From Nannocystales bacterium (GTDB lineage: Bacteria > Myxococcota_A > Polyangia > Nannocystales > Nannocystaceae): 64,000 nt of DNA. Under the pieces are notes generated by a model. The model was not told the origin of the DNA. It ran no database searches and saw nothing but the letters and a program-made list of their open reading frames with translations. Within the stretch, counting starts at the first letter, position 1; each line of letters opens with the position of its first letter. This document shows positions 1-64,000 of this stretch, one piece after another. Made by a program: the position numbers and the translations under genes. The stretch spans positions 64,001 to 128,000 of the forward strand of contig JBOEGF010000038.1 of NCBI GenBank assembly GCA_050633305.1. The letters run 5' to 3'.

Positions 1-27
1 GGGGGGTCCGACAGTGGGTCGGATTCG

Positions 28-74
28 TCGAGCTGCGGCTCGAGTTGCGGCTCGAGTTGTGGATCGAGTTGCGG
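28..74. repeat. Four tandem 12-bp units (TCGAGYTGYGGM); reads PQLDPQLEPQLEPQLDE on the minus strand, probably part of a gene running off the left edge
   Basis: tcgagctgcggc/tcgagttgcggc/tcgagttgtgga/tcgagttgcgg. Confidence 0.6.
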
Positions 75-258
75 GGGCTGCGGCGGGGATTGATGTCCCC
101 TCGTATTGTTCAGCGCCCCGGGGCAGGAACCCGTTGTTGTCACATCCGCTCCGACGGCGAGGGACCGTCCGCGGGTTCCACGCCATAGCGCACGATTTTT
201 TTCCCGTCTGCCGCAAGGATCTTAGGGGCTCGGCCCAATCCCCTCTCGAAGTCCTTCG

Positions 259-762
259 ATGACGCTCGCCGACCTCTACGAAGCCCAGCTCGACTGGGTC
301 ATCGCAACCCTGCGCCGGCTCGGCGTGCGGGATGCGGAGGTCGACGACGCTGCGCACGAGCTGTTTCTCGTCGTCCATCGCAAGCTCCACACCTTCGACA
401 CCACCCGGCCGCTTCGTCCGTGGCTGTTTGGCATCGCCTATCGCGTCGCAAGAGATCATCTTCGGCGCGGTTCGGCGCGGCTGAGGCTGGTGGAATCCGT
501 GGAGCTTGAACAGGGTGTGGACCTCGAGTCGCAGGCGGGGGCCCGGCACCAACTCGCGCGAGTCCAGCAGGCACTGGACACCCTGGACTACGAACGTCGC
601 GCCACATTCGTGATGTACGAGCTCGACGGGTTTTCTGTCCCTCAGATCTCCGAGGTCCTTGGGTGCCCGCCCAACACGCTCTACTCCCATCTGCGCAGAG
701 CCAGGAAGCTCGTGCATGCCCACCTTGCCTCGGCGGAAGAGAGCCAACATGAGCACGGATGA
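259..762 (+). CDS. ECF-family RNA polymerase sigma factor
   Basis: Region 2 (DDAAHELFL...RPWLFGIAYRVARD) and region 4 (ELDGFSVPQISEVLGCPPNTLYSHLRRAR); overlaps the downstream FecR gene. Confidence 0.9.
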   Translation: MTLADLYEAQLDWVIATLRRLGVRDAEVDDAAHELFLVVHRKLHTFDTTRPLRPWLFGIAYRVARDHLRRGSARLRLVESVELEQGVDLESQAGARHQLARVQQALDTLDYERRATFVMYELDGFSVPQISEVLGCPPNTLYSHLRRARKLVHAHLASAEESQHEHG

Positions 763-2119
763 ACTCGAGCCCATCGACCCCGCGCTCGCGCAAATGCTCA
801 ATCCCGCTCGCGAGGTCGAGCCTGTCGAGGATGCTCGCCGTCAACGGATCCGGCGCCGCCTGGAGGCCGAGGCCGGCGCTCTCGATACGCCGCCGTCGAG
901 GCCGCGTCGGTGGATCCTGGGGGTCGCGCTCGCGGCAGCTGCCGTCGCGACCTTGTTCCTGGCGAGTCGAAGCCTGAGAGCCACCGACACGGGAAGCGCT
1001 CAGAGCATCGCTGAGCGTCGCACGGTGAGGACCGGAGACCGGAGCGTCGCGGTGCTCGAACCAGGATCCGACATCACCTGGGCCGTCGACGCCAGCGGAG
1101 CCGCCGTCGACCAAGCTCGGGGCCGGGTCTTCTACCGAGTCGAACCGGGTGACCCGTTCGTCGTTCGCACGCCGACCGCTGATGTGCGGGTCACCGGCAC
1201 CAGTTTCGAAGTCGAGATCATCATGAACACGCAGAAGCAACGCCTCCGATCCATGTCTCTTGGTGCCGCACTGGCCACCGTCACAGTCGTCACCGTGTAC
1301 GAGGGCCGCGTCGTGCTTGCCAACGAGCATGGCAGCACCGAGGTCGACGCGGGACGCGTCGCGCATGCCGATGCAGCCCATGCTCCGTCCTCGACGCGTT
1401 CCCGCACTTCCGACAAAGTCGTCCTTGGACAGTCGAGCCGACGTGCGAAGGCCCAGCCTGTCGCCGACACTGTGTTGGTCTCCGATCTCCGGGCGCGGGT
1501 CCGGCAGTTGGAGGCCGAACTGGAAACCGCGCAGGCCTCGGCCGAGAACCACGATGATGGGATCAGCGCGGACGAGAACCGAGAGTTCCTGCAGAAGATG
1601 TACAACCCGACGCCGGAGCAGCTCCGCCAAGCTGCCGAGAACTGCGAACTCTCGTTCGGCGTGCCTGCGACGCTCCCATCGGGGGAATACGTCACCGACG
1701 CCAAGGTCGAGAAGCTCGGCCTGACGTCGCAGGAAACGGCTGCGATGAGTCAGGCTCTCGACGCCGCGAGCGAGCGGGGCAGAGACCGACTCCAAGCGAT
1801 CTACATTGACGCGACCGGCGACGAGGAGGGGGCCGCTGGGCTCTCCGTGGGTGCAATGCAGGCCGAGATCCTCAACAAAGCCGTACCCAGCGACCTCATC
1901 GAATCCAGGCAGCTCATCGCCAAAGAGCGCGCGGGCATGTTGGATGCACCAGCCGCCGGCGAAGGCAGCCCTGTCGAACGCTACTACCGCAACGAGCTCC
2001 AGCGGGCAGCCGACGCATACACGGCGGTGTCCGATGCGGTGGGAGAAGATCGTGTGTACGACGTCCTGAGCGGGCTTCGGATGAGCATGGCCAACTACAG
2101 CGACTGTCGCGAGGAGTAG
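749..2119 (+). CDS. FecR-domain anti-sigma / membrane protein
   Basis: N-terminal domain, TM helix (WILGVALAAAAVATLFLA), FecR motifs (GRVFYRV, FVVRTPTADVRVTGTSFEV, VTVYEGRV), coiled coil; ATG at 749 overlaps the sigma gene 3' end. Confidence 0.8.
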   Translation: MSTDELEPIDPALAQMLNPAREVEPVEDARRQRIRRRLEAEAGALDTPPSRPRRWILGVALAAAAVATLFLASRSLRATDTGSAQSIAERRTVRTGDRSVAVLEPGSDITWAVDASGAAVDQARGRVFYRVEPGDPFVVRTPTADVRVTGTSFEVEIIMNTQKQRLRSMSLGAALATVTVVTVYEGRVVLANEHGSTEVDAGRVAHADAAHAPSSTRSRTSDKVVLGQSSRRAKAQPVADTVLVSDLRARVRQLEAELETAQASAENHDDGISADENREFLQKMYNPTPEQLRQAAENCELSFGVPATLPSGEYVTDAKVEKLGLTSQETAAMSQALDAASERGRDRLQAIYIDATGDEEGAAGLSVGAMQAEILNKAVPSDLIESRQLIAKERAGMLDAPAAGEGSPVERYYRNELQRAADAYTAVSDAVGEDRVYDVLSGLRMSMANYSDCREE

Positions 2120-2229
2120 TTCCCAGCCGCAATCGACCTGCGGGTACGTCAAGCGCCGCATCGGGAGCAGCGTTTTTGTCCCGTTCCGTGGAGTCGTAGG
2201 TGTGGAAGTCGCCAAACCCCGCGTCGTCC

Positions 2230-3030
2230 TCAAGCCCCCGATACGGCCGCGAGTACCTGCTCGAGCGCGTGCTCGGGAACCGTGGCTTGGCGATCGCGTC
2301 GGTAGTAGGCGGCCAAGCTCGCCGCGCCGTCGAGGGTCTTGGTCAGCGCGGCAACCGAGACCTGCATCGCGTCGTCGGGGTGCAGCCGTCCCAACGCTCG
2401 GGCACGGGGCAGACGTCTGCTGCAGCGACAGGCAGCGTCGGCGTTGGCGACACCGCAGTTCGTATTCAGATGGTCCCGAACCCGGGCTCGGGCGCGACTG
2501 AGACGTTTGCGGAACGTCGGGCCGGGGACGTCGCAGACGACCGCAGCATCGCTGGGTTCGAATCCCATGATCTCGACCAAGACGTAGGCCACGCGATGGT
2601 CGCCGTCGAGACACTGCAGCAACGCTCGGCCGCACCCGACCTTGACCTGCTGCAGATACACGCGGTCCTCGGGGCGGGGGGCCGATGCATCCTCCATGCC
2701 CTTGCCGAGGTCCTCGGCGAACGCGTCGAAGGAGAGTCGCGCCTGGCGGGCCACCCCGCGGCGGAAGTCGAGGAACGAACGCACGGCCAGGGTCCATGCC
2801 CACGTCGAGAACTTGGACTCGGCGCGGTAGGTAGACAGCCGAGTCACGATACGGAGCAGACACTCCTGTAGTGCATCGGCAGCGTCGTCACGGTTGCCGA
2901 GCATCCGAAGGGCGAGGCCGTGCAGCCCCGGCTGGAGGGTGCTCAACAGGGTCCGCATGGACGCGGTGTCTCCATCGACGGCTTGCGCGACGAGGGCGTG
3001 GGTGACCGCGGAGAAGTCAGGCGGGGACAC
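2230..3030 (-). CDS. ECF sigma factor with Cys-containing C-terminal extension
   Basis: LALRMLGNRDDAADALQE, FSTWAWTLA, TFRKRLSRAR, C-terminal CGVANADAACRC; GTG start after GGAG. Confidence 0.88.
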   Translation of the reverse strand: MSPPDFSAVTHALVAQAVDGDTASMRTLLSTLQPGLHGLALRMLGNRDDAADALQECLLRIVTRLSTYRAESKFSTWAWTLAVRSFLDFRRGVARQARLSFDAFAEDLGKGMEDASAPRPEDRVYLQQVKVGCGRALLQCLDGDHRVAYVLVEIMGFEPSDAAVVCDVPGPTFRKRLSRARARVRDHLNTNCGVANADAACRCSRRLPRARALGRLHPDDAMQVSVAALTKTLDGAASLAAYYRRDRQATVPEHALEQVLAAVSGA

Positions 3031-3433
3031 GTTGCGCTCCGAGAACCGTGTGACACGCCCACGCGGCGAAGGCGACAGCGAGGGCGTCTGCGACCCCGGA
3101 TACGAGCATGGCGAGCGCATCGAGACGAGACCACCCAGCCGTCACGAGATGGTCGCCAACGAAGACGACGAGACCGAGCACGAGGCCTCGGCGGACCGCG
3201 ATCGCCACGCCGGCGGGAGGGGCAATGCGTTGCAGCCACACGAGGCCCGCCGCGACCACCGCGTAGCCAGCAAGCAGCGCGGGCATGAGCAGGCCGTCGG
3301 TGTTCGGATCCCGGATGTGCGCCCCGAATCTGGGCGCAATGAAGGGGCCCATCGCCATCGCGACAAGGGTACCGACGACGAGACAGGCGACAAAACCCGC
3401 GAGCACAGCCAGGAGAACGCGTTTGTGGAGCAT
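3017..3433 (-). CDS. Small integral membrane protein (about 4 TM)
   Basis: Hydrophobic stretches from MLHKRVLLAVLAGF; overlaps the sigma gene start. Confidence 0.7.
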   Translation of the reverse strand: MLHKRVLLAVLAGFVACLVVGTLVAMAMGPFIAPRFGAHIRDPNTDGLLMPALLAGYAVVAAGLVWLQRIAPPAGVAIAVRRGLVLGLVVFVGDHLVTAGWSRLDALAMLVSGVADALAVAFAAWACHTVLGAQRVPA

Positions 3434-3437
3434 GTCT

Positions 3438-3512
3438 GATGAGACGTCCGGACCCACGCCGGCGTGACCGGAAAAAACGCGGTCACGTCGGGAACAGACA
3501 GATCGTCTCATC
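3438..3512. promoter_or_regulatory. Back-to-back ECF-type promoters, CGGTCAC-N17-CGTCTCATC on each strand
   Basis: Plus: cggtcac 3480-3486 and cgtctcatc 3504-3512. Minus: complements at 3464-3470 and 3438-3446. Each lies 4 nt before an ATG. Confidence 0.75.
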
Positions 3513-3516
3513 GACC

Positions 3517-3822
3517 ATGACGACATTCACCGAAATCATCGCGTACCGCATCGACCCGGCGAAGCTCGGCGACTTCGAGGCGATCAAACAGACCTTGATC
3601 CGTGAGGCGGGGACGATCCCCGGGCTGCTCTCCTCCACCACAAGCGTGTCGGCAGGCGACGAGGCGCTGTTCGTCGACACGATGGTCTGGAGCAGCCCGG
3701 AGGCCGCCCGAGAGGGCCGTTCCGCGTTCGAGGCTCTTCCCACGACTCCGGAGTTCCTCGGCATGATGGTGGGGCCGCCCGAGTTCGCAGGTCTGTTCCG
3801 GCACGGTCGGTCACCGTCCTAG
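3517..3822 (+). CDS. ABM-like dimeric alpha-beta barrel protein
   Basis: MTTFTEIIAYRID...IPGLLSS...FVDTMVWSSPEAA pattern, 101 aa. Confidence 0.7.
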   Translation: MTTFTEIIAYRIDPAKLGDFEAIKQTLIREAGTIPGLLSSTTSVSAGDEALFVDTMVWSSPEAAREGRSAFEALPTTPEFLGMMVGPPEFAGLFRHGRSPS

Positions 3823-3850
3823 GTGCTGTTCGCTACGGCGACATCCGAGT

Positions 3851-5851
3851 TCACGCCGACTGGGCTGTGCCCACGGTGTTGGCTGCGGACTGCTCCGACT
3901 GCAGAGGCAGGGCAAGGACGAACCGCGTGAACTGGCCAAGCTCGGTATCGATGTGAATGGTGCCCCCGAGTGAGGTGACCAGTTCGAGGACGGCGGATGT
4001 TCCAACGCCGCGCCCCGAGAGTTCGCTGACCTCGTCGCGGGAGGTCACCCCGTCCGAGAACAGCCAAGCGACCCGTTCTGTGTCGGTGGTCAGGGTTCGG
4101 CCTTGCTCTCGTGCCTTGGCCTCGAGTTTGCCCCAGTCGATGCCTGCACCGTCGTCACGAACCTCGAGCTGGACGGTCTGCGCAACACGCTCGGCGAGGA
4201 GGGTGAGCTTGCCTGGCCCGGACTTCCCTGCCGCACCACGGTCCTGTTCGAGTCCATGGTCGACGGCGTTGCGCACCAGGTGGACCATCGACGTCCACAG
4301 CTCTCGCCAAGCTTGGGTTGGGGGCGTTCGGACGCCCTCGCTCTCGACGGAAACCTCGATCGACTTGTCCAACTGCTGCGCGAGACGCTTGGCCTGGTCG
4401 CCAAGGTGGCCCATCCGATTCCCCGCATCGTCCCAGGTCCACGACTCCATCTTGGCCGCCACCTGGTCGCGTGATTCCCCGGACACCACGAGGTGAATCG
4501 TGTTGTCGAGTTCGGCGGCGGGAACGCGGATGGTGTTCTCCTCCTCTGTACCAACGATCTCCGAGATGCGGCTCTCGATGCGGGTCCACTGCTCGTCGAG
4601 CTCCGCTCGCTCGGCAGCGTTGGGCTCACGCCGTTCGTCCTCGACACGCGTTTCCAGGACGTGAAGCGAGCGAGCAAGACGTCCCAGTCCCATGACGGCC
4701 GAGTTGCCCTTGAGCGTGTGGATCCAGCGGCGCTCCTGCACCGCGGTGCCTTCGCGAGACTGCAGAGCGTCGACGATTCGTCGAGCATCGGCCGCAAAGT
4801 CTTGCACCTGCTGTCGACTGCGACCGATGCGAGCGAGGATGTTGACGAGCTCTTCTTGTTCGCGGCGTTCTTCCTCGGCCTGCATCTGCGCCGTGACGTC
4901 GGTCGCCACGAACATGACCTCGCCGTCGTCGCCAGCGGGGCTCCACTGGAGCTGGAGCACTTGGCCGTCGGTCTCGAGACGAGTCGGGAGCTGGTCGAGG
5001 GCGACCTCGACCGGCAGCCAACCTGAGGTGACCTGATCCCATCCAACCTCGACCATGTCGGCGAGTCGATTGTCCTGAGTCCGTAGGACGTCCCAGACGT
5101 TCGCGTCGTCCGCCGGGGCTCCAAACCATCGTTCCAGAGCTGCCGACCGAGCGGGCTGTAGAGAACCGTCGCCTCGAACGAGGACCAAGCCTTCGCCGAC
5201 GTTGTCCAGCACGGCGCGGGCGTGTTTGTGAGCGCGGGTCGCTTCATCTCGGGCCTCGCAGAGCTTCTCCATCGCCTCTTCGCGGGACAGTTCGTAGCTC
5301 CACACGAAGGAGAACGCGCAGGCGATGAGTCCGGCGGGCGCGGCGTAGTCGAAGAGAGAACGGAAGGCGACAGGCATCCCGTTAGGCGTCTCGTACCCGG
5401 TGAGATGGAGTCCATACAGCACAGTCATCCAGGTCAGGGTGACGCCTGCCCAGACGAGCCCAGTGCGTCGACCGTTGAGCAGCGCCCCGAGCATCGGGAC
5501 GACGAGGAACCACGCGATCGCGACCGATTGAAGCCCGCCGGTCGCCCACGTGACGCCGAACAGGGCGATGAACGCGGCGCCCGCCAGAGCATGTGCAGCG
5601 GCAGGCACGTTCGGTCGGTACTTGAAACCGAGCGCGATGCCGATCGCGAGCGCGATGGTGAGCCCCACCGCGACGACCGGTAGCCACATTTGCATGATCA
5701 CGTACAGAATCTCGTACGTCATCGCGGCACCGGCCACGATCAACGACAGGAGCACCACGAGCCGACCCGAGCGGGCTTCATCGGGAGTCCCATCTCGCAG
5801 CGGATTGAGTTGTTGGAACCAGCTTTCGGAATCGGTATCGGGGGTCGACAT
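3851..5851 (-). CDS. Membrane-bound CheA-type histidine kinase (TM bundle, PAS-like, Hpt, HATPase)
   Basis: About 6 TM helices; AVLDNVGEGL; Hpt IHTLKG; HLVRNAVDHG, DDGAG and SGRGVG boxes. Confidence 0.85.
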   Translation of the reverse strand: MSTPDTDSESWFQQLNPLRDGTPDEARSGRLVVLLSLIVAGAAMTYEILYVIMQMWLPVVAVGLTIALAIGIALGFKYRPNVPAAAHALAGAAFIALFGVTWATGGLQSVAIAWFLVVPMLGALLNGRRTGLVWAGVTLTWMTVLYGLHLTGYETPNGMPVAFRSLFDYAAPAGLIACAFSFVWSYELSREEAMEKLCEARDEATRAHKHARAVLDNVGEGLVLVRGDGSLQPARSAALERWFGAPADDANVWDVLRTQDNRLADMVEVGWDQVTSGWLPVEVALDQLPTRLETDGQVLQLQWSPAGDDGEVMFVATDVTAQMQAEEERREQEELVNILARIGRSRQQVQDFAADARRIVDALQSREGTAVQERRWIHTLKGNSAVMGLGRLARSLHVLETRVEDERREPNAAERAELDEQWTRIESRISEIVGTEEENTIRVPAAELDNTIHLVVSGESRDQVAAKMESWTWDDAGNRMGHLGDQAKRLAQQLDKSIEVSVESEGVRTPPTQAWRELWTSMVHLVRNAVDHGLEQDRGAAGKSGPGKLTLLAERVAQTVQLEVRDDGAGIDWGKLEAKAREQGRTLTTDTERVAWLFSDGVTSRDEVSELSGRGVGTSAVLELVTSLGGTIHIDTELGQFTRFVLALPLQSEQSAANTVGTAQSA

Positions 5852-6081
5852 GTCCGGAATTCCCAGGTTGCATCGCACCGGGAGCGGGCCCGCTTGAGCC
5901 CCTATGGGGGCCGCACGGCACAAACACGAACACAAGGCTGCGGACGCAACCCGCGCGGGAAGCGCTGGGGCCGCTCCGTGGCAGTTGCCGTCTGGGAGGT
6001 CGATCTTGGACCGTTGGCGCCATCTGAAAAGAATCTTCTCCCAGACCCGAGTGAACGCGGCGCGGTCGACACTATAGGAGC

Positions 6082-7317
6082 ATGGATGGCTTTACGAACA
6101 TGAAGGCAGTGTTGATCCCTGCGGTGGCGTGCGTGGTGGCATGCGGCCCGAGCAGCGCAGACGAGACGGATTCGGGCGACGCCAGCACCACCGCTGGAGC
6201 GGAGACCAGTTCCACGACCGATACGACTCCTCCGCCGGGCACGAGCAGCTCGTCGTCGGGCGATGGAACATCGAGCGGAAGCTCGTCGGGAAGTTCTTCG
6301 GGTAGCTCTTCGGGTAGCGACTCCTCGGGCAGCGACTCTTCATCCACCGGAGAGCCGCCGCTTCCGAATCCATGCGGGGAGCCGGGCGACCTGACTGAGC
6401 TTTGGCGCGTGGCGGATGGGGACCGCGAGCGGGGCGAGTCCGTATCGGTCTCTGGTGAGCAAGTCGTGTGGGTCGCCACTGGATTCGGCGGGAGCACGCA
6501 GATCCGCGCTCACGATCTCGAGGGGGTGGAGTTGTGGTCTGCCGAGACATCGACGGATCTGGGAGAAGGGGGGCTCCGACTCCACAGTGTTGCTGCCGGA
6601 CCACTCACGGTCTTCGCGGGGACGGAGGACTACTCCACCGCCCGAATGATGGGACTCGATGGGAAGGGGGAGGTGGTCTTCGAGCATGTCTTCAAGGAAA
6701 TCGAACATGCCGGCGGAGTCGCGATCGGAAGCGACGGCAGCCTCCTGTTCGCAGGCAGCGACCAGGACCTGCGCTTCCGAACCTTCGACGAGCAAGGGCT
6801 GCAACTCTTCTCAGACTCGTATGACCACGGGGGCGACGAGTTCGTGGCGGATGCGACGCCAGACCCCGATGGCGGCTACTTTCTCGCGGCGCACAGCAAC
6901 AACAACGGGACGCCCCTGTTGGTCCGGCTGAGCTCTGATGGCGCCGTGGAGTGGGTCGCCCCGGTCGCGGGTCGGGAGGGCGCACAAGGTGTCGCTGCGG
7001 ATGGGGCGGGAGGCGCGTGGCTTGCGTTGGACACCGAGCTTGGGAACGGAGGGGCGCTCGACCACTATGACGCCGACGGGAACGTCATCGACACGATCGA
7101 ACTCGGTTTCTTCGCTCAACAAGTCGCGATCGGGCCCAGTGGCGATCTTGCGGTGTTGGGACGAGACCGCGTACAGCGTCGCAGCCTCGACGGTGACGTG
7201 ATCGCCTCCGCCGTGATCGAAGGCTATTGGGGACTGGACATGGAGATCGACGCTGCCTGCGACGTCTATGTCTCGGGCAGCGATGAAACCGGAGCATTCC
7301 TGGTCAAGCTCGACTGA
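6082..7317 (+). CDS. Lipoprotein with Ser/Thr/Gly linker and beta-propeller
   Basis: GGAG RBS; lipobox VVAC; poly-Ser linker; repeated GVA.D..G blades. Confidence 0.75.
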   Translation: MDGFTNMKAVLIPAVACVVACGPSSADETDSGDASTTAGAETSSTTDTTPPPGTSSSSSGDGTSSGSSSGSSSGSSSGSDSSGSDSSSTGEPPLPNPCGEPGDLTELWRVADGDRERGESVSVSGEQVVWVATGFGGSTQIRAHDLEGVELWSAETSTDLGEGGLRLHSVAAGPLTVFAGTEDYSTARMMGLDGKGEVVFEHVFKEIEHAGGVAIGSDGSLLFAGSDQDLRFRTFDEQGLQLFSDSYDHGGDEFVADATPDPDGGYFLAAHSNNNGTPLLVRLSSDGAVEWVAPVAGREGAQGVAADGAGGAWLALDTELGNGGALDHYDADGNVIDTIELGFFAQQVAIGPSGDLAVLGRDRVQRRSLDGDVIASAVIEGYWGLDMEIDAACDVYVSGSDETGAFLVKLD

Positions 7318-7362
7318 GTTCAAGCGTCCGCTCGACGCCCGGTTCGAACGCGGTCTGCGACG

Positions 7363-8673
7363 CTACAGCCCGTCGAGTCCGCCCGGCCCGGTGCCGTCGT
7401 AGCCGAACGTGTCGATGTCCACACCCATCATCTTCGAGATGCTGACCAGCAGCTTGGTGTGGGCTTCGTTCTCTCCACCCGCAGTCCCTCGATAATCGAG
7501 GCTGCGCCCGGTCTCCAGCTGCCCGCAAGCTCCGCCTGCCAGGACGAAGGGCATGTCGGAGTGATCGTGCAGGTTGCCGTCGTTGATCTCCGTGCACAGG
7601 AAGACGATGGAGTTGTCGAGCAGGCTTCCACCCGTGTCGGGGATGCTTCGCATGCGCTCCAGCAAGTACGTGAACTGCTCCATGAACCACCGCCGATGCG
7701 CGATGAAGTCGTTCGCGATCTCACCTGCGATGTCCGAGCCGTAGTGCGAAGCGTCGTGGTTGGCTCGCGTCGCGCCCGTCTCCGGAATCCGCGTGGGGCT
7801 GACCGCGTGGGACCAACTCAGCGTTCCCACCCGGGTCACGCCACAGCCGAGCGCCAAGGTCAGCTGGTCCATCTGGAGTTTGCCGATCAGTCCGAAGTTG
7901 TCCTCGCGGTGGTAGGTGGTGGGGTAGTTGTCGGCGTCGCTGTTGGCGTAGCCCTCTTCGTTCCAGACCACCTTGTCGCACGACGCGGTGATCTGGCCCG
8001 TGACGCGTTGCTCGACCTCCCGCAGCGCGTCGAGGTGCACATCCAGTTTCTCGCGCTCGGCGGATCCCAAGACCGACTGCAGGCGGTCGATGTCGTCCAT
8101 CGCGCTGTCCAGCACACTTCCCGCACGGAGCTGCTCGAGCGTGGGTCCTTTGCCTCCGCCGCCCTTGGCTGGGGTCAATCCGGAGAAGAGCCGGTCGAAC
8201 GCGTTGATCGGGTCGTCGTCGGGAGAGATGGGACTGCCGCTGATGTACGAGATCAGCTTGTCGCCGCCGCCTTGGAACGTGCTGCCAACGCCCAGTTGCA
8301 CCGAGCGGTGCGCCAGCCCGCCACCGGTCTCCTCCCCCAGGAAAACGTCGAGCGAGACGTCCGAGTCACCCGTGAGCACTTTGGCGACGCCGCCTTCGTG
8401 TGTTGCACCTCCGGCGTACATGTCGAGCCCGCGGACGAACACGAGGTCGTCCACAACCGGTGCCAACGGCTCCGACATCGACGGGAGCACCAGGTTTCCA
8501 CCGGAGCCCGTCGGGTGCCACAGCGAAGGGATGACCCCGTCTGGCACGTAGACGAACAGCGCCTTGACGTCGGAAGGCGCCGCGGCAGCGTTGCGTCCGA
8601 ACATCGTGCCAAGCGGCGTTGCGACCCCCGCGGAGGCGAGGAGTTGAAGCATGCGACGACGAGAGCGGTTCAT
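7363..8673 (-). CDS. DUF1552 domain protein with Tat signal
   Basis: MNRSRRRMLQ; LFVYVPDG; LDVHLDALREVE; GSLLDNSIV; H.H.DMPFVLAGG. Confidence 0.88.
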   Translation of the reverse strand: MNRSRRRMLQLLASAGVATPLGTMFGRNAAAAPSDVKALFVYVPDGVIPSLWHPTGSGGNLVLPSMSEPLAPVVDDLVFVRGLDMYAGGATHEGGVAKVLTGDSDVSLDVFLGEETGGGLAHRSVQLGVGSTFQGGGDKLISYISGSPISPDDDPINAFDRLFSGLTPAKGGGGKGPTLEQLRAGSVLDSAMDDIDRLQSVLGSAEREKLDVHLDALREVEQRVTGQITASCDKVVWNEEGYANSDADNYPTTYHREDNFGLIGKLQMDQLTLALGCGVTRVGTLSWSHAVSPTRIPETGATRANHDASHYGSDIAGEIANDFIAHRRWFMEQFTYLLERMRSIPDTGGSLLDNSIVFLCTEINDGNLHDHSDMPFVLAGGACGQLETGRSLDYRGTAGGENEAHTKLLVSISKMMGVDIDTFGYDGTGPGGLDGL

Positions 8674-10376
8674 TTCGAGTTCTCCGTGCGAAGGGTGAAG
8701 GATTCGAGTTGGGTGAGGTCGATGAAGGCCTCGTGCAGGTTGCCGCCGGACTCCTCGAGCCGCTCGCCCAGCTGTTCCAGCGTGCACTCGTCCTCGCTGA
8801 GGTCAGAGCGACCGCTGACGAAGTGGAAGTAGTGCTCCAACACGCAGGCTTGAACCTCTCCGTTGGCACCGAGCACTTGTCCAAGCTCGCGAGCACCGTT
8901 GAAGGGAACGGAGGTGGCGTTGCCCTCGGCGTCGATCAGCGCCTCGACGCTCCCGCTCTCATCGACGTTCATGCCGTTCTCCTGCGTTCGGAATGCGCCG
9001 ACACCATCGAAGCCTTCGAAGCCGAAGCCAATCGGGTCGATGTACGCGTGACACCCGGCGCAGGCGGGGTCGGCGGAGTGCTGGCCGTAGCGTTCACGCG
9101 TGGTCGCGTTCGGGTCGACGTCCGGTGGTGTCGCGTCGACATCTGGTGGCGGTGGGCTGAGTGGCTGACACATCAACCGCTCTCGAACGGTCACCCCGCG
9201 GCCGACCGGAGAGGTTTCGTTGGCATGCGCGTGCGAGGCGAGGAAACTGCCGAGGGTGAGCAGGCCGCCCCGCTCATAGCCATCGGGAAAGTCAACCCGC
9301 ACCAGCTCCTGCGAGCCGGGTGAGGGAAGTCCGTAGAAGCTCGCGAGCGCATCGTTGGCAAAGGTGTACTCCGCCGTGAACAGCTCCTCGACGCTCTGCT
9401 CCGAGTCGAACACCACGTGCTCCACGAAGCGTCGCTCCTCCTCGATCATCGCCAGACGAACCTCGTCGCTGAACTCCGGATACACCTCCAGGTCCTTGTT
9501 GGCGGATTGAAGCGTGGTCGTCTCCAGCCACTGGGTTGCGAACATGGTGATGCGCTCTCGACCGCGGGGGCTATCCAGCAAGCGGCGGGCCTGCTCGGCA
9601 ATGCCCTCGGCCTCGGACAGCGTGCCATCCGCCGCGGCGGCCATCAGCTCCGGGTCCGGCATGGAGCCGACGAACGTGTACGAGAGCAGCGATGCTGTTT
9701 CCCACTCCGTCAGGCGGAACAAGCCCGCGCCGACGGATTCACCCATCTCCGAGCGGTAGAGGAACCCGGGCGAGATGAGCATGGCCTCGATGCCCATCCG
9801 CATGCCTTCGTAGAAGTCACCGTCCGCCGCGTCGCTGTCGAACTGCGCCACGTAGTGCTCGACCTCGTCCTCGGTCAGCGGTCGTCGCAGCGCTCGAGCA
9901 CCAAAGCTCTCCACAAAGGAGCGGGCGCAACCCGGGTCGGCGGGCATGCATCCGGCCAACCCCGCCGCGTCCGAATCGACCGCAACCGTCGCCGCGGCCT
10001 GGGCCAGCGTCATGTACGCCTCGACGTGTCGCGCGGTCACCAGGGATGCGTCGGCGTTGTTGTCGTATCCCTCGACTCGCGGCTCCAGCGGAACGCTCGC
10101 CACATCCGGAGGTTCGATCCCCAGAAGGTCCGCCATCGTGTTCGCGTATTCGGCGCGGGTCAGGAGTCGGAGCGATCGGGGGCCCGGGGTTCCGTCCTCA
10201 CAGCTCAGCTCTGGGGTCTCGGCGTCCGAATCAGAGCCATCCCCCTCTTCGCCCACGCCATCCGTCGACGAGTCCGTGCTCTCGGCATCCTCGAGTTCGG
10301 CCGAGTTCCCCTCGTAGCAGCCCGAGAGGAGCCAAAGCCCCATGCACATGCTCCACGCCTGCTGTCGTCTGGCCAT
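8670..10376 (-). CDS. DUF1592/DUF1588/DUF1595-family heme-c lipoprotein
   Basis: Lipobox LSGC; LRLLTRAEYANT; LISPGFLYRSE; TSPVGRG; CAGCH; IDPIGFGFEGFD; 4-nt overlap with the DUF1552 gene. Confidence 0.9.
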   Translation of the reverse strand: MARRQQAWSMCMGLWLLSGCYEGNSAELEDAESTDSSTDGVGEEGDGSDSDAETPELSCEDGTPGPRSLRLLTRAEYANTMADLLGIEPPDVASVPLEPRVEGYDNNADASLVTARHVEAYMTLAQAAATVAVDSDAAGLAGCMPADPGCARSFVESFGARALRRPLTEDEVEHYVAQFDSDAADGDFYEGMRMGIEAMLISPGFLYRSEMGESVGAGLFRLTEWETASLLSYTFVGSMPDPELMAAAADGTLSEAEGIAEQARRLLDSPRGRERITMFATQWLETTTLQSANKDLEVYPEFSDEVRLAMIEEERRFVEHVVFDSEQSVEELFTAEYTFANDALASFYGLPSPGSQELVRVDFPDGYERGGLLTLGSFLASHAHANETSPVGRGVTVRERLMCQPLSPPPPDVDATPPDVDPNATTRERYGQHSADPACAGCHAYIDPIGFGFEGFDGVGAFRTQENGMNVDESGSVEALIDAEGNATSVPFNGARELGQVLGANGEVQACVLEHYFHFVSGRSDLSEDECTLEQLGERLEESGGNLHEAFIDLTQLESFTLRTENSK

Positions 10377-10534
10377 GTCACAGGATCGGTGTTCCGCGAC
10401 CCCGAAAACCGATGAGAATTATTGAGCGGATTCTTCGTAATCGACCGTACGAGCGGTGGCGCCTGCGATACAGGCACGAAACATCGACGTTGGCCCGTGC
10501 CACGAAACCCCCTGTGGTGGGGCTCGAGGCCAGT

Positions 10535-11341
10535 GTGCGAAGGTTGTGGGGCGGAGTGCTCGCGGGTCTCGCGGCATGTGGCGCCCCCGGGCAGTCCCGG
10601 GTCGACGCTGTCTCCTCGCAGCCCGTCTCCGCGCCGGTCGATCAGGAGCAACTCGCGCAGACTCTCGAGGCTCGGATCGCGTCCGCGGTGCGGATGTGGA
10701 ACGACTCCTGCGCGAACCCCAACGCCCACGGTATGTGCCTCACGTTCGAGGAGGACGCGCGGCGCGTCGGACCGTGCGGGCCTGCGTTGCTGGGCAGCGT
10801 TGTTCCCCGACCTCGTGATGTCGCCTCCGCCGCGGCGGCCCAAGCCGAGCTCTCCGACGCCTTGAGCCTGGTGGGGTGCGAGTCGTCGTACGTGTGTCGG
10901 CGCGAAGTCTTGCGGGTGAGACCCGCCGACCCTGAAGCCCGACGGTCCTTCCTGCGTGTGGTCGGGTCGGGGCGCCTTGCGCGAGTCGATGCTCACCTCG
11001 AGGCATACCTCGCCGCTCCCCAACCGATTGGCACCCAAGCCGTGGCCGAGAGGTTCGAGGCGTTCGCAGAACTCCACGCGGAGATCGTGTCTCTCAAGGA
11101 GTACCCGGACGCAGAACTACGTCAGGGCGCGGCGCTACGAGCAGCGTGGACTGCTCTGCACTTCCACGACGAGGTGCTCGACGGCCTTGGTCCACACGCC
11201 AGTTGTGATGAGACCGCCGCAGAGGCGAAGCGAGTCTCTGAGAACGCCGCTGCGTACTGTGTGGACCAAGCCGCCAAGTCGGGCTCCACGAGCGCAGCGT
11301 CACAGGCTTGCCGCGACCTGCTCGCGTACCTGCGACCCTGA
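10535..11341 (+). CDS. Hypothetical lipoprotein
   Basis: GTG after GAGG; lipobox LAAC; start uncertain. Confidence 0.6.
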   Translation: MRRLWGGVLAGLAACGAPGQSRVDAVSSQPVSAPVDQEQLAQTLEARIASAVRMWNDSCANPNAHGMCLTFEEDARRVGPCGPALLGSVVPRPRDVASAAAAQAELSDALSLVGCESSYVCRREVLRVRPADPEARRSFLRVVGSGRLARVDAHLEAYLAAPQPIGTQAVAERFEAFAELHAEIVSLKEYPDAELRQGAALRAAWTALHFHDEVLDGLGPHASCDETAAEAKRVSENAAAYCVDQAAKSGSTSAASQACRDLLAYLRP

Positions 11342-11460
11342 TTCGCCGGTCTGCCGCACGATGCGAACCGGCCGGCCAGCGCTCTGGGGCCGATCGCCTC
11401 GCCTTCATCCGATTTGCTCTGGAATACGGGACCGCTTGGCGCGGTACCCTGGGTCCCTTG

Positions 11461-12168
11461 ATGAGCTGGCTCCTTACCTTCGTCGTACCGGCCGCCTTGG
11501 GGGGGTTGGGATACCGGGCGTTCCGAAGCCGCGTGCGGGGAGGGCGGTTCACGGTTCACGATGGTGGTGGCGTCTCGATGATCGAGACCGAACTGGGCAA
11601 GTACACCTTTGACCGTGGGGCGGGGAAGATCCATCTGGAGCGCCCCGGCGGTGTCCGTGCGTTCGTCAGGCTGCGTGATGTTCGTGGGGTTCAGGTCCGC
11701 GTCGGGCTCAAGGAAGCCGGGCTCGAGGAGGCGTTCTTCGAGGGGTGGAACCTCACCGACTTGATGGCGGAGTACAGAGACCACCGCATCTACTGGGACG
11801 TTGTGATCAACACCTCCCACGGGGCGGTTCCTTTGGCGCATATGAGCCAATACAAGAAGCGCGACTGGTTCGACCTGGCCACGCCTGCGCAGCACGCCGT
11901 CTTGTCGTGGGTGGGGCTCTACCGCGATGGCGCTCTCGTTGCAGCGAGCCTGGAGGGGGCAATCCGACGCTCGCTCCGGGCCGCAGGGTTGAACGTGATC
12001 GGTGGCTATGGGGAGGCCGCGCCCACCGGTGCCCTGCGCGGCACCCCCATTCCGACCGATGCCGATCTTCCGAAGCCTGCACCGGCACCGAGGGAGCGTC
12101 CGCTCGCGATCGATTTGCCGCCACCGCCAGACAACCCCCGATGGGAGTCGGCGAGCAAGGGCAGGTAG
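11461..12168 (+). CDS. Hypothetical membrane-anchored protein
   Basis: N-terminal TM (MSWLLTFVVPAALGGLGY), globular region, Pro-rich tail. Confidence 0.65.
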   Translation: MSWLLTFVVPAALGGLGYRAFRSRVRGGRFTVHDGGGVSMIETELGKYTFDRGAGKIHLERPGGVRAFVRLRDVRGVQVRVGLKEAGLEEAFFEGWNLTDLMAEYRDHRIYWDVVINTSHGAVPLAHMSQYKKRDWFDLATPAQHAVLSWVGLYRDGALVAASLEGAIRRSLRAAGLNVIGGYGEAAPTGALRGTPIPTDADLPKPAPAPRERPLAIDLPPPPDNPRWESASKGR

Positions 12169-12271
12169 CGGCCACGAACACCCGGTCGGAGACCTGCGAG
12201 GCAACCCTAGGCTCGCCTCACGAGCCTCTCTTCGGTCGAGCGATCGGGCAGTATGATGTGGCGTTGCCGCG

Positions 12272-15055
12272 ATGCCCGAAGGAGCCCCACCCAGCGACGA
12301 TGTGCTTCCCGAGCGTGCAGCGGTTGACTCTGTCGATGCCGCACGCGCGCTGGCGAACGTGTCGGCAGGGCTTTTTGGGACGACCGAAGAACGCCCGCAG
12401 TTCGGTCGCTTCACCCTGCTCGAGCAGGTTGGCGCAGGGGCGATGGGCACCGTGTACTCCGCGTTCGACCCGGAACTCGACCGCAAGGTTGCGATCAAGG
12501 TCCTGCGTGGGGGCCTCGACGAGTCTCAGCAGCGCGCCCGCGCCCGAATGCGCCGAGAAGCTCGAGCGCTTGCGAAGCTCACTCACCCCAACGTGGCTAC
12601 GGTCTACGAGGTTGGACAGGTCGCCGAGAGGGTGTTCATCGCGATGGAGTTTGTGGACGGCCGTCCCCTCGACGTCTGGATGGAGGACCGCCCGCCATGG
12701 CGCGAGGTGGTGTCAGTCTTTCGAGACGCGGGGTCAGGGCTGGCAGCGGCCCACGATGCGGGGATCGTCCACCGCGACTTCAAGCCCGGAAACGTGATGT
12801 TGGGCGACGATGGTCGGGTCGTCGTCCTCGACTTCGGACTCGCCGCCCCGGATGTCATCACACCGACCGAGGAAACCGAAGGCGACTCGATGGACTCTCC
12901 GATCGAGCGTCTCACCGCGACGCGGGCCGTCGTCGGCACGCCGGCCTACATGGCACCCGAGCAGCATCGCGGGGAGTCGGCCTCGGCCAACAGCGACCAG
13001 TTCGCCTTCTGTGTCTCACTGTTCGAGGCGCTCTACGGCACCCGTCCATTCGCCGGGAACACTCGGGCGTCGGTTCTGAGCGCGATCGAAGGCGGTGAGA
13101 TCGTGACTCAGGTCCCGACGGGATCCGGGAGCGCCCCGCGGCTGCGGCGGGTCCTGGCGCGTGGGTTGTCCGCTCGACCAGAGGATCGCTATCCGTCGAT
13201 GGAGGCCCTCCTGGCGGAACTCGATCTCCGCCGCGTGGCCCGAAGACGGGCTGGCATCGTCGGAGCTGTTGGCGGGGTTGTGGCGCTTACTGCAGCCTAC
13301 GGCTTCGGTGCACAGCGGACCCCAGCCGCGACCGCGGTCGAGTGCGCTCTCCCGGAAACTCTGCGGGCTGAGCTGTGGGACGAGCCGTACCGGGGCCGCG
13401 TGAAGGCGGCCTACACGGATGATGCCCGGGAGCATGTCCGGGGGATGGAGGCGTCTGTGCTGGCCGACCTGGATGGGTGGGCCGAGCACTGGTCGCACGA
13501 GCGGGCGACGGCGTGTCAGGCGACGCGCGTGCGTGGCGAGCAGTCGGAGGCGCTGTTGCAGGTTCGACTGCGTTGCTACGATGCTGCCGCGATCCGGCTG
13601 CGGTCACTCGCCGATACCCTCGCCAGCTCTGACGAGGATCGGCCGTCCGCCGCGGCCTTGGTCACGACGCTGCCGGCTCTAACCCTGTGCGAGGACACCG
13701 AGTGGCTGGAGCGCAACAGTCAGTTGCCCGCGGGACAAGACGGGCCCGCACGCCTCGTCGCGCTCGAGGAGGCCTCCGCCACCGCCATGCTGGAGTATCG
13801 CGCAGGGCGGCTCGGGCCGGCCCGAACCATGTACGTGGAGGCGCTCAAGGAGGCCCAGGCACTCCAGCACGAGCCCTCCGAGGCCGACGCGTTGTTCGGG
13901 CTGGCCCGGATCGATCATGCCGAAGGAAAGGTCGAACAGGCGGAGGCGGGACTGACGGAGTCGATGACGAAGTGGCTCGCCTCTGGTGACGAGTACAGGG
14001 CGACCGAGGCCGCGTTGGAGCTCATGGGCTACGCCGGTACCGATGGCAGCAACCCCGCTGCTCGTCGGCGATGGACCAAGCTCGCCGAGGGAATGCTCGC
14101 CAAGCTCGGCTCGCCTCCCGAGCTGCACGGGCGACTCGAGATGCGATTGGCGTCGGCGCTCGAGAACGAGGGCGACCCCAAGACCGCCCTCGAGCACGCT
14201 CAACGGGGCCTCGCTCTGTACGAACAGAGCTACCAAGAGAGGGACCCCAGCGTCGCCGAGGCCCACGAACACGTCGGTGGTCTGCTCCAACAACTTGGAC
14301 GCGCCGAGGACGGCCTGCCCCACGTCGAACGTTCGCTGGCGATCGAGATCGAGCTGTGGGGCCCGGAGCATCCTCGGGTCGCCGCGTCACGGGATAACCT
14401 TGCGATCGTTTATGGATCCCTGGGCCGAGCTGAGGACGCGGCGCAGCAGTTGGAAGCCGCGTTGGCGACTCTCGAGGCGATCTACGGCTCGGACTCCTTC
14501 GAACTCGCTGATGCCCTCACGAACCTCGGCGAAGTCCGGATGATGCAGGACCGACCCGTCGACACGCTTGCCCTCAACGAACGCGCGGGTCGGCTTCGAG
14601 AGAAGGCCTACGGACCCGACCACGCCGAGCTTGCGTACAACCTCAGCAACGGCGCCGGGGCGCTGATCCGGCTGGAGCGCTACGCCGAGGCCGAAGCCCG
14701 GCTCCGGCGGGCGCTCGAGATTCGGGTGGCCAGCCGTGGCGCCGACCATCCGCTCGTGGGCCTCGTGCAGTTCAACCTCGGCGCTGCGTTGGCCGGGAAG
14801 GGTGATCATGCGGGCGCGGCGGAGGCGTTGTCGGAGGCCGAGCGCATCTGGAGTACAGCGCTCGGGGAGGGACATCCCAACACCGCCGCTGCGCGGGTCA
14901 ACCTTGGCGAAGCATGGGTGAAGGCCGGCCAGCGGAAGCAGGGCTTGGCCAAGATGCGCGCTGGGGTTGATGGGCTGGCTGCGGCGTTGGGCGCGGAGCA
15001 TCCCGATGTGGCGGAAGCTCGGGCGCAACTCGCCGCGACGAATGCCCTCGAGTGA
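12272..15055 (+). CDS. Hanks-type Ser/Thr kinase with TM and TPR repeats
   Basis: GAGAMG, VAIK, HRDFKPGN, DFG, GTPAYMAPE; kinesin-light-chain-like TPRs (G..HP.VA). Confidence 0.95.
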   Translation: MPEGAPPSDDVLPERAAVDSVDAARALANVSAGLFGTTEERPQFGRFTLLEQVGAGAMGTVYSAFDPELDRKVAIKVLRGGLDESQQRARARMRREARALAKLTHPNVATVYEVGQVAERVFIAMEFVDGRPLDVWMEDRPPWREVVSVFRDAGSGLAAAHDAGIVHRDFKPGNVMLGDDGRVVVLDFGLAAPDVITPTEETEGDSMDSPIERLTATRAVVGTPAYMAPEQHRGESASANSDQFAFCVSLFEALYGTRPFAGNTRASVLSAIEGGEIVTQVPTGSGSAPRLRRVLARGLSARPEDRYPSMEALLAELDLRRVARRRAGIVGAVGGVVALTAAYGFGAQRTPAATAVECALPETLRAELWDEPYRGRVKAAYTDDAREHVRGMEASVLADLDGWAEHWSHERATACQATRVRGEQSEALLQVRLRCYDAAAIRLRSLADTLASSDEDRPSAAALVTTLPALTLCEDTEWLERNSQLPAGQDGPARLVALEEASATAMLEYRAGRLGPARTMYVEALKEAQALQHEPSEADALFGLARIDHAEGKVEQAEAGLTESMTKWLASGDEYRATEAALELMGYAGTDGSNPAARRRWTKLAEGMLAKLGSPPELHGRLEMRLASALENEGDPKTALEHAQRGLALYEQSYQERDPSVAEAHEHVGGLLQQLGRAEDGLPHVERSLAIEIELWGPEHPRVAASRDNLAIVYGSLGRAEDAAQQLEAALATLEAIYGSDSFELADALTNLGEVRMMQDRPVDTLALNERAGRLREKAYGPDHAELAYNLSNGAGALIRLERYAEAEARLRRALEIRVASRGADHPLVGLVQFNLGAALAGKGDHAGAAEALSEAERIWSTALGEGHPNTAAARVNLGEAWVKAGQRKQGLAKMRAGVDGLAAALGAEHPDVAEARAQLAATNALE

Positions 15056-15558
15056 GCGACTTTCTCGGGGCGCGTGGTTGGAGCCGCGGCGTTTGCTCGT
15101 GCTTTTGGGCGGCGGGCCCGGTCGGGAAACCCCTTTCCGGTTGAAGCTCCTCGAAGTCGGGCCGGCAAACGGCTGTCCAATGCCCACTATGGTCTGCCAG
15201 CTCGGGAAACCTGGGGTGCTCGGGGTTAGCCGCATCGACACCACCGTCTACTATCTCACCCAGCCGCACGCGTATCAGATGCTCGCGGCGCTCCAGTCTC
15301 ACTAAGGGGCGTCCCTAGATGCAGGCCGCCTGCATCACACCGCCACCGAACGACATTGCGTCGCTCCTCGTGCCTTGCACGGCCGTCCGCTGACGGCGTT
15401 CTGCACACAACCTGCACCTAGGGACGCCCCCTCGCGGGACTGTCGGTGGGGCCGGTCTGGGGCGCCAAACTTCGTTGGACACAACGGCCCGCGCTTCGGT
15501 CCTGAGGAGGTCGAGACCTCTGTCGCGATCGACGACCTTTCTCAGGCACGTGCCTGTG

Positions 15559-16134
15559 TCACGGGCTCGAGAACTGCTTCGAACGCAGTCGCTGCACGGC
15601 CCCGTCGATCGCAACGTCGATTTCGATCGAGAACGAGTCTCCGCCTCCTTTGGGCAACAGGTCGATCGACCGGGAGGTCCCGTCCACCTTTGCGAGGGTG
15701 AACATCGCGGTGAACTCGGATTGCGGAGGGACGACTCCATCCCAACCAGCGTAGGTCGTGGGGTCGATCTGAATCGAGCGGTCCTCGGCGGTCAGTTCTG
15801 AGACCGGCTTTCCATCGTCGAGGAGACGAACCGCGGTCACCGCGACAACAGCACCTTCGGGGCAGTCGACCAGCGCGAGCTCGATGTACGAAGAGACGCA
15901 TGGATTCGCCTGGCGCATGTTGACCGGCAACTCGCCGTTCGGGGGCGGCTCCATCCCGGGCGGCACGGGTGGACACCACATGCCGACGTGAAAGGACGTC
16001 AGGCTGACGTTCGTGGCGGCAAGAACAGCGGGACTCGCGTGCGACTCCGCGGATGCGACAGGGGGCTCCACCGGCTTTCCGCCGCACGCGAGAGCAGAAA
16101 AAACGATGGCGAGGGCCGTCACGCGTTCCAGCAT
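15559..16134 (-). CDS. Hypothetical lipoprotein
   Basis: MLERVTALAIVFSALAC lipobox. Confidence 0.65.
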   Translation of the reverse strand: MLERVTALAIVFSALACGGKPVEPPVASAESHASPAVLAATNVSLTSFHVGMWCPPVPPGMEPPPNGELPVNMRQANPCVSSYIELALVDCPEGAVVAVTAVRLLDDGKPVSELTAEDRSIQIDPTTYAGWDGVVPPQSEFTAMFTLAKVDGTSRSIDLLPKGGGDSFSIEIDVAIDGAVQRLRSKQFSSP

Positions 16135-16198
16135 TGAAACACTTCTACGCGCGGACCGGGGTTTGGGTCCAATGGTTGAGTTCGCTTCGGTTCTACCC

Positions 16199-16723
16199 TC
16201 ACCCACACACGTATCGGGAGCCGTCGAACAGCTCGGGCTCGCTCACCGTTCCTTCGGCGTCTACGCACCGAATGTCGCACGCGCCCGCGTTGCCGCAGTC
16301 CACCTCGCACCCACCTTCGCAGTCCACGCTGCAGCTTCCCACCGACTGACAGTCCACGCTCGAGGCGTCGCCCACCACCACGTCGCAGTCGCTGGAGTTG
16401 CGGCAGCTGTAGTCACACCGCTCGCCGCACTGCGCCTGGCAGGTCGACAACGAGTCGCAGTCGATATGGCAGTCGTCGGTGCACGCCACGTCGCAGTCAT
16501 CCAGATCCGTGCAGTCGACAGCGCAGTCGCTCTCGCAGGTGGCATCGCAGACGTTGAGCGCGTCGCAGTCGACCGCGCACCCGGGGCCTTCGCAGTCCAC
16601 CTCGCAGACCTCCGCACCGGCGCATCGACACACGCCCTCGTCGTCGCAGAGCGAGTCTGAATGGCGGTGGCATCCCGCCGCCAGCGTGATCAGAAGGACA
16701 AGGAGTGTGCGTGACCAAGCCAC
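16199..16723 (-). CDS. Cys-rich 18-aa-repeat lipoprotein
   Basis: Lipobox LAAGC; repeats such as CAVDCDALNVCDATCESD; start uncertain. Confidence 0.75.
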   Translation of the reverse strand: MAWSRTLLVLLITLAAGCHRHSDSLCDDEGVCRCAGAEVCEVDCEGPGCAVDCDALNVCDATCESDCAVDCTDLDDCDVACTDDCHIDCDSLSTCQAQCGERCDYSCRNSSDCDVVVGDASSVDCQSVGSCSVDCEGGCEVDCGNAGACDIRCVDAEGTVSEPELFDGSRYVCG

Positions 16724-16843
16724 GCCTACAGCGTGGACCCGGGGCGGCGAAAACGGATGAAGAAAAATCTGCCCGCCTACGCGCTCGTGCGGATTTCTGC
16801 CCCGGGTTCTGTCCGCGGCCCGAGAACGCGACCGCCACATCAT

Positions 16844-17242
16844 TCACCCCGGCGAGCCATGATGAACCGTGCGCTCCGCGGAGACATCCACCCCAGCGCC
16901 CTGCGGCTCACGATCAAGCCGGTCGAGATACTCTCTGCCCCACGCGCGCAGGGACTCGAGGACGGGTTCGAGGGTGCGGCCGAACTCGGTGATGGAGTAC
17001 TCGACGCGTGAGGGGACTTCGGCGAAGACCTCTCTGTGGACGATTCCGTTGGCTTCGAGGCTGCGTAGCTGGGCTGTCAGTACCCGCTGGGTGACGGCGG
17101 GCATGAGGCGGCGCAACTCGTTGAAGCGTTTCGTGCCGGACATCAAGTGGTGGAGAATCACCCCCTTCCACTTGCCTCCGATCGTCTCGAGGGCTGCCTC
17201 AATCACGCAGCCGTAGTTGTGGTCGTATCGTGTGTGTCGCAT
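16844..17242 (-). CDS. HxlR-family winged-helix transcriptional regulator
   Basis: GCVIEAALETIGGKWKGVIL, RFNELRR, VPSRVEYSIT. Confidence 0.93.
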   Translation of the reverse strand: MRHTRYDHNYGCVIEAALETIGGKWKGVILHHLMSGTKRFNELRRLMPAVTQRVLTAQLRSLEANGIVHREVFAEVPSRVEYSITEFGRTLEPVLESLRAWGREYLDRLDREPQGAGVDVSAERTVHHGSPG

Positions 17243-17348
17243 CTTCGCTTGCCTCTTGCGGGGGTGTTCAGCGGTATACTTCCTGTTCCCTGGGTTGGGT
17301 TATGTGCGTACTTGCGGTTCTTTGGCCTGTGGCTATCGTACGGCCTCG

Positions 17349-18353
17349 ATGACCAATCCAGAGACCAAGGTGGTGCGTTTTCATGAGACCGGCGGTGCAT
17401 CCGTCCTGCAGATCGATTCGGTGCCACTGGCAGAGCCGGGGACGGGGGAGGTTCGGCTTCGGGTGGAAGCGCTCGGTCTCAACCGGGCCGAGGTGATGTT
17501 CCGCGAGGGGCAGTACCTGGAGGCACCCACGTTGCCTTCGCGGCTGGGGTACGAGGCAGCAGGGGTGGTCGACGCCGTTGGTGCGGAGGTCGAGGGCGTA
17601 GCGGTTGGTGACCGTGTCAGCACGATCCCCGCCTTCTCCATGGGAACGCACGGGGTGTATGGCGAAAGTGCAATCGTCCCGGCGACGGCCGTGGCGAGCT
17701 ACCCCGAGGCGTTGACGGCTGCCCAGGGCACGTCGATCTGGATGCAGTACCTCACCGCGTTCGGAGCCCTGATCGAGCACGGGAAGCTGTCGTCGGGGCA
17801 GACGGTGTTGATCACGGCGGCCAGCAGCAGCGTGGGGATCGCCGCGATCCAGATCGCCAAGTCTGTGGGAGCTACGGCGATTGCGACCACCCGCGGAGCC
17901 GCGAAGAAGCAGGGGTTGTTGGACGCGGGGGCGGACCACGTCGTCGTGACGGATGACGAGGACCTCGCGGAGGCTGTCTCCGCGCTCACAGACGGCAATG
18001 GGGCCCAACTCGTGTTCGACCCGATCGGAGGTCCCGGGTTGGAGGCGCTTGCCAATGCGACCGCAAGCGGCGGTACGATCTTCGAGTATGGGGCGCTGTC
18101 GACGGAGCCGACCCCGTATCCGCTGTTTGCGGCTCTGGGCAAGGGCCTGAGCATTCGCGGCTACACCCTGTTCGAGATCTCCGGGAACCCCGAGCGCCTC
18201 GCTCGCGGAAAGAGCTTCGTCTACGAAGGACTGGCGAGCGGCGCACTGTCCCCGCAGCTCGCGGAGCGCCGGTTCACCCTTGCCGAGATCGCCGAGGCCC
18301 ACCGCTACATGGAAGCCAACACGCACACCGGAAAGATCGTCGTCACGGTCTGA
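17349..18353 (+). CDS. MDR-family NADPH:quinone oxidoreductase
   Basis: GLNRAE, LGYEAAG, VLITAASSSVG, HTGKIVV; divergent from HxlR. Confidence 0.92.
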   Translation: MTNPETKVVRFHETGGASVLQIDSVPLAEPGTGEVRLRVEALGLNRAEVMFREGQYLEAPTLPSRLGYEAAGVVDAVGAEVEGVAVGDRVSTIPAFSMGTHGVYGESAIVPATAVASYPEALTAAQGTSIWMQYLTAFGALIEHGKLSSGQTVLITAASSSVGIAAIQIAKSVGATAIATTRGAAKKQGLLDAGADHVVVTDDEDLAEAVSALTDGNGAQLVFDPIGGPGLEALANATASGGTIFEYGALSTEPTPYPLFAALGKGLSIRGYTLFEISGNPERLARGKSFVYEGLASGALSPQLAERRFTLAEIAEAHRYMEANTHTGKIVVTV

Positions 18354-18889
18354 CGTCGTCCGACGCTCCACAAGACCGCAATCGTCACCCGACAACCTGT
18401 TGTTAGCCGCGCGAGTGCCGCTGGATGAGCGGCGACGACGCGCGGCTCCGGTGTTGGGGCGGAGCTGAGACGCCTCTTGTTGGGGGCGACTGACGTGCCG
18501 AAGGGGGGGGGGCCGTCGCATGTGCCCGACTCGGCGTCGCGCTCTTCCTGGATGTGGACGGGCTGCCCGGAATTCACCACGGCAAAAGTGGGTACGACCA
18601 TCTGCCAGTGCAATGGATCCCGGGCCCGTCGGGATAGCGAACGGGCTGACCGGAATCAGCATAGTGCCGCTCGAGTTTTCGACTGATTCGTCGTGGTCGG
18701 AGGAAACCGACGGAGCTGTTGTGCGTGGTTCATTAAGCGAGAGCAAACGGTCACTTTTTGCCACGGATTGATCAGGATCCCGGCATTCAGATTCACAGGT
18801 TGTGTTCGACACCCGTGCTCGTGGGAGATGCCGCGCGGGTCGTCGTCGTTTGCCATCTGTTGAGACGTTCGGAAGGATTGAGAAGCGAT

Positions 18890-21481
18890 ATGTCGAAGTG
18901 TGGTCGTGTAACCGTTCTACTATCCCCTGTCTGGTGTTGCGCCTTGCTGCTTGGCGCGTGCGGCACTGAATCTGCAGAAACAGAGTCGCTGGCCGACTTG
19001 GCCCCTGGTCCGGAACATCGGGTCGGTGAACTTGCCGCGGTCTGTGAGCCCGTTGAACTCGACCCTCGCCTGTCGATCTTCGAGACCAACCCAGAGGTTC
19101 TGGCGCCGTTCACCATGCGCCGAATCCTTCGTCGAGCTGCCCTCAATGCTGGCTATTTCCCGACGCCCAGGCTGACGTATCAGCGGATGATCGATACGTA
19201 TGCGACGGGTGAAGAGGGGATGTTCCCGAATGGGCAGCATTGCGACGACGAGCTGCCGGATCCAGCGTTCACCAACACGAATGAGGAGCCGTGCGGGTTG
19301 CTCGGGTGCGACCAACGGTTCTTCTGCGCAGCCAACGACACGCAGTGCTTTGCGTGCAACGGGGAGGGGACGGCTTGTCCCAACTCCGGGCTGCCGCCAG
19401 GAGCTCACGCGGTGTGCGCGTTCGATGGATCGGGCGAGGTCTGCACGTTCGAGGGCAACGCGGTCTCCGATTGCGAACCTGTGGTAGGGGACGAATGCGC
19501 GGATGCCGGATGTCACCCGCTGGGCTGTGACGCGGTCGAGCTGTGCGACACGGAGTTCGACCTGTGCGTGATGTGCACCGGAGACCTCGACCAATGCGAG
19601 GTGACGCAAGGGGCGACGGATGAGCCGATCGAGCTGGTCTGCAACTTCACCGACCTGTGCCAACTCGACGTCGCGACCGGTGTGGTGTCGGATTGCCAGC
19701 CCGACCCTGACTGCGAGGAGGCCGCGTGCGGACCGCTGGGGTGCCAGCCCCAGTTTGTGTGCACGCCTGAGTTTGAGTTCTGTTTTGCCTGCACCGAGGA
19801 TGGAACGGAGTGCGATCCAGGGAGCCAGGCCGTGCCGTCTCCGACACAAGTCTGCAGCTTCGAGACCGGCGAGGTGTGTACGTTTGCGGACGGGATGCTC
19901 GCGGACTGCGGGCCCGACCTCGAAGGGGTCTGCTTTGGGGGTGGAGGAGACTCTGGCGGCTTTGGCACATCAGGCAGCAGCGGATTCGACAGCGCTGGGT
20001 TCATCAGTCCTGGGACCGCCACCACCCCCGGGACCGCCAGCGCCACTGCGACCGGGGGAACCGGAGGCTTCGACAGTGGGGGCTTCATCAGCGGAGGTGA
20101 AGTCGGAGGATCGGTCAGCACCTCCTCCTTTGGGGGTGGTGACTCCTTCGGGGACACCGAGTCGTTCGGGACCAGCGGGGGCTTCTTCGGAAGCAGCGGG
20201 GGTTTCGGGGAGACCTTTGGCGAGACGTTCGGCGGAGGCACGACAGGGGGCGGCGGAGGCCCCGGAGACGGGAGCGACTTCGGTGCGATCAACGGCTACC
20301 CGCTCGAGTGCCCGCGCATCGAGGCCAACCAGATCGACAACATCGACGAGTGGTTCCCGATCTCGATCAGCAACCGGTTCGACCTCGCTCCGGCCGACGG
20401 TGCGCACTGTGGCCAGCAGCGAATCGTCCTCGCGAACAACACGCAGGGGCGGATGTTCACGATCTTCGAGGCCCAGATCCCCAACCCCAGTCCCGAGTGT
20501 GGGCTGGACGCGTGTCGTCCGCTGGTCGAGTTCTGGGCCAACATGAACGAGGTCGAAGACCCGATCGCGCGTCGCTGGGAGTTGATCCGAGCGTTCTTCA
20601 TTGGCCATCCCGATCTGGAGGCGGCCGGCTTCGGCCCATTCGTCAATGCCGACCTCTATTCGTTCGGCACGGGGCAGGTGCGGACGAACAACTTCGACCA
20701 GTTCCCGTGGACGCTTCGCGAGTTCAAGCTGGTCGAGCACAGCTTCTTCGGAATCGTCCCGCGCGTGGGTGTGGTTCAGGTTCCGGTCGCAGACAGCCCT
20801 GTGGGCGACCACTTCAACGACGCACTCGAGACTCCTCTTGGTCCCGAGTGCCGCGAGAGCTTCCTCGACGCCATGGAAGGCTTGCTCACCGACGAACCGG
20901 ACGCGATGAGCTTCCCAATCTCCGCAGAATGCCGGGCCGCGGAGAGCCGTGATGACTTCGTTTCCGACTATGCGTTGCAGCTCGCAATCGGGACTGGAGA
21001 CTTCGAGTCCGAGATGCAGACTCGGCTCGACGACCTCGGCTCGGCCCTCACGCCGACCGACATCGCCAACCGTGCTCGCTTCGCGGGTGCTTGCATTGGC
21101 TGTCACCAGCAGAGCAATGGGGCCGACCTCGGCAACGGCGTGACGGCGCCGAACTCTGCCGGGTTCACCCACACGATGGAGTTCACGACCGAGTCGTGCG
21201 GCGATGGACAGCAGTGCTTCCCCATCTCGGACGCGCTCACGAACAGCTTCCTTCCTCACCGCGCCCAGGTGATGGAGGAGTTCCTCGCCGGCACGCCGTG
21301 TGAAGGCCCGGTGTGCCAACCCGCCGCGGGGTCGGGGCCCCTCGCCCCGCAAGACGTGCCTCAGATCCTGAGGCCCGGAGGCGAGCTCGACATCGACGCG
21401 ATGCTGATGCTCGAACGCCAGGGAAGGCGAACAGGGGCGCAGCGCACGATCGGCGGGCGCTCGACGTTGGCGACGCACTGA
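18890..21481 (+). CDS. Large heme-c lipoprotein with inserted Cys-rich repeats and Gly-rich linker
   Basis: Lipobox LGAC; NRFDLAPADGAHCGQQRI; GQVRTNNF; WTLREF; CIGCH. Confidence 0.8.
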   Translation: MSKCGRVTVLLSPVWCCALLLGACGTESAETESLADLAPGPEHRVGELAAVCEPVELDPRLSIFETNPEVLAPFTMRRILRRAALNAGYFPTPRLTYQRMIDTYATGEEGMFPNGQHCDDELPDPAFTNTNEEPCGLLGCDQRFFCAANDTQCFACNGEGTACPNSGLPPGAHAVCAFDGSGEVCTFEGNAVSDCEPVVGDECADAGCHPLGCDAVELCDTEFDLCVMCTGDLDQCEVTQGATDEPIELVCNFTDLCQLDVATGVVSDCQPDPDCEEAACGPLGCQPQFVCTPEFEFCFACTEDGTECDPGSQAVPSPTQVCSFETGEVCTFADGMLADCGPDLEGVCFGGGGDSGGFGTSGSSGFDSAGFISPGTATTPGTASATATGGTGGFDSGGFISGGEVGGSVSTSSFGGGDSFGDTESFGTSGGFFGSSGGFGETFGETFGGGTTGGGGGPGDGSDFGAINGYPLECPRIEANQIDNIDEWFPISISNRFDLAPADGAHCGQQRIVLANNTQGRMFTIFEAQIPNPSPECGLDACRPLVEFWANMNEVEDPIARRWELIRAFFIGHPDLEAAGFGPFVNADLYSFGTGQVRTNNFDQFPWTLREFKLVEHSFFGIVPRVGVVQVPVADSPVGDHFNDALETPLGPECRESFLDAMEGLLTDEPDAMSFPISAECRAAESRDDFVSDYALQLAIGTGDFESEMQTRLDDLGSALTPTDIANRARFAGACIGCHQQSNGADLGNGVTAPNSAGFTHTMEFTTESCGDGQQCFPISDALTNSFLPHRAQVMEEFLAGTPCEGPVCQPAAGSGPLAPQDVPQILRPGGELDIDAMLMLERQGRRTGAQRTIGGRSTLATH

Positions 21482-21501
21482 GATCCGCGCATCTGGATCG
21501 C

Positions 21502-21532
21502 AGCGGGCGGCTCGATGGAGCCGCCCGCTTTT
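21502..21532 (+). terminator. Rho-independent terminator
   Basis: AGCGGGCGGCTC-gatg-GAGCCGCCCGCT followed by T residues, between convergent genes. Confidence 0.8.
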
Positions 21533-21576
21533 CGTCGTGTTTCTGATACCCGAGCCCGCTTTCCAGCGGTGTCGCT

Positions 21577-22284
21577 TCAGCTCTCGCAGCAGCAGCGAAC
21601 GGCCTGAGCATCCATGCTGGGCTCGGGAAGCTCTTCGTTGCAGGACTGGGTCGGGGCGAGCAGGCCCTCGTCCGTGCAGTCGAGCGCCCCGAACGCCCAG
21701 GAGGTGGCGAGCGCATCGGAGTCTTCCCCGACCGCGCATGAGGCGGGTACGCAGACCATCTCCGCTGCAGCGCAGACGTCCGCACAGCTGGCGAAGGTAT
21801 CGAGGCTCGTGCAGTCGCTCCAGACCCCGGTGGGTCCGCCCTCGACGCTGAGGTGAACCTCGAGCAGTTGGAGGGTCAGGGCTTCGATCGACGCGGCCCG
21901 CTGAGCCGGCTCAAACCCGTCCCGCTCCACCCATATCGTGACCTCGTCCGCCGTGAAGAGCGGGCTGGTGTCACAGAGATACCCGCCTGCCACGAGGGTG
22001 TCCGCCGGACAGGGGATGGCTTCCTCCTCGCCCTCGGCCACCATCGTCACGACGGCCTGGACGTCTTGTAACATGTACTTTGGGAACACCCGAAAACCTT
22101 CATCGGGTGGTGCCTCGGGGTCTCCTGTTGTCCCGTCCGCAACGGAGTCGGACCCTGACTCGCTGGTGTCGGCTCCGTCGGTGTCGGAGAATCCGCCGTC
22201 CTCCGAAGGGTCGCAAGCCACGAGGTGCAGACCGAAGATGAAGAGCGTTGTTCGCTGTAGTTTAAGACCAAACATCATTCCCAC
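21577..22284 (-). CDS. Hypothetical Cys-containing lipoprotein
   Basis: Lipobox LVAC; last of three closely spaced genes. Confidence 0.7.
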   Translation of the reverse strand: MGMMFGLKLQRTTLFIFGLHLVACDPSEDGGFSDTDGADTSESGSDSVADGTTGDPEAPPDEGFRVFPKYMLQDVQAVVTMVAEGEEEAIPCPADTLVAGGYLCDTSPLFTADEVTIWVERDGFEPAQRAASIEALTLQLLEVHLSVEGGPTGVWSDCTSLDTFASCADVCAAAEMVCVPASCAVGEDSDALATSWAFGALDCTDEGLLAPTQSCNEELPEPSMDAQAVRCCCES

Positions 22285-22287
22285 CGC

Positions 22288-23406
22288 CTAGTTCCGTGAG
22301 CTCAGCAGCGTGCCGGCGGAGGTCCCCAAGAGTTCGTCAAACTCTGCCCCCAGGCCCTGCAGTCCGACGCCCCAGGCATCGATGCTTTCGATTCCCTCCA
22401 AGATCCCGATGCGTCGCGCCTCCGGGACGAGGAAACCGTGGTTGTAGAGCTCGGCACCATCAAAGCGCGTGCCGATGTGTTCGAGCAGTTCGTTCGCTGC
22501 CGCTGCGCTTGTTTGTCCGTCCCGGACACACCAGGTGTCTCCGAGCACCAAGACGTGAGCGCCTTCGCCGAGCATCTCGCCGACCGCAGTGGCGCTCACG
22601 GGGCCGCAAAAATCCGCTACGACGACGTCATACGCCAGGGGATCGACTTCCGAGAGGAGCTTGAAGTCGATGCTTCCGATGGTGTCGACCATTGCAAAGT
22701 AGGGCTGCACGTTGCCCGCTAGACATCCCACAGCGTCACTGCGTGGGTCGCAGTCGGCGACCCAAAGGACGTTCACACCTGCGAGAGGATCTGGCCCGGT
22801 GCCGTCGGTGTCCCCATCGGTGTCTCCGCCGGGTCCGTCGGTGTCGCCGTAGGTGTCCCCGTCTGTTGTTCCTCCCGTGGTGCTGCTGGCTGCGCCTCCA
22901 GTGGTGCTGTCGGTGTCGACTCCGCCGGTCGTTGTCGTGGCGTCGGTGTCTGCGGATCCGGTTGTGCCGTCGGTGGAACTCGAGGTGCCCGCTGTTGAAC
23001 CCCCGGTGCTCGTCGAGGATGAGCCCGGCTCGCCACCCGCCGCCAAGGACAGGTAGATGTTGCGGACAAGGTCGAGGTTTTTGGTGGGGATCCCTGTCTT
23101 ACCCCAGACGACGACCGCGGCATCCTCGTCCAGCGGCCACGGCGTCGGCCACTGCGGCAGGTCGGGAACCGTAGGGTCGCCGCCGCTGCCACGCGTGCCG
23201 CTCTCGTCCATGTCGTCGTCGTCGTCCATGGGGGACGTGGGATCGCTCGTGAAGCCGTCATCGGATGGGGCCGAGGAGCTGCTGCCACAGCCCCCGCCTT
23301 GGCTGTCTTGCTCTTCCTCTTCTTCGGAACCCCAGCGCACGCATCCGTTGGACGCGATGCACAAGACCGAGATCGTCAGCAGTACTCGGGATGTTCCAGG
23401 CCGCAT
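22288..23406 (-). CDS. Hypothetical lipoprotein with Thr/Gly/Asp-rich linker
   Basis: MRPGTSRVLLTISVLCIASNGC; TAATG coupling to the upstream gene. Confidence 0.7.
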   Translation of the reverse strand: MRPGTSRVLLTISVLCIASNGCVRWGSEEEEEQDSQGGGCGSSSSAPSDDGFTSDPTSPMDDDDDMDESGTRGSGGDPTVPDLPQWPTPWPLDEDAAVVVWGKTGIPTKNLDLVRNIYLSLAAGGEPGSSSTSTGGSTAGTSSSTDGTTGSADTDATTTTGGVDTDSTTGGAASSTTGGTTDGDTYGDTDGPGGDTDGDTDGTGPDPLAGVNVLWVADCDPRSDAVGCLAGNVQPYFAMVDTIGSIDFKLLSEVDPLAYDVVVADFCGPVSATAVGEMLGEGAHVLVLGDTWCVRDGQTSAAAANELLEHIGTRFDGAELYNHGFLVPEARRIGILEGIESIDAWGVGLQGLGAEFDELLGTSAGTLLSSRN

Positions 23407-24188
23407 TAGAATTCCCCCCGAAGCACGAGACCGCCGGAGCCTCGGCCGATGTTGGGGGCGACGGACAGCCGTACGTTCTTCCGGACCCAGTTCTTGTACG
23501 ACGAGCCGTAGAACATCAGGCCTGCACTCGCGCTTGCCGCCAGCGCAAAGCCAGCCACGACCGCCGTGGAGGAGCGCTGATAGGTCTTCACACAGATCTC
23601 CGTTTCGCACTGTGGCGTTGGGATCCAATAGAGGGTCCGGGCGGTCACCATTCCGATCAATGAGGCCGGAAACAGGATGGCTCCTGTCAGCACGAGGCCG
23701 GAACGATCGTAGACATGGCCGCGCTCGCGTGCATCTCGTGCCGCGGAGTACTTCCCGTAGCGTTGCCCTCCAGCCGCGGTCAATGCGATGCCGGTGCCGT
23801 ATGAAAGCAGTGAAACCGTATGGCTCGCAACGGAGCGGATGGTGCCCCCACTGCATTCGACGTCGCTGTTTGTGGGGCCGCAGCTGGTTCGCCATGCGTC
23901 GCTGCCGAGGATCGAGAACGGCACGCCGAGTGCGACCGCCACCGGTCCTGCAATCAAGAATCCCAAACCGCTCGGAGGCTCTTCGCGGGTGACCGTGGGT
24001 GCGGGGGCTGGCGTCCGAGCTGGCGGCGCAGTGGCGGGCGGCGGAGCCTGAGTGGCGGGCGGCGGAGCCTGAGGGGTAGGCGCTGGTGGCTGAGCCGTGG
24101 GCGCCGGGGGTGGGGCGGCCGTCGTCGGTTCCGGCGCGGTCGCGGATGCCGCCATCGCGAGGAGAGCGGAACTCAAACCCACTACCAT
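23406..24188 (-). CDS. Hypothetical membrane protein with Pro-rich N-terminus
   Basis: Signal peptide, QAPPPAT repeats, TM segments, C-terminal GLVLRGEF. Confidence 0.75.
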   Translation of the reverse strand: MVVGLSSALLAMAASATAPEPTTAAPPPAPTAQPPAPTPQAPPPATQAPPPATAPPARTPAPAPTVTREEPPSGLGFLIAGPVAVALGVPFSILGSDAWRTSCGPTNSDVECSGGTIRSVASHTVSLLSYGTGIALTAAGGQRYGKYSAARDARERGHVYDRSGLVLTGAILFPASLIGMVTARTLYWIPTPQCETEICVKTYQRSSTAVVAGFALAASASAGLMFYGSSYKNWVRKNVRLSVAPNIGRGSGGLVLRGEF

Positions 24189-24565
24189 CGCTCGCTCCGT
24201 TTTGCGGCGGCCAGGCCGTTCATAGCCAATCGTCTTCTAGTTTTCATCAGTCCAATCCTCTAAGCGCCACAAGAATATTACGGTGGCCCCGTGTCAGTCG
24301 CCACCGGGTTCGATCGGTTGCATCGCGAAGGCGATTTATTCAATCCAACAAGGTGTGACGAAATTGTCAGGGTCTCGGAACGGTCCGGCTCCCGCGCGTG
24401 CACGCGCTTGCGGACCATTGTAGGACCCCGGCCTCGGCGTCGCGAAGCCTGCGCGTCCTCGCCTCCATCGTCGTCCGAGTCGGCACCGTCAGGAGGGGTG
24501 GCGCTGGTGTTCGAGCCTCGGAGCCGCAATGGACAGCGTCACCCGCGGAGTGCGACGATGATGTC

Positions 24566-25981
24566 GTGGGCGGCGAGGGAAAACGGAAGTCGACGACGCG
24601 CGAGATCGGCCTGCTGTTGATGGGGCTGGCGGTCGCAGTCGGCGGTTGTGGCGATGCGGACAACATCGAGGCCGAAGACGCGGGATCGATGGGGATCACC
24701 GTAACCGCGTCCAACTCGGGGGGGACGGACGCGCCCAGCACGGGGACGGGCGCCACGAGCACGGCGACTCCGGACGGGGATTCCAGCTCGGGCGTCGCGC
24801 AGACCGACACCGCGGTGGGGAGCTCCGCGACGGGCGACATCAAGTTTGATCTCGCCTCCCCCGACGGCGGAGTCGGTTGTGGGGGCGGGATGATGGCCGA
24901 CGACACGTTCTCGTACATTTGGATCGCGAACAGTACCGAGGGCACGGTCTCGAAGATCAATACCCAGACGCTGGTCGAGGAGGGGCGGTACATCGTTCGG
25001 GACGACTCGGCGGGCAACCCGTCCCGGACATCGGTCAACCTCAGCGGCGACGTGGCCGTGGCCAACCGGGCCGGCGGGGTCGTGAAGATCCGGGCCAACA
25101 TCAAGGACTGTCAGGAGTCCAACGGGATGCCGGGGATCCAGACGAGCTCGGGTCCCGGGGACGTCCTGCCGTGGGGCGTCGAGGAGTGCATCGACTGGTA
25201 CACTCCGTTTCCGCAGTACGGCACGCAGCGGCCTCTCGCGTGGACGCAGGGCACGCTCAACCCTGCGACGTGCCAGTACGAGAACCAGAAGATTTGGACG
25301 TCCGGTCGTGCCGGGTTGAGCCAGCCGGGCCCGGCGGATGTGGTGCTCATGGACGGCGACACCGGGGTCGTCGAGCAAACCGTCACCGTCGCGAGCTCGT
25401 CTGGGTGGGCAGGGTTGTATGGCGGGGCGGTGGACGGCGATGGCAACTTCTGGACCGTCGATCACGATTGGACCGCGGGCGGCAGCGAGCTCATTCGCGT
25501 GAACATGTCCGACTTCACTTACGACAGCTGGCCCACCGAACTCGAAGTTCACTACGGGCTCGCGGTCGATTCAAACGGCCGTGCATGGCTATGTGGTGGA
25601 GGCGTGACCTCGAGGTTCGACCCCGCCACCGAAACCTGGACGCAGCCGGCCAACACCACACCGTCGGGCGCGGTGTACGGAGGCTGCATGACCGACGGCG
25701 ACGGAACGCTGTGGCACAGCCGAAACGGAGACGGAATGATGCTGGGGATCGATACCGAGACCTTGGCCATCGTGCAGTCTCACCCGCTTCCGGCGTACGT
25801 CCACGGTGTGAGCATCGACTTCGACGGCTACGTGTGGGGTGTGGAGTTCGCGGGCACCAATGCCTATCGGCTCGACCCCACGACAGGGCAAGTCGATACC
25901 GTCTCGGGCCTCGTGGGTGCCTACACGTACTCGGACATGACGGGGTTCGCGTTGTCCTCCGCCGGCGTTCCGAGCCGGTAG
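24566..25981 (+). CDS. Vgb (virginiamycin B lyase)-like beta-propeller lipoprotein
   Basis: Lipobox VGGC; YIWIANS.EGTVSKINT; NPSRTSVN; YTYSDMTG; start uncertain. Confidence 0.75.
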   Translation: MGGEGKRKSTTREIGLLLMGLAVAVGGCGDADNIEAEDAGSMGITVTASNSGGTDAPSTGTGATSTATPDGDSSSGVAQTDTAVGSSATGDIKFDLASPDGGVGCGGGMMADDTFSYIWIANSTEGTVSKINTQTLVEEGRYIVRDDSAGNPSRTSVNLSGDVAVANRAGGVVKIRANIKDCQESNGMPGIQTSSGPGDVLPWGVEECIDWYTPFPQYGTQRPLAWTQGTLNPATCQYENQKIWTSGRAGLSQPGPADVVLMDGDTGVVEQTVTVASSSGWAGLYGGAVDGDGNFWTVDHDWTAGGSELIRVNMSDFTYDSWPTELEVHYGLAVDSNGRAWLCGGGVTSRFDPATETWTQPANTTPSGAVYGGCMTDGDGTLWHSRNGDGMMLGIDTETLAIVQSHPLPAYVHGVSIDFDGYVWGVEFAGTNAYRLDPTTGQVDTVSGLVGAYTYSDMTGFALSSAGVPSR

Positions 25982-26201
25982 GGTCCGTCCCGACCGACGC
26001 TTCAAAGCAGGGTCGTTCCGGAAGATGACGACTTGACGCGCTACGCGGACGAGGTCGCGGCCCAGAGTGTCGAGCGGGTGTTCGAGTTGCACTACGGCGC
26101 CGAGCAGTCTGAGGGGCGACCCATTCGCTCCGGTGACGACAGCGAGCAAGAACCACAGCACCGTCTTGACGCGGTCCACGGGGCATGCGGGAATCCTGCA
26201 C

Positions 26202-27314
26202 ATGCCAAGGGCTGACGCGACCGTATTCATACTCGTCGTGGGATCCAGCACCTGGTGCGGTTGCACGCGCCCCGCTCCGCAACAGCGAACCCCCGCCGAG
26301 CATGAGGTGCCAGCTGAGGCCGCGATGCGGGAGACTGCTCCTCGTCCGGAAGCCGCCCCTCGCCAAGGCGGACAACCTCTGGGAGCGCTCCGGCGATTCG
26401 GAAAGCGCGGTGTGTCCCCCAAGGTCAGTTCCGGCCTCACTGAGTTTCGGGACCTGTGGTACGCAGGGGTCTGGCCGGATTCGGTGTTCGGGGTCGAGGA
26501 CTACGGCACAATTCGACGGTGGCGCCGAAGTGACGGCGAGGAGCTTCCCGTCATTCGCTTCGAGAACGACGGAAGTGCCTTCGATGTCGTGGGGGACAGG
26601 TTCATTGCGTTGGCGAGCGACGAGTCGATATGGACCGTCGAGGCCAAGACCGGAAAGACGAGATGCAAGGTCGACGCAGAGGCCGGCGCCGTCCTCGGGT
26701 CTGTGACTCGCCTCGGGGACGGCGAGCACTTCGCTGTCGTCAACGAAAAGCTCAGGGTGTTTGACTCCCAGTGCGACCTCGTGAAGACGTTCACATTTTC
26801 GGACTTCTTGTACTCCGCGGGGCTTGTTCCCCACCAGCCCATCCTGAGGTTGACGCTCGGGGATTCGGCTCCGGACGAAGTGAGTGGACGGATGTGGCAC
26901 GAAGACGTCAGTGTTGGCAGCTGGAACATCACGGAGGTGGCCGGCAGCGCCACCGACGAGCAAGAGATCCACTTCATCGAGACGCCGGAGTGGATCGTCT
27001 ACGACCCGGAGTCTCCCGAAACGCATGCCTACGTGGAGTTGGCTGGGGGGAAGCGCCTGGATCTCGGCGATGGTTTTAGCTACGTGCAACCGACCATCCG
27101 TTGGTTGTTGGCCCCCCATGGGCGCACGGCTGTTGTCTTCGTCGACGACATCGAAGCCGGGGAGACCGACGGCTACGTGCTCTCGCTGCCCGAGCGAACG
27201 CTCCGACGCCGAATCGAGCTTCCGATGGAGTCGCTCCACACGGGGATCGACCCCACGGGCCGATGGTTGACGGTGACGGACGAAGACACCGTGCTCCTGT
27301 ACGACCTCCAGTAG
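26202..27314 (+). CDS. Hypothetical beta-propeller-like secreted protein or lipoprotein
   Basis: Hydrophobic N-terminus ending WCGC; C-terminal DPTGRWL...VLLYDL. Confidence 0.6.
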   Translation: MPRADATVFILVVGSSTWCGCTRPAPQQRTPAEHEVPAEAAMRETAPRPEAAPRQGGQPLGALRRFGKRGVSPKVSSGLTEFRDLWYAGVWPDSVFGVEDYGTIRRWRRSDGEELPVIRFENDGSAFDVVGDRFIALASDESIWTVEAKTGKTRCKVDAEAGAVLGSVTRLGDGEHFAVVNEKLRVFDSQCDLVKTFTFSDFLYSAGLVPHQPILRLTLGDSAPDEVSGRMWHEDVSVGSWNITEVAGSATDEQEIHFIETPEWIVYDPESPETHAYVELAGGKRLDLGDGFSYVQPTIRWLLAPHGRTAVVFVDDIEAGETDGYVLSLPERTLRRRIELPMESLHTGIDPTGRWLTVTDEDTVLLYDLQ

Positions 27315-27551
27315 CCCGTCCGTGGAACGAGGCTAGATACGCTTGCGTCTGGTGGGTGAACCGCCTGGCAGGCGACGCTCCCGAGGGCTGCAACGCAGAG
27401 GAGGCGGTCGCTCTCCGTCACACCAAACCCCTCAGGGCGGCGAGATTTGGCGCGCACGGAACGGAGAAACGCCCCAGGTCCGAACTTGTTGCAAGCCGTT
27501 GAACGCGACGACACGTGGCTGATGCCTCCAGCGCCAAGGCTGTGGGTCGTC

Positions 27552-29744
27552 ATGGCTGTTGCTCGAACGCTGCTCCTCCTCGCGGTTCCCGCACTCGCGA
27601 CCTTCTTGGGTGGGTGCAACCAATCCGAGTTCGAAGACGTTCGTGGCGACGCCGTGGTCGACGATGACGATGCGCCGGACGAGCCGGACGGGCCCGGTTC
27701 CGCCGGCCGTGTCGACACGGATGTCGCGTGCTCGACGGAAGACGACTGCGGACCGGGAGAGACGTGCCTGGATCAGGTGTGCCAGATGCAACGTTGCGCC
27801 GAGGGAGCCTATTCGTCGGCAGCCCCACTCGCGGCCAATGTTCGTTTCGCGCAGGACAGGGAGTTCGTCGTTGCAGATGCCGAGCCCAGTGACGGCCGCT
27901 TCTTCGTGGACGGCTACACGCCGCTTTCGGGGTCCGTCGAGTATCCGGGCTCGTGGGACATCGGAAGCACCGCCGTGGTGGATGTCGCAGGCGGTGATTT
28001 CTTCGGCGCGAATCCGGAACTGTTCGCCATCTCGACCGCAGGAAGCACTCGCGTTCGAGTCGCAGGGATCGAAGAGGTCATCGAAGTCGACGTTGGTTTT
28101 CAGCCGCTCGCACTCGCAGCCGGGGACACGGATGGGGACGAGCGCGACGAGGTCTTTGTCCTCGGTCAGTTCGGGAACTACGCCTTGTGCGACATGGTCG
28201 ACGGCGAGTGCACCACCGGCTTCTTTCAAGGGGGAAGCGGCGTGGACGCGAGCATCGGCGATGTCGATGGAGATGGCCAACTGGAGGGTGTCCTGCTTCT
28301 CGAAGCCGAAGGAAGCACGATGCTGCACGTCCTGGAGTTCACGGGGGAGCAAGACGGCAGCGAGGGTCCGGCTGCCCATCCGCTGAGCGCGATCGAGGTG
28401 GGCGATCCCGACGGCGACGGCGTCGATGAAGTCTTCGGCATCGAGCCGAGCGACATCTTCGCGGACGCCCAGCTTCACCGCTACACGGCGATGGGCGGAA
28501 GCATCGGACTCGTGGCCTCCGACGCCATCCACGACGACTCGGTCGACCTTGCCTTCGGAGACCTGGACGCAGACGACTCCGACGAGCTCCTCATCCTCCG
28601 CAACACGCGGGAGGTGGAGCTCTTCCGTGAGTCGGAAGACAACGCGGGCCTCTCGGCGGAGTCTACCCACCTCCTGGACGACTCCAACGCCCCGCGTCGC
28701 ATTGCGGCGGTCGACTTCGATGGGGACTCGCCCCGTACCCGGCTGATGAGCGCAGAGCCCGTGCTCGTCGCGGGCCGGGTGCTGCCGGTCTCCGTGGGTT
28801 TGTTCCCACCCTACAACTCGGAGTTCAGCGATGGGCAATCCTCGGTCACGTTCGGTCAGGCCGAATCAACATCGGAGAGTTTCTCAGACTCGGTATCGCT
28901 TCAACTGGGCGTGGACTTCGGCGTGAGCATCGGACTGTTTGACATCGCCAAGCTTGGGTTGGGGACGAAGATCAAGTCCAAGGTCTCGCAGACCGAGACC
29001 CAGTCGAGCCGGAAGAGCGCGGGCGTCCGCTACACAGCTGCCCCCGAGACCTACTTTGAGGGCGAGCCGTATGGCGTCGTCACGCTCTCGTGCGGATGTT
29101 TCCACGCATATACGTATCAAGTCGAAGACCCCTCGGAGATCTTGGGCGAAGGCGGAGACAAGGAAGAGTTCGTCCTCCTGGTCCCGGTTGGCGGCGCCCA
29201 GATGCTGTGGTCGACCCCGCGCTACAACGCGATGGCGGAGGCCGTCGGGGACCTTCCTGTGATCGATGTCCCCTACGAAGTCGGCAACCCCAACTCCTAC
29301 CCACGAGCGCCAGAGCGCCTCGACGGATCGCCGATCCCAGCCGACGACTTCGTGTTCACCGAGCCGCCGAGTCTTCTCGTGAGCGATGCGGGGTCCTCAG
29401 GATTTCGGATGATGGTCGGCCAGGACACGAGCAACAGCGTGTCCAGGTCGACAAGCATCGGCCTCAGCGTCGACGTATCTGGCGACATCCCATTCTTGGG
29501 CGGCGTGAAGTTCGGGACGTCGCTCGGCGTCGGCTGGGGGGAGGGGTACAGCGTTCGCGTCGGGGACAGTGCGTTCTTCGGGGGCAAGCTCCCTCCGCTT
29601 CCCGACAACCCCGACACACCCGAGGACGAGTACCTCGACCATGCATACACGACGCTACCGTTCGTGTACCGAGAGCACTACACCGACGCGACCGGACAAG
29701 ATGCGGCGTACTACGTCATCAGCTACGCCGTTTCCGATGACTGA
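27552..29744 (+). CDS. FG-GAP/VCBS repeat lipoprotein with beta-hairpin-rich C-terminal domain
   Basis: Lipobox LGGC; Cys module; several GD.DGDG motifs; alternating Ser/Thr-hydrophobic strands. Confidence 0.8.
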   Translation: MAVARTLLLLAVPALATFLGGCNQSEFEDVRGDAVVDDDDAPDEPDGPGSAGRVDTDVACSTEDDCGPGETCLDQVCQMQRCAEGAYSSAAPLAANVRFAQDREFVVADAEPSDGRFFVDGYTPLSGSVEYPGSWDIGSTAVVDVAGGDFFGANPELFAISTAGSTRVRVAGIEEVIEVDVGFQPLALAAGDTDGDERDEVFVLGQFGNYALCDMVDGECTTGFFQGGSGVDASIGDVDGDGQLEGVLLLEAEGSTMLHVLEFTGEQDGSEGPAAHPLSAIEVGDPDGDGVDEVFGIEPSDIFADAQLHRYTAMGGSIGLVASDAIHDDSVDLAFGDLDADDSDELLILRNTREVELFRESEDNAGLSAESTHLLDDSNAPRRIAAVDFDGDSPRTRLMSAEPVLVAGRVLPVSVGLFPPYNSEFSDGQSSVTFGQAESTSESFSDSVSLQLGVDFGVSIGLFDIAKLGLGTKIKSKVSQTETQSSRKSAGVRYTAAPETYFEGEPYGVVTLSCGCFHAYTYQVEDPSEILGEGGDKEEFVLLVPVGGAQMLWSTPRYNAMAEAVGDLPVIDVPYEVGNPNSYPRAPERLDGSPIPADDFVFTEPPSLLVSDAGSSGFRMMVGQDTSNSVSRSTSIGLSVDVSGDIPFLGGVKFGTSLGVGWGEGYSVRVGDSAFFGGKLPPLPDNPDTPEDEYLDHAYTTLPFVYREHYTDATGQDAAYYVISYAVSDD

Positions 29745-29805
29745 GTGCCCACGACCCCATGGCGCTCGCTCCCCCCCCGGGCGCGGGCTCGGCTAGGATA
29801 TCTCG

Positions 29806-30290
29806 ATGTCCTCCTCCGACCCCGTGACGCCAGCACAGACGGTCGGCGCCGCGGACGAGCGAGCAACGCGAGGACACGGCGCCGCCGCGGTCGAGCAAGC
29901 GGCCAACCTCGCGGCACAAAAAGCCATGGTCCGGGCGCGAATGTTCGGTACGGCGACTGCGAAGATCGGGCGGTACGCGATCCTCGATGTCTTGGGCGCG
30001 GGCGGAATGGGCACCGTGTACGCGTGCTTCGACGACCAACTCGATCGCCGAGTGGCGTTGAAGTTGGTCAAGGGCGCGGCGACACAGGAAGCCCGCGGCC
30101 GGATGCTTCGCGAAGCGCAGGCCCTCGCCAAGCTCAGCCATCCCAATGTGGTCCCCGTGTTCGAGGTGGGAGAACACCTCGGCCGCGTCTACATCGCGAT
30201 GGAGTACGTGCGGGGGTCGACGCTGCAGCGGTGGCAAGCGGATGAAGCACGCGACTGGGCGGACGTTTTCGACGCCTATCTGCAGGCCGG
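29806..30290 (+). pseudogene. Truncated Ser/Thr kinase (N-terminal part only)
   Basis: GAGGMG, VALK, REAQALAKLSHPNVV present; similarity ends at YLQAG, before HRD/DFG; the ORF then runs antisense into the WYL gene. Confidence 0.85.
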
Positions 30291-30309
30291 TTTTTTTGGA
30301 CTCGGGACG

Positions 30310-31044
30310 TCATGCCGGCTGAAAGTACGGCGCGAACATGTTCTTGAACGACTGCTGAGGGCGAAGGCGAAAGGGGTCGCCAACGACCCGAGTGTTCTTG
30401 ATCCGGTCGATGCGGAACACTCTGGACGCCATCCGGAGGTGATCCCACGCGATGATGTACCAAACTGGCCAGTTCAGAAGGATGTAGTGGGCTTCGACGA
30501 CTCGCTGTGTGACCTCGCCGCCCTCGGCCTGGTACTCGATCTCCAGCGAGTGCTGGCGCAGGAAAGACTCCGCAATCTCTTCGGAGATGCGCGTCGCCGG
30601 GGTTGCGTAGAGTGAGACCACGTTTGCCGACGCGTTGTCTCCGATGAGGATGCGCTTTCGGATGTTGCTGACCTTGCGACGCTGACTCTCTGGGAACGCC
30701 TGAAACAGCTTCTGGCGAATGGCTTTGAGGTTGCTCGTGAGGATCGGGGACTTCTGGCTTTCCATGATCGCCAGCGCAAGGGTCAGCTCGACCACCTCTT
30801 GATGGTTGAGATGCAACCGCTCGATTCCCCAACTTCCGCTGAGCCGGATCCCTCCACCGCGTCCTCGCTCGGACTCGATGGGGTACCCGTCCTCCCTGAG
30901 TTCGGCAAGCTCGCGCATGAGGGTCCGCTGACTGACACCGAGCTGCTCCCGGAGGTCTGCGGTCTTCCAATGGTCTTCAGACCGGAGGAGCCCCAGGAGG
31001 CGGTTGCGCCGCTCAATACGCTCTGAGAAGCTGACCTTCGGCAT
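30310..31044 (-). CDS. HTH-WYL domain transcriptional regulator (YafY-like)
   Basis: LGVSQRTLMRELAELREDGYPIESERGRGGG; WYIIAWDHLR...FRIDRI. Confidence 0.92.
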   Translation of the reverse strand: MPKVSFSERIERRNRLLGLLRSEDHWKTADLREQLGVSQRTLMRELAELREDGYPIESERGRGGGIRLSGSWGIERLHLNHQEVVELTLALAIMESQKSPILTSNLKAIRQKLFQAFPESQRRKVSNIRKRILIGDNASANVVSLYATPATRISEEIAESFLRQHSLEIEYQAEGGEVTQRVVEAHYILLNWPVWYIIAWDHLRMASRVFRIDRIKNTRVVGDPFRLRPQQSFKNMFAPYFQPA

Positions 31045-31052
31045 TCTTAAAA

Positions 31053-31071
31053 TGTGCCAAATGGTGGCATA
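31053..31071. promoter_or_regulatory. Palindromic candidate operator TGTGCCA-N5-TGGCATA
   Basis: Near-perfect inverted repeat in the 50-bp divergent intergenic gap. Confidence 0.55.
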
Positions 31072-31094
31072 GTTGTCGATATGCTCTGAAGCGA

Positions 31095-32039
31095 ATGTTC
31101 AACCCGACCGACTTCCCCAAGCCCACTCTCGTCGCAGTCAACGGTGTGGAACTCGAGGTTTTTGAGGCAGGCCGCGAGAACGCAGGAAATCCGATTGTCC
31201 TGTGTCACGGCTGGCCCGAGCACGCCTTCACCTGGCGCTACCAGGTTCCCGCGCTCGCAGCAGCGGGCTACCACGTGATTGTCCCAAACCAACGGGGCTA
31301 CGGGAAATCCTCCTGTCCGACGGAGGTGACCGCCTACGACATCGAGCACTTGTGCGGGGACCTGGTCGCGCTTCTCGAACACTATGGCTACGAGGATGCG
31401 GTCTTCATGGGGCACGACTGGGGCGCGAACGTGGTCTGGCGCCTGGCCATGTTGCACCCCGCGCGGGTGCGCAAGATCGTGAACCTGGCCCTGCCCTACC
31501 AGCCGCGTACGGAAAAACCTTGGATCGAGTTCATGGAGGAGGTCTTCGGCGGAGACAACTACTTCGTCCATTTCAATCGACAGCCAGGGGTTGCGGATAC
31601 CGTGCTCGATGCCAATACGGCCCAGTTTCTCCGCAACCTGTTCCGCAAGAAGGTGCCTCTCGCACCGCCTCCTCCGGGCATGATGATGATCAACCTGGCA
31701 CAGGCCGATGCGCCGCTGGGTGAACCATTGATGAGCGAGGACGAGTTGGATGTGTTCGTCTCTGCGTTCGAAACAACCGGGTTCACGGGCAGCATCAACT
31801 GGTACAGGAATCTCGACCGGAACTGGCAGCTGCTGGCGGATGTGAACCCCGTCGTTCAACAGGCTGCACTCATGATCTACGGGGAGCGGGACATGATCCC
31901 GAAGTCCGAGAACCTCGCGGACTTCGTGCCCAACGTGGAGGTGGCCAGCCTCGACTGCGGCCACTGCATTCAGCAGGAAAAGCCAGAGGAGACCAACGCG
32001 TTGGTTCTCAACTGGCTGAAACAGCAGGGAGCTTCCTAA
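31095..32039 (+). CDS. Alpha/beta hydrolase, epoxide hydrolase family
   Basis: HGWP, QRGYG, GHDWG, INWYRN, GHCIQQE. Confidence 0.92.
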   Translation: MFNPTDFPKPTLVAVNGVELEVFEAGRENAGNPIVLCHGWPEHAFTWRYQVPALAAAGYHVIVPNQRGYGKSSCPTEVTAYDIEHLCGDLVALLEHYGYEDAVFMGHDWGANVVWRLAMLHPARVRKIVNLALPYQPRTEKPWIEFMEEVFGGDNYFVHFNRQPGVADTVLDANTAQFLRNLFRKKVPLAPPPPGMMMINLAQADAPLGEPLMSEDELDVFVSAFETTGFTGSINWYRNLDRNWQLLADVNPVVQQAALMIYGERDMIPKSENLADFVPNVEVASLDCGHCIQQEKPEETNALVLNWLKQQGAS

Positions 32040-32148
32040 GCATCTTGGTGTCCGGCCACACTCGGTCGGCAACTCGTTCAACTCCGCGCCTACCCGCGCA
32101 GGCGTCGTAAGGGGTCGCAACGTCGACAACCCCCTAGACTCCGTCTCG

Positions 32149-33903
32149 ATGAGGGGGATGGAGCGAGCATGGGCCTTCGGTGTCTTGATGTTGGGGTTGG
32201 GGGGGGCCGGCTGCGGTGGCACGAACGAGCCGACGTCGGCCGAGGGCTCCGCGACTGGCGAGGCGACGACGGGGAGCGACAGGGGATCGTCGGGCGCCGC
32301 CGTCACCTCGCGCGGCACGGGCTCCGACTCGGGACCAGAACCCTCATCGGGAACGACGGGCCTCGACGATGAGGCCTCGAGTGAGACGGGAGCCGAGGCC
32401 GACCCTGGAGAATGGCAGCTTCCCGAAAGCCATCGCGTGGGTCCGATCTTGGATATGTACCCGCTGTACCCGCGTCCAGACGCAGAGGTTCCGAGCAGCG
32501 CCTACCACCGAGTTGCGCATCCGCAACTCCAATACCGGGTCCCGATCGGTGTCCAAGGCGGGGAGTGGCCGTTCCAGTACGCGCTTCTCTCGGGGCCCGA
32601 GGGAGCGTCCTTCGTAGCCTCAGAGCTGACGCGTCGGCTCGATCCGCCGACGGGGATGTTGGTCCACGAGCGAACACCGGGCTACGGCGTGCTCGAGTGG
32701 ACGCCGACCGCCGGGACGCACACGTTCGAGGTCCGCGTTACCGATCAGTCCGGGGATTCCGCCGACTTCTCATGGGAGGTCGTCACGGATGAGAGTGCTT
32801 TCGTCTTCGTCGACGCGGCCGATGGCGACGACGATGCGACCGGTAGTTTTGAGGACCCGCTGCGCACCTTCGCAGGCGGCCTGTGGGGGAACGACGATGG
32901 CGACGAGAGTTTCGCAGGACGTGTCGCCGTGTTTCGGGAGGGGGAGTACGAGATCTTCGCCGCCGAGCCGAACACCAGCCCGGTGTTGGACTGGGAACGG
33001 AAGCCTTCCGCGTTCGTGGGATTCCCCGGGGAATCGACCGTCTTCGATGTCTCTGAGGGCCACTTTCGTAGCGGCGGACGGGGCAGCCACGACGACCTGT
33101 TTGTGAGCGGCATCGATTTCGTTGGGTCGAGATCCGATCTTGGGAACAATCGTATCTTCAACATCACGGCCCGCTCCAGCCGAATGACCTTCTGGGAACT
33201 CTCGTTCGACCAGTCGAGCGTCGGCACGATTGGCACCGACAACCCGGGATGCATCGCGCTGATGAGCGATGGGCTGTGGCACGAGAATCTCTTCGTGAGC
33301 GACTCGACCCTCGGCTCCGAGGGGGGGATGCAACTCGTCGTCACGTTCGACACCAACTTTGCGCTGTTCGAACGCAACACAGCGGATCGCGTCGACCTGG
33401 CGGGGAGCAACGGCTCGATGTTCCTGCGCGCCAAGGACGACACCAGCAACGTGACCATCCGCGACAATCGGTTTGTCGGCTCGGTCATCGACCGCGCGAT
33501 CTCGGTGTCGAACCAGAACACCGTCGACTCCCCGCCTGAGAACCAGGAGGTGTGCTGGAACACCGTCGTGTTGGATGGGGGCGATGCGGGCATCTCGGTC
33601 AACCAGAGCTCATCCTCCCCGGATGGCGTCAACACGCACGTCTACCGGAACTCGGTCGTCAGTGAGCGTCGGGCAATCCGGTTCAACGGCGCTGTGGATC
33701 CGGTTCCCACCCTCCTGCAAGGCAATGCCTACTTTGGGGAGGAGGATGGGGTGTTTGGCTCCAATTTCGTTCCTGGTGATGTCCGCGATGTCGAACTCGG
33801 CAGAGACGACTTCTCGAATGACGCCGCGCTGGTGGGCGAAGCCCGGGCGACACACGGTGGAGTCCGTGGTGCTGAGGTGATGGCTCCGGCCGACGGCGGC
33901 TGA
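32149..33903 (+). CDS. Lipoprotein with Ig-like and parallel beta-helix domains
   Basis: Lipobox GAGC; LEWTP...FEVRVTD; FVDAADGDD.ATGS.EDPLRT; Asn-ladder repeats. Confidence 0.7.
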   Translation: MRGMERAWAFGVLMLGLGGAGCGGTNEPTSAEGSATGEATTGSDRGSSGAAVTSRGTGSDSGPEPSSGTTGLDDEASSETGAEADPGEWQLPESHRVGPILDMYPLYPRPDAEVPSSAYHRVAHPQLQYRVPIGVQGGEWPFQYALLSGPEGASFVASELTRRLDPPTGMLVHERTPGYGVLEWTPTAGTHTFEVRVTDQSGDSADFSWEVVTDESAFVFVDAADGDDDATGSFEDPLRTFAGGLWGNDDGDESFAGRVAVFREGEYEIFAAEPNTSPVLDWERKPSAFVGFPGESTVFDVSEGHFRSGGRGSHDDLFVSGIDFVGSRSDLGNNRIFNITARSSRMTFWELSFDQSSVGTIGTDNPGCIALMSDGLWHENLFVSDSTLGSEGGMQLVVTFDTNFALFERNTADRVDLAGSNGSMFLRAKDDTSNVTIRDNRFVGSVIDRAISVSNQNTVDSPPENQEVCWNTVVLDGGDAGISVNQSSSSPDGVNTHVYRNSVVSERRAIRFNGAVDPVPTLLQGNAYFGEEDGVFGSNFVPGDVRDVELGRDDFSNDAALVGEARATHGGVRGAEVMAPADGG

Positions 33904-34082
33904 CGGAGCTCTCGCGGACGGCGGTCATCGAGTTCGGGAGGGAGCGGGCTGCCAGCATTCTGCGCCGCCGCGCCCGCACCCCTCGTGGTCGCCTTTTTTC
34001 TCAACTCGGTGCGCGCTTCGGTGATGGGCCTCGTCGAGTCGGTGGGTGGGCGAGCCGACCGTCCCTCCGGAAAGAAGACAAC

Positions 34083-34838
34083 ATGAAACTCTCCCGAAAA
34101 CTTGCGATTTACTCCCTGCTTTCCGCCATTTCTGCACCGATGGTCGGCTGCGATGAAGAACCCCTAAAAGGGCCCGAGGTGCAGCGGCTCGACGAAGGGT
34201 TTGTCGTGCTCGGCTCAGGGGCCGACGTCTTGCAGCACCGCGATGCCTCGGTGTTCGTGGAGCTCGGCGATGCCGAGACACAGCCTTGGGAGCCCGGAAA
34301 CGGCTATTTCCAGCCCAACAGAGACGACCCTGAAGACGCGGTGTACTTCGACACGTGCGACGCTGCGGGAACGCCAAGTCCCGTCGAGTCCGTCGATCGC
34401 ATCCTGGTGGACGCGGACAACGAGTCGCTGGCCTGGACAGTCTTGGTGTCGTTCGTACCCGAAGGTGAAGAACATATCAACGCATCAACAGGGCTTCCCC
34501 TCGAGGTGGGCGATGAGTTTGTGACGCGAGAGTGCGAGTTCTCGAGTTCCTACGCTCGGTGTGTCGAGGAACGTATCTCGTTCGACTTCACGCAGCTTCC
34601 GTTTCCGGGCGCGCCCGAAGACGCGCGGCTTGTCGACCGACTCGATGCGCATATGTACTGGGACTATGGCCAGGACCGATTCCGTGTCCTCCGTCATTCG
34701 ACAGTGGGCTGCGAGGGGGCGGACTGCGACTCGCATCCGTTCGTCCTGACATTCCTGGCCCAGATCGGCGCGGAAGAGTCCTGTGAGTCGATGTCGATGA
34801 GCGTGTACGATCGAGTTCCGACGCCGGTCGTCGACTAG
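34083..34838 (+). CDS. Hypothetical lipoprotein
   Basis: MKLSRKLAIYSLLSAISAPMVGC. Confidence 0.75.
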   Translation: MKLSRKLAIYSLLSAISAPMVGCDEEPLKGPEVQRLDEGFVVLGSGADVLQHRDASVFVELGDAETQPWEPGNGYFQPNRDDPEDAVYFDTCDAAGTPSPVESVDRILVDADNESLAWTVLVSFVPEGEEHINASTGLPLEVGDEFVTRECEFSSSYARCVEERISFDFTQLPFPGAPEDARLVDRLDAHMYWDYGQDRFRVLRHSTVGCEGADCDSHPFVLTFLAQIGAEESCESMSMSVYDRVPTPVVD

Positions 34839-34931
34839 GTCTCCATGACCAACGCCCTGCACCCGCTTCGTGGGGCGGTTGTCCAGAATCTGCGCGGTCC
34901 CGAGTCCCCGCGTAGATTCTGAGTGAAACAA

Positions 34932-35738
34932 TCAGAGGTCTTCGGGCGTCGTGTCGTTGGCGGCAAGTGTCGAGAAACTCATCTCCAGCCGCCCGACGAC
35001 CGCGTTGATGAGCGACAGCGCGGAGTCTAGTCGAAGGTCGAGCTCCAGTTCGAGCCGCCGACGCGTACCTCGAAGGACCGTGTCGCGAGCGCGAATCAGC
35101 CATCGATCGACTGTCGCTCGGTGAACACCATACAGCTGCGCCAAGTCTTCACTGGTGAGCCGGTCGATGAAACGATGTCGGAGCACGTTCTGAAAGCGAA
35201 CCGGAAGCCCGATGAGCGTTGCTCGAAGTGCTTCCTGAACTCGCTCGCGAGACTCGGCAACTGCAAGCGCATGTTCGAGGTCGCCCGACGTCGCGACGAG
35301 CTGTTCAGTGATGTCGCTGAGGGGTTCGTACGCTCGGCGGCGTCTCCGAGCGTCGACGGCTTCTCGAGTGGCGCATATCCTCAACCACGCACTGAGGGGG
35401 CCCGAGCCGTGGTACCGATCAAGACGCGCTGCGGTGCCGTCGGGGTCCGCGACAAGGAGTTTGGACCAAAGGCCTTGCGACGCGTCCGAAACCTCTGGGG
35501 CGGTCAGTCCTGCGCGGTTCATGGCTGTGTCGATTAGCCGCTGATGTTGTGTCCGGACGTGCCGGCAGGCAGGGGGATCGCCTTCGAGCGCGGCGTAGGC
35601 GAGGCAGAGGTCCACCCAATGTACCGCGTCCGGACGAGCGCGTGCGTAGGCGTGAAACCCCGCCTCGTCGACGTGTATCCCCGGGCAGTCTTCACGAACT
35701 GCGGCGAGGGCGGAGGAAACCGATTCTTCGACGGTCAT
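34932..35738 (-). CDS. Myxobacterial-type ECF sigma factor coupled to a kinase
   Basis: DLCLAYAALEGD, YHGSGPLSAWLR, LAQLYGVHRATVDRW; 4-nt overlap with the kinase gene. Confidence 0.85.
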   Translation of the reverse strand: MTVEESVSSALAAVREDCPGIHVDEAGFHAYARARPDAVHWVDLCLAYAALEGDPPACRHVRTQHQRLIDTAMNRAGLTAPEVSDASQGLWSKLLVADPDGTAARLDRYHGSGPLSAWLRICATREAVDARRRRRAYEPLSDITEQLVATSGDLEHALAVAESRERVQEALRATLIGLPVRFQNVLRHRFIDRLTSEDLAQLYGVHRATVDRWLIRARDTVLRGTRRRLELELDLRLDSALSLINAVVGRLEMSFSTLAANDTTPEDL

Positions 35739-38668
35739 CGTTTGTGGCCAGGCTCGAGTAGCTCATCCAGCTCACGGGAGAGCAGGGGGGAAATGTCGGC
35801 AGGGTTTCGACTTCGCAGTTGTACGGCGCGCTCGAGAGTCGCGCGCGCCTCGGACTGGCTGCCCACGAGTCTCTGCGCCCGGACTAGGTTCATCAGTGTG
35901 TGGAGCGTGGCAACACTGTCGGTGCTGTGCATGCTGTCGGTCAACTCCAGGGAATGTTGGTAATGCTCGATTGCACGCTCTGGCTCGCCCTGCTTCGAAG
36001 CGACGACGCCCAGAAGATCATGAGTCCATGGCATCAGCATCGCGTGTCCATCGTCTTCTTCGAAGATGTCGAGCGCGTGCTGCCCGAGCCGAGCGGCGTC
36101 TTCGAACCGGCCGAGCTCGTACAGCGTCCAGCCCAGCGCGACCTCGGCCGCGGCGCTCAGCGGGTCATCGGGCCCGACCAACTCATGGAGGATGTCGATG
36201 GCTTGCTCTCGAAGCGGGAGGGCAGCTTCGGGGTTCCCTTCGACCGTGTGAATCTGGCTGAGCATCAACAGACCATCCGAGAGCGTGCGCCGCCTGACCC
36301 TCGGGTGCTGTTCGGCGAGTTCGATCGACTCGGTGAGCAAGGCTCGGGCGCTGTCCAACCGGTCCAGCCGCGTCTCGAGGTCGCCGAGTGTGACCAAGAC
36401 GTCCGCGAGAACGCGCGGCGAATGGTTGTTGATGCGGCACTGCTCGAGGACGCCGGCGAGCAGGGTCGAGGCCTCTTCAAACTTCGGCATGTGCAGCAAG
36501 AGGTCGCCGAGAGTGATCGCGTCGAGGGCCACCCGCGGGTGTCCTGGACCGTAGACCTGGGTGTGAAGCTTCAGGGCGGCTCGGTAGCGCTCGGCTGCGA
36601 GGTGAGGCTCGCCGAGTTGGTGGTTGACGGAACCCAGGCGCAGAAAAACCCGGGCTTGTAGCAGCGGGGACTCACCCGCGCGTGAACCGAGTTGCGCGAG
36701 GGCACGCTCGTAGAACTCCTGGGCGCCCAAGATGTCGGCTTGAGCGAAGCGGGCGGCGCCAGCCACGAGCATGGCCTCCGCACGAAGGGGGTCGTCGTCC
36801 AGCCCCTCAGAGTCCTTCAGGGCGAGCTCTGCCCATACCTGCCTGTCTGAGCCCACCGCGGCAAGCGAGAGGAGCGCTTCGGTTCTCGCGGCGTTGCGTC
36901 GGTCTGCGAGCCCGCGGAACAACAGGAGGGCCTGCAACAAAGAGTCTCGGGCGACCTCCTTGCCATGCAAGGTCCGCGCGATCCTGCCTCGTAGTTGCAG
37001 GCCTCGTGCCTCGCCCGCAACATCGTCGTGCTCGTGCGCCAGTTGAACCGCGTCCTGGGCCGCAGCGTATGCGCCCTCAAACCTGCCGGCTTTGCGTAGC
37101 GCCTGTGCACGAGCGAGGTGGCCCTCGAGCACGACCGATGACGTACCCTCATCCTTCCAGCGTGAGCGCCCCGAGGCAGGGAAGACAAGCGGGTCGCATT
37201 CGGAGAGGGGAGGGAGGTCGACCGCCAGATCGATCGCACGCGTGACAGTGTCTGGGGCCATCGCTGTGGTCGCGGCAGCCTCGACCGCAGACAATCCGCG
37301 TTGCAAGCACCGAAGGCGACTGGCTGCCTTTGCGGGTCCGGGTCCCCGGGAGCGGGCGTCTTCGCAAACAGCGATACGCCGTGTCGTCCAGTCGCTGACG
37401 TAGTCGCTGATGTGGCCCGAGAATTCGGACGCGCTGTGTCGTGCCATCGGCGTGTCCGTAGATGCCAATGCCTTTTCGACCTCCGCGCGTCGTTCGGGAC
37501 TCCAGACCTCCTCCATCCGGGAGTCGACCCCCTCGCAGGGAAGCGGTGCCGTGCTTGCGCCCGCCTGAGCACCAAGCACCGCGAGCACGGCCACGCCGCA
37601 GGCGAGCAACGGTCCCCGGATTCCCCGCTGCGGTGCGGAGGCTTTCGTCAGAGCATCGCAGAGCTCTGCCATCGACGGCCACCGGTCTTCCGCCAGTCGT
37701 GCCATCCCCTTGCGAAGGATGGACCACAGTGCACGATGCTTCGCGTGCTTGGGAGGCGGGCAGGGGTTCTGTGTGAGTACGGCATCGCGCAGGGCCAGGA
37801 GCTCCCCAGTGGGGAAGGGTTCTGAGCGCCAAAGGGCCTGGTATGCGGATACGCAGAACGCGAACTGATCGGTCTTTGCCGAGGCCCGTCCGCCCTCGAA
37901 GAGCTCGGGGGCTAGATATCGCGGAGTCCCGCGGAGGACCGTGGGCTCGGTCGGTACCTGCAGACCGGTCTTCGTACCCGGATCGATCGTAGGGACACGC
38001 ACCGGTTCACGAACCGTCGACAGCCCAAAGTCGGCCACAAGCGCGGTGGGGTGCAGCGCATCCGGATCCCGGACGAGAACGTTGGCCGGCTTGAAGTCAC
38101 GGTGTACGACGCCACAGGCGTGCGCGTCGGCAAGGCCTCGGCCGGCCTGAATCAGAAGGTTCAGAGTCTGGTCGCGTGCAGAGCCACGTCGCGTCAGCCA
38201 TGCCCCCAAGCTCACTCCATCGACAGCCTCCATGACGATGTGCACTTCGTCGTCCGCGGTGATCACCTCGAACACATCGACGACATGCGCGCTCTGTACC
38301 CGGGCCATCGCGCGGGCTTCGTCGAGGATCTTGCTGCGGGCATCGGCAGACGCGTTCAGCTCAAGATGGCGGGACTTGATCGCGACGAGTCGGCGGAGCT
38401 TGGGGTCGAATGCGGCATAGACTGACCCCATGCCACCCGCGCCGAGCTTTCGACGGACGAGATAGCGGCCGAGTCGGTGGCCCGGACCGATGGCGGAGAC
38501 TTCGGTGAAGGGCCCCGCGGGTAGCGTGTTCCCACGCACGACTTCGGCCAGAACTTCCCGGCACAAGGAGCATTGCGCGATGTGGGCATCCTGAACGTCG
38601 ATCTCCTGCGGCGAGGCACGACGTTCCACGCGTGCCAGCAGTCGGTCTTCGTCCAGACACCCGCGCAT
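35735..38668 (-). CDS. Ser/Thr kinase with N-terminal HxxxCxxC zinc finger, TM and TPRs
   Basis: HIAQCSLC; GAGGMG; HRDFKPAN; DFG; GTPRYLAPE; TPRs. Confidence 0.93.
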   Translation of the reverse strand: MRGCLDEDRLLARVERRASPQEIDVQDAHIAQCSLCREVLAEVVRGNTLPAGPFTEVSAIGPGHRLGRYLVRRKLGAGGMGSVYAAFDPKLRRLVAIKSRHLELNASADARSKILDEARAMARVQSAHVVDVFEVITADDEVHIVMEAVDGVSLGAWLTRRGSARDQTLNLLIQAGRGLADAHACGVVHRDFKPANVLVRDPDALHPTALVADFGLSTVREPVRVPTIDPGTKTGLQVPTEPTVLRGTPRYLAPELFEGGRASAKTDQFAFCVSAYQALWRSEPFPTGELLALRDAVLTQNPCPPPKHAKHRALWSILRKGMARLAEDRWPSMAELCDALTKASAPQRGIRGPLLACGVAVLAVLGAQAGASTAPLPCEGVDSRMEEVWSPERRAEVEKALASTDTPMARHSASEFSGHISDYVSDWTTRRIAVCEDARSRGPGPAKAASRLRCLQRGLSAVEAAATTAMAPDTVTRAIDLAVDLPPLSECDPLVFPASGRSRWKDEGTSSVVLEGHLARAQALRKAGRFEGAYAAAQDAVQLAHEHDDVAGEARGLQLRGRIARTLHGKEVARDSLLQALLLFRGLADRRNAARTEALLSLAAVGSDRQVWAELALKDSEGLDDDPLRAEAMLVAGAARFAQADILGAQEFYERALAQLGSRAGESPLLQARVFLRLGSVNHQLGEPHLAAERYRAALKLHTQVYGPGHPRVALDAITLGDLLLHMPKFEEASTLLAGVLEQCRINNHSPRVLADVLVTLGDLETRLDRLDSARALLTESIELAEQHPRVRRRTLSDGLLMLSQIHTVEGNPEAALPLREQAIDILHELVGPDDPLSAAAEVALGWTLYELGRFEDAARLGQHALDIFEEDDGHAMLMPWTHDLLGVVASKQGEPERAIEHYQHSLELTDSMHSTDSVATLHTLMNLVRAQRLVGSQSEARATLERAVQLRSRNPADISPLLSRELDELLEPGHKR

Positions 38669-38929
38669 AGACTCCCAAGCCTAACGACGTTGGGTACGGA
38701 TTCGCCACCTCGTCGGCCGATTCGACGGGGCGTGGGAACGCACTACGTCTACACGTCGCTTTTTCTGCGCGAGTTGGCCCAGTGTTTCGTCTTGGCGCAG
38801 CACCTCAGGATCGTCAGAGAACCGGATCCCGGCTGGGAATTGCTGTGTGAACCGGTCCAAATATACGGCGCCATGCCGGGGCCTGAAGGTCCCCCGGCGG
38901 AGTCGCTCGCTGCCTGCCGAGCCGCGCGA

Positions 38930-39628
38930 CTACGAGCTCGCCGGGGTCGCCCCTGATTGCACCAGACTCGCCCGAGCGCCGAACAGGGTGTCGAGTTGAG
39001 CCTGCATTGGCCCCGGTATTGCCGTCGCGCTCCATCCGGGCTCTTCATCCAACCGCCGCATCCACGCCCGGATGTTCGGGTACGGGGCGAGGTCGACTCG
39101 GCCGTACCTCGTGATGCCAAGCTGACTCGCCAGCGCAAAGTCGGCGATGGTCACGGACTCGCCGCACACGAACGCACGGTCTCGCAACGTGTCATCCAGA
39201 ACCTGCGCGTAGGGCCCGAACGCCTCGAGAGATCGGCGTACGACATCTTCGTCCGGCTCGCCCGCGCCAGCAAAGGGTTTGAAGACCCGCTCGAACAACG
39301 TGGTCGCGAGATGGTTGCCAAAGTGGGCGAGGTCCCAGCACAGCCAGCGGGTGACGTCGGCGCGAGCGGCTGGGTCCTCAGGGTACAGCGACGTGCGGCC
39401 GTGCTTCGTGCACAGGTACGCCATGATCGCGTCCGACTCCCACAGCCGCAGTTCTCCATCTTCGAGGGCTGGGACTTTGCCATTGGGGTTGATCTCGAGA
39501 AACGCCGGTCGTTTTTGCTCAGCGACCGCCGGGTCGAGCACAACCATCTCCACGTCGAGACCGAGTTGCGCGATGACGGCAAGGACCTTGCGGCAGTTGG
39601 GGCTCCCGTGGGCGATGTGCAGTTTCAT
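38930..39628 (-). CDS. Glutathione S-transferase
   Basis: SPNCRKV, INPNGKVPAL, LWESDAI, TIADF. Confidence 0.93.
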   Translation of the reverse strand: MKLHIAHGSPNCRKVLAVIAQLGLDVEMVVLDPAVAEQKRPAFLEINPNGKVPALEDGELRLWESDAIMAYLCTKHGRTSLYPEDPAARADVTRWLCWDLAHFGNHLATTLFERVFKPFAGAGEPDEDVVRRSLEAFGPYAQVLDDTLRDRAFVCGESVTIADFALASQLGITRYGRVDLAPYPNIRAWMRRLDEEPGWSATAIPGPMQAQLDTLFGARASLVQSGATPASS

Positions 39629-39633
39629 GGTGC

Positions 39634-39981
39634 TCACGCGCCTTCCGGTGCTTGCCACAGTGCGATGTTGGCTCCCGCGGGGTCGACCAGCACTGCGAAG
39701 TCCCCTGCGGGACCCCGAGTACGAGCTTTGAGGACAGATGCTCCCAGCGATTCCGCCTTCTCCAGGGCGGCGTCCAGGTCGTCGACCTTCGCGTAGGGCA
39801 ACCATCCGGTCGGCACCCCCTCGGCCGGCACCATGCCGGACCAGGGCTTGTCTTCGCCGAACGCAAGCATCTCCGCGGGGGCCGTCTTGGGTCGCGACCA
39901 TCCAAGCAGGGTCTCGTAGAACGAGGCGGCTCCGGAAGGGGAGTCGCTTCGATGGTCGAACCAAATGAACGGTGTCGTCAT
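39634..39981 (-). CDS. VOC/glyoxalase family protein
   Basis: FYETLLGW, WLPYAKVDDLDAALEKA, DPAGANIALWQ. Confidence 0.9.
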   Translation of the reverse strand: MTTPFIWFDHRSDSPSGAASFYETLLGWSRPKTAPAEMLAFGEDKPWSGMVPAEGVPTGWLPYAKVDDLDAALEKAESLGASVLKARTRGPAGDFAVLVDPAGANIALWQAPEGA

Positions 39982-39986
39982 GCCTC

Positions 39987-40016
39987 GATGACGAACCGGG
40001 GGTCTCGATCCCGACA
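39987..40016 (-). promoter_or_regulatory. ECF-type promoter TGTCGG-N17-CGTCATC, leaderless
   Basis: Ends 5 nt before the VOC ATG; no obvious Shine-Dalgarno at normal spacing. Confidence 0.55.
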
Positions 40017-40115
40017 CGCGCCTCCGATTCTTTTCGGCCCTCGTGCTCGAGCGAGACGAGCGGCCCGCGCGCGCACGGTCTTGACGCTCTGGCGTACCGT
40101 CGGCAGGCTGTAGGG

Positions 40116-40685
40116 GTGGATGCGCAACCGAGGATCCGGGCCTCGATCATGCAAGACCACCTCCGGGATCTCCGAGCCCTACCGGAATGGGCAGAGATCG
40201 GGCGGGACTTTGGTCCGCAGAACATCCGGACTGTCGAGGACGCGAGCCGTGTCGGGTGGGTGGCTGGTGACGTCAACTTCGCCATGGTGAGGGCGATCCA
40301 CCATCAAGTGGGGCTCGAGCGCGGGCAGGAGTTCTTCTACAAACGGTTCGCCGCGGCGTGGGACAGCCCGATCTTTCAGCCGATTGTCCGGGGTGCGATG
40401 CGCATGCTCCGAGCGGACCCCGGTGGTCTGCTGTCGATGATCCCCAAGGGTCACGGTTTGGCATTCCGCGGATTCGGTCGGTACGAGGTGGTGGAGAAGA
40501 CCAGCCACTCCCTCAGCCTTCGACACTTCGAGGTTCCTGCAGAGTGTTTTGTGGACGACGCCGCGTGGATCAGATTCGCCGGGTTCTCACAGCTGAGCCT
40601 CATCGCGCTCGCGGACGGTGAGGGGACCGTCGAGTGGTCCATCGACGCGAGTCGACGCGAAGCTGTGCATCACTTCGCCTGGTAG
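40116..40685 (+). CDS. Hypothetical myxobacterial protein
   Basis: Coding-like ORF (IRASIM...ASRVGWV...FRGFG); GTG start inferred. Confidence 0.65.
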   Translation: MDAQPRIRASIMQDHLRDLRALPEWAEIGRDFGPQNIRTVEDASRVGWVAGDVNFAMVRAIHHQVGLERGQEFFYKRFAAAWDSPIFQPIVRGAMRMLRADPGGLLSMIPKGHGLAFRGFGRYEVVEKTSHSLSLRHFEVPAECFVDDAAWIRFAGFSQLSLIALADGEGTVEWSIDASRREAVHHFAW

Positions 40686-40737
40686 CGCCCGCGGTGCCCA
40701 TCCGCTCCTCTCGACGCCGCGAGAGGCATTGACGTCT

Positions 40738-41394
40738 TCAGTCCTCGAGCGTCGGCAGGTATCCGAGCGTCTCGCGGGTTCGGTTCTGAGACCGAGGCGG
40801 CCGCACCGTCCAAGGCACGCAGCGGGGTACGGACTCCGGATCCGGGCTCGGGTCGGCGTCGACCTCGAACTCGCCGCGGACCCGCCACCCGCAGGGTCGG
40901 TCCAGGACCCGCGGAATGGCGCGCTCGGTCCTGGTCTTCCGCGGTGGGAGGCGATGGCTCCGCGTGTCCTCGGGACGGGTCGCTTCCACGATGGACAGGA
41001 GGTCGTTCGTCTGGAGAGGCGTCGGAAGCATGTGCACGCCCGCGGCCGCGATCCGCTCGGCCACCGGGGCCTCCCGCCCGGAGAGCAACGCAACCCGGCG
41101 CGTACTGGGAGCTCTGGCGAGCAGGAGCAGGTCGTTGGTCGCGAACGTTCCCGTGTCGTGGACGAACACCAAACACGCGGGGCCTCGTTGGAGGTTGCAG
41201 ACGGCTTGCGCAACGCTGGTCACGAGCTCGACGGAGTAGCCGTGACCACGCAGGGACGTTGCGATCGAGTGATCCACGGTTGCGCTGTGGTCGACGATGA
41301 GCACCGAGACACGCGCGTCCGCTTCCGAGCTTGCCTGTCCGATGGTCGCTGAACCGCCCCGCTCAACAGACTGTCCTTCTCCGGTAAGCTGCAT
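40738..41394 (-). CDS. Degenerate response-regulator receiver-like protein
   Basis: VLIVDH...LRGHGYSV...VALLSG...AAGVHMLPTP; lacks the canonical DD, D and KP residues. Confidence 0.45.
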   Translation of the reverse strand: MQLTGEGQSVERGGSATIGQASSEADARVSVLIVDHSATVDHSIATSLRGHGYSVELVTSVAQAVCNLQRGPACLVFVHDTGTFATNDLLLLARAPSTRRVALLSGREAPVAERIAAAGVHMLPTPLQTNDLLSIVEATRPEDTRSHRLPPRKTRTERAIPRVLDRPCGWRVRGEFEVDADPSPDPESVPRCVPWTVRPPRSQNRTRETLGYLPTLED

Positions 41395-42151
41395 CACGTA
41401 AGCCGTTTGCACGTACCGTGCCGTTGGGCCGGTGGTGGGTTGTCGTGTCCTGCGTTGGGTCCGGCTGGACCTAGGCTGCGCGAACGCCACGGCCCGATCC
41501 GGCCGCACGAGACCGATCTGGGGGACTTCGGCTGGTTCGTCGTCCATCGGCGGCGTACCTGCTACGACCGGATCATGCCGTCGTCGCGGCGACACCCGTC
41601 TCAGCCTGGGACAGCAGTGTCTCCCGACTGTCCACCGGGCGAGACATCGGGTCGGTCTCCGCCTTCCCGCAGTTCGATCGCCAGTTCGTGTCTTCCGCCC
41701 TTTTCGAAGTCGGCGGCGCCTTCTGTGGCGCTACGCGGGGTCGACTTGGACATCGGCGACCTCCACGTTCGTGAACCCTCCGCACGTCTCGAGCCCGACC
41801 AGCTCTCGATCGGTGAGGTCCACTGTTCGCGACTCGCCGTGCGGGACCTGAACGCAGGCGGGGAGCTCCAGCGTCGTGCCGCTGGCGCAGTGGAACTCCA
41901 CGGTCCAGCAGGCTTCAACATCGGCTCGGCCCTTCCGATGTGTCGCGGTGCGAGCCCGTGCTGATGTGCACGCCTCGAATCTCAGCGCGCTCGATCGCCC
42001 CGACACCCCGGTTCTCTTGCAGCGCATGAATCGTTCTCCGTCCGTCATGCCACTCGTTCAACCGCCTCGAGGCACGGGCTATTGCCTGCCTCTGAGGGGT
42101 AGTTGAGCGAGTGGATAGATCGTTCCGAGAAATCTGCGGCGGGGAAGACCG

Positions 42152-42409
42152 TTAGTCCTCGTCCTGCGCGCCACCCAGGGGAGTCACCCCCTTCTTGGCG
42201 CACTTCTTCGTGTAGACCCGTTGCCAATGCGCGTAGCCGCCGAGCGTGCGCTGTTGATGAACGAGCAGTTCCACGAAGGCTCGGCGGTCACGTTTGGCGA
42301 GACGGCCGAACATCTTCTTCTGCGCTTTGGTCATCGAGCAGCCCGTGCAGTGCCCCGCGCGTCTGAACTTGCAGACGTCGATGCAGGGACTTGGGAGCTT
42401 CTTCGCCAT
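42152..42409 (-). CDS. DUF1289 family small Cys protein
   Basis: PSPCIDVCKFRRAGHCTGC. Confidence 0.85.
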   Translation of the reverse strand: MAKKLPSPCIDVCKFRRAGHCTGCSMTKAQKKMFGRLAKRDRRAFVELLVHQQRTLGGYAHWQRVYTKKCAKKGVTPLGGAQDED

Positions 42410-42577
42410 CGGATCTAGGCCTATCAGACTTGGCCGCGTGTCGTCACGGCCACCGGGACGACGCGGCGTGGCAGGTCCTATGGCGTGACCGTGAGGCGCA
42501 GCTCGGCCCCGGATCGAATGTGGACGCCTTCACCTCCGAGACGTTCGCAAGGAGTCTACGTGGTATTCGGTCCAGAG

Positions 42578-43033
42578 ATGAGACCACGAAAATCGCTGTT
42601 CCCCTTTGGGTCCCTCGCTCTTGCGTGCGCGCTGCTGGGTGGGTGCGACGCTGCAGGGACTCGTGTCCATGTTGCAACAGCGACGCCGGAGGAGCTCCGG
42701 GCGGCGTCCGAGGACGACATCGTTTGGTACGAGTTCCGCGAAGGCGACGAGCTGCCGTTCGAGTTCGGTCTCTTCGGTGACGCAGCCGCAATCGGCGAGC
42801 CGACGACGCTCATCGCCCGTCGGCAGTTCTGGTTGATTCTGAGCCGCGACCGACAGATCAAAATCAGCTACGACGGGAAGACCTCGACCATGGACGAGAT
42901 GGAGTTCCTTCTCACCGTCGTTCCCGGGGACGACGGAAAGGCGCGCCTCGTGTGGCTCAACCACCTCGGCACGGGGGACGCCGAAGAAGCTTTGCGAGAC
43001 ATCATGGGTCCGGCGAAATCCGAGGCTCCGTAG
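42578..43033 (+). CDS. Hypothetical lipoprotein
   Basis: Lipobox LGGC. Confidence 0.7.
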   Translation: MRPRKSLFPFGSLALACALLGGCDAAGTRVHVATATPEELRAASEDDIVWYEFREGDELPFEFGLFGDAAAIGEPTTLIARRQFWLILSRDRQIKISYDGKTSTMDEMEFLLTVVPGDDGKARLVWLNHLGTGDAEEALRDIMGPAKSEAP

Positions 43034-43162
43034 ATCCTGCGGTTCCCAGTCCGGCTCGGACGCACTCCGCCTCCATGCGGACTCCGGAACCCTCACCAAA
43101 TTGTACTTCGTCTGTAACGAAACGTGCTCGCGCGGAACATCGTCTGCGACGTGGAAAACAGA

Positions 43163-43593
43163 ATGAAGTCAAAGATCGTCGGGTCCCGTTTCGCTGTGGC
43201 AGCCCTCATGGCCTCCTTGGCGGTTGTCGTCCCGCAAGTGCCCAACAACTCACCACCGAGGCGAAGGCTCCTTCCAGAACGAGGCTAATTCGAGCGTATA
43301 CGACAGCATTTGCAACGCATTCTACGACGGAGTGCACCACAACCAGTGATGGCACGACAACCTGCGCAACAGATTTCCCCGATATCGTTCGGAGGTTCCT
43401 CGGTCCCGGGGTCGGCCCCGTCCCACTCGTAGACTCCCAGTGCTTCCCGGCGACAGAATCCTGCAGCACGAACTGCACATCGGACGAATACACCGACTGC
43501 GGCGCGTTTGCGATCGCGTGCGGCAACACTGGGGGGGCCGTAATCCCTCCGAACCCGGGGGCAACTACGACGTGCGTACACAGCCCTGACTGA
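43163..43593 (+). pseudogene. Frameshifted secreted Cys/Thr-rich protein
   Basis: Signal peptide MKSKIVGSRFAVAALMASLAVVV in one frame; PASAQQ... mature part in the -1 frame from about 43231. Confidence 0.6.
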
Positions 43594-43721
43594 GCGCATC
43601 GCAGACTGAGCCGCCGCGACGCTGTCTGTGACCTCTACTTCAAAGCCCACGGAGGCCGCGGCTACACCACATCTCCTGCCGTCGATACGGGTGGCTTGCG
43701 AGCGGCGGGATCCTGGTGGGC

Positions 43722-43949
43722 TTACTTCGGAGCGGAGCCCAGAAGCAGCTGCAGCCGAGCTCTGAACTTCGAGCTCTTCTCCGGCGCGGGAGGCTCGAAC
43801 CCGACTTCGAGGGGTCTGTTTCCGAACCGCACCTGCGCCCGCTCGACGGCCCAGCTCTCAGACGGGTGGGCGGCCGAAGCCGGGGTCTCAGGCTTGTCCG
43901 CCCCGCAGGCGACCACCGCCAAGAGCCCAAGAGAAACAATCAGACGCAC
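43722..43949 (-). pseudogene. Short lipoprotein, probably truncated
   Basis: MRLIVSLGLLAVVAC followed by an early stop. Confidence 0.4.
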
Positions 43950-44274
43950 CGTCGCTAGAGTGACGCGGCTGCTCGGTCCGCGTCAAGCTTCGGTGTCCCG
44001 ACGCGTCGGGCTGCTGTGCGTCACACGACGCAACCGATGCTCGGACACGCTCCGGGCTCGCGTCCGATCGTGATCGCAAGCGATCTCGGCCCGGATTGAC
44101 GCGGCCGAAGCCCGTGTCGGGCTACAGCATCGTGCGAGCGATCGCGACGAGTATTGCGCTGACGTTCTTCGTCGCGACCTGGTTTCGCGCCGCGGGACAG
44201 CTGCGCGATATTCAGGCGGAGGCGCCGGTGGTCGGGCCGAGTCCACCGGTCAACGTCCGCGTCGAGCTGCTCCG

Positions 44275-44974
44275 TCAGACGCCGTCGGGGAGGGCTCGCG
44301 AGATCCACTCTAATTCCCTCGCCCAAGCACGACCTCCCAGGCGGGAATCCTGCATGGATTCTCGGAGCCCGCAGAGGATCTCGCCTTGGTACTCGTAGAG
44401 CCCTTCCGGGAACAGAACATGAGGGGCTTCGCAAGTCCGACCTCCCAACATGGTCAACGTGGCAACATCGAAGATGCTCTCCTCGGAGTGGTCAAGCGAC
44501 CTCACCCACGGCCGGAGAGCTGCGAGTCTCGGTTCGAGATGTGTGCGATTCGGACAACAGAGAAGAAGGTTCGCGGCCAACTCGAACTGAACCTGCGCTC
44601 CCGCGACGGCGGCATCCGATTCCGGGATGTCGCGCTCGAGTTCGAGAACCTCGACGAGTGAGAGGAACGCCCCAGCTGGCCTTCCGGTTCGAAACAACGC
44701 AACCGCCGGGGTCATCGACGTCAGAAGACCCCAAGTCGGCTCCGTCCGGACGCGGTGTGTCTCCGCTCATCAACCGCGCCGCCAGAGCAGCCGCCTCGTC
44801 AGCCGAAGTTTGAAGGCTCTCGGTGAGCACGGATTCGACTCCGTAGTCACGGGACCACATCGTCTCCGCCTGCAGACCGAGCGCATGCAGAAGTGACCAC
44901 TGGGCGCGCAGCATGCACTGCGAGTCGGTATTCGCGTCCGGAAGCTCGGGTCTCATCTCAAGGCTGTCTCCCAT
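44275..44974 (-). pseudogene. Probable frameshifted hypothetical gene
   Basis: Two overlapping protein-like ORFs (44492-44974 and 44275-44715) in different frames. Confidence 0.4.
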
Positions 44975-45248
44975 GGAATTGCTCGGACGCTCCGCGGCGC
45001 TCCCCCGCCCAACGTCTCTACCGCCCAGAACTCACCCGTCAAGACAGAGCAGCGGAGCCAGCATCCGACCCCGTTCTCCTGGCCGCGAGCGGCTGCACCG
45101 TGCTGCTCTACCACGCGGTCGAGGGCAAGGTCATGGCCGCCGACGGAGTCCGTCGAGATCAACCTGAGCGGTCGTCTCGTTGTTGAGAAACCTGTGGGTG
45201 ACCGTTGGCCCCCAGCGGTTAGATCCGGACGCTGGCCCCCGTCCGCAA

Positions 45249-45323
45249 GCAGCCAAGCTCGATGCACTCCGAGACGCGGGTGTGCACATCGCCGAGACGC
45301 CGTCCGACCTGGGCGGGACCCTT
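45249..45323 (+). pseudogene. sucD: 3' fragment of succinyl-CoA synthetase alpha subunit
   Basis: AAKLDALRDAGVHIAETPSDLGGTL resembles the SucD C-terminus. Confidence 0.6.
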
Positions 45324-45349
45324 TCTTGTTGGTTGGGCCCCGCTTCCCG

Positions 45350-46591
45350 TCACAGACGCGGACCCGCGATCCCGACGACCCGCCCGGTACCCGACGTGTC
45401 GTTCAGCGCGACCGCCATGTCTTCGTTGGGCAACATGACAAACGATACGCCGCTCGCCTGCATGCCCGTGTCGGGAAACACCATCGACCAGCCCGGAGCA
45501 CCCTCGGAATCGAACGCGGACAGCTGCGTGCCTCCGCTGTGGTTGTGCAATACGATGAGCTCGCCGCTGGGGTGAACCAAGATGTCCGCGGCACTGCCAG
45601 CTGGAGTTATATCGGTGATCCACGCAAACTCTGTCTGCGGCGGATTCACCACCCCCACCCAGTGCGTCGGACTGAATATACCGATGGCCGCCAGTCGCCC
45701 GTCCGGCATCCGGGCGACCTCGCGGAACTCGTCCACCATGGCGCCGTAGGACTCGGTCATAGAGAATAGCGTTTCCCCTTTACTCCCCAGCACCGCCAAG
45801 TACAGACCGTGTTGGGCGGCGTTTCCGGCGACGGCGACTCCTCCGTCCCCCGCAAGGGCGATCGCATTTACATCGGCGACCGACTCGTCCCCCTCCACCG
45901 TTCGACTCCAGATTTCAGCCCCATTTGCGCCGTAGCGCGTGATCAGCCGGAACCGTCCGAGGTTCCCGCTCGCGCTGGAGATGACGACCTCGTCGTCGGG
46001 GCTCATCGAGACAGCGGCGCGCGAAGAGTTGAAGCCGTCGTAGCCCAGGTTGCCGTGCCCCCACAGACCGACCCCTGCGGTGTCGAAGACGCGCAGCGAC
46101 GCCACCTCGGGGGAGAGGACGTCCGCCACGGTGATTGCGGCGAATCCCCCGGCTCCGGAGGCGACGCGTACGCACACCTCACCCTCCGTATCCAGCGATT
46201 CACCGTCCACGGCCGCGACGTCCAGAAGCGTCATTCCGTCTCGGCCACACACCACCACACGCTCACCGATCGCTGCGAGGTCTTGAACACGCTGCTCTGT
46301 ATCCCACGTCCAGATGACCGCCCCGGAAACGCGGCAGCGGTCGTCGCAGTCTTCCCCCCCGTCGCACATCTCCGTGCCCTCCACGACACCGTTGCCGCAC
46401 TCCCCGGGGAGCGCAGGGTTCCCGGTGCTGGTCTCGTCGAGGCCCGCGACCTCCTCCACTGTGCTTTCGGAAGAAGAGACGCCCTGGGCCGACCCGCTGC
46501 TGTCCCCAGCCGAGGGGGCACGCTCCTCGCCGCACCCGGGGGCGGAGAACAACAGCAAGGAAGCAAGGGTCGGGACAGTACGCATTCGCAC
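45350..46591 (-). CDS. Lipoprotein with myxobacterial Cys-rich repeat and beta-propeller
   Basis: Lipobox APGC; CGNGVVEGTEMCDGG. Confidence 0.75.
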   Translation of the reverse strand: MRMRTVPTLASLLLFSAPGCGEERAPSAGDSSGSAQGVSSSESTVEEVAGLDETSTGNPALPGECGNGVVEGTEMCDGGEDCDDRCRVSGAVIWTWDTEQRVQDLAAIGERVVVCGRDGMTLLDVAAVDGESLDTEGEVCVRVASGAGGFAAITVADVLSPEVASLRVFDTAGVGLWGHGNLGYDGFNSSRAAVSMSPDDEVVISSASGNLGRFRLITRYGANGAEIWSRTVEGDESVADVNAIALAGDGGVAVAGNAAQHGLYLAVLGSKGETLFSMTESYGAMVDEFREVARMPDGRLAAIGIFSPTHWVGVVNPPQTEFAWITDITPAGSAADILVHPSGELIVLHNHSGGTQLSAFDSEGAPGWSMVFPDTGMQASGVSFVMLPNEDMAVALNDTSGTGRVVGIAGPRL

Positions 46592-46714
46592 CCAGCGTTT
46601 GACGCAGCGCAGTGACGAACGATCACCTTAAAGTGCCGAAATCCTCGCCCCGACACACAGCCGCAACCCAAGCGCTCGCCCTCTTCATCCCCCACGGCAC
46701 CCGGACGCGGGTCG

Positions 46715-48163
46715 CTATCCATCGGAGTAGAGTACGAGCACGCGGCCTTCGGCCCCACCACGGGCCCCGACTACGATATCTTCGATACCATCGTCGTTGA
46801 GATCGGCGACGGCGATATCACGACCATACTCCCCCTCGATCGAAAAGGACTGCTCTTCCTCGAAGGCGTCGTCTCCGAGGCTCATCAGGACGCCTACCGA
46901 CCCGAAATAGGGAAGCGCGGAGTTCCCACCGGTCACGACAATGTCGTCGCAACGGTCGTCATCGAGGTCGACGCCCGCCATCGACACGACCGGGCTGAGA
47001 ACGGTGAGTTGCTGTAGGGGCGCGAACCCGCGTTGACCGTCACCGGCGTAGACTTCGACGACGGCATCCGTGCTGATGGCAACGTCGAGCAACAAGTCTC
47101 CGTTGAAGTCGCCTATTGCGGTGGCTCGGCTGGGAAGCGCGCCCAACGCGGTGGGCCCATCGAGGCCGCCATTGCCCGTTCCCCACCAAACGAAGCCGCC
47201 ATCGAGCGTTGGCACGAGCACATCGACGAATCCGTCGGTGTCGAGGTCGGCGGTGGATATCTCGAATGCCCAGGGCGACTCGTACCGAATCGGGGTATCG
47301 AATGCCTCGGCGGCGTTCCCGAGATGCACTTCGATGCTGGTGCTTGCGCTCGTGATCGCGTCTAGGCGATTGTCCCCGTTGAGGTCCGCGAGGGCAATGT
47401 CCTGGCCGGAGGGGGTCATCGTGAAGTCCGACGCAGGGCCAAAGCTCCCGTTTCCTAGACCCCGCCAGCGCCGCACCACGCTGGCGGTCGTGGCGGAGTT
47501 CGGTCGCGTAAACGACACGAGATCAGGCTGCGCGTCCGCGATCGGGCCGATAGCGAGCGAAGGCGAGTACGAGTCCATGCTGGTGACCGTCCCAAAATCG
47601 CCGCCGATCTGTCCCAGAAGCGTTCGAATGACCTGGGAGCTGAGGTCCGACACGACGAGGTCTGGCTGGTCGTCGCCGTTGAGGTCGCCAAGCGCAATAC
47701 TGTCGACGGTTCCCCAGGCGCCGACCTGATCGAACCCGTTGTAGGGGACCGCATTCGTCGGGAACCGACCGGTCCCGCACTCGGGAAGCTGGATCCCGGT
47801 CGAGCTCGATGATTCGCCTACGCCTGAAGTCCGCTCGCTGGTCGTCGTGCTTCCGGTGGACGGCTCCGGACCCGATGTCGCCGCGTCGGAGGTGGATGAG
47901 TTCGGCGCCGTCGTCGTTCCCTCATCCCCCCCGGCCGATGAATCGACTCGCGAGGTCGAAACCTCAGCGTCGGTCTCGCTGGTCGGTCCCACTTGTATGT
48001 TCGAGGTGGGAGAGAAGCAGCCGGGCAGCAGGGATGTGACGAGGAGAGTAGAGGTGACAGCCCGACGAGGTCGTCGTGTGGACGACTCGTGGAGGCAAGG
48101 GGGAAATATGACGTGGGCGCGTCGATCGCGTGGCACGTGGGCGCGTGTTGCATGCGGTTGCAT
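46715..48163 (-). CDS. FG-GAP/VCBS repeat lipoprotein
   Basis: Lipobox LPGC; several GDLNGD/DLDTDG motifs; start uncertain. Confidence 0.8.
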   Translation of the reverse strand: MQPHATRAHVPRDRRAHVIFPPCLHESSTRRPRRAVTSTLLVTSLLPGCFSPTSNIQVGPTSETDAEVSTSRVDSSAGGDEGTTTAPNSSTSDAATSGPEPSTGSTTTSERTSGVGESSSSTGIQLPECGTGRFPTNAVPYNGFDQVGAWGTVDSIALGDLNGDDQPDLVVSDLSSQVIRTLLGQIGGDFGTVTSMDSYSPSLAIGPIADAQPDLVSFTRPNSATTASVVRRWRGLGNGSFGPASDFTMTPSGQDIALADLNGDNRLDAITSASTSIEVHLGNAAEAFDTPIRYESPWAFEISTADLDTDGFVDVLVPTLDGGFVWWGTGNGGLDGPTALGALPSRATAIGDFNGDLLLDVAISTDAVVEVYAGDGQRGFAPLQQLTVLSPVVSMAGVDLDDDRCDDIVVTGGNSALPYFGSVGVLMSLGDDAFEEEQSFSIEGEYGRDIAVADLNDDGIEDIVVGARGGAEGRVLVLYSDG

Positions 48164-48507
48164 GGTGAGTCTCGCTAGGGCAGAGGCCGCCTCGCCGAGG
48201 ATGTGACAGGGGGTGAGGAAAAACTCCGAGGGTTTGGAGTCGCGACATGCGGTGTCGACGCGCGTTCTACGCCGAGATCCGAAACCGGCTGCCTGGCTCA
48301 GAGTGTGCCCACCTTCGGCCGGCGGAGCGGTGCACGCAGGCAAGCCTCACGGACAGGTCGACGAAACGCGGCCGCCACCGGCGCGTTCGGTGTGCCCGAC
48401 AAACCGCTGACGGCCGGCAGCCTAGGCGACGACGTATTGCCCGACCCTCGCCGTCTCGAAATCATGAGGACCCGAAGTGTCCCGTAGTTCGCCCCGGGGC
48501 TCGAGGC

Positions 48508-49710
48508 TCACTCGTCTTGCTCGTCCGCGGCGGCGTGGGCAACCGACGCTTCGTCCGTCGGCACGTAGTACCCGGTGACACGGAGAGCCGCGTTCCCCAT
48601 TCTCGGAATGTCGAAGACGAGCGTCTCGGCTTCGCCCTGTCTCAAGATGAGCGGGTTGCCGGCATCGCCACACCCCGGCGAAGGGCGCGCACTCGAAACG
48701 GCACATCGGAGGGGTTGGAGTTCTTCGTTGTCGACACGCACAACGATCCTAGAGACTCGCGTGACCTCCGGCTTTCGTTCTTGCAGTTCAACCTCCAATC
48801 TCCCAGGCTCCACAATCCCGAGGTCGGTCGGCTGGGTCGCCGCCAGGCTCGCGTCACGCAAGTTGGTGAGAGTCTCTCCCAGCTCCTCTCCGTCGACCCG
48901 GACGAAAGGGCATGCTGCGAACCCGCAACGGGTGTGAGAATCGAGAGTTCGCTTCATGCGGACCTTGGCGATTTCCTCGACCTCCGGTATCCAGCGATAG
49001 GATTCGACCGCTCTCGACTCGACCCCGTTTCGGGCCTCAGGGGGGTCTGCATCGCGCATGCACTCCGTCCACACCACCTGGAACCGCCCCTTGCCTGTGA
49101 ATGAGGGCCGAGCCCCGTGGGGAGTCATCAGAGACTCCTGCCCTTCGAGGATATTGGACAGCACTCCGTCGCGGATCGAGAATATCTGATGCTCGCGAGG
49201 CGGGTCTTCGGCCCCACCGTAGGGAAGCGTCACCAGGAGAGCGTGTTGCTTTGCGTCGAGATCGATCTCGACGATTTCGTAGTCCTCTTCCGGCCCAGAA
49301 AGATCGACGGGAGGCAACTTGACGAGTTGCTGCTCATAACGGAGGTATCCGTGCTCGGTGAGGTTCACCTCCTCCAAGACCCCATCACCGTCGAGGTCTG
49401 AGTGAAGCGAGCGCACCGAGGCCCCAGGCCCCGTAGGCGACTCGGAAGCGTCAAGAGAGCCAGGATCAGAATCCGGGGCTGTCGGCTGGGGACATTGGGT
49501 CTCGGGTTTCGAACCCTCGATTCGAGGGCAGACAGGACAAGGTGTACCGGATGCCACGATGTGCTCGGACATACCCCCATTGCACGCCGCTCCCGACATC
49601 AAAGCAAGCAAGCCGCTCCTTGCTCCGAGCCTCGCTGGCCACGGACTCAGCGTCCTTCTCAGGACCATCCGCAGAAGCAATAACGATGTCGATAGCGTGC
49701 TCAGGTTCAT
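48508..49710 (-). CDS. Hypothetical lipoprotein
   Basis: GAAC lipobox; DLDGDG; ACPFV motif; start uncertain. Confidence 0.65.
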   Translation of the reverse strand: MNLSTLSTSLLLLRMVLRRTLSPWPARLGARSGLLALMSGAACNGGMSEHIVASGTPCPVCPRIEGSKPETQCPQPTAPDSDPGSLDASESPTGPGASVRSLHSDLDGDGVLEEVNLTEHGYLRYEQQLVKLPPVDLSGPEEDYEIVEIDLDAKQHALLVTLPYGGAEDPPREHQIFSIRDGVLSNILEGQESLMTPHGARPSFTGKGRFQVVWTECMRDADPPEARNGVESRAVESYRWIPEVEEIAKVRMKRTLDSHTRCGFAACPFVRVDGEELGETLTNLRDASLAATQPTDLGIVEPGRLEVELQERKPEVTRVSRIVVRVDNEELQPLRCAVSSARPSPGCGDAGNPLILRQGEAETLVFDIPRMGNAALRVTGYYVPTDEASVAHAAADEQDE

Positions 49711-50066
49711 CTCGATACTGCGCTCCTCACCACAAACGCTTCGAATGCACGACCGCTTTCATCGTCACGGGCGAGTTAGACTCGCAAAAATGCGACTTCT
49801 GCAAGATCCTTCAGTGCTTACGCGAACGAACGCGTTTCGCGTCCGAACCCTGCGAGAACGACGACCCTCCGGGCCCTGCCGCAGATCTTCTGCGGAACAA
49901 ACCGCTCCGCCTGGACGTCAAGGACCGCATGCCTGGGAATCGGTTTATCGCCCACGTCCTCGTGCTGTCCGCCTCCATGCATGCGTGGGTCCCCTGGGGA
50001 CAGGTGCCAACGCCTCGGACTTCCGATGGCAACGCGGGCAGTCGCCGCGACTTGGCTTGAACACTT

Positions 50067-50867
50067 TCAGGGGCCGTGTTCCGCCTCAAGGGTCTTGAGC
50101 ATCGAGAACAGGAGCTCGTGCAGTCCCGCGCTGATCCCGTTCGCGAAAGGCGTTGCTCGGACCAGCGTCAGGCGGGCTTGCCATGGGTCGCCACGGTCGT
50201 TGAGGACGGGGAGCGCTGGGCCGCGCCGCGCTGCGGGCATGACTTCGCGAAAACTCGCGCATTGGCGACACACACCGTCCTTGTTGATCAGCGAACACAA
50301 TCCATCGAACGTCGCTTCCATCGCGCGACGGCCTTTGCTCAGCTCCCCGCGAAACACCGACTCGCTGAGGCTGAGTATGTTGGCGGCCTCTTTGTTGGTG
50401 AGGCCGACGACCTCGCGCAATACGATGGCCGCTGCCCGGGTGGGTACCAAGGAACGGCCAACACAGGAGAAGCAGAACGAGACGTGCTCGCGAACGTCAA
50501 ACGCGAACCCAGGATCCCGGGTCGCGTCCACGACCTGTTGGCGCCGCTCGTCGTCGGCTTCGCATTCCTCTTCGAGGTAGCGTTGACTGTAGGGCCGCCA
50601 GCGTTCCTGTTTGCGGAGGTGGTCGAGGCAGGTGCGGGTTGCGATCGTCAACAACCAGCCGCGAAAAGCACCCTCGTCGCGGAGTGTCGCGAAGCGTTCG
50701 AAGGCCTTCAACGTTGTCGCCTGGACGAGGTCCTCGGCGTCGGCCGCATGCCCGATGAGCCGTCGGACGTACGCTCGAAGCAACTCGTCGTGGGGCCGCA
50801 ACAGTACGTCGAAGCGCTCGCGAGCCTCGCGGGGAGGGCGGATGGGCTGTTCGTTGTGCTGCGACAT
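50067..50867 (-). CDS. ECF sigma factor with Cys-containing C-terminal extension
   Basis: DAEDLVQAT, FRGWLLTIATRTCLDHLR, CFSCV, CSLINKDGVCRQC. Confidence 0.9.
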   Translation of the reverse strand: MSQHNEQPIRPPREARERFDVLLRPHDELLRAYVRRLIGHAADAEDLVQATTLKAFERFATLRDEGAFRGWLLTIATRTCLDHLRKQERWRPYSQRYLEEECEADDERRQQVVDATRDPGFAFDVREHVSFCFSCVGRSLVPTRAAAIVLREVVGLTNKEAANILSLSESVFRGELSKGRRAMEATFDGLCSLINKDGVCRQCASFREVMPAARRGPALPVLNDRGDPWQARLTLVRATPFANGISAGLHELLFSMLKTLEAEHGP

Positions 50868-50935
50868 CGATCTTTGTAGAAGTCGTTTTAACTCATGTGC
50901 TTAGCGGATCTCTGGCGCTCGCGCGTCTTAGGGAC

Positions 50936-51379
50936 ATGAACAACCAAACGTTTTCCATCAAGCATCGGATCGAGCTCGACGTCAAGCCCGCCAGCGTCTA
51001 CGACGCGGTCTCGACCCAAGCCGGCCTCGCGTCGTGGTGGACCACGATGGTCGAGACCAGTGGCGAGCTCGGCTCGCTGGCGGCGTTCCGATTCGGGGAC
51101 GGGGAGCACGGCGCGGACATGCGGATCGATACCCTGACCGAAGGCATGCTCGTCCGGTGGCACTGCGTCGACGGGCCCTGGAAGGGCCTCGACTTCACGT
51201 TCGACATCCAGCCACACGAGCGAGGCTCCGTACTACGGTTTGAGAACTCGGGGTGGCCCGAGACCGGAGACTTCTACATGCACTGCAACGCCAAGTGGGG
51301 CTTCTTCCTGGCCGTGAGCTTGAAGCAACTTCTCGAGACCGGGGCCGGCGTGCCTCACCCCGACGACCCCCGGATCTAG
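50936..51379 (+). CDS. SRPBCC/AHSA1 domain protein
   Basis: VYDAVSTQAGLASWW...LRFENSGW...CNAKWGFFL. Confidence 0.88.
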   Translation: MNNQTFSIKHRIELDVKPASVYDAVSTQAGLASWWTTMVETSGELGSLAAFRFGDGEHGADMRIDTLTEGMLVRWHCVDGPWKGLDFTFDIQPHERGSVLRFENSGWPETGDFYMHCNAKWGFFLAVSLKQLLETGAGVPHPDDPRI

Positions 51380-51672
51380 TGGGCACTGTCCCTCGAACCG
51401 CCGGGCCGTCGATGCCGAGGTCCGGTGCCGTGGGCATCGCGGAGGCGGGCCCGCACTGAACATGCTGGCTATGCTGCGACGCCGAGAACCGGTCCTCTAC
51501 TGCGATTCACCGAACAATGTATCGCCATCGAGTGGGTCTAAGGCGGCCGAACAAGATGACTGGGTCTCTCCAACGAATCACCGCCGAGCGAAGCAATCCG
51601 CAGGATTCGTCCCTGGATATGTAACGTCTTCGTCTGATCTGCGTAGGCGGGGGCCAGAGGATTCAGATTACC

Positions 51673-52281
51673 GTGAAAACCGATTTGCGTTCCATTCTCG
51701 AAGCAGCCGCACTCGCGGCCGCAACCCTCGTGTTCCCGGCCTGCGATAGTGAGGCCGGCGACGACACTCCGTCTGGTACCGCGGGCACAGAAGCCGGCTG
51801 CCCGGCTGCGACCGGTACTGACGCGGGCTGCCCCGGTTCGAGCTCGGGTTGCCCCGGCACGACGGCCGGTTGCCCTGCTGCCGAGCGCCCCGACGAAGTC
51901 GAAGACGTGCTCGCGGCGATCGAAGACGACAGCTACACCGGCTGGGAAGCCGAGTCCGCGGCACACCCACCGGTCGGAACCTCGCCCCACCCCGGAGAAG
52001 TCCGAACGTTTTTTAATCCGGAGCTGGCCGAGTCCATGGGCGCCGGTAACACCGAACACCCGCTGGGCTCAGCAGCGATCAAGGAGTCGTGGATGGACGG
52101 TGAGCTCGCCGGGTGGTTCATCGAGGTCAAGGTGGCTGAAGGCACTGGCCCCGAGACCTGGTACTGGTGGTCCGACCTTGCGGGCGTCGACGCGCTCGGC
52201 GGCGATGCCTCGGTGATGGGGTGTGTCGGTTGCCATGCCGCGGGTACCGACTACGTCACGACGGCGTACCCGCTCGAGTAG
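51673..52281 (+). CDS. Cytochrome P460-like heme-c lipoprotein with four GCP repeats
   Basis: Lipobox FPAC; PLGSAAIKE; WYW; C-terminal CVGCH. Confidence 0.7.
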   Translation: MKTDLRSILEAAALAAATLVFPACDSEAGDDTPSGTAGTEAGCPAATGTDAGCPGSSSGCPGTTAGCPAAERPDEVEDVLAAIEDDSYTGWEAESAAHPPVGTSPHPGEVRTFFNPELAESMGAGNTEHPLGSAAIKESWMDGELAGWFIEVKVAEGTGPETWYWWSDLAGVDALGGDASVMGCVGCHAAGTDYVTTAYPLE

Positions 52282-52409
52282 GCGTCGCGACCCGAGCGCC
52301 TGGGCCACGCTGGGCCAGGAATCTGTCGTGCGAAGCAAGAGGGAACTCGCGCTGCGGCGGACAGCCCCAACGGGGCTGCCGCAGTTCGCCCCCGAGTCGC
52401 GCATTTCGG

Positions 52410-52880
52410 TCATGTGCGATCCTGCGGGTCACGTTCAGGCCGTACGTCCACCGATGAGCCTGCCGTTCGTTGGCCTCGTCGAGATGGCTCGAACCGCGCG
52501 TTTGCATCGAAGAGGTGCGGCATCGTCTTGCGTAGGTCACCCAGCCTCTCGTCGAAGGTCATCGTGTAGCGCCCGGGGATGGGCCCCGTGTCCAGGAGCG
52601 GCGCGCAAGGGATCATGACGTGGTAGCCGGAGCCATCGCGCTCGAGAGGGCGCTGGTAGACGTAGAGGCGGTCTCGGTCAGCGTCTTGGATGAACAACAC
52701 GGTCGCTGTGCACGCGTCGTAGTTCTCCAGCCACAACGTGCCAGCGCGTCGCAGTCGGGCTTGCCGTTCGCGTTCGTCGGCGAGGTCGCGAGGACACAGC
52801 AGTGGGGCTTGCCAGACGTGGTGGCGCGGTAGTGAAGATGGAAGCTCGGTCACGGGGCGCATGTAGAAAATCTCAGACAT
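52410..52880 (-). CDS. Putative MbnC-like MNIO partner protein (short)
   Basis: Overlaps the stop of the MbnB homolog; AGTLWLENYDACTATVLFI weakly resembles the MbnC C-terminal domain (from memory). Confidence 0.5.
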   Translation of the reverse strand: MSEIFYMRPVTELPSSLPRHHVWQAPLLCPRDLADERERQARLRRAGTLWLENYDACTATVLFIQDADRDRLYVYQRPLERDGSGYHVMIPCAPLLDTGPIPGRYTMTFDERLGDLRKTMPHLFDANARFEPSRRGQRTAGSSVDVRPERDPQDRT

Positions 52881-53748
52881 CGCGGAGCTCCGGGGCGGGT
52901 CGAGTTTCGGCCGGTGGCCGTGTCAGGGCTTGGTTTAGGCGACGGAGGTCGTCGGCGACGTCGCTGGCAGTCTTCTCTTTCTCCCGTTCGAGGCAGATCG
53001 ACCGCAGTTGGCCCTGTCGGCCAAGAAGCGCGACCAGGTCCAGGCTCGCTGGGCTCAGTGGATCTCCGTGTGAGTCCCGCAGTTTGCCGTCGTGAGGGTC
53101 GAGGCGGTAACCGCCTACGTGAGCGTGGACTGGCGCCTGGCTGAGCAGCGAACTCCAGGCGTGCACCGGGTCTCCCCCGTTGGTTTCGGCGACGATCGCA
53201 TTGGAGACATCGAAGAGCAGCCCGGCTCCTGTTCGTCGGAGTACCTCACCGGCAAAGTCGGCCTGGCCCACTCCCTGTGGGCCAGCAGAGGCGATGTTCT
53301 CCAGCAACAGGCGACGGCCGGTGGCCTCTTGGTATCGCTGGACTCGCCGGCACGTCTGTTCGAGGTCTGCCTCATAGTCGAGGTCCTCCGGCTGCGCCAG
53401 GTAGCGGTCGCCGGCCACGGTACGCAGCAGGTGGTCGGAGACGTAGACGGGATCCAAGGCACGAATGTGCGTGGACATGCAGTCGAGAATCCGGTCGAGG
53501 CGTTCGGCGGAGGTGTGGACGAATCCGGTCCACATGACGTGTAGTGCGACCCGTGGGGCGAGCGCCTCGAAGCTTCGAGCAATGACGTCGGGATCGAGGT
53601 GGAGGTAGTTGTCCCAGAGAATCTCGACGAACGTCAGTGCGTCCTGACGGCCGGCCATGGCCACCGCATCGGCGTACAGGCTGAAGTCGGTGAGGTTATT
53701 GACGCTCAGGGTTGCTTCGGTCGGCGAGGATGCGCTGAACTCGTTCAT
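52873..53748 (-). CDS. mbnB: MbnB-like multinuclear non-heme iron oxidase (MNIO/DUF692)
   Basis: VEILWDNYLHLDP, ALHVM, PVYVSDH, LLEN, LFDVSNA, HVGGY, DSH and LER follow the MbnB motif order. Confidence 0.85.
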   Translation of the reverse strand: MNEFSASSPTEATLSVNNLTDFSLYADAVAMAGRQDALTFVEILWDNYLHLDPDVIARSFEALAPRVALHVMWTGFVHTSAERLDRILDCMSTHIRALDPVYVSDHLLRTVAGDRYLAQPEDLDYEADLEQTCRRVQRYQEATGRRLLLENIASAGPQGVGQADFAGEVLRRTGAGLLFDVSNAIVAETNGGDPVHAWSSLLSQAPVHAHVGGYRLDPHDGKLRDSHGDPLSPASLDLVALLGRQGQLRSICLEREKEKTASDVADDLRRLNQALTRPPAETRPAPELRDV

Positions 53749-54832
53749 GGACGTAGTTTCGGAAGCTGTGCAGGGGATCGACGATGCTCGCTCCGGCTCG
53801 AGCCAAGGCGTGCTCCCCGAAGCTCGGGATCTCGTGCGGCGCAGCTTTGCGCTCGAGGATGAATTGGTCTGCCCACTCACCCACGATGCTGCGAAAGAGC
53901 GACGGACCCAGCAGAGCGTGCAGCTGTGGTTCTCTGCGGGCGAAGATCAAGTTGTTCAGCAGACCCACCGCGACTCGCTCCTCGTCGACCTCAACTGGGG
54001 TTCGTCGTCGCGTGTTGGCCACCAACTCGGCGACACGGTCGAACTCGGCGCGATAGCCTTCGGGTCGTTCGGCCCACACGGGGTCGGTGTGCTCGACGAC
54101 CACGGTCAGTGGCTGGTCCGCCACGCGGAGCACGGCGCATAGCAACTCGAGGACCTCTTCGGCTAGGGGCTCACCATGGGCGTCATGCCAGACGCCTCGA
54201 CGGTCCTTCTTCACCCCGGACAAGTGGATGCAACTGACAAGGTCGAGGTCGACGAAGCCGAGCATCATGGTCGACGAGATGCCGCAGTTGCGGGCGTGAA
54301 CACACAGGTGGGCGAGATCGAGGACCATGGAGATGCCCTCGGTGGCACACAACGCGTTGGCCAAAGCCCAGGCACGTCGAATCGCACCCAGGTCCACGTC
54401 GTAGAAGTTTGCGTTCTCGATCAGAATCGGCCACGGCAAGCGTTCACGGGCCGTGTCGAAAAACCGCCGGGCGGCGCGATCGTTGTCCTCGGTCGAGACA
54501 TACGCGGGCCCAGCTCCAAGCCAGCCCATGCCCGAACGGTATGGACCGCACAGGTGCACGCCGATGGAGTCTACGCATGGCGGCGCGCGCTCCAACACGT
54601 CGTCGAGGAAGGCGTCTTGAATGGGTGGTCGTTCGCAGACGGGCGCTCGGGACAGGTGCACAGAGCGGTGTTTGATGGAGGCGAGAGCCTGGCCCTTCTC
54701 ACAGCCGATCGCGTTCCACCCCGCTTCGAGATGTTCGACATACGGCGGCAAGTCGAGATGACCGTCGACGATGGCCGGGGTGTAGCCACAGCCAATGCGG
54801 TGTGTGACCGATTGGGAGAAAGGGGCGGGCAT
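53696..54832 (-). CDS. Second MNIO (DUF692), MbnX/MovX-like, with C-terminal extension
   Basis: SVHL, GVHL, LIEN, LDLAH, IHLSG, HDAH, VVEH; about 100-aa helical tail. Confidence 0.8.
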   Translation of the reverse strand: MPAPFSQSVTHRIGCGYTPAIVDGHLDLPPYVEHLEAGWNAIGCEKGQALASIKHRSVHLSRAPVCERPPIQDAFLDDVLERAPPCVDSIGVHLCGPYRSGMGWLGAGPAYVSTEDNDRAARRFFDTARERLPWPILIENANFYDVDLGAIRRAWALANALCATEGISMVLDLAHLCVHARNCGISSTMMLGFVDLDLVSCIHLSGVKKDRRGVWHDAHGEPLAEEVLELLCAVLRVADQPLTVVVEHTDPVWAERPEGYRAEFDRVAELVANTRRRTPVEVDEERVAVGLLNNLIFARREPQLHALLGPSLFRSIVGEWADQFILERKAAPHEIPSFGEHALARAGASIVDPLHSFRNYVHERVQRILADRSNPERQ

Positions 54833-54864
54833 GGGCAACTCTGCGATACAGGCGGGGGGGCGCA

Positions 54865-54884
54865 GGACGCTCGGGCGAGCGTCC
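54865..54884. other. GC-rich hairpin downstream of the precursor gene
   Basis: GGACGCTC-gggc-GAGCGTCC, no U tract. Confidence 0.6.
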
Positions 54885-54906
54885 CACGCGGTCGTCGCGG
54901 TAGGGC

Positions 54907-55083
54907 CTACGCGACCGTGATGATGTAGTCGCCGCAGGTTGCAGGAGCCGACACGGGGACCGCTGGCGCTGCCGCTCTGGCACCCCCGACCACGGCCTGG
55001 AGCACTGCGGTGTCGAGAGAGTCGAGCGTCCGGGTTTGACGGTCGTCGTTGCGGGGGCTCTTGTTATTGTTCTTGTTGGTCAT
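54907..55083 (-). CDS. RiPP precursor peptide, 58 aa: MTNKNNNKSPRNDDRQTRTLDSLDTAVLQAVVGG-ARAAAPAVPVSAPATCGDYIITVA
   Basis: Translated by hand (not in the ORF track); A-rich leader with AAGAG; double-Gly leader motif; single Cys in TCG; directly upstream of the MNIO genes. Confidence 0.85.
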   Translation of the reverse strand: MTNKNNNKSPRNDDRQTRTLDSLDTAVLQAVVGGARAAAPAVPVSAPATCGDYIITVA

Positions 55084-55110
55084 CGTTGTTGCTCTTCGTT
55101 TGTTGTTGGT

Positions 55111-55611
55111 TCAGGGAGTGAGCAGCCGCTTGGATAGCCACAGCTCGTCGTGGAATTTTCCGCCCAGCATGAGCGCGTCGCAGCGCCGCCCCTCGACCTC
55201 GAACCCCAGGCCGCGGTACAGCTCCAGGGCGCGTAGGTTGTCTTCGCGGACGGTCAGCTCGACCCGTCGGATTCCGTTGCGAGTGGCATGGGCCAGCGCG
55301 GTCTCGAACAGCCGCCGCCCGATGCCGAATCCCCAGTGCTGCTGGAGCACGCCGATCCACGCGCGCGCCACGTGGGCGTTGCGCTGCAATCCGCCCCGCT
55401 GCATTCCGCAGAGCGCGACGATGTGGCACCCGTCGAGGGCAACGAACGTCCACGCCGTGGAATGCTCCAGCATGCTGCGTGTGCTGGTCTCCGAGACCTC
55501 CTCTGGGGCAGGGAGGAGGAGGTCCGTCTGTCGAGCCAGAGCCTGGCGCAACTCGAAGATGGGCAGTGTCTCTGCCGAGTTGGCGAGTCGGTATTCGAAA
55601 CTGGGCGTCAT
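55111..55611 (-). CDS. GNAT N-acetyltransferase
   Basis: IGVLQQHWGFGIGRRL, LTVREDNLRALELYRGLGF; ends 27 nt upstream of the precursor. Confidence 0.9.
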   Translation of the reverse strand: MTPSFEYRLANSAETLPIFELRQALARQTDLLLPAPEEVSETSTRSMLEHSTAWTFVALDGCHIVALCGMQRGGLQRNAHVARAWIGVLQQHWGFGIGRRLFETALAHATRNGIRRVELTVREDNLRALELYRGLGFEVEGRRCDALMLGGKFHDELWLSKRLLTP

Positions 55612-56030
55612 GGGTTCTTGCGGGCGGGCATAGAGGCCCTCTACGTCCACGCTCGAACTTCTGACGCGGCAAATCGACGAAGCGCAGCCTGCGACAGGTG
55701 GTAGGCGATCGTAGACGCGGTGGCGCAAAGCAAGCGCCGCCGGCTGAGGATGGCGGCGTCGCTCAAGGCAAACGCATCCCTCGCTACGCTCTGCATCGAC
55801 CGCACCGGGGGGAGCGACGGTGGGGCGAAGTCTGTTGGAGGCTGGCCCGGTGTTTTGGTGCCACGGCCCCAGACCCTCCGAGATGTGTGTACCCGCGAAC
55901 TGCACTGCGCGACGCAGTGGTCCCGGGTGCAAGCGTTTCGACCGGCTGTTCTCGGCGCGAGAACGACGGGTTCTCAATCTGTGGCGTTGTCCACGTCCCC
56001 TCCTGGGCTCAACCTGGAACGGAGGTCGAG

Positions 56031-56555
56031 ATGAACAGCGAATCGAACAACGAGTTTCCAGTGCAGCCCATCCGGGGCAAACATCGGATCGAGGCGTCCA
56101 TTGAGGTCGACGCGCCCATCGAGGCGGCGTGGGCAGTGATCGCCGACTTCAACGACATCTACCTGTGGGCGCCCTCCGTCGAGGACTCCCGCGGTATCAC
56201 GGCATCGCAACGCTGCGTGGGGGCAGGACGGCAGTGCACGATCAAGGGGTTCGGAAAGATCGACGAGGTCATCACCGATTGGAAGGAAGGCCGCGAGTTC
56301 ACCTACGCCGTGGGGGCCCTCGGACCGTTCAAGGGGTCGCGCAGCCGCTGGCAGCTGGAGAGCCTGAGTCCAACCCGGAGCCGCCTGACGCTACAGCTCT
56401 CGTACGACATGCGAATGGGATTCCTGGGGGACGCGATGAACGCCCTCGTGATGCGTCGGAAGCTGCAACAGTCGCTGGACGGGATCTTGGAGCCGTTCAA
56501 GCGCCGGGTCGAGACCGGTGAGGTTCTGCGCCCCGTTCGCTCCGCGGCGGCCTGA
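56031..56555 (+). CDS. SRPBCC family protein
   Basis: GGAGG RBS; IEVDAPIEAAWAVIADF...VGAGRQC. Confidence 0.85.
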   Translation: MNSESNNEFPVQPIRGKHRIEASIEVDAPIEAAWAVIADFNDIYLWAPSVEDSRGITASQRCVGAGRQCTIKGFGKIDEVITDWKEGREFTYAVGALGPFKGSRSRWQLESLSPTRSRLTLQLSYDMRMGFLGDAMNALVMRRKLQQSLDGILEPFKRRVETGEVLRPVRSAAA

Positions 56556-56761
56556 AACGGGGAGCTGATGATGCGACGGAACACGGCGATGACCGAGGGG
56601 CAGGGCTCGGACACGACAATGGCGACGGTCTATCGAGATGCGGTCGCTGGCACGCTCGAGCGTGTGATCGACGCGCAGGTCAGGGCGCTCTCGGACGACC
56701 TCGTTTGAAACGTCGGGCAGGCACGCGCGTTGCTTCGCCCAACCCCACCCAACTCAGGCCC

Positions 56762-57535
56762 ATGCGACCTCCCCATCTCAGTCTCTCGCCAGCCATCACC
56801 GCTTTCGTCTCGGCGATGGCCTGCAGCAGCCCCTCCCCCGAAGATCCCTTGGTGACGACGCAGCAGCCGACGGCTTCGCCCAACGCCATCGAGCACAATC
56901 GTGTTCCACAGGATGCGCAGCGAGACGCGCTTCGACACCCCGAGGTGTTCATGGACTTCGCTGGTGTGGCTCCCGGCCACCAGGTTCTCGAGCTCGGCGG
57001 AGGCGACGGCTACACCTCGATGCACATTGCACGGCGCGCGGGCCCTTCGGGCGGCGTGTTGGCGGTCAACCCCCCGCAGTGGAGCACGTTCATGCGGCCC
57101 TACATCGCAGCCCGGTTGGCAAACGGGCCCGTCGCTGGCCTCACCTTCGCCGAGCGGCCGTTCGACGACCCCGTGCCACCGGGGCATGTGCCTTTGGACC
57201 TCGTCGTCTGCGTGCTCATCTACCACGACATCCTCTACATCGACGTCGACCGCGCACGGATGAACGAACGCCTGTTTGCCGCCCTCGAGCCGGGAGGGAA
57301 ACTTCTCATCATCGATCACGCCGCTGGGGACCCGAACGACCTCTCGGTCGGGGGAACGCTGCACCGGATCGGCAAGGACGCCGTGATCGACGAGGTCACG
57401 GCGGCCGGCTTCTCGTTGGTGAACGAATCGGACGCGCTCAGCATGCCCGAAGACCCACATACCGGGCTTGCATGGACCGACCCGCAACCCCGTACCGACC
57501 GCTTCGTGCTGTTGTTTGAGAAGCCGAAACGCTGA
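56762..57535 (+). CDS. Class I SAM-dependent methyltransferase with lipoprotein signal
   Basis: AMAC; RDALRHP; VLELGGGDGY; YHD; LEPGG...DH; LHRI. Confidence 0.85.
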   Translation: MRPPHLSLSPAITAFVSAMACSSPSPEDPLVTTQQPTASPNAIEHNRVPQDAQRDALRHPEVFMDFAGVAPGHQVLELGGGDGYTSMHIARRAGPSGGVLAVNPPQWSTFMRPYIAARLANGPVAGLTFAERPFDDPVPPGHVPLDLVVCVLIYHDILYIDVDRARMNERLFAALEPGGKLLIIDHAAGDPNDLSVGGTLHRIGKDAVIDEVTAAGFSLVNESDALSMPEDPHTGLAWTDPQPRTDRFVLLFEKPKR

Positions 57536-57760
57536 GGTCGCGCAACACCGCGACGATTCGTCGGTCCCGGCCAAGATGCGCTGCTAGGCACAACCTGGCG
57601 TACATCGGCCCACCCGAGTTGGGGACGGCCCCTAGACCGTCTTTGCCGTTCCCGCGTTCCTCTGCAGGTCGGCTTGACGCTCCCACGCTCTCCAGTACGT
57701 TGAGTCCGCGTTCGATGAACGCTCTGGCACCACAAACGCCGTCTTCGCCGAGGTATCGAC

Positions 57761-58528
57761 ATGACCCAAGCTCTCGTTCCCACCACGGAGTCCCCCAAGC
57801 GGGGTCCTCTTCGCGAACTGCTTGTCGCCGCGGGCGCAACCTGCATCGCCCTCGCGCTGCCCAGCGCGCTGATCACCAACCACTCCAACGACGGCTGGCC
57901 ACTCATGGTTGCGATGTCGATGCTTGCCTTCGCGTCGTACCCGATGTCGCGTGCCTCCAACCTCTTCGCGCAACTCTTCGCTCGCGCAATCTGGTGGCAA
58001 GCCCTCGCTTTCGGTCTCGTGCTCGGCCTCGGTCATGCGCTGGGCGAAATCAACGGGTCCATTTCGAGCGCGGTCCCCATGTATCTGTTGGGCGGTGCCC
58101 TCACACTCGGCGCAGCTGGCAAGGTTGGTCTCGACTTTGAGTCCGCGTATTTCGTCCCGAACGAGTTTCGGCGCAGCCTCACCGCCTCGCTGGTGATGGC
58201 GATGGCCGACACCATCGCTCTGCTGTTCTACGCTGGCATTGTCCTCGTCGATGGCTCGGTGCGCGGGTCAGTGCTCCTCGACGTTGCGGAGTTCACCGGT
58301 GCGGCGCTCGTGATGGTCGTGGCGCTGGTCGGGTTGTACCGAATTAAGGTGTGGGGCCTCGTTCTCAACATCGGTGCCAACATCCTCATCGCGACCCTCG
58401 CGGTGACGGGCGTGTTCGACATCCCCCCGGTCATCGCGTTCGGGCTCGCGGCCACAGCCCTCGCCCAGCTGTTCCTGCCGATCCCCCTGCTGGTCCGCGC
58501 GGCCCGAAGCAGGCGCGACGCAGCCTAG
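57761..58528 (+). CDS. Multi-pass membrane protein
   Basis: About 8 hydrophobic segments. Confidence 0.75.
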   Translation: MTQALVPTTESPKRGPLRELLVAAGATCIALALPSALITNHSNDGWPLMVAMSMLAFASYPMSRASNLFAQLFARAIWWQALAFGLVLGLGHALGEINGSISSAVPMYLLGGALTLGAAGKVGLDFESAYFVPNEFRRSLTASLVMAMADTIALLFYAGIVLVDGSVRGSVLLDVAEFTGAALVMVVALVGLYRIKVWGLVLNIGANILIATLAVTGVFDIPPVIAFGLAATALAQLFLPIPLLVRAARSRRDAA

Positions 58529-58579
58529 GGGGGACGACGGCCGTACCTGCACCCAGGCCTCCGAGACCCGTACCGTTCG

Positions 58580-59215
58580 TCACGATGCGACCGGGTCGCG
58601 AGGGGCCGACGACGGTCGCGCGTACACACGCTCTACGGGAACCCGAAGGGCTTCAAGCGCCCCACGATGCGTCCGTTGCTCGCGTACGAAGTCACTGATG
58701 TCCTCGATCGACAGGGTCTCCTCGGACACGAATCGACGCAGCATCGTCCCACGCAACCCGAGCTGAACCGCGCGTCTGGCCAGCTTGCCACCGGTCGGAC
58801 CATGGTCGGGATCCCACTGAAGCCGGACCTCTGACCTCCGCAGCGCACGCTTCCAGGCGTCGCGGCTTTCGAGACCGGACGCGCCGAAGCTGGAAGCGAC
58901 GGCCGTGTCGAGCAGTGTGTCGAAGAAGGCCCGCCGCACGCGAATCGCCAGCACGCGGGCCTGTTCGTCGTCAGCTTGCAGCCAGTCGCAGCGGTACATC
59001 ATCCACATGAAGTTGGGCTTGATCCAGCTCATGCGATCCAGCGAGTACCGCGGGCCTCCGAGTTGTTGGTGCTCCACGGCGTGCGCTGCCGTGACGGCAT
59101 TGAAGGCCTGGTACACCACGATCGAGTCGCGGTCGTACTGCGCCAACACAACCTGCCCGGAGGCGGGCCAAGTATCACGGAGCGAGAGATACGGGGCGAT
59201 GTCGAGTTCGATCAC
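58580..59215 (-). CDS. DUF4291 domain protein
   Basis: IVVYQAF, RMSWIKPNFMWMMYRC, VRLQWDPDH, RRAVQLGLRG. Confidence 0.9.
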   Translation of the reverse strand: MIELDIAPYLSLRDTWPASGQVVLAQYDRDSIVVYQAFNAVTAAHAVEHQQLGGPRYSLDRMSWIKPNFMWMMYRCDWLQADDEQARVLAIRVRRAFFDTLLDTAVASSFGASGLESRDAWKRALRRSEVRLQWDPDHGPTGGKLARRAVQLGLRGTMLRRFVSEETLSIEDISDFVREQRTHRGALEALRVPVERVYARPSSAPRDPVAS

Positions 59216-59346
59216 GGAGCGGAACCTGCGTCGTGCAAGTCCCACCATGACCGTTCGCTGGCTCGTGTCCAGGCGACAAAGCAAAAAAATGAGACCTACA
59301 GCCAAGCCGGTTCATCGTCGTTCCAGCGCACGAAGGCCATTCGCGC

Positions 59347-60405
59347 TCAGGGATCCGAGGCGCTCGGGAGCGTGGCGATCCACGAGGCGGTGTGCGTCCC
59401 GATTGCGGTCGGCTGCACCTCCTGCAGGTAGTGAAGGCCCGACCCGACATCGATCGTCTTCATGCGCGGGAGGTCCCGCTCGAGCTCGGGGCGCGTCTTC
59501 TTGGTCCAGATCATGCCCGGGTCTGCGTAGAGCATCAGCAACGGCGTGGACGAAGAGCGAAGCCACGCGTAGTTGGCAGCGATGCGTGTCGCGTTGTCCG
59601 CTGGCTCCTCGTCCAACGGGATCTCCCGCGGCCATTGGGCCACAGGTCGGCGGGATTCGACGGTCGGGTACGGCTCGCGATACGCCGCCATCTCAGTGTC
59701 CGTCAGCGTCCGTCCCGACATCATGGGCAGGAGCTTTTCGACGAAGTAGTTGTCCTCCGCGAGCAACTCGTGCCCCTGGTCCGGGTCTCGTAGGCGCTTG
59801 AAGAGGAAACGGCTGGGTGCGTCGGCATCCTCGAGCGACATGGGTTTCAAGACCGCCTCGAAGTGCGCAATTCCGCGGACGTTGTCCGCGTGCCGAGCGG
59901 CGTAGTCGATCGCGACTCCGCCTCCCCAGTCGTGTGCGACCAGGACGACGTCATGGAGGTCGAGCTTGGCGATGAAGGCATCAAAGTACGCCGCGTGGTC
60001 TTCGAACCGGTAGTCGAGATCTGGCTTCCCACTCTTGCCCATCCCAATCAGATCCACTGCGATGACTCGCCCCGAGCTCTCGAGATGCGGAATGACGTTT
60101 CGCCACAGGTAGGCGCTCGTCGGATTGCCATGCACGAGCACGATCGGGGGCCCCTGCGGGTCTCCGGCCTCGACGTAGGCCATCTCGCTGTCCAACACCT
60201 CGACGGTCTCGTACTCGAAGGGGAAGTCCCCGCTGATGCCGGGCTCCACCTTCTTGGCTTTGGGCGCCATCGCGGGCATCACGGCCAGACAGCCTGTGGC
60301 CAGCCACCCCGACATCGCTGCGAAGATTCCGCCCGCTCGGGCTGGCCCGCTCCCTTTCCGACGCGTCTCACTCGGGTTCGCTTGTGGAGGATGTGTGTTC
60401 GGCAC
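59347..60405 (-). CDS. dhaA: Haloalkane dehalogenase
   Basis: HGNPTSAYLWRN, DLIGMGKSGKP, HDWG, WPREIP, GLHYLQE; start uncertain. Confidence 0.9.
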   Translation of the reverse strand: MPNTHPPQANPSETRRKGSGPARAGGIFAAMSGWLATGCLAVMPAMAPKAKKVEPGISGDFPFEYETVEVLDSEMAYVEAGDPQGPPIVLVHGNPTSAYLWRNVIPHLESSGRVIAVDLIGMGKSGKPDLDYRFEDHAAYFDAFIAKLDLHDVVLVAHDWGGGVAIDYAARHADNVRGIAHFEAVLKPMSLEDADAPSRFLFKRLRDPDQGHELLAEDNYFVEKLLPMMSGRTLTDTEMAAYREPYPTVESRRPVAQWPREIPLDEEPADNATRIAANYAWLRSSSTPLLMLYADPGMIWTKKTRPELERDLPRMKTIDVGSGLHYLQEVQPTAIGTHTASWIATLPSASDP

Positions 60406-60456
60406 CCCGAAACCTTGAACATGCCGACGGCGTTTCGGTAGGCACACAAACGCCCA

Positions 60457-61365
60457 ATGGATGACCAAGAATCGCCAGCACCGTTCGACTGGGATGACGC
60501 TCGCGTCTTCTTGGCCGCGTATCGGTGCGGCTCGTCCCTGGGTGCAGCTCAGCGGCTCTCGGTCAGCCACTCCACGGTTCGGCGCCGCCTCGCGGGGCTG
60601 GAGCGAGCCTTGAACGCTCGGCTGTTCACGGCAACTCCGGATGGCCTGCACCCCACCCAAGCCGCAGAAGCAGCGCTCCCGGCCGCCGAGGCCTTGGAGC
60701 GAGCGGCATCGACATTCGTTCATCAGCTCCAGGGGGGAAGCCGAGCCCTGCAAGGCTCACTGCTGGTGACGACGCTCCATGGGCTCGCCGGACTCATCGC
60801 ACCGAGCGTCAAGCGATTCACTGAACGATATCCCCAGGTCGCTCTCACGCTGCGGTGCGAAAACCAGATCAAGGACCTCGCGCGTCAAGAGGCCGACATC
60901 GCGATCCGCCTCGTCAACACGCCCGACGAGACACTGTTCGGTCGGAGAATTGGGCGGGTTGGCTTCGGCGCATATGCGGCCCCCTCGCTGATCGCTCGCT
61001 ACGGCCGCGACATGACTGCGCTGCCATGGATCCTCTGGGACACCAGGGCTGGCGCGGAGCAGACCGAGCGCTGGTACGCCGAGCGCTCCAACGGTCGGGC
61101 GCCCGTCCTGCGGGTCACCGACGTTTCGGCCATGCTCGGTCTGGCTCGCAACGGAGTCGGCGGAGCCGTCCTCCCCATCCCGTTGGTTTCCGGGAGCGGG
61201 CTCGAGCCCGTCGAAGCGCGAATCGCCGGGTTCGACACCGACATCTGGTGTCTGTGCCACCGTGATGCTCGGAACTCCGAGCGGGTGCGAGCGTTCATGC
61301 ACGAAGCCTCGACGACTGGCGCCCGGATTGCCGCGGCGCATGCGTCCGAAGAGGGGGAAGCCTAG
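60457..61365 (+). CDS. LysR-family transcriptional regulator
   Basis: DWDDARVFLA...SHSTVRRRL; DLARQEADIAIR; divergent from the dehalogenase. Confidence 0.93.
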   Translation: MDDQESPAPFDWDDARVFLAAYRCGSSLGAAQRLSVSHSTVRRRLAGLERALNARLFTATPDGLHPTQAAEAALPAAEALERAASTFVHQLQGGSRALQGSLLVTTLHGLAGLIAPSVKRFTERYPQVALTLRCENQIKDLARQEADIAIRLVNTPDETLFGRRIGRVGFGAYAAPSLIARYGRDMTALPWILWDTRAGAEQTERWYAERSNGRAPVLRVTDVSAMLGLARNGVGGAVLPIPLVSGSGLEPVEARIAGFDTDIWCLCHRDARNSERVRAFMHEASTTGARIAAAHASEEGEA

Positions 61366-61406
61366 GGGCCGTGCGACCCGCACGGCCTCCCACACTGCCC
61401 GAGTCC

Positions 61407-62684
61407 CTACTCGCAGGTCTCGCCGCCGAGCAACAGGTACGTGGAGCAGACGCCCTCGCCTGAGCACCACATGTTGCCGATGGCGTCCTGGGGAGCGATA
61501 CCGGCTGCGATGGCCTCGTCCTCACAGTCCTGAGCGGTCTCACACGTTCCCGTGCAGGCGGTGTAGTAGCAGAAGTAGCCATCCCAGGTCGTCGTGCACA
61601 TACCGCTCTCGCAGGCCGAGCCTCCCTGTCCCAGGCAGTCAGCGCCAAACGGCAGCAACCCGGAATCCACGCACGCCCCATCTTGAATCATCGTGCCCGC
61701 CGGGCACTCGAAGTCGCGCAGGCGGGTGAGGGCGCTGGGGCCGACCCAATACAGAGCGGCAAGATCGGCCAAGGTGGCGAGTGGTCGGTTGTTGACAATG
61801 CTGGTCGCCGCCCATACGTGCAGCGGGACCACATCGTCGAGAAACTCGAAGCTCGCCTCGTTCGCCAGCTCCAGTGTTGCCAACGCTTGCGCGTCGGTGA
61901 AGGTCACGCCTTCGATCGTGCCGCCCAGGGAAGTGCCGTAGAGAAGCTCCAGTGGGGCGGTGGGGACCCGATACTCGACGACGCCTCCGCCGTACAACGC
62001 CGTGGTGATCTCCTGTTCGGCGGCGGGGTTCCCCAGTGGTGTGGTGTCCTCCGCCCGGATTTGGACGGTGTGGTAGCCGGAGATGAACGGTCCGACGTTC
62101 GGGCAGCTTCCGCTGGTGTTCTGGGTCTCGACCAACCCGATGGTCTCTCCCGCATCGGTCTCCACGAACACGACACACGCATCGCCGACCCCGGTGAAGG
62201 TTCCGGTGCCGCCGTTGTCATAGGTGCCACCCCAGAGCCACTCGGTGAGCGGCCCGGTGAGCGTGTAGTAGTCGACGGCGCGGCCGCTGGCTTGGTCGAA
62301 CGTGACCGCCAAGTTCTGCAGCGCGTTCGAGTCGGTGATGGGCGTCGCGTCGGCATCGTTCCACTCGAGCAGGCGATCGTCGCCGCTGAGGAACGGGGTC
62401 AGCTGTTGGCAGTGGGGCAGCTCGTCGTTGTCGAACGACACGACCAACGCGGCCCACGGGCTTTGCCCTGGGGCGGGATCCTCCCGGTACGTGTGCAGCA
62501 CGCAGATGTCCCCGAGCGGGAAGATGCCATCGGTGTTGCCCTCGACCGCGAACCCGCGCGTTGAGGAGGTGAGCCCACTCCGGGTCTGAACGTCTCCCTC
62601 GGGGCCGAGGTCTTCGGCCGCACATGCGGTGACGAGCAGCAGGGGCAAGGCGAGGAGGGCGGGGGCAGTTTGAATGGCTCGCAT
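61407..62684 (-). CDS. Lipoprotein with helix-hairpin-helix (ComEA-like) module and Cys-rich tail
   Basis: AAGGAG RBS; lipobox VTAC; ANEASFEFLD...RPLATLADLAALYWVGPSALTRL. Confidence 0.7.
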   Translation of the reverse strand: MRAIQTAPALLALPLLLVTACAAEDLGPEGDVQTRSGLTSSTRGFAVEGNTDGIFPLGDICVLHTYREDPAPGQSPWAALVVSFDNDELPHCQQLTPFLSGDDRLLEWNDADATPITDSNALQNLAVTFDQASGRAVDYYTLTGPLTEWLWGGTYDNGGTGTFTGVGDACVVFVETDAGETIGLVETQNTSGSCPNVGPFISGYHTVQIRAEDTTPLGNPAAEQEITTALYGGGVVEYRVPTAPLELLYGTSLGGTIEGVTFTDAQALATLELANEASFEFLDDVVPLHVWAATSIVNNRPLATLADLAALYWVGPSALTRLRDFECPAGTMIQDGACVDSGLLPFGADCLGQGGSACESGMCTTTWDGYFCYYTACTGTCETAQDCEDEAIAAGIAPQDAIGNMWCSGEGVCSTYLLLGGETCE

Positions 62685-63007
62685 GTCGATCTCCTTGAAG
62701 GCGGTGGAACTCGGGTCATTCGACCCGGCCACGCGCGAAACGAGCGTCGTCTATCACGAGCTGTCGGGTTCAGATACGAGGGAATGCGGTCTTCACTCAA
62801 TCGTTGTCCTACTGTTGCGAATGCGCGGGGTGGTCGCTTGAATGAAACGGGGGGCGGCCCTCGGGTCGGGTCAATGGTGACCGGCCGGGCGTATTGTGAG
62901 GATGTCTCCGCTCACACTTTTGCCGTCGCGTCTCCCTTTCTGTGCCGGTCCTCTGGCAGACTCCCTCCGGGTTCTGCAGTGTGGGCGCCTTCGGCTTGGG
63001 CGGCGCC

Positions 63008-63961
63008 TCAGAACAGCGAATCAACGCAAGCGACGGCGACGCGTGGTGCGGCCAATCCGTGACAAGGAGCGTCGAATCCGTGAGGGGTCATGTCCACGTC
63101 TCCGGTCATGGGATCGAGACTCCACATGCGGCCCTGTGCGTCGCAGGTCAACACATCGTCGTCGAGCGGGGAGGACGTGAGTCCCCCGGGCTCATTGAGC
63201 GCGCGTGACAGGGGAATGTCGGTTCCGAGTGTCCCCGCGTTGGTGTCGAGGGTCCGGATGCGGAACTCGCCGACATCGGTGAGGGCATGGAACTGTGTGG
63301 CAGCAGCGCCGCTGGCCAGACCGACGACAGTCCCGATGCCGACGAGATCCAGACTCGCGACGATGGCCGGCTGCGCGAGGTCTACCCGCAACAACGCCTG
63401 CCGCATCTCATCGACACCCTCGATGGTGTCGTCCCCTGCGGTAGCGATGGAGTGAAACATGGCGGGAGGGTCGAGCGGATCGAGCGGCGACGTTTCGCAC
63501 GTGCACGGGTCGAGGGTCCACAGGGCAACGGGGTCGGTGGAGCTGCCGACGAGAAGACCGCTGGGCAGCCAGGTGAGTGCGTCCGGATCTGCCATCGGTT
63601 GGTCGCACACCTCGAGCATGTGGCCGCTCGTGAGGTCGAGCGCGAGGAGTCGTGATTCTGGACCACCGACGGTGGCCACCCACGGCGGAGCTTCGGAAGT
63701 GGATCCGGTCGTCGAGCTGCTGCCGATGCCGCTCGAATCGGCAGACTCGAGCATACCTGTCGTGGTGTCCGCAGCCGCGGCGGTACCGACAGTCGTGGCG
63801 TCCGGGGCCGTCGTGGTGGTCTGGGGGAGTGGGCCGCTGCTGGCGTCTTGCCCTTCGTCCGAGGTCCAGCCGCCCACGGTCCCCGCAGGCGGGTTGCAGC
63901 AAGCCAGAGCGAGAGCGAGAAGCGAAGGATGGGCTCCGCGTCCGTGGGACGGGGTCGTCAT
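63008..63961 (-). CDS. Hypothetical beta-propeller-like lipoprotein
   Basis: LALAC lipobox; Thr/Ser linker; C-terminal GLAAP. Confidence 0.7.
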   Translation of the reverse strand: MTTPSHGRGAHPSLLALALACCNPPAGTVGGWTSDEGQDASSGPLPQTTTTAPDATTVGTAAAADTTTGMLESADSSGIGSSSTTGSTSEAPPWVATVGGPESRLLALDLTSGHMLEVCDQPMADPDALTWLPSGLLVGSSTDPVALWTLDPCTCETSPLDPLDPPAMFHSIATAGDDTIEGVDEMRQALLRVDLAQPAIVASLDLVGIGTVVGLASGAAATQFHALTDVGEFRIRTLDTNAGTLGTDIPLSRALNEPGGLTSSPLDDDVLTCDAQGRMWSLDPMTGDVDMTPHGFDAPCHGLAAPRVAVACVDSLF

Positions 63962-64000
63962 TGCGACGCGGTACAGGCCCGCCGGATCCGTTGAGTGTGA

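Follow-up and report, generated by a model that had tools for sequence, protein, structure and literature searches.

The locus described here raises the question of what an enzyme of the MovX type does when its precursor peptide holds no asparagine at the site of the expected reaction. MovX, of the mov cluster of Vibrio caribbeanicus ATCC BAA-2122, was reportedly described by Chioti et al. in J Am Chem Soc in 2024 (146:7313). In the passages of the literature available to us, it is an MNIO (multinuclear non-haem iron oxidative enzyme) that trims a small copper-peptide precursor, forming a C-terminal amide through a cut of the N-C-alpha bond, and the reaction is described there only for asparagine. 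The window (the whole stretch of DNA that was analysed, 64,000 nucleotides of a Nannocystales bacterium contig) encodes a related enzyme, X, next to a precursor with isoleucine at the asparagine position. By analogy with MovX, we propose, at a probability of about one half, that X performs the MovX-type N-C-alpha cleavage at the same position, leaving a Tyr-amide and shedding IITVA.

Gene order and features of the operon

The features are as follows, with the evidence for each in brackets.

52410..52880, minus strand: C', an orphan ORF of 156 aa at the MovC/MbnC position (ORF position)
52873..53748, minus strand: B, an MbnB/MovB homologue (TIGR04159, 7dz9, MovB identity)
53696..54838, minus strand: X, a MovX-subfamily MNIO (ORF, PF05114, MovX identity, predicted fold, ligand columns)
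53699..54073, minus strand: C-terminal helical tail of X, residues 256-380 (model and 22-row alignment)
54308..54319, minus strand: DLAH motif of X, D174-H177, predicted metal site (column alignment)
54860..54889, minus strand: GC-rich hairpin of 13 bp between the precursor gene and X (RNA folding)
54907..55083, minus strand: precursor A, 58 aa, core ...ATCGDYIITVA (ORF, DNA, alignment with 21 MovA-type precursors)
55111..55611, minus strand: GNAT acetyltransferase, 166 aa from an internal ATG, directly upstream of the precursor (PF00583, 8e-14)

The genes stand in the order GNAT, precursor A, X, MbnB-like B and orphan ORF C', and the locus is, judged on its sequence, a 'mov' operon of the Group V methanobactin-like type. 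An A-X-B arrangement is common to the window, the related locus L017 of V. caribbeanicus ATCC BAA-2122 and, contig permitting, the other loci. In L017, an X-like ORF sits between movA and movB, and the peptide of that locus carries the NCBI name 'methanobactin-like peptide MovA'. The intergenic RNA that separates the precursor gene from X, 81 nt long, has a folding energy of -39.1 kcal/mol (z -3.5 relative to shuffled sequences), and its hairpin may serve as an attenuator.

B likely starts at ATG 53748, as read from the DNA, so that its first 53 nt also belong to X. It scores 159.5 bits against TIGR04159, under the equivalog cut-off of 325, matches MbnB (7dz9) at 1e-29 and MovB at 32% identity (E 6e-38), and retains the ligand columns.

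C' overlaps the stop of B by 8 nt. It could not be recognised as MbnC: it matched no Pfam or NCBIfam family even at E<=10 (MovC matches TIGR04160 at 3.7e-10), aligned with 19 MovC-type proteins at an hhalign probability of 0.07, found no homologue in the 59 relatives and no sequence match in the PDB, and had no usable match in the ESM Atlas, its model reaching a pLDDT of 0.38. A search of the rest of the genome (92% complete) found no MbnC. No MATE exporter follows C', the next gene being convergent and encoding a lipoprotein with CxxCH; in most relatives an ORF of 407-455 aa comes after C, and the Vibrio ORF is named a MATE transporter by Kenney and Rosenzweig (PMC3621798). On these three counts, the operon looks incomplete beside those of its relatives.

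At the other end of the operon, the GNAT shares 34% identity (E 8e-23) with the GNAT that ends the mov-type cluster of Chitinimonas (L020). ORFs of 169-193 aa were also seen at the GNAT place in L013, L015, L022, L024 and L028, by position and length only.

X as a member of the MovX subfamily

X may start at ATG 54832, giving 378 aa, or at TTG 54838, giving 380 aa, and stops at the TAA of 53696-53698 on the minus strand; the 378-aa form is identical to the database gene call P0001, and residues are counted here from TTG 54838. Its match to PF05114, the MNIO superfamily (formerly DUF692), reaches 57.3 bits (cut-off 25) over aligned profile positions 120-241 of 263 only, and that of MovX is likewise partial (63 bits, positions 116-231). 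The AlphaFold model has a pLDDT of 95, and the best folds found by Foldseek were TglH (8hi7_B, 1.7e-11), MbnB (7tcr, 7fc0 and 7dz9, about 1e-9) and 3bww (4.5e-8); as modelled, X is a TIM-barrel MNIO with a fold like that of MbnB and TglH. Its sequence matched no PDB chain at E<=1. The best NCBIfam match was the ApyH model, over half of the barrel only, at 57.1 bits against a cut-off of 400, and the ChrH model gave 22 bits against a cut-off of 600.

A phmmer search with X against 1.84 billion representatives returned 302 matches at E<=1e-3, of which 44 reached E<=1e-30; about 80 of the 302, above E about 1e-22, measure 330-390 aa. Three homologues (P0002-P0004) share 58-61% identity with X and a further group 33-41%, their sources being Logan, ENA and JGI contigs. 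The MovX gene product of V. caribbeanicus is 28% identical (E 2e-40), and the neighbouring MbnB-like B gave no match to X at E<=1e-3. In a FastTree phylogeny, the family of X split from the MbnB outgroup with a support of 99. By homology, X belongs to the MovX subfamily, and it is intact. The sequence-only reading had already placed a MovX-like MNIO at this ORF, and both parts of that assignment are borne out, the ORF position and MNIO identity by the ORF, PF05114 and the fold, and the likeness to MovX by sequence identity, the shared gene order and a homologous tail.

The metal site and the C-terminal tail

X retains all the putative iron-ligand columns, as assigned after the MbnB structures, namely H61, H95, E141, D174, H177, H205, D219, H221 and E249. 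All of these except H177 are the same in MbnB-type enzymes and in at least 45 of 50 other MNIOs. The H177 column holds N in B and MovB and, among the 50 other MNIOs, N in 36 and H in 14. It is accurate, as had been noted from the sequence, that most MNIOs have DxxN where X has DLAH, H being a common variant. DLAH is no special feature of X, as 74 of 74 family members have both D174 and H177; DxxH is found in all 21 full-length enzymes derived from loci, MovX (DISH) among these.

The tail begins at about residue 256 and adds about 125 aa past the barrel (about 100 aa in the first reading); MbnB chains measure 260-268 aa. In the full model of X, its helices span residues 259-275, 286-302, 304-332 and 355-375, and it also contains a small hairpin. 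The tail aligns with those of 21 relatives, MovX included, and is homologous across the family rather than peculiar to X. Within the resulting 22-row alignment, W322 is invariant and D265, F266 and F359 are kept in at least 90% of rows, while the Y-A pair of the family at tail positions 289-290 reads V-A in X.

The tail matched no family in Pfam or NCBIfam, and its separate model (pLDDT 80) found nothing in Foldseek at E<=0.001. In the VIA wide search the best match was Set2 SRI at Z 6.3, under the stated noise bar for helical models; sigma-factor region 2 was a middling helical match at Z 5-6, and no RRE entry was among the best 50 VIA matches listed. Also within noise were the comparisons with the DUF2063 protein NGO1945 (3dee_A; Z 5.4, rmsd 3.1, 67 residues aligned), with MbnC (7dz9_C; Z 4.4, rmsd 2.8, 63 residues aligned) and, by hhalign, of the tail profile with the MovC profile (E 0.062, probability 0.9%). 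The fold searches of the tail yielded only weak helical-bundle matches. In papers citing the MovX study, the extra domain of MovX is called winged HTH or RRE-like and a built-in recognition role is suggested for it, a role that the tail of X may share.

A precursor with isoleucine at the asparagine position

Among the sequences compared, the real anomaly is the substrate, which carries Ile at a place taken by Asn in all other precursors that could be retrieved. The precursor ends in ...PATCGDYIITVA, with no Asn past the Cys. Cys50 is encoded at 54934-54936 and Ile54, which stands at the family Asn position, at 54922-54924; the codon of Ile54 is ATC, a single base from the AAC of Asn. Four residues follow Ile54, against 0-2 after the Asn of relatives. 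Across the 22 aligned precursors, T49 and C50 never vary and G51, Y53 and N54 hardly do, the window precursor being the only row without N54. The peptides upstream in related loci end in TCxx[Y/F]N plus 0-2 residues in 32 of 34 cases (the upstream DNA of the remaining two is missing). A database search with the 22-row precursor profile gave 19 matches, comprising 18 further precursors, all with Asn, and a variant of the window peptide, P0156; searched singly, the window peptide matched only this variant.

P0156 lies on a 941-base contig and carries Q29E in the leader and a core identical to that of the window. Because this second variant has the same core, the core is not a sequencing slip, and the precursor, retaining its core through a leader change, appears to be maintained. 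The core GDYIITVA after Cys, lacking Asn, is thus as it had first been read, in both the ORF and the DNA.

A six-frame scan of the genome returned 49 C-terminal matches to TC[GA]x[YFW], among which only the window peptide adjoins an MNIO. One look-alike, ending ...ATCGDFE with its Cys at C36, was considered as a second MovA-like peptide and rejected, as it has no MNIO neighbour. Complex prediction for X with the precursor gave ipSAE values of 0.19 and 0.00 against a mark of 0.32, which makes no call either way.

A side clade with changed residues

On the enzyme tree, X falls in a clade of 22 rows with a support of 89 (the window, P0002-P0006, P0009-P0019, P0021-P0023, P0025 and P0033), separate from a clade of 73 rows with a support of 92. 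Every related locus placed on the tree, 21 in all, has its enzyme in the latter clade, 20 of these loci with an Asn precursor on record; at L021, one of the 21, the upstream DNA is missing. In the 22-row clade, R100 is replaced by Y, F or L and E203 by V or C. The window's own clade of four rows has also exchanged N20 for T or C, W230 for L or I, and Y289 and Y293 for V or L; W230 is W in 70 of 71 others. Single changes in the putative pocket occur alongside Asn precursors too, as with C20 in L020 and F230 in L027. The enzymes recovered by a second genome scan and a metagenome scan all belonged to the Asn-type clade, and a single-protein genome scan with X found no relative.

The side clade and its altered residues suggest that the enzyme changed along with its substrate, a co-variation seen in one case, the window precursor being the sole one retrieved for the 22-row clade.

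Distribution of the locus

The gene of X was not found in the 71 other genomes of the order or the 400 of the phylum that were searched, and therefore represents a sporadic acquisition that could be decaying. The plasmid collection held no match to the locus. Comparison with five genomes of the same genus gave no basis for drawing island boundaries, only window positions 51641-52309 being conserved at the DNA level. Among sequencing runs, one DNA source holds the locus, a microbial mat metagenome with near-identical contigs at low depth, which gives no independent support because it may be the source sample; no run with RNA of the locus was listed.

Proposed activity of X and alternatives

We propose that X would first make an O2-dependent attack on the C-alpha of residue 54, after which scission of the N-C-alpha bond would set the IITVA piece free and leave a C-terminal carboxamide on Tyr53. 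Cys50 would become the heterocycle/thioamide unit through the action of B, in the manner of MbnB and MovB. The resulting mature end, ...TC*GDY-NH2, would match that of relatives with TCGDYN- cores, the leaving group alone being different. By a published account, the chemistry of N-C-alpha scission has no need for the side chain. Removal of IITVA, which the sequence-only reading had raised, is plausible, with the cleavage site placed at Ile54, the family Asn position.

A wider proposal, which we hold as possible rather than probable, is that the 22-row clade is a second functional type, the substrates of which would have an aliphatic residue in place of Asn and a hydrophobic follower of greater length. 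X itself would then carry out N-C-alpha scission and amidation at Ile.

The invariance of Asn, in 32 of 32 loci and 18 of 18 other database precursors, suggests it as a determinant of recognition or mechanism; if it is one, Ile may not be accepted by X. It is conceivable, if unlikely, that X is strictly Asn-specific and that the Asn-to-Ile change uncoupled the precursor, leaving X idle or relaxed in a cluster that is decaying or is a partly rewired acquisition. The unrecognisable C', the lack of an adjoining exporter, and the failure to find an MbnC elsewhere in the genome or the X gene in the 71 and 400 genomes would all fit such a history. However, X, B and the precursor are intact with all ligand columns retained, and the same core recurs in a second natural variant. 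The three database homologues at 58-61% identity show that the clade of the window is maintained in several organisms, and the follower has lengthened too, unlike the outcome of a single recent point mutation.

The depth of the side clade, with its changes at positions 100, 203, 20, 230, 289 and 293, could also be read as a change of chemistry, in which X would oxidise the hydrophobic follower in another way (hydroxylation, dehydrogenation, cleavage elsewhere or a Tyr-to-follower cross-link) and leave the N-C-alpha bond of residue 54 uncut. Divergent chemistry is known across MNIO subfamilies in the literature, and the follower resembles that of no relative, being longer and made up of aliphatic residues throughout. 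Yet no particular alternative of this kind is positively favoured, and the conserved register T-C-G-x-Y-|-x points to the same site as in the relatives, which leaves us regarding this reading as quite unlikely.

That X acts on Asp52 or Tyr53, whether at the side chain or the backbone, through chemistry like that of ApyH or through aromatic hydroxylation, is improbable: these are the functionalised residues nearest to Cys, and two papers have ApyH and PflD acting on Asp and PbsC on Phe (PMC12452194, PMC13056109), but an Asp or Ser and then a Tyr or Phe is the family norm at the two positions before Asn, X scores 57 bits against the cut-off of 400 of the ApyH model, and it groups with MovX and not with other MNIO types. 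Since Asp-Tyr also occurs in relatives that keep Asn (TCGDYNL, TCGDYNK and TCGDYNIR, with TCGDY then N in loci L011, L013, L019, L033 and L042), its presence argues nothing, and the earlier suggestion of an Asp- or Tyr-directed enzyme is not upheld.

Comparison with known systems

The nearest known system is that of MovX, which has, like X, a partial match to PF05114, the DxxH motif, the extra invariant residues H218 and H250 and a homologous tail, and the gene of which also lies between the precursor and an MbnB homologue, with the register T-C-G-x-aromatic in the precursor. However, the precursor of X has Ile in place of Asn at the site of cleavage, and Tyr is followed in it by five residues against 1-3; X lacks R100 and E203, both present in MovX, as well as N20, W230, Y289 and Y293. 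The leader in the window is longer than that of the MovX system, with a Gly-Gly motif and an Ala/Pro-rich spacer of 14 residues, and the window has no recognisable MovC and no MATE exporter.

MbnB of the MbnB/MbnC structures (7dz9, 7tcr, 7fc0) has the TIM-barrel MNIO fold and the set of presumed iron ligands in common with X, and B of the window is its true homologue; X differs from MbnB in the H that replaces the N of DxxN and in a fused tail instead of the separate partner MbnC. The ChrH/DybH-type MNIOs, of about 365 aa, are near to X in length and likewise extend past the barrel, and are reported to need no partner for activity, 'as also observed with MovX' (PMC13056109), whereas their substrate motif (CPACGMG) and chemistry are other than those considered for X. 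As a lead only, the nearest language-model neighbours of one clade member, P0013, are of the ChrH/DybH type. ApyH resembles X as an MNIO working at the C-terminal end of its precursor, but acts on a C-terminal Asp, belongs to a different cluster type and requires the partner ApyI, as given in Table 1 of PMC12452194. The outcome proposed here, oxidative N-C-alpha cleavage to a C-terminal amide, is reportedly the same for PAM and for the alpha-KG enzymes MicC and PosC/PflC, although these have folds and cofactors unrelated to those of X and cut at Gly or an ARMD motif.

Implications

A natural, intact MovX-type operon with Ile at the site offers a direct test of whether the Asn side chain is needed. 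If Asn is needed, the locus shows a RiPP pathway coming apart after horizontal transfer. If it is not, enzymes such as X would become more widely usable for amidating peptides and removing followers, and the side clade would mark further copper-peptide-like products. Should the reading of the side clade as a second functional type be true, the reaction would not be tied to asparagine, and the family would hold a general, genetically encoded module for C-terminal amidation and follower removal.

The operon and its surroundings

The MNIO gene under study, here called X, lies in a compact minus-strand operon, and the gene beyond the last member is convergent. Residues of X are counted from the TTG at 54838.

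Genes of the operon
55111-55611, minus strand: GNAT acetyltransferase, counted from an internal ATG
54907-55083, minus strand: precursor peptide, 58 aa, MTNK...LDTAVLQAVVGGARAAAPAVPVSAPATCGDYIITVA
53696-54838, minus strand: X, 380 aa from the TTG, or 378 aa from the ATG at 54832 (the database gene call P0001)
52873-53748, minus strand: B, an MbnB homologue
52410-52880, minus strand: C', a 156-aa ORF at the MovC position, its start overlapping the stop of B

B matched solved MbnB chains at about 1e-29 and scored 159.5 bits with the MbnB model TIGR04159, under the equivalog cut-off of 325. The GNAT is probably part of the pathway, since it resembles the GNAT closing the Chitinimonas cluster (34% identity, E 8e-23) and ORFs of similar size occupy its place in several other related loci. 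For C', similarity to MbnC or MovC was not detected in family libraries, PDB sequences or profile-profile comparison; it has no family, no PDB match and no homologue in 59 relatives, and its ESM model was poor, leaving either an MbnC that has diverged very far or an unrelated protein in its place. A search of the rest of the genome (92% complete) found no MbnC, and the exporter that most relatives carry is absent after C'. X was not found in 71 other genomes of the order, the 59 relatives or 400 genomes of the phylum at E<=1e-15, and the cluster is therefore a sporadic acquisition.

Between the precursor gene and X, a gap of 68 nt holds a GC-rich hairpin of 13 bp (54860-54889, minus strand); the 81-nt stretch containing it folds at -39.1 kcal/mol (z -3.5), has no T-run, and the hairpin may govern how much precursor transcript is made relative to enzyme transcript. 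The convergent gene (51673-52281, plus strand) encodes a putative lipoprotein with a signal peptide ending ...LVFPAC and a C-terminal CVGCH haem-c-type motif, and nothing else in window positions 46000-62000 is conserved as DNA; its identity is 72-77% in four of five same-genus genomes that were searched. Farther out, 50067-50867 (minus strand) encodes an ECF-type sigma factor with sigma-70 regions 2 and 4 and a C-terminal extension of ~80 aa bearing a CxxC pair. The same genome has at least five further MNIO-like loci (contig:position C15:185918, C67:17314, C11:91864, C32:118012 and C7:111301), two of them with an in-frame TGA within the match. One public run was found with the stretch 52400-55700, a microbial mat metagenome with near-identical contigs at depth 2-4, which may be the source sample.

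X belongs to the MovX-type enzymes

The Vibrio caribbeanicus ATCC BAA-2122 mov cluster (contig NZ_AEIU01000072) was among the related loci recovered; its operon is the Group V methanobactin-like one of Kenney and Rosenzweig (PMC3621798), and its 23-aa peptide bears the NCBI name 'methanobactin-like peptide MovA'. The MovX-like identity proposed from sequence alone was supported by comparison with MovX, a 361-aa ORF in the movA-movB interval, to which X shows 28% identity (E 2e-40), a homologous tail and the same place between precursor and B. MovX carries DISH where X has DLAH, and both match PF05114 partially in the same way, X with 57.3 bits (cut-off 25) in the second half of the profile alone. 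When 1.84 billion representatives were searched exhaustively with phmmer, 302 proteins came up at E<=1e-3; some 80 of these, 330-390 aa long, make up a coherent group above E about 1e-22. In the 74-row alignment of this group, E38, S59, H61, G93, H95, G108, E141, N142, Y146, D174, H177, N184, H205, G208, H218, D219, H221, E249 and H250 are invariant; because D174 and H177 are among them, DxxH is a subfamily signature. The corresponding DxxN column in 50 other MNIOs holds N in 36 and H in 14, and the remaining ligand columns are all retained in X and in B.

The AlphaFold model of X from these 74 rows (pLDDT 95) has four helices (259-275, 286-302, 304-332 and 355-375) and a small hairpin after its TIM barrel, and its top Foldseek matches were TglH (1.7e-11) and MbnB (~1e-9). 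Over its last ~125 residues X aligns with MovX and 20 other relatives, and this tail is homologous to that of MovX; W322 is invariant, D265, F266 and F359 occur in at least 90% of rows, and the Y-A pair of the family at 289-290 is V-A in X. The sequence-only reading had the coordinates right, as well as the extension, the motif DLAH (residues 174-177) and the lack of Asn in the core, but the motif and the tail to which it drew attention are ordinary for the subfamily.

A tail-only model (22 rows, pLDDT 80) gave no Foldseek match at E<=0.001. An exhaustive VIA search returned middling helical matches, all under the tool's noise bar for helical models: Set2 SRI (Z 6.3), sigma-factor region 2 (Z 5-6), the DUF2063 protein NGO1945 (Z 5.4, rmsd 3.1, 67 residues) and MbnC 7dz9_C (Z 4.4, rmsd 2.8, 63 residues). 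Profile comparison with MovC-type proteins aligned two conserved Trp (E 0.062, probability 0.9%). With such values, kinship of the tail with the N-terminal helical part of MbnC or with DUF2063 partners is a lead, not a finding.

The precursor lacks the family's Asn

Among 34 related loci (16 genomic and 18 metagenomic, some duplicates), 32 have an X-type gene directly preceded by one small ORF whose product ends in TCxx[Y/F]N plus 0-2 residues, giving 24 distinct peptide ends; in the other two, L021 and L040, the contig starts inside or at the enzyme gene, so that upstream DNA is absent. A profile of 22 precursors retrieved 19 hits from a 5.8-billion protein set, 18 with Asn and one a variant of the window's own peptide. 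Across the aligned precursors T49 and C50 never vary, G51, Y53 and N54 hardly do, and the window is the sole row without N54. Its codons read TAC ATC ATC ACG GTC GCG TAG, with Ile (ATC) at the Asn position, one base away from AAC (Asn), and four residues beyond it, against 0-2 in relatives. The variant, P0156, lies on another contig and carries the leader change Q29E with an identical core; the sequence is therefore not an assembly slip. A six-frame C-terminal motif search of the 11-Mb genome revealed no further MovA-like peptide.

Gly after Cys is not universal in MovA-type precursors (L018 4862-4933, L028 ~3875-3934, L034 ~3871-3933): the variants TCASYNK, TCTNYNL and TCSSYNTN, and TCADYNK from the database, are without it and all retain Asn. 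Leader residues 24-48 of the window's precursor (54907-55083, minus strand) comprise a double-glycine motif, LQAVVGG, and a 14-residue Ala/Pro-rich spacer before TCG, whereas Vibrio-type leaders run from a (K)VVVKV strand directly into TCG; the Chitinimonas precursor (L020) likewise has a double Gly, in EVNGG. No peptidase-containing transporter adjoins the cluster. In Xenorhabdus lircayensis (L026, 435-1525) two ORFs, of 122 and 193 aa, result from a split of the MovX-type gene, and the genes for MbnB and the exporter seem disrupted as well, which suggests that this mov cluster is decaying.

The enzyme falls in a divergent clade

In a quick FastTree phylogeny of 98 rows rooted on two MbnB-type enzymes, X groups with its database homologues P0002-P0004 (58-61% identity, support 100) within a 22-row clade (support 89), in which the window's precursor is the only one tied to a member. 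The other clade (73 rows, support 92) takes in the enzyme of every one of the 21 related loci represented on the tree, and an Asn precursor is on record for 20 of these loci, L021 having no upstream DNA. Position 100 is R in the 73-row clade versus Y/F/L in the 22-row clade, and position 203 is E versus V/C. The window's four-row branch further shows N20 to T/C, W230 to L/I (W in 70 of the 71 others), Y289 to V, Y293 to L, D214 to R and G220 to A, although C20 (L020) and F230 (L027) coexist with Asn precursors. The active sites of TIM barrels sit at or just after the barrel strands; in the AlphaFold model positions 20, 100 and 203 lie at or just after strands 1, 4 and 7, and may touch the substrate.

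Discussion

Papers that cite the MovX study describe MovX as breaking the N-C-alpha bond of Asn so that a C-terminal amide remains, as needing no partner protein, and as one of a group of enzymes that abstract hydrogen from C-alpha of the cleavage-site residue (PMC12452194, PMC11252979, PMC12912966, PMC12636437, PMC13056109). Should the reaction begin at C-alpha, it would have no chemical need of the side chain. Because, in addition, the register T-C-G-D-Y-|-x is retained in the window and TCGDY is followed by Asn in five relatives, the simplest reading, to which we give a probability of about 0.5, is that X would cut at Ile54, yielding ...TC*GDY-NH2 and shedding IITVA, while B would modify Cys50.

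It is rather unlikely that X is still Asn-specific, with the pathway uncoupled or decaying, and more doubtful still that it carries out some new reaction on the hydrophobic follower. Action on Asp52 or Tyr53, which the sequence-only reading had proposed, is the weakest explanation, since Y/F after D/S is usual throughout the family and X reaches 57 bits with the ApyH model, whose cut-off is 400.

A limited literature search, with the primary MovX paper and its supplements outside its scope, turned up no account of a MovX-type enzyme whose precursor is without Asn. Judged by the sequences compared, the absence of Asn is a genuine deviation, so far unique, and it coincides with a divergent enzyme clade.

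Follow-up and report, generated by a model that had tools for sequence, protein, structure and literature searches.

The 58-residue peptide encoded at positions 54907..55083 on the minus strand of the window is the product of a real and conserved gene. The window is the whole stretch of DNA that was analysed, 64,000 nucleotides from a Nannocystales bacterium, and lies on contig C38. The gene very probably encodes a RiPP precursor. In the preferred reading, it would be the A-gene of a small RiPP operon that also contains two MNIO genes, here called MNIO-1 and MNIO-2, and the gene of a partner protein. The full reading, which adds the site of modification, a second step carried out by MNIO-1, removal of the leader at a double glycine and export, is given a probability of about 0.6. 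The locus is most likely a rare myxobacterial variant of a methanobactin-related pathway and not an artefact.

Probable Precursor Peptide Gene

The open reading frame runs from an ATG to a TAG and contains 58 codons before the stop. It is present as quoted in an earlier, sequence-only reading of the window, which mentioned neither its minus-strand orientation nor the second, unrelated MNIO. The assignment is based on the translation, the GC content by codon position, the homologues and an alignment of the window-type peptides (alignment A2). The translation and the alignment divide the peptide into a leader of residues 1–34, which ends in V-V-G-G (54982–55083), and a core of 24 residues, 35–58 (54910–54981). 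The sole cysteine, Cys50, is in the core and is encoded by a TGC codon at 54934–54936. A Shine-Dalgarno-like hexamer, GAAGAG, was read from the sequence at 55092..55097, 8 nt from the ATG. All of these features are on the minus strand.

The 5' region of the gene is A-rich in GC-rich DNA, as the same reading had noted. The first 20 codons have a GC content of 0.40 at first positions, 0.40 at second positions and 0.85 at third positions, compared with 0.65 for the window. Over the whole open reading frame, the corresponding values are 0.61, 0.53 and 0.80. The third-position value is like those of the neighboring genes (0.73–0.84) and above those of the three open reading frames that overlap the peptide gene (0.57–0.66), and the frame therefore has a coding-type codon bias. 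An identical 58-aa protein, with NCBI as its source, is already recorded in the protein collection.

On the 5' side, the gene is preceded by a GNAT acetyltransferase gene (55111..55611, minus strand; PF00583, E 8e-14), the stop codon of which is 27 nt before the peptide ATG. The GNAT gene may be co-transcribed with the peptide gene and is at most a possible member of the cluster. On the 3' side, a spacer of 65 nt separates the peptide gene from MNIO-1. RNA folding places a strong stem-loop of 13 pairs with a 4-nt loop within this spacer (54860..54889, minus strand) and a smaller hairpin across the stop codon of the peptide gene (54894–54915, minus strand). The 83 nt from 54833 to 54915 have a folding energy of -39.1 kcal/mol (z -3.46), which is equalled by one of 200 shuffled sequences. 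The spacer stem-loop is not followed by a T-run and is not picked up by a terminator scan; it likely serves to attenuate or stabilise the transcript past the precursor gene. In the scan of positions 52000–56200, there is no promoter-like site, and the single terminator-like site is inside MNIO-2 on the opposite strand.

Conservation of the Peptide

In a phmmer search of 1,835,955,588 representative sequences, the peptide has two matches at E ≤ 0.001. These are P0011 (57 aa, E 1.4e-10) and P0012 (60 aa, E 4.5e-8). A profile search built on these matches adds a third distinct homologue, P0015, of 69 aa. The three distinct relatives are 46–54% identical to the window peptide. A word-indexed search returns a 98% identical twin, P0002, as its sole match. 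There is no paralogue of the peptide in its own genome (best other match, E 0.24) and no copy in any of 71 other genomes of the order. One DNA data set, a microbial-mat metagenome, is listed as carrying the locus, and no RNA data set is.

In the alignment, the window-type peptides all begin in register at the N-terminus. The leader is amphipathic, and its consensus L-x-S-[LI]-x-x-x-D-S-x-L-L-x-[AS]-[IV]-[VI]-G-G-A is kept in all of them, and the shorter motif ...L-x4-L-x2-[VI]-x-G-G is common to all relatives. A variable, Ala/Pro-rich stretch of 7–8 residues follows the G-G-A and precedes the core motif. The core motif, P-V-[SA]-A-P-A-T-C-[GN]-[DS]-Y-I-[IML], is present in every homologue. Beyond it, the C-terminal tails differ (TVA, TLGG, TMGG and IMDESPR), and a C-terminal Asn is not conserved among the window-type peptides.

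The sequence-only reading would have been contradicted by an unconserved frame or by the loss of the GG and TCG motifs in homologous loci. Three distinct homologues were found, and both the GG and the A-T-C are kept in all window-type peptides. The glycine after the cysteine is less constant: it is present in four of the five and is replaced by Asn in P0012.

The frequency of the GG motif itself was estimated with the pattern [LIVMF]x4[LIVMF]xx[LIVMF]xG[GAS] in 58-aa windows of coding-like open reading frames from the same genome. The pattern occurs in 637 of 38,974 such windows (1.6%), and the motif alone is therefore weak evidence. It is the conservation of the peptide, at the E-values given above, that exceeds chance. 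No NCBIfam model, the curated MbnA model included, matches the peptide at E ≤ 0.01. When the threshold is relaxed to E ≤ 10, the only match is a chance-level one to a mannosyltransferase model (E 0.014).

Operon Organization

The peptide gene is followed, on the same strand, by MNIO-1, the MbnB-like MNIO-2 and the partner gene, in that order. The three enzyme genes overlap one another. The overlap between MNIO-1 and MNIO-2 is 53 nt, with the ATG at 53748 as the start of MNIO-2, and that between MNIO-2 and the partner gene is 8 nt. The two MNIOs are not recent duplicates of one another; in BLASTP, they align with an E-value of 0.007 over 35 residues.

The three downstream genes travel together. 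In a Polyangiales MAG (locus L044), a 4 kb contig contains homologues of MNIO-1 (38% identity), MNIO-2 (42%) and the partner (38%), arranged as in the window. This contig ends inside MNIO-1, which is cut at residue 58, and thus before the precursor region. The missing 5' part of the locus is on no other contig of that MAG.

The peptide and MNIO-1 appear to travel together in two other organisms. The evidence for this is good but indirect and comes from equal longest-contig sizes. The longest contig is 7878 bp for both P0011 and the MNIO-1 homologue P0005, and it is 8049 bp for both P0012 and P0013, a member of the P0004 cluster. P0015 is on a contig of 1683 bp. The rule of equal sizes holds in a control with a known answer, in which P0001 and P0003 both list 161,971, the size of contig C38.

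There is no transporter, peptidase or copper gene among the 37 window proteins (E ≤ 1e-5) or the 11 open reading frames of the cluster region (E ≤ 0.01). MbnT, MbnP and MbnH genes are likewise absent from the window, as are copper genes. The remaining content of the window consists of regulators, kinases, hydrolases and secreted FG-GAP proteins.

Several other genes of the window were recorded in passing. A predicted lipoprotein of 202 aa (51673–52281, plus strand) converges on the end of the operon. It has four G-C-P repeats in the N-terminal part and a C-x-x-C-H near its C-terminus, matches no Pfam or NCBIfam model, and could be a metal- or haem-binding protein. At 50067–50867 (minus strand), 1.5 kb past the operon end on the same strand, is the gene of an ECF-type sigma-70 factor that has a long C-terminal extension and could be a regulator. 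A gene pair with DUF1552 (HXXSHH) and DUF1592/1588/1595/1587/1585 domains (7363–10376, minus strand) is unrelated to the peptide locus.

MNIO-2 and the Partner Protein

MNIO-2 (52873..53748, minus strand) is an MbnB-like protein of 291 aa if it starts at the ATG at 53748. This start is uncertain, and the open frame reaches back to a GTG at 53880. The protein matches PF05114 at E 4e-25. It scores 160 bits against the MbnB equivalog TIGR04159, below the cut-off of 325, and MbnB is the best NCBIfam family for all five members of the MNIO-2 clade. MNIO-2 matches the solved MbnB structures 7dz9, 7tcr and 7fc0 at E-values of about 1e-29.

The iron ligands of MbnB are H54, H90, E133, D163, N166, H192, D208, H210 and E239, as described in PMC9060507. 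In the alignment with 7tcr_A, these nine positions correspond to H70, H106, E150, D180, N183, H210, D225, H227 and E254 of MNIO-2. All nine are invariant among the five members of the clade (alignment A4). MNIO-2 therefore looks catalytically competent.

The partner gene (52410..52880, minus strand) encodes a protein of 156 aa that is recognised by its homologues in related loci and belongs to no known family. Searches of Pfam, NCBIfam and PDB sequences return no match for it, whether it is used singly or as a five-member profile. None of the five members matches any NCBIfam model, even at E ≤ 10, and they carry no signature of MbnC, DUF2063 or another known MNIO partner. The AF2 model of the partner has a pLDDT of 39.2, which is too low for a fold comparison, and a look-up in the Atlas gives only matches with TM below 0.5. 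Of 400 other genomes drawn from across the phylum, one contains a member of the partner family. Recognition by an MbnBC-type pair, as proposed from the sequence, is thus supported on the side of MbnB, by the downstream MbnB-like enzyme and its nine ligands, and not on the side of MbnC.

MNIO-1

MNIO-1 (53696..54832, minus strand) is a protein of 378 aa. Its Pfam match and its AF2 model divide it into a TIM-barrel MNIO domain (residues about 8–280) and a mostly helical C-terminal extension (284–371). It matches PF05114 with E 1.9e-15 and 57 bits, against a cut-off of 25, and is a member of the MNIO superfamily. The AF2 model has a pLDDT of 88.4 and contains the barrel and a helical extension of about 90 residues. 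In a Foldseek search with this model, TglH and MbnB are the first matches (E 1e-11 to 1e-9). For the Atlas model of MNIO-1, the best alignment is to a cluster named ChrH, over residues 8–278, which form the barrel, at a TM of 0.64. In a Pfam search with the C-terminal 99 residues, the only match is a chance-level one to HypD (E 0.12).

MNIO-1 does not fall within the curated NCBIfam MNIO subfamilies. It scores 57 bits against ApyH (cut-off 400), 45 against BufB, 34 against HvfB and 22 against ChrH (cut-off 600). This weak pattern is common to all eight members of the MNIO-1 clade, none of which scores above an equivalog cut-off. In alignment A1, the invariant residues of MNIO-1 are H59, H93, E139, D172, H175, H203, D217, H219 and E247, and they appear to follow the usual order of MNIO ligands.

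The MNIO-1 clade is rare. In a search of 5.8 billion clusters, there are seven homologues at E ≤ 1e-10. Among GTDB species genomes, MNIO-1 is present in one, that of L044. It has no match at E ≤ 1e-30 in 399 other genomes of the class, and its profile has none in the JGI metagenomes. Within the order, there are only distant MNIO matches, with 25–35% identity over parts of the protein.

Related Loci without MNIO-1

In a search of the class with MNIO-2, the matches include three genomes of one other Polyangia genus (L058–L060), with 38–39% identity. A search with the partner profile adds six soil-metagenome contigs (L061–L066). In L044 and L058–L060, the MbnB-like gene is followed by that of a partner homologue (alignment A3), and in L061–L066 a partner homologue is matched at the 3' end. 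MNIO-1 is absent from the stretches of these sister loci that were read.

A gene for a peptide of 67–93 aa is directly before the MbnB-like gene in L058–L060 and in five of the six soil contigs (L062–L066). In L066, only the 3' end of the peptide gene is on the contig. In L061, the contig extends only 74 nt upstream of the MbnB-like gene, and no peptide open reading frame is listed there. In L058 and L059, the TGA stop codon of the peptide gene overlaps the GTG start codon of the MbnB-like gene. In L060, there is a 4-nt overlap between the end of the peptide gene and the ATG of the MbnB-like gene. The upstream gene in the sister-clade loci is not a GNAT gene; in the translations, by eye, it is an open reading frame like that of an alpha/beta-hydrolase.

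In L058, L059, L060, L062, L063 and L065, the gene immediately 5' of the MbnB-like gene encodes a peptide with a GG or GA leader and three cysteines. The sister leader is unlike that of the window type and reads ...F-I-E-L-D-E-L-A-L-S-L-I-N-G-G. The peptides of L058–L060 and L062–L066 share the core pattern ...DPD[KT][TA]PSGE...C[TSG]QVFA[QG]GHCS..CV..LL.DWKRLKGQQ, which contains the three cysteines. L062 contains two precursor genes, one before the MbnB-like gene (6436–6657, plus strand) and one after the partner gene (7960–8241, plus strand). The second encodes a longer leader with two GG sites.

The description of the window peptide as chimeric, a double-glycine leader fused to a methanobactin-like core, is too strong. 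Seven sister-clade peptides also have GG or GA leaders, and a leader of this type is therefore normal for the clade rather than a one-off fusion.

Double-Glycine Leaders and C39 Transporters

The leaders of 12 peptides, five of the window type and seven of the sister type, were compared. The leader ends in G-G in 11 of them and in G-A in one (L063). Double-glycine leaders end in G-G, G-A or G-S, so that GA is a permitted variant, and the C39 domain of LahT docks leader positions -4, -7 and -12 (PMC6363468). In all 12 peptides, these three positions are hydrophobic. For L062b, the script took the earlier GG, and a later IHGG also fits by eye. The leader of the window peptide has V at -4, L at -7, L at -12 and V at -8. 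Across the window family, position -4 is V or I, position -7 is L, and position -12 is L or I. The Glu at -8 of the ComA consensus (PMC6363468) is present in none of the 12 peptides, in which this position is V, L, A or D. The leader motif of C39 peptidases and PCATs, named in the sequence-only reading, is thus borne out at the LahT contact positions. The same spacing in two dissimilar leader families argues for function.

There is no C39 match on contig C38, which contains the window. The genome encodes five C39 domains, on contigs C10, C14 and C39. A search of the genome for a C39 ABC transporter, suggested earlier as a check, therefore finds five on other contigs but none in the window of 64 kb. 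There is also no C39 gene in the sister loci L058 (12.5 kb) or L062 (12.8 kb). Each of the four other carrier genomes that were searched has two to four C39 matches, none of which is near the cluster; the closest one in G117 is at a distance of about 104 kb. The presence of C39 domains in all four carrier genomes, unlinked to the cluster, neither supports nor refutes processing by a PCAT.

At least two of the PCATs in the genome are beside other GG-leader, cysteine-containing peptides with similar N/K-rich N-termini, and both the PCAT machinery and this style of leader are therefore in use in this organism. Two small open reading frames with GG leaders, C10:604755–604961 (minus strand) and C14:445843–446016 (plus strand), are within 9 kb of C39 ABC transporter genes. 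Both probably encode the cognate PCAT substrates.

Alternative Explanations

The alternative that survives best also takes the peptide as an MNIO substrate and differs in giving the G-G no role as a PCAT signal. It is possible, and clearly less probable than the preferred reading. The amphipathic leader helix would instead be a handle for the partner, for the C-terminal domain of MNIO-1 or for both, and another protease would cut. The stretch GGAR(A/T)AA would then correspond to the IGRAAA or AGRTGM stretch of MbnA. MbnA leaders are recognised by MbnC (PMC8888699, PMC9060507), and the MbnA sequences given in PMC8888699 include ...VIGRAAA before LCG in M. trichosporium and ...VAGRTGMRCA in R. 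rubra. At the comparable place, the window family carries VVGGARAAA, IVGGARTAA, IVGGAKSSA and VIGGAGDAM. This resemblance is short and Ala-rich, however, and may be due to chance. The lack of a C39 gene near any locus read is also congruent with a cut by another protease. PCATs, however, often process substrates that are encoded elsewhere in the genome. The C39-type spacing also weighs on the other side, as it is found in every peptide compared and in two leader families that are otherwise unlike, and the GA of L063 is a change that double-glycine leaders permit.

A peptide that is secreted without modification, bacteriocin-like or signalling, and is a mere neighbor of the MNIO genes would also have a canonical GG-type leader, and other GG peptides are beside PCATs in this genome. 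This explanation is improbable. In two other organisms, MNIO-1 homologues seem to accompany the peptide, and the sister peptides are translationally coupled to the MbnB-like gene through the TGA/GTG overlap. In addition, the invariant part of the peptide is the cysteine-containing motif, and no PCAT is nearby.

A chance, untranslated open frame, suggested by the shortness of the ORF, its reported lack of annotation and the 1.6% background of the motif, is already contradicted by the homologues found among 1.84 billion proteins, their conserved start positions, the Shine-Dalgarno-like site and a GC3 of 0.80–0.85 even in the A-rich part, and it can be set aside.

Comparison with Known Systems

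The closest known system is the methanobactin-like cluster of Vibrio group V, which consists of MbnA/MovA, MbnB, MbnC and a second MNIO, MovX. Among solved structures, MNIO-2 is matched best by the MbnB chain of 7dz9, which we take, by elimination, to be the MbnB of V. caribbenthicus. Both systems have a short precursor with a single cysteine in a T-C-G that is followed by an aromatic residue. The likeness to a MovA-type core, proposed from the peptide sequence, agrees with the MbnA of V. caribbenthicus, in which the core is TCGAFNK (...MTCGAFNK; PMC8888699), compared with TCGDYI here. Both also have two MNIOs, one of which contains an extra domain and is thought to act without a partner (PMC12452194, PMC11252979).

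The two systems differ in their leaders, their partners and the second MNIO. The leader here is a GG-type helix of 31–43 aa with an Ala/Pro-rich spacer of 13–15 residues, whereas that of the Vibrio precursor is a Lys/Val strand of 16 aa. The partner here has no MbnC signature, and the second MNIO is outside the curated subfamilies and is placed first. MovX, which has an RRE-like added domain, works without a partner and targets the C-terminus of the peptide (PMC12452194, PMC11252979), where it attacks the C-terminal Asn (PMC12452194). The window family has no conserved C-terminal Asn.

The locus resembles canonical MbnA/MbnB/MbnC systems in the nine iron ligands of MNIO-2, in a partner gene directly after the MNIO gene and in the small residue after the cysteine in four of the five window-type peptides. 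It is unlike them in having one cysteine rather than two or more and in an MNIO-2 score below the equivalog cut-off. The gene order also departs from mbnA-mbnB-mbnC, as MNIO-1 is between the peptide gene and the MbnB-like gene and the last gene has no MbnC signature.

Compared with GG peptides processed by PCATs, the leader spacing is the same, while the Glu at -8 and an adjacent cognate PCAT are missing and cleavage is a prediction. In the ChrH family, all members have a C-terminal helical bundle and are active without a partner (PMC13056109). MNIO-1 resembles ChrH/DybH in that its barrel is followed by an extension of about 90 residues, most of it helical. It is unlike them in its ChrH score of 22 bits, against a cut-off of 600, and in its substrate, which lacks the two-cysteine CPxCGxG motif. 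MNIO genes that are followed by a second MNIO, and partners with no Pfam signature, are mentioned in general terms in PMC12452194. The literature searches brought up no publication in which MbnB-like enzymes are associated with double-glycine leaders or in which the Polyangia family is described; the supplements of PMC12452194, which possibly list such clusters, were outside their scope.

Proposed Pathway

We infer the chemistry of the pathway, the cleavage site and export route of its peptide and any metal binding by its product, as follows; a chalkophore role would be a further possibility. In the first step of the preferred reading, MNIO-2 and the 156-aa partner would carry out a four-electron oxidation of Cys50 to an oxazolone/thioamide or to a 5-thiooxazole. 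The conversion of cysteine to oxazolone/thioamide by MbnBC is the precedent (PMC8888699, PMC9060507). The product may instead be a 5-thiooxazole, in line with recent product reassignments reported in PMC12668002. Either product of Cys50 would be an N,S metal-binding group.

The second step is more speculative. MNIO-1 would probably act without a partner, its own helical domain replacing a separate one, and MovX and ChrH/DybH, which have an added domain and no partner, would be the precedents. It could introduce a second oxidative modification, either within the invariant Y-I or C-terminal to it, and the variable tail may be lost. The leader would then be removed after the G-G, at G34, with one of the genome's five C39 ABC transporters, acting in trans, as the most likely protease, and the Ala/Pro-rich core would be exported.

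A wider proposal is tentative. The peptide may be the founding member of an undescribed Polyangia RiPP family of minimal, single-heterocycle, methanobactin-like peptides with double-glycine leaders, in which a single short core is modified successively by two unrelated MNIOs. In that case, MNIO-1 would be a new clade with a built-in recognition domain and unseen MNIO chemistry on Tyr-Ile or on a disposable tail, and the 156-aa protein would represent a partner of a new type.

The range of unusual peptide chemistry and of copper-binding natural products traced to MNIO enzymes is growing fast. The locus is a compact system of four genes, in which a 24-residue core with one cysteine is accompanied by an MbnB-like enzyme, a partner without an assigned family and, as the second MNIO, a member of a very rare clade. 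Leaders of the double-glycine type are the rule in one MbnB-like clade, which bears on how such precursors are recognised and exported without a linked transporter gene. A product that proved to be a one-heterocycle chelator would rank among the smallest methanobactin-like ligands described so far.
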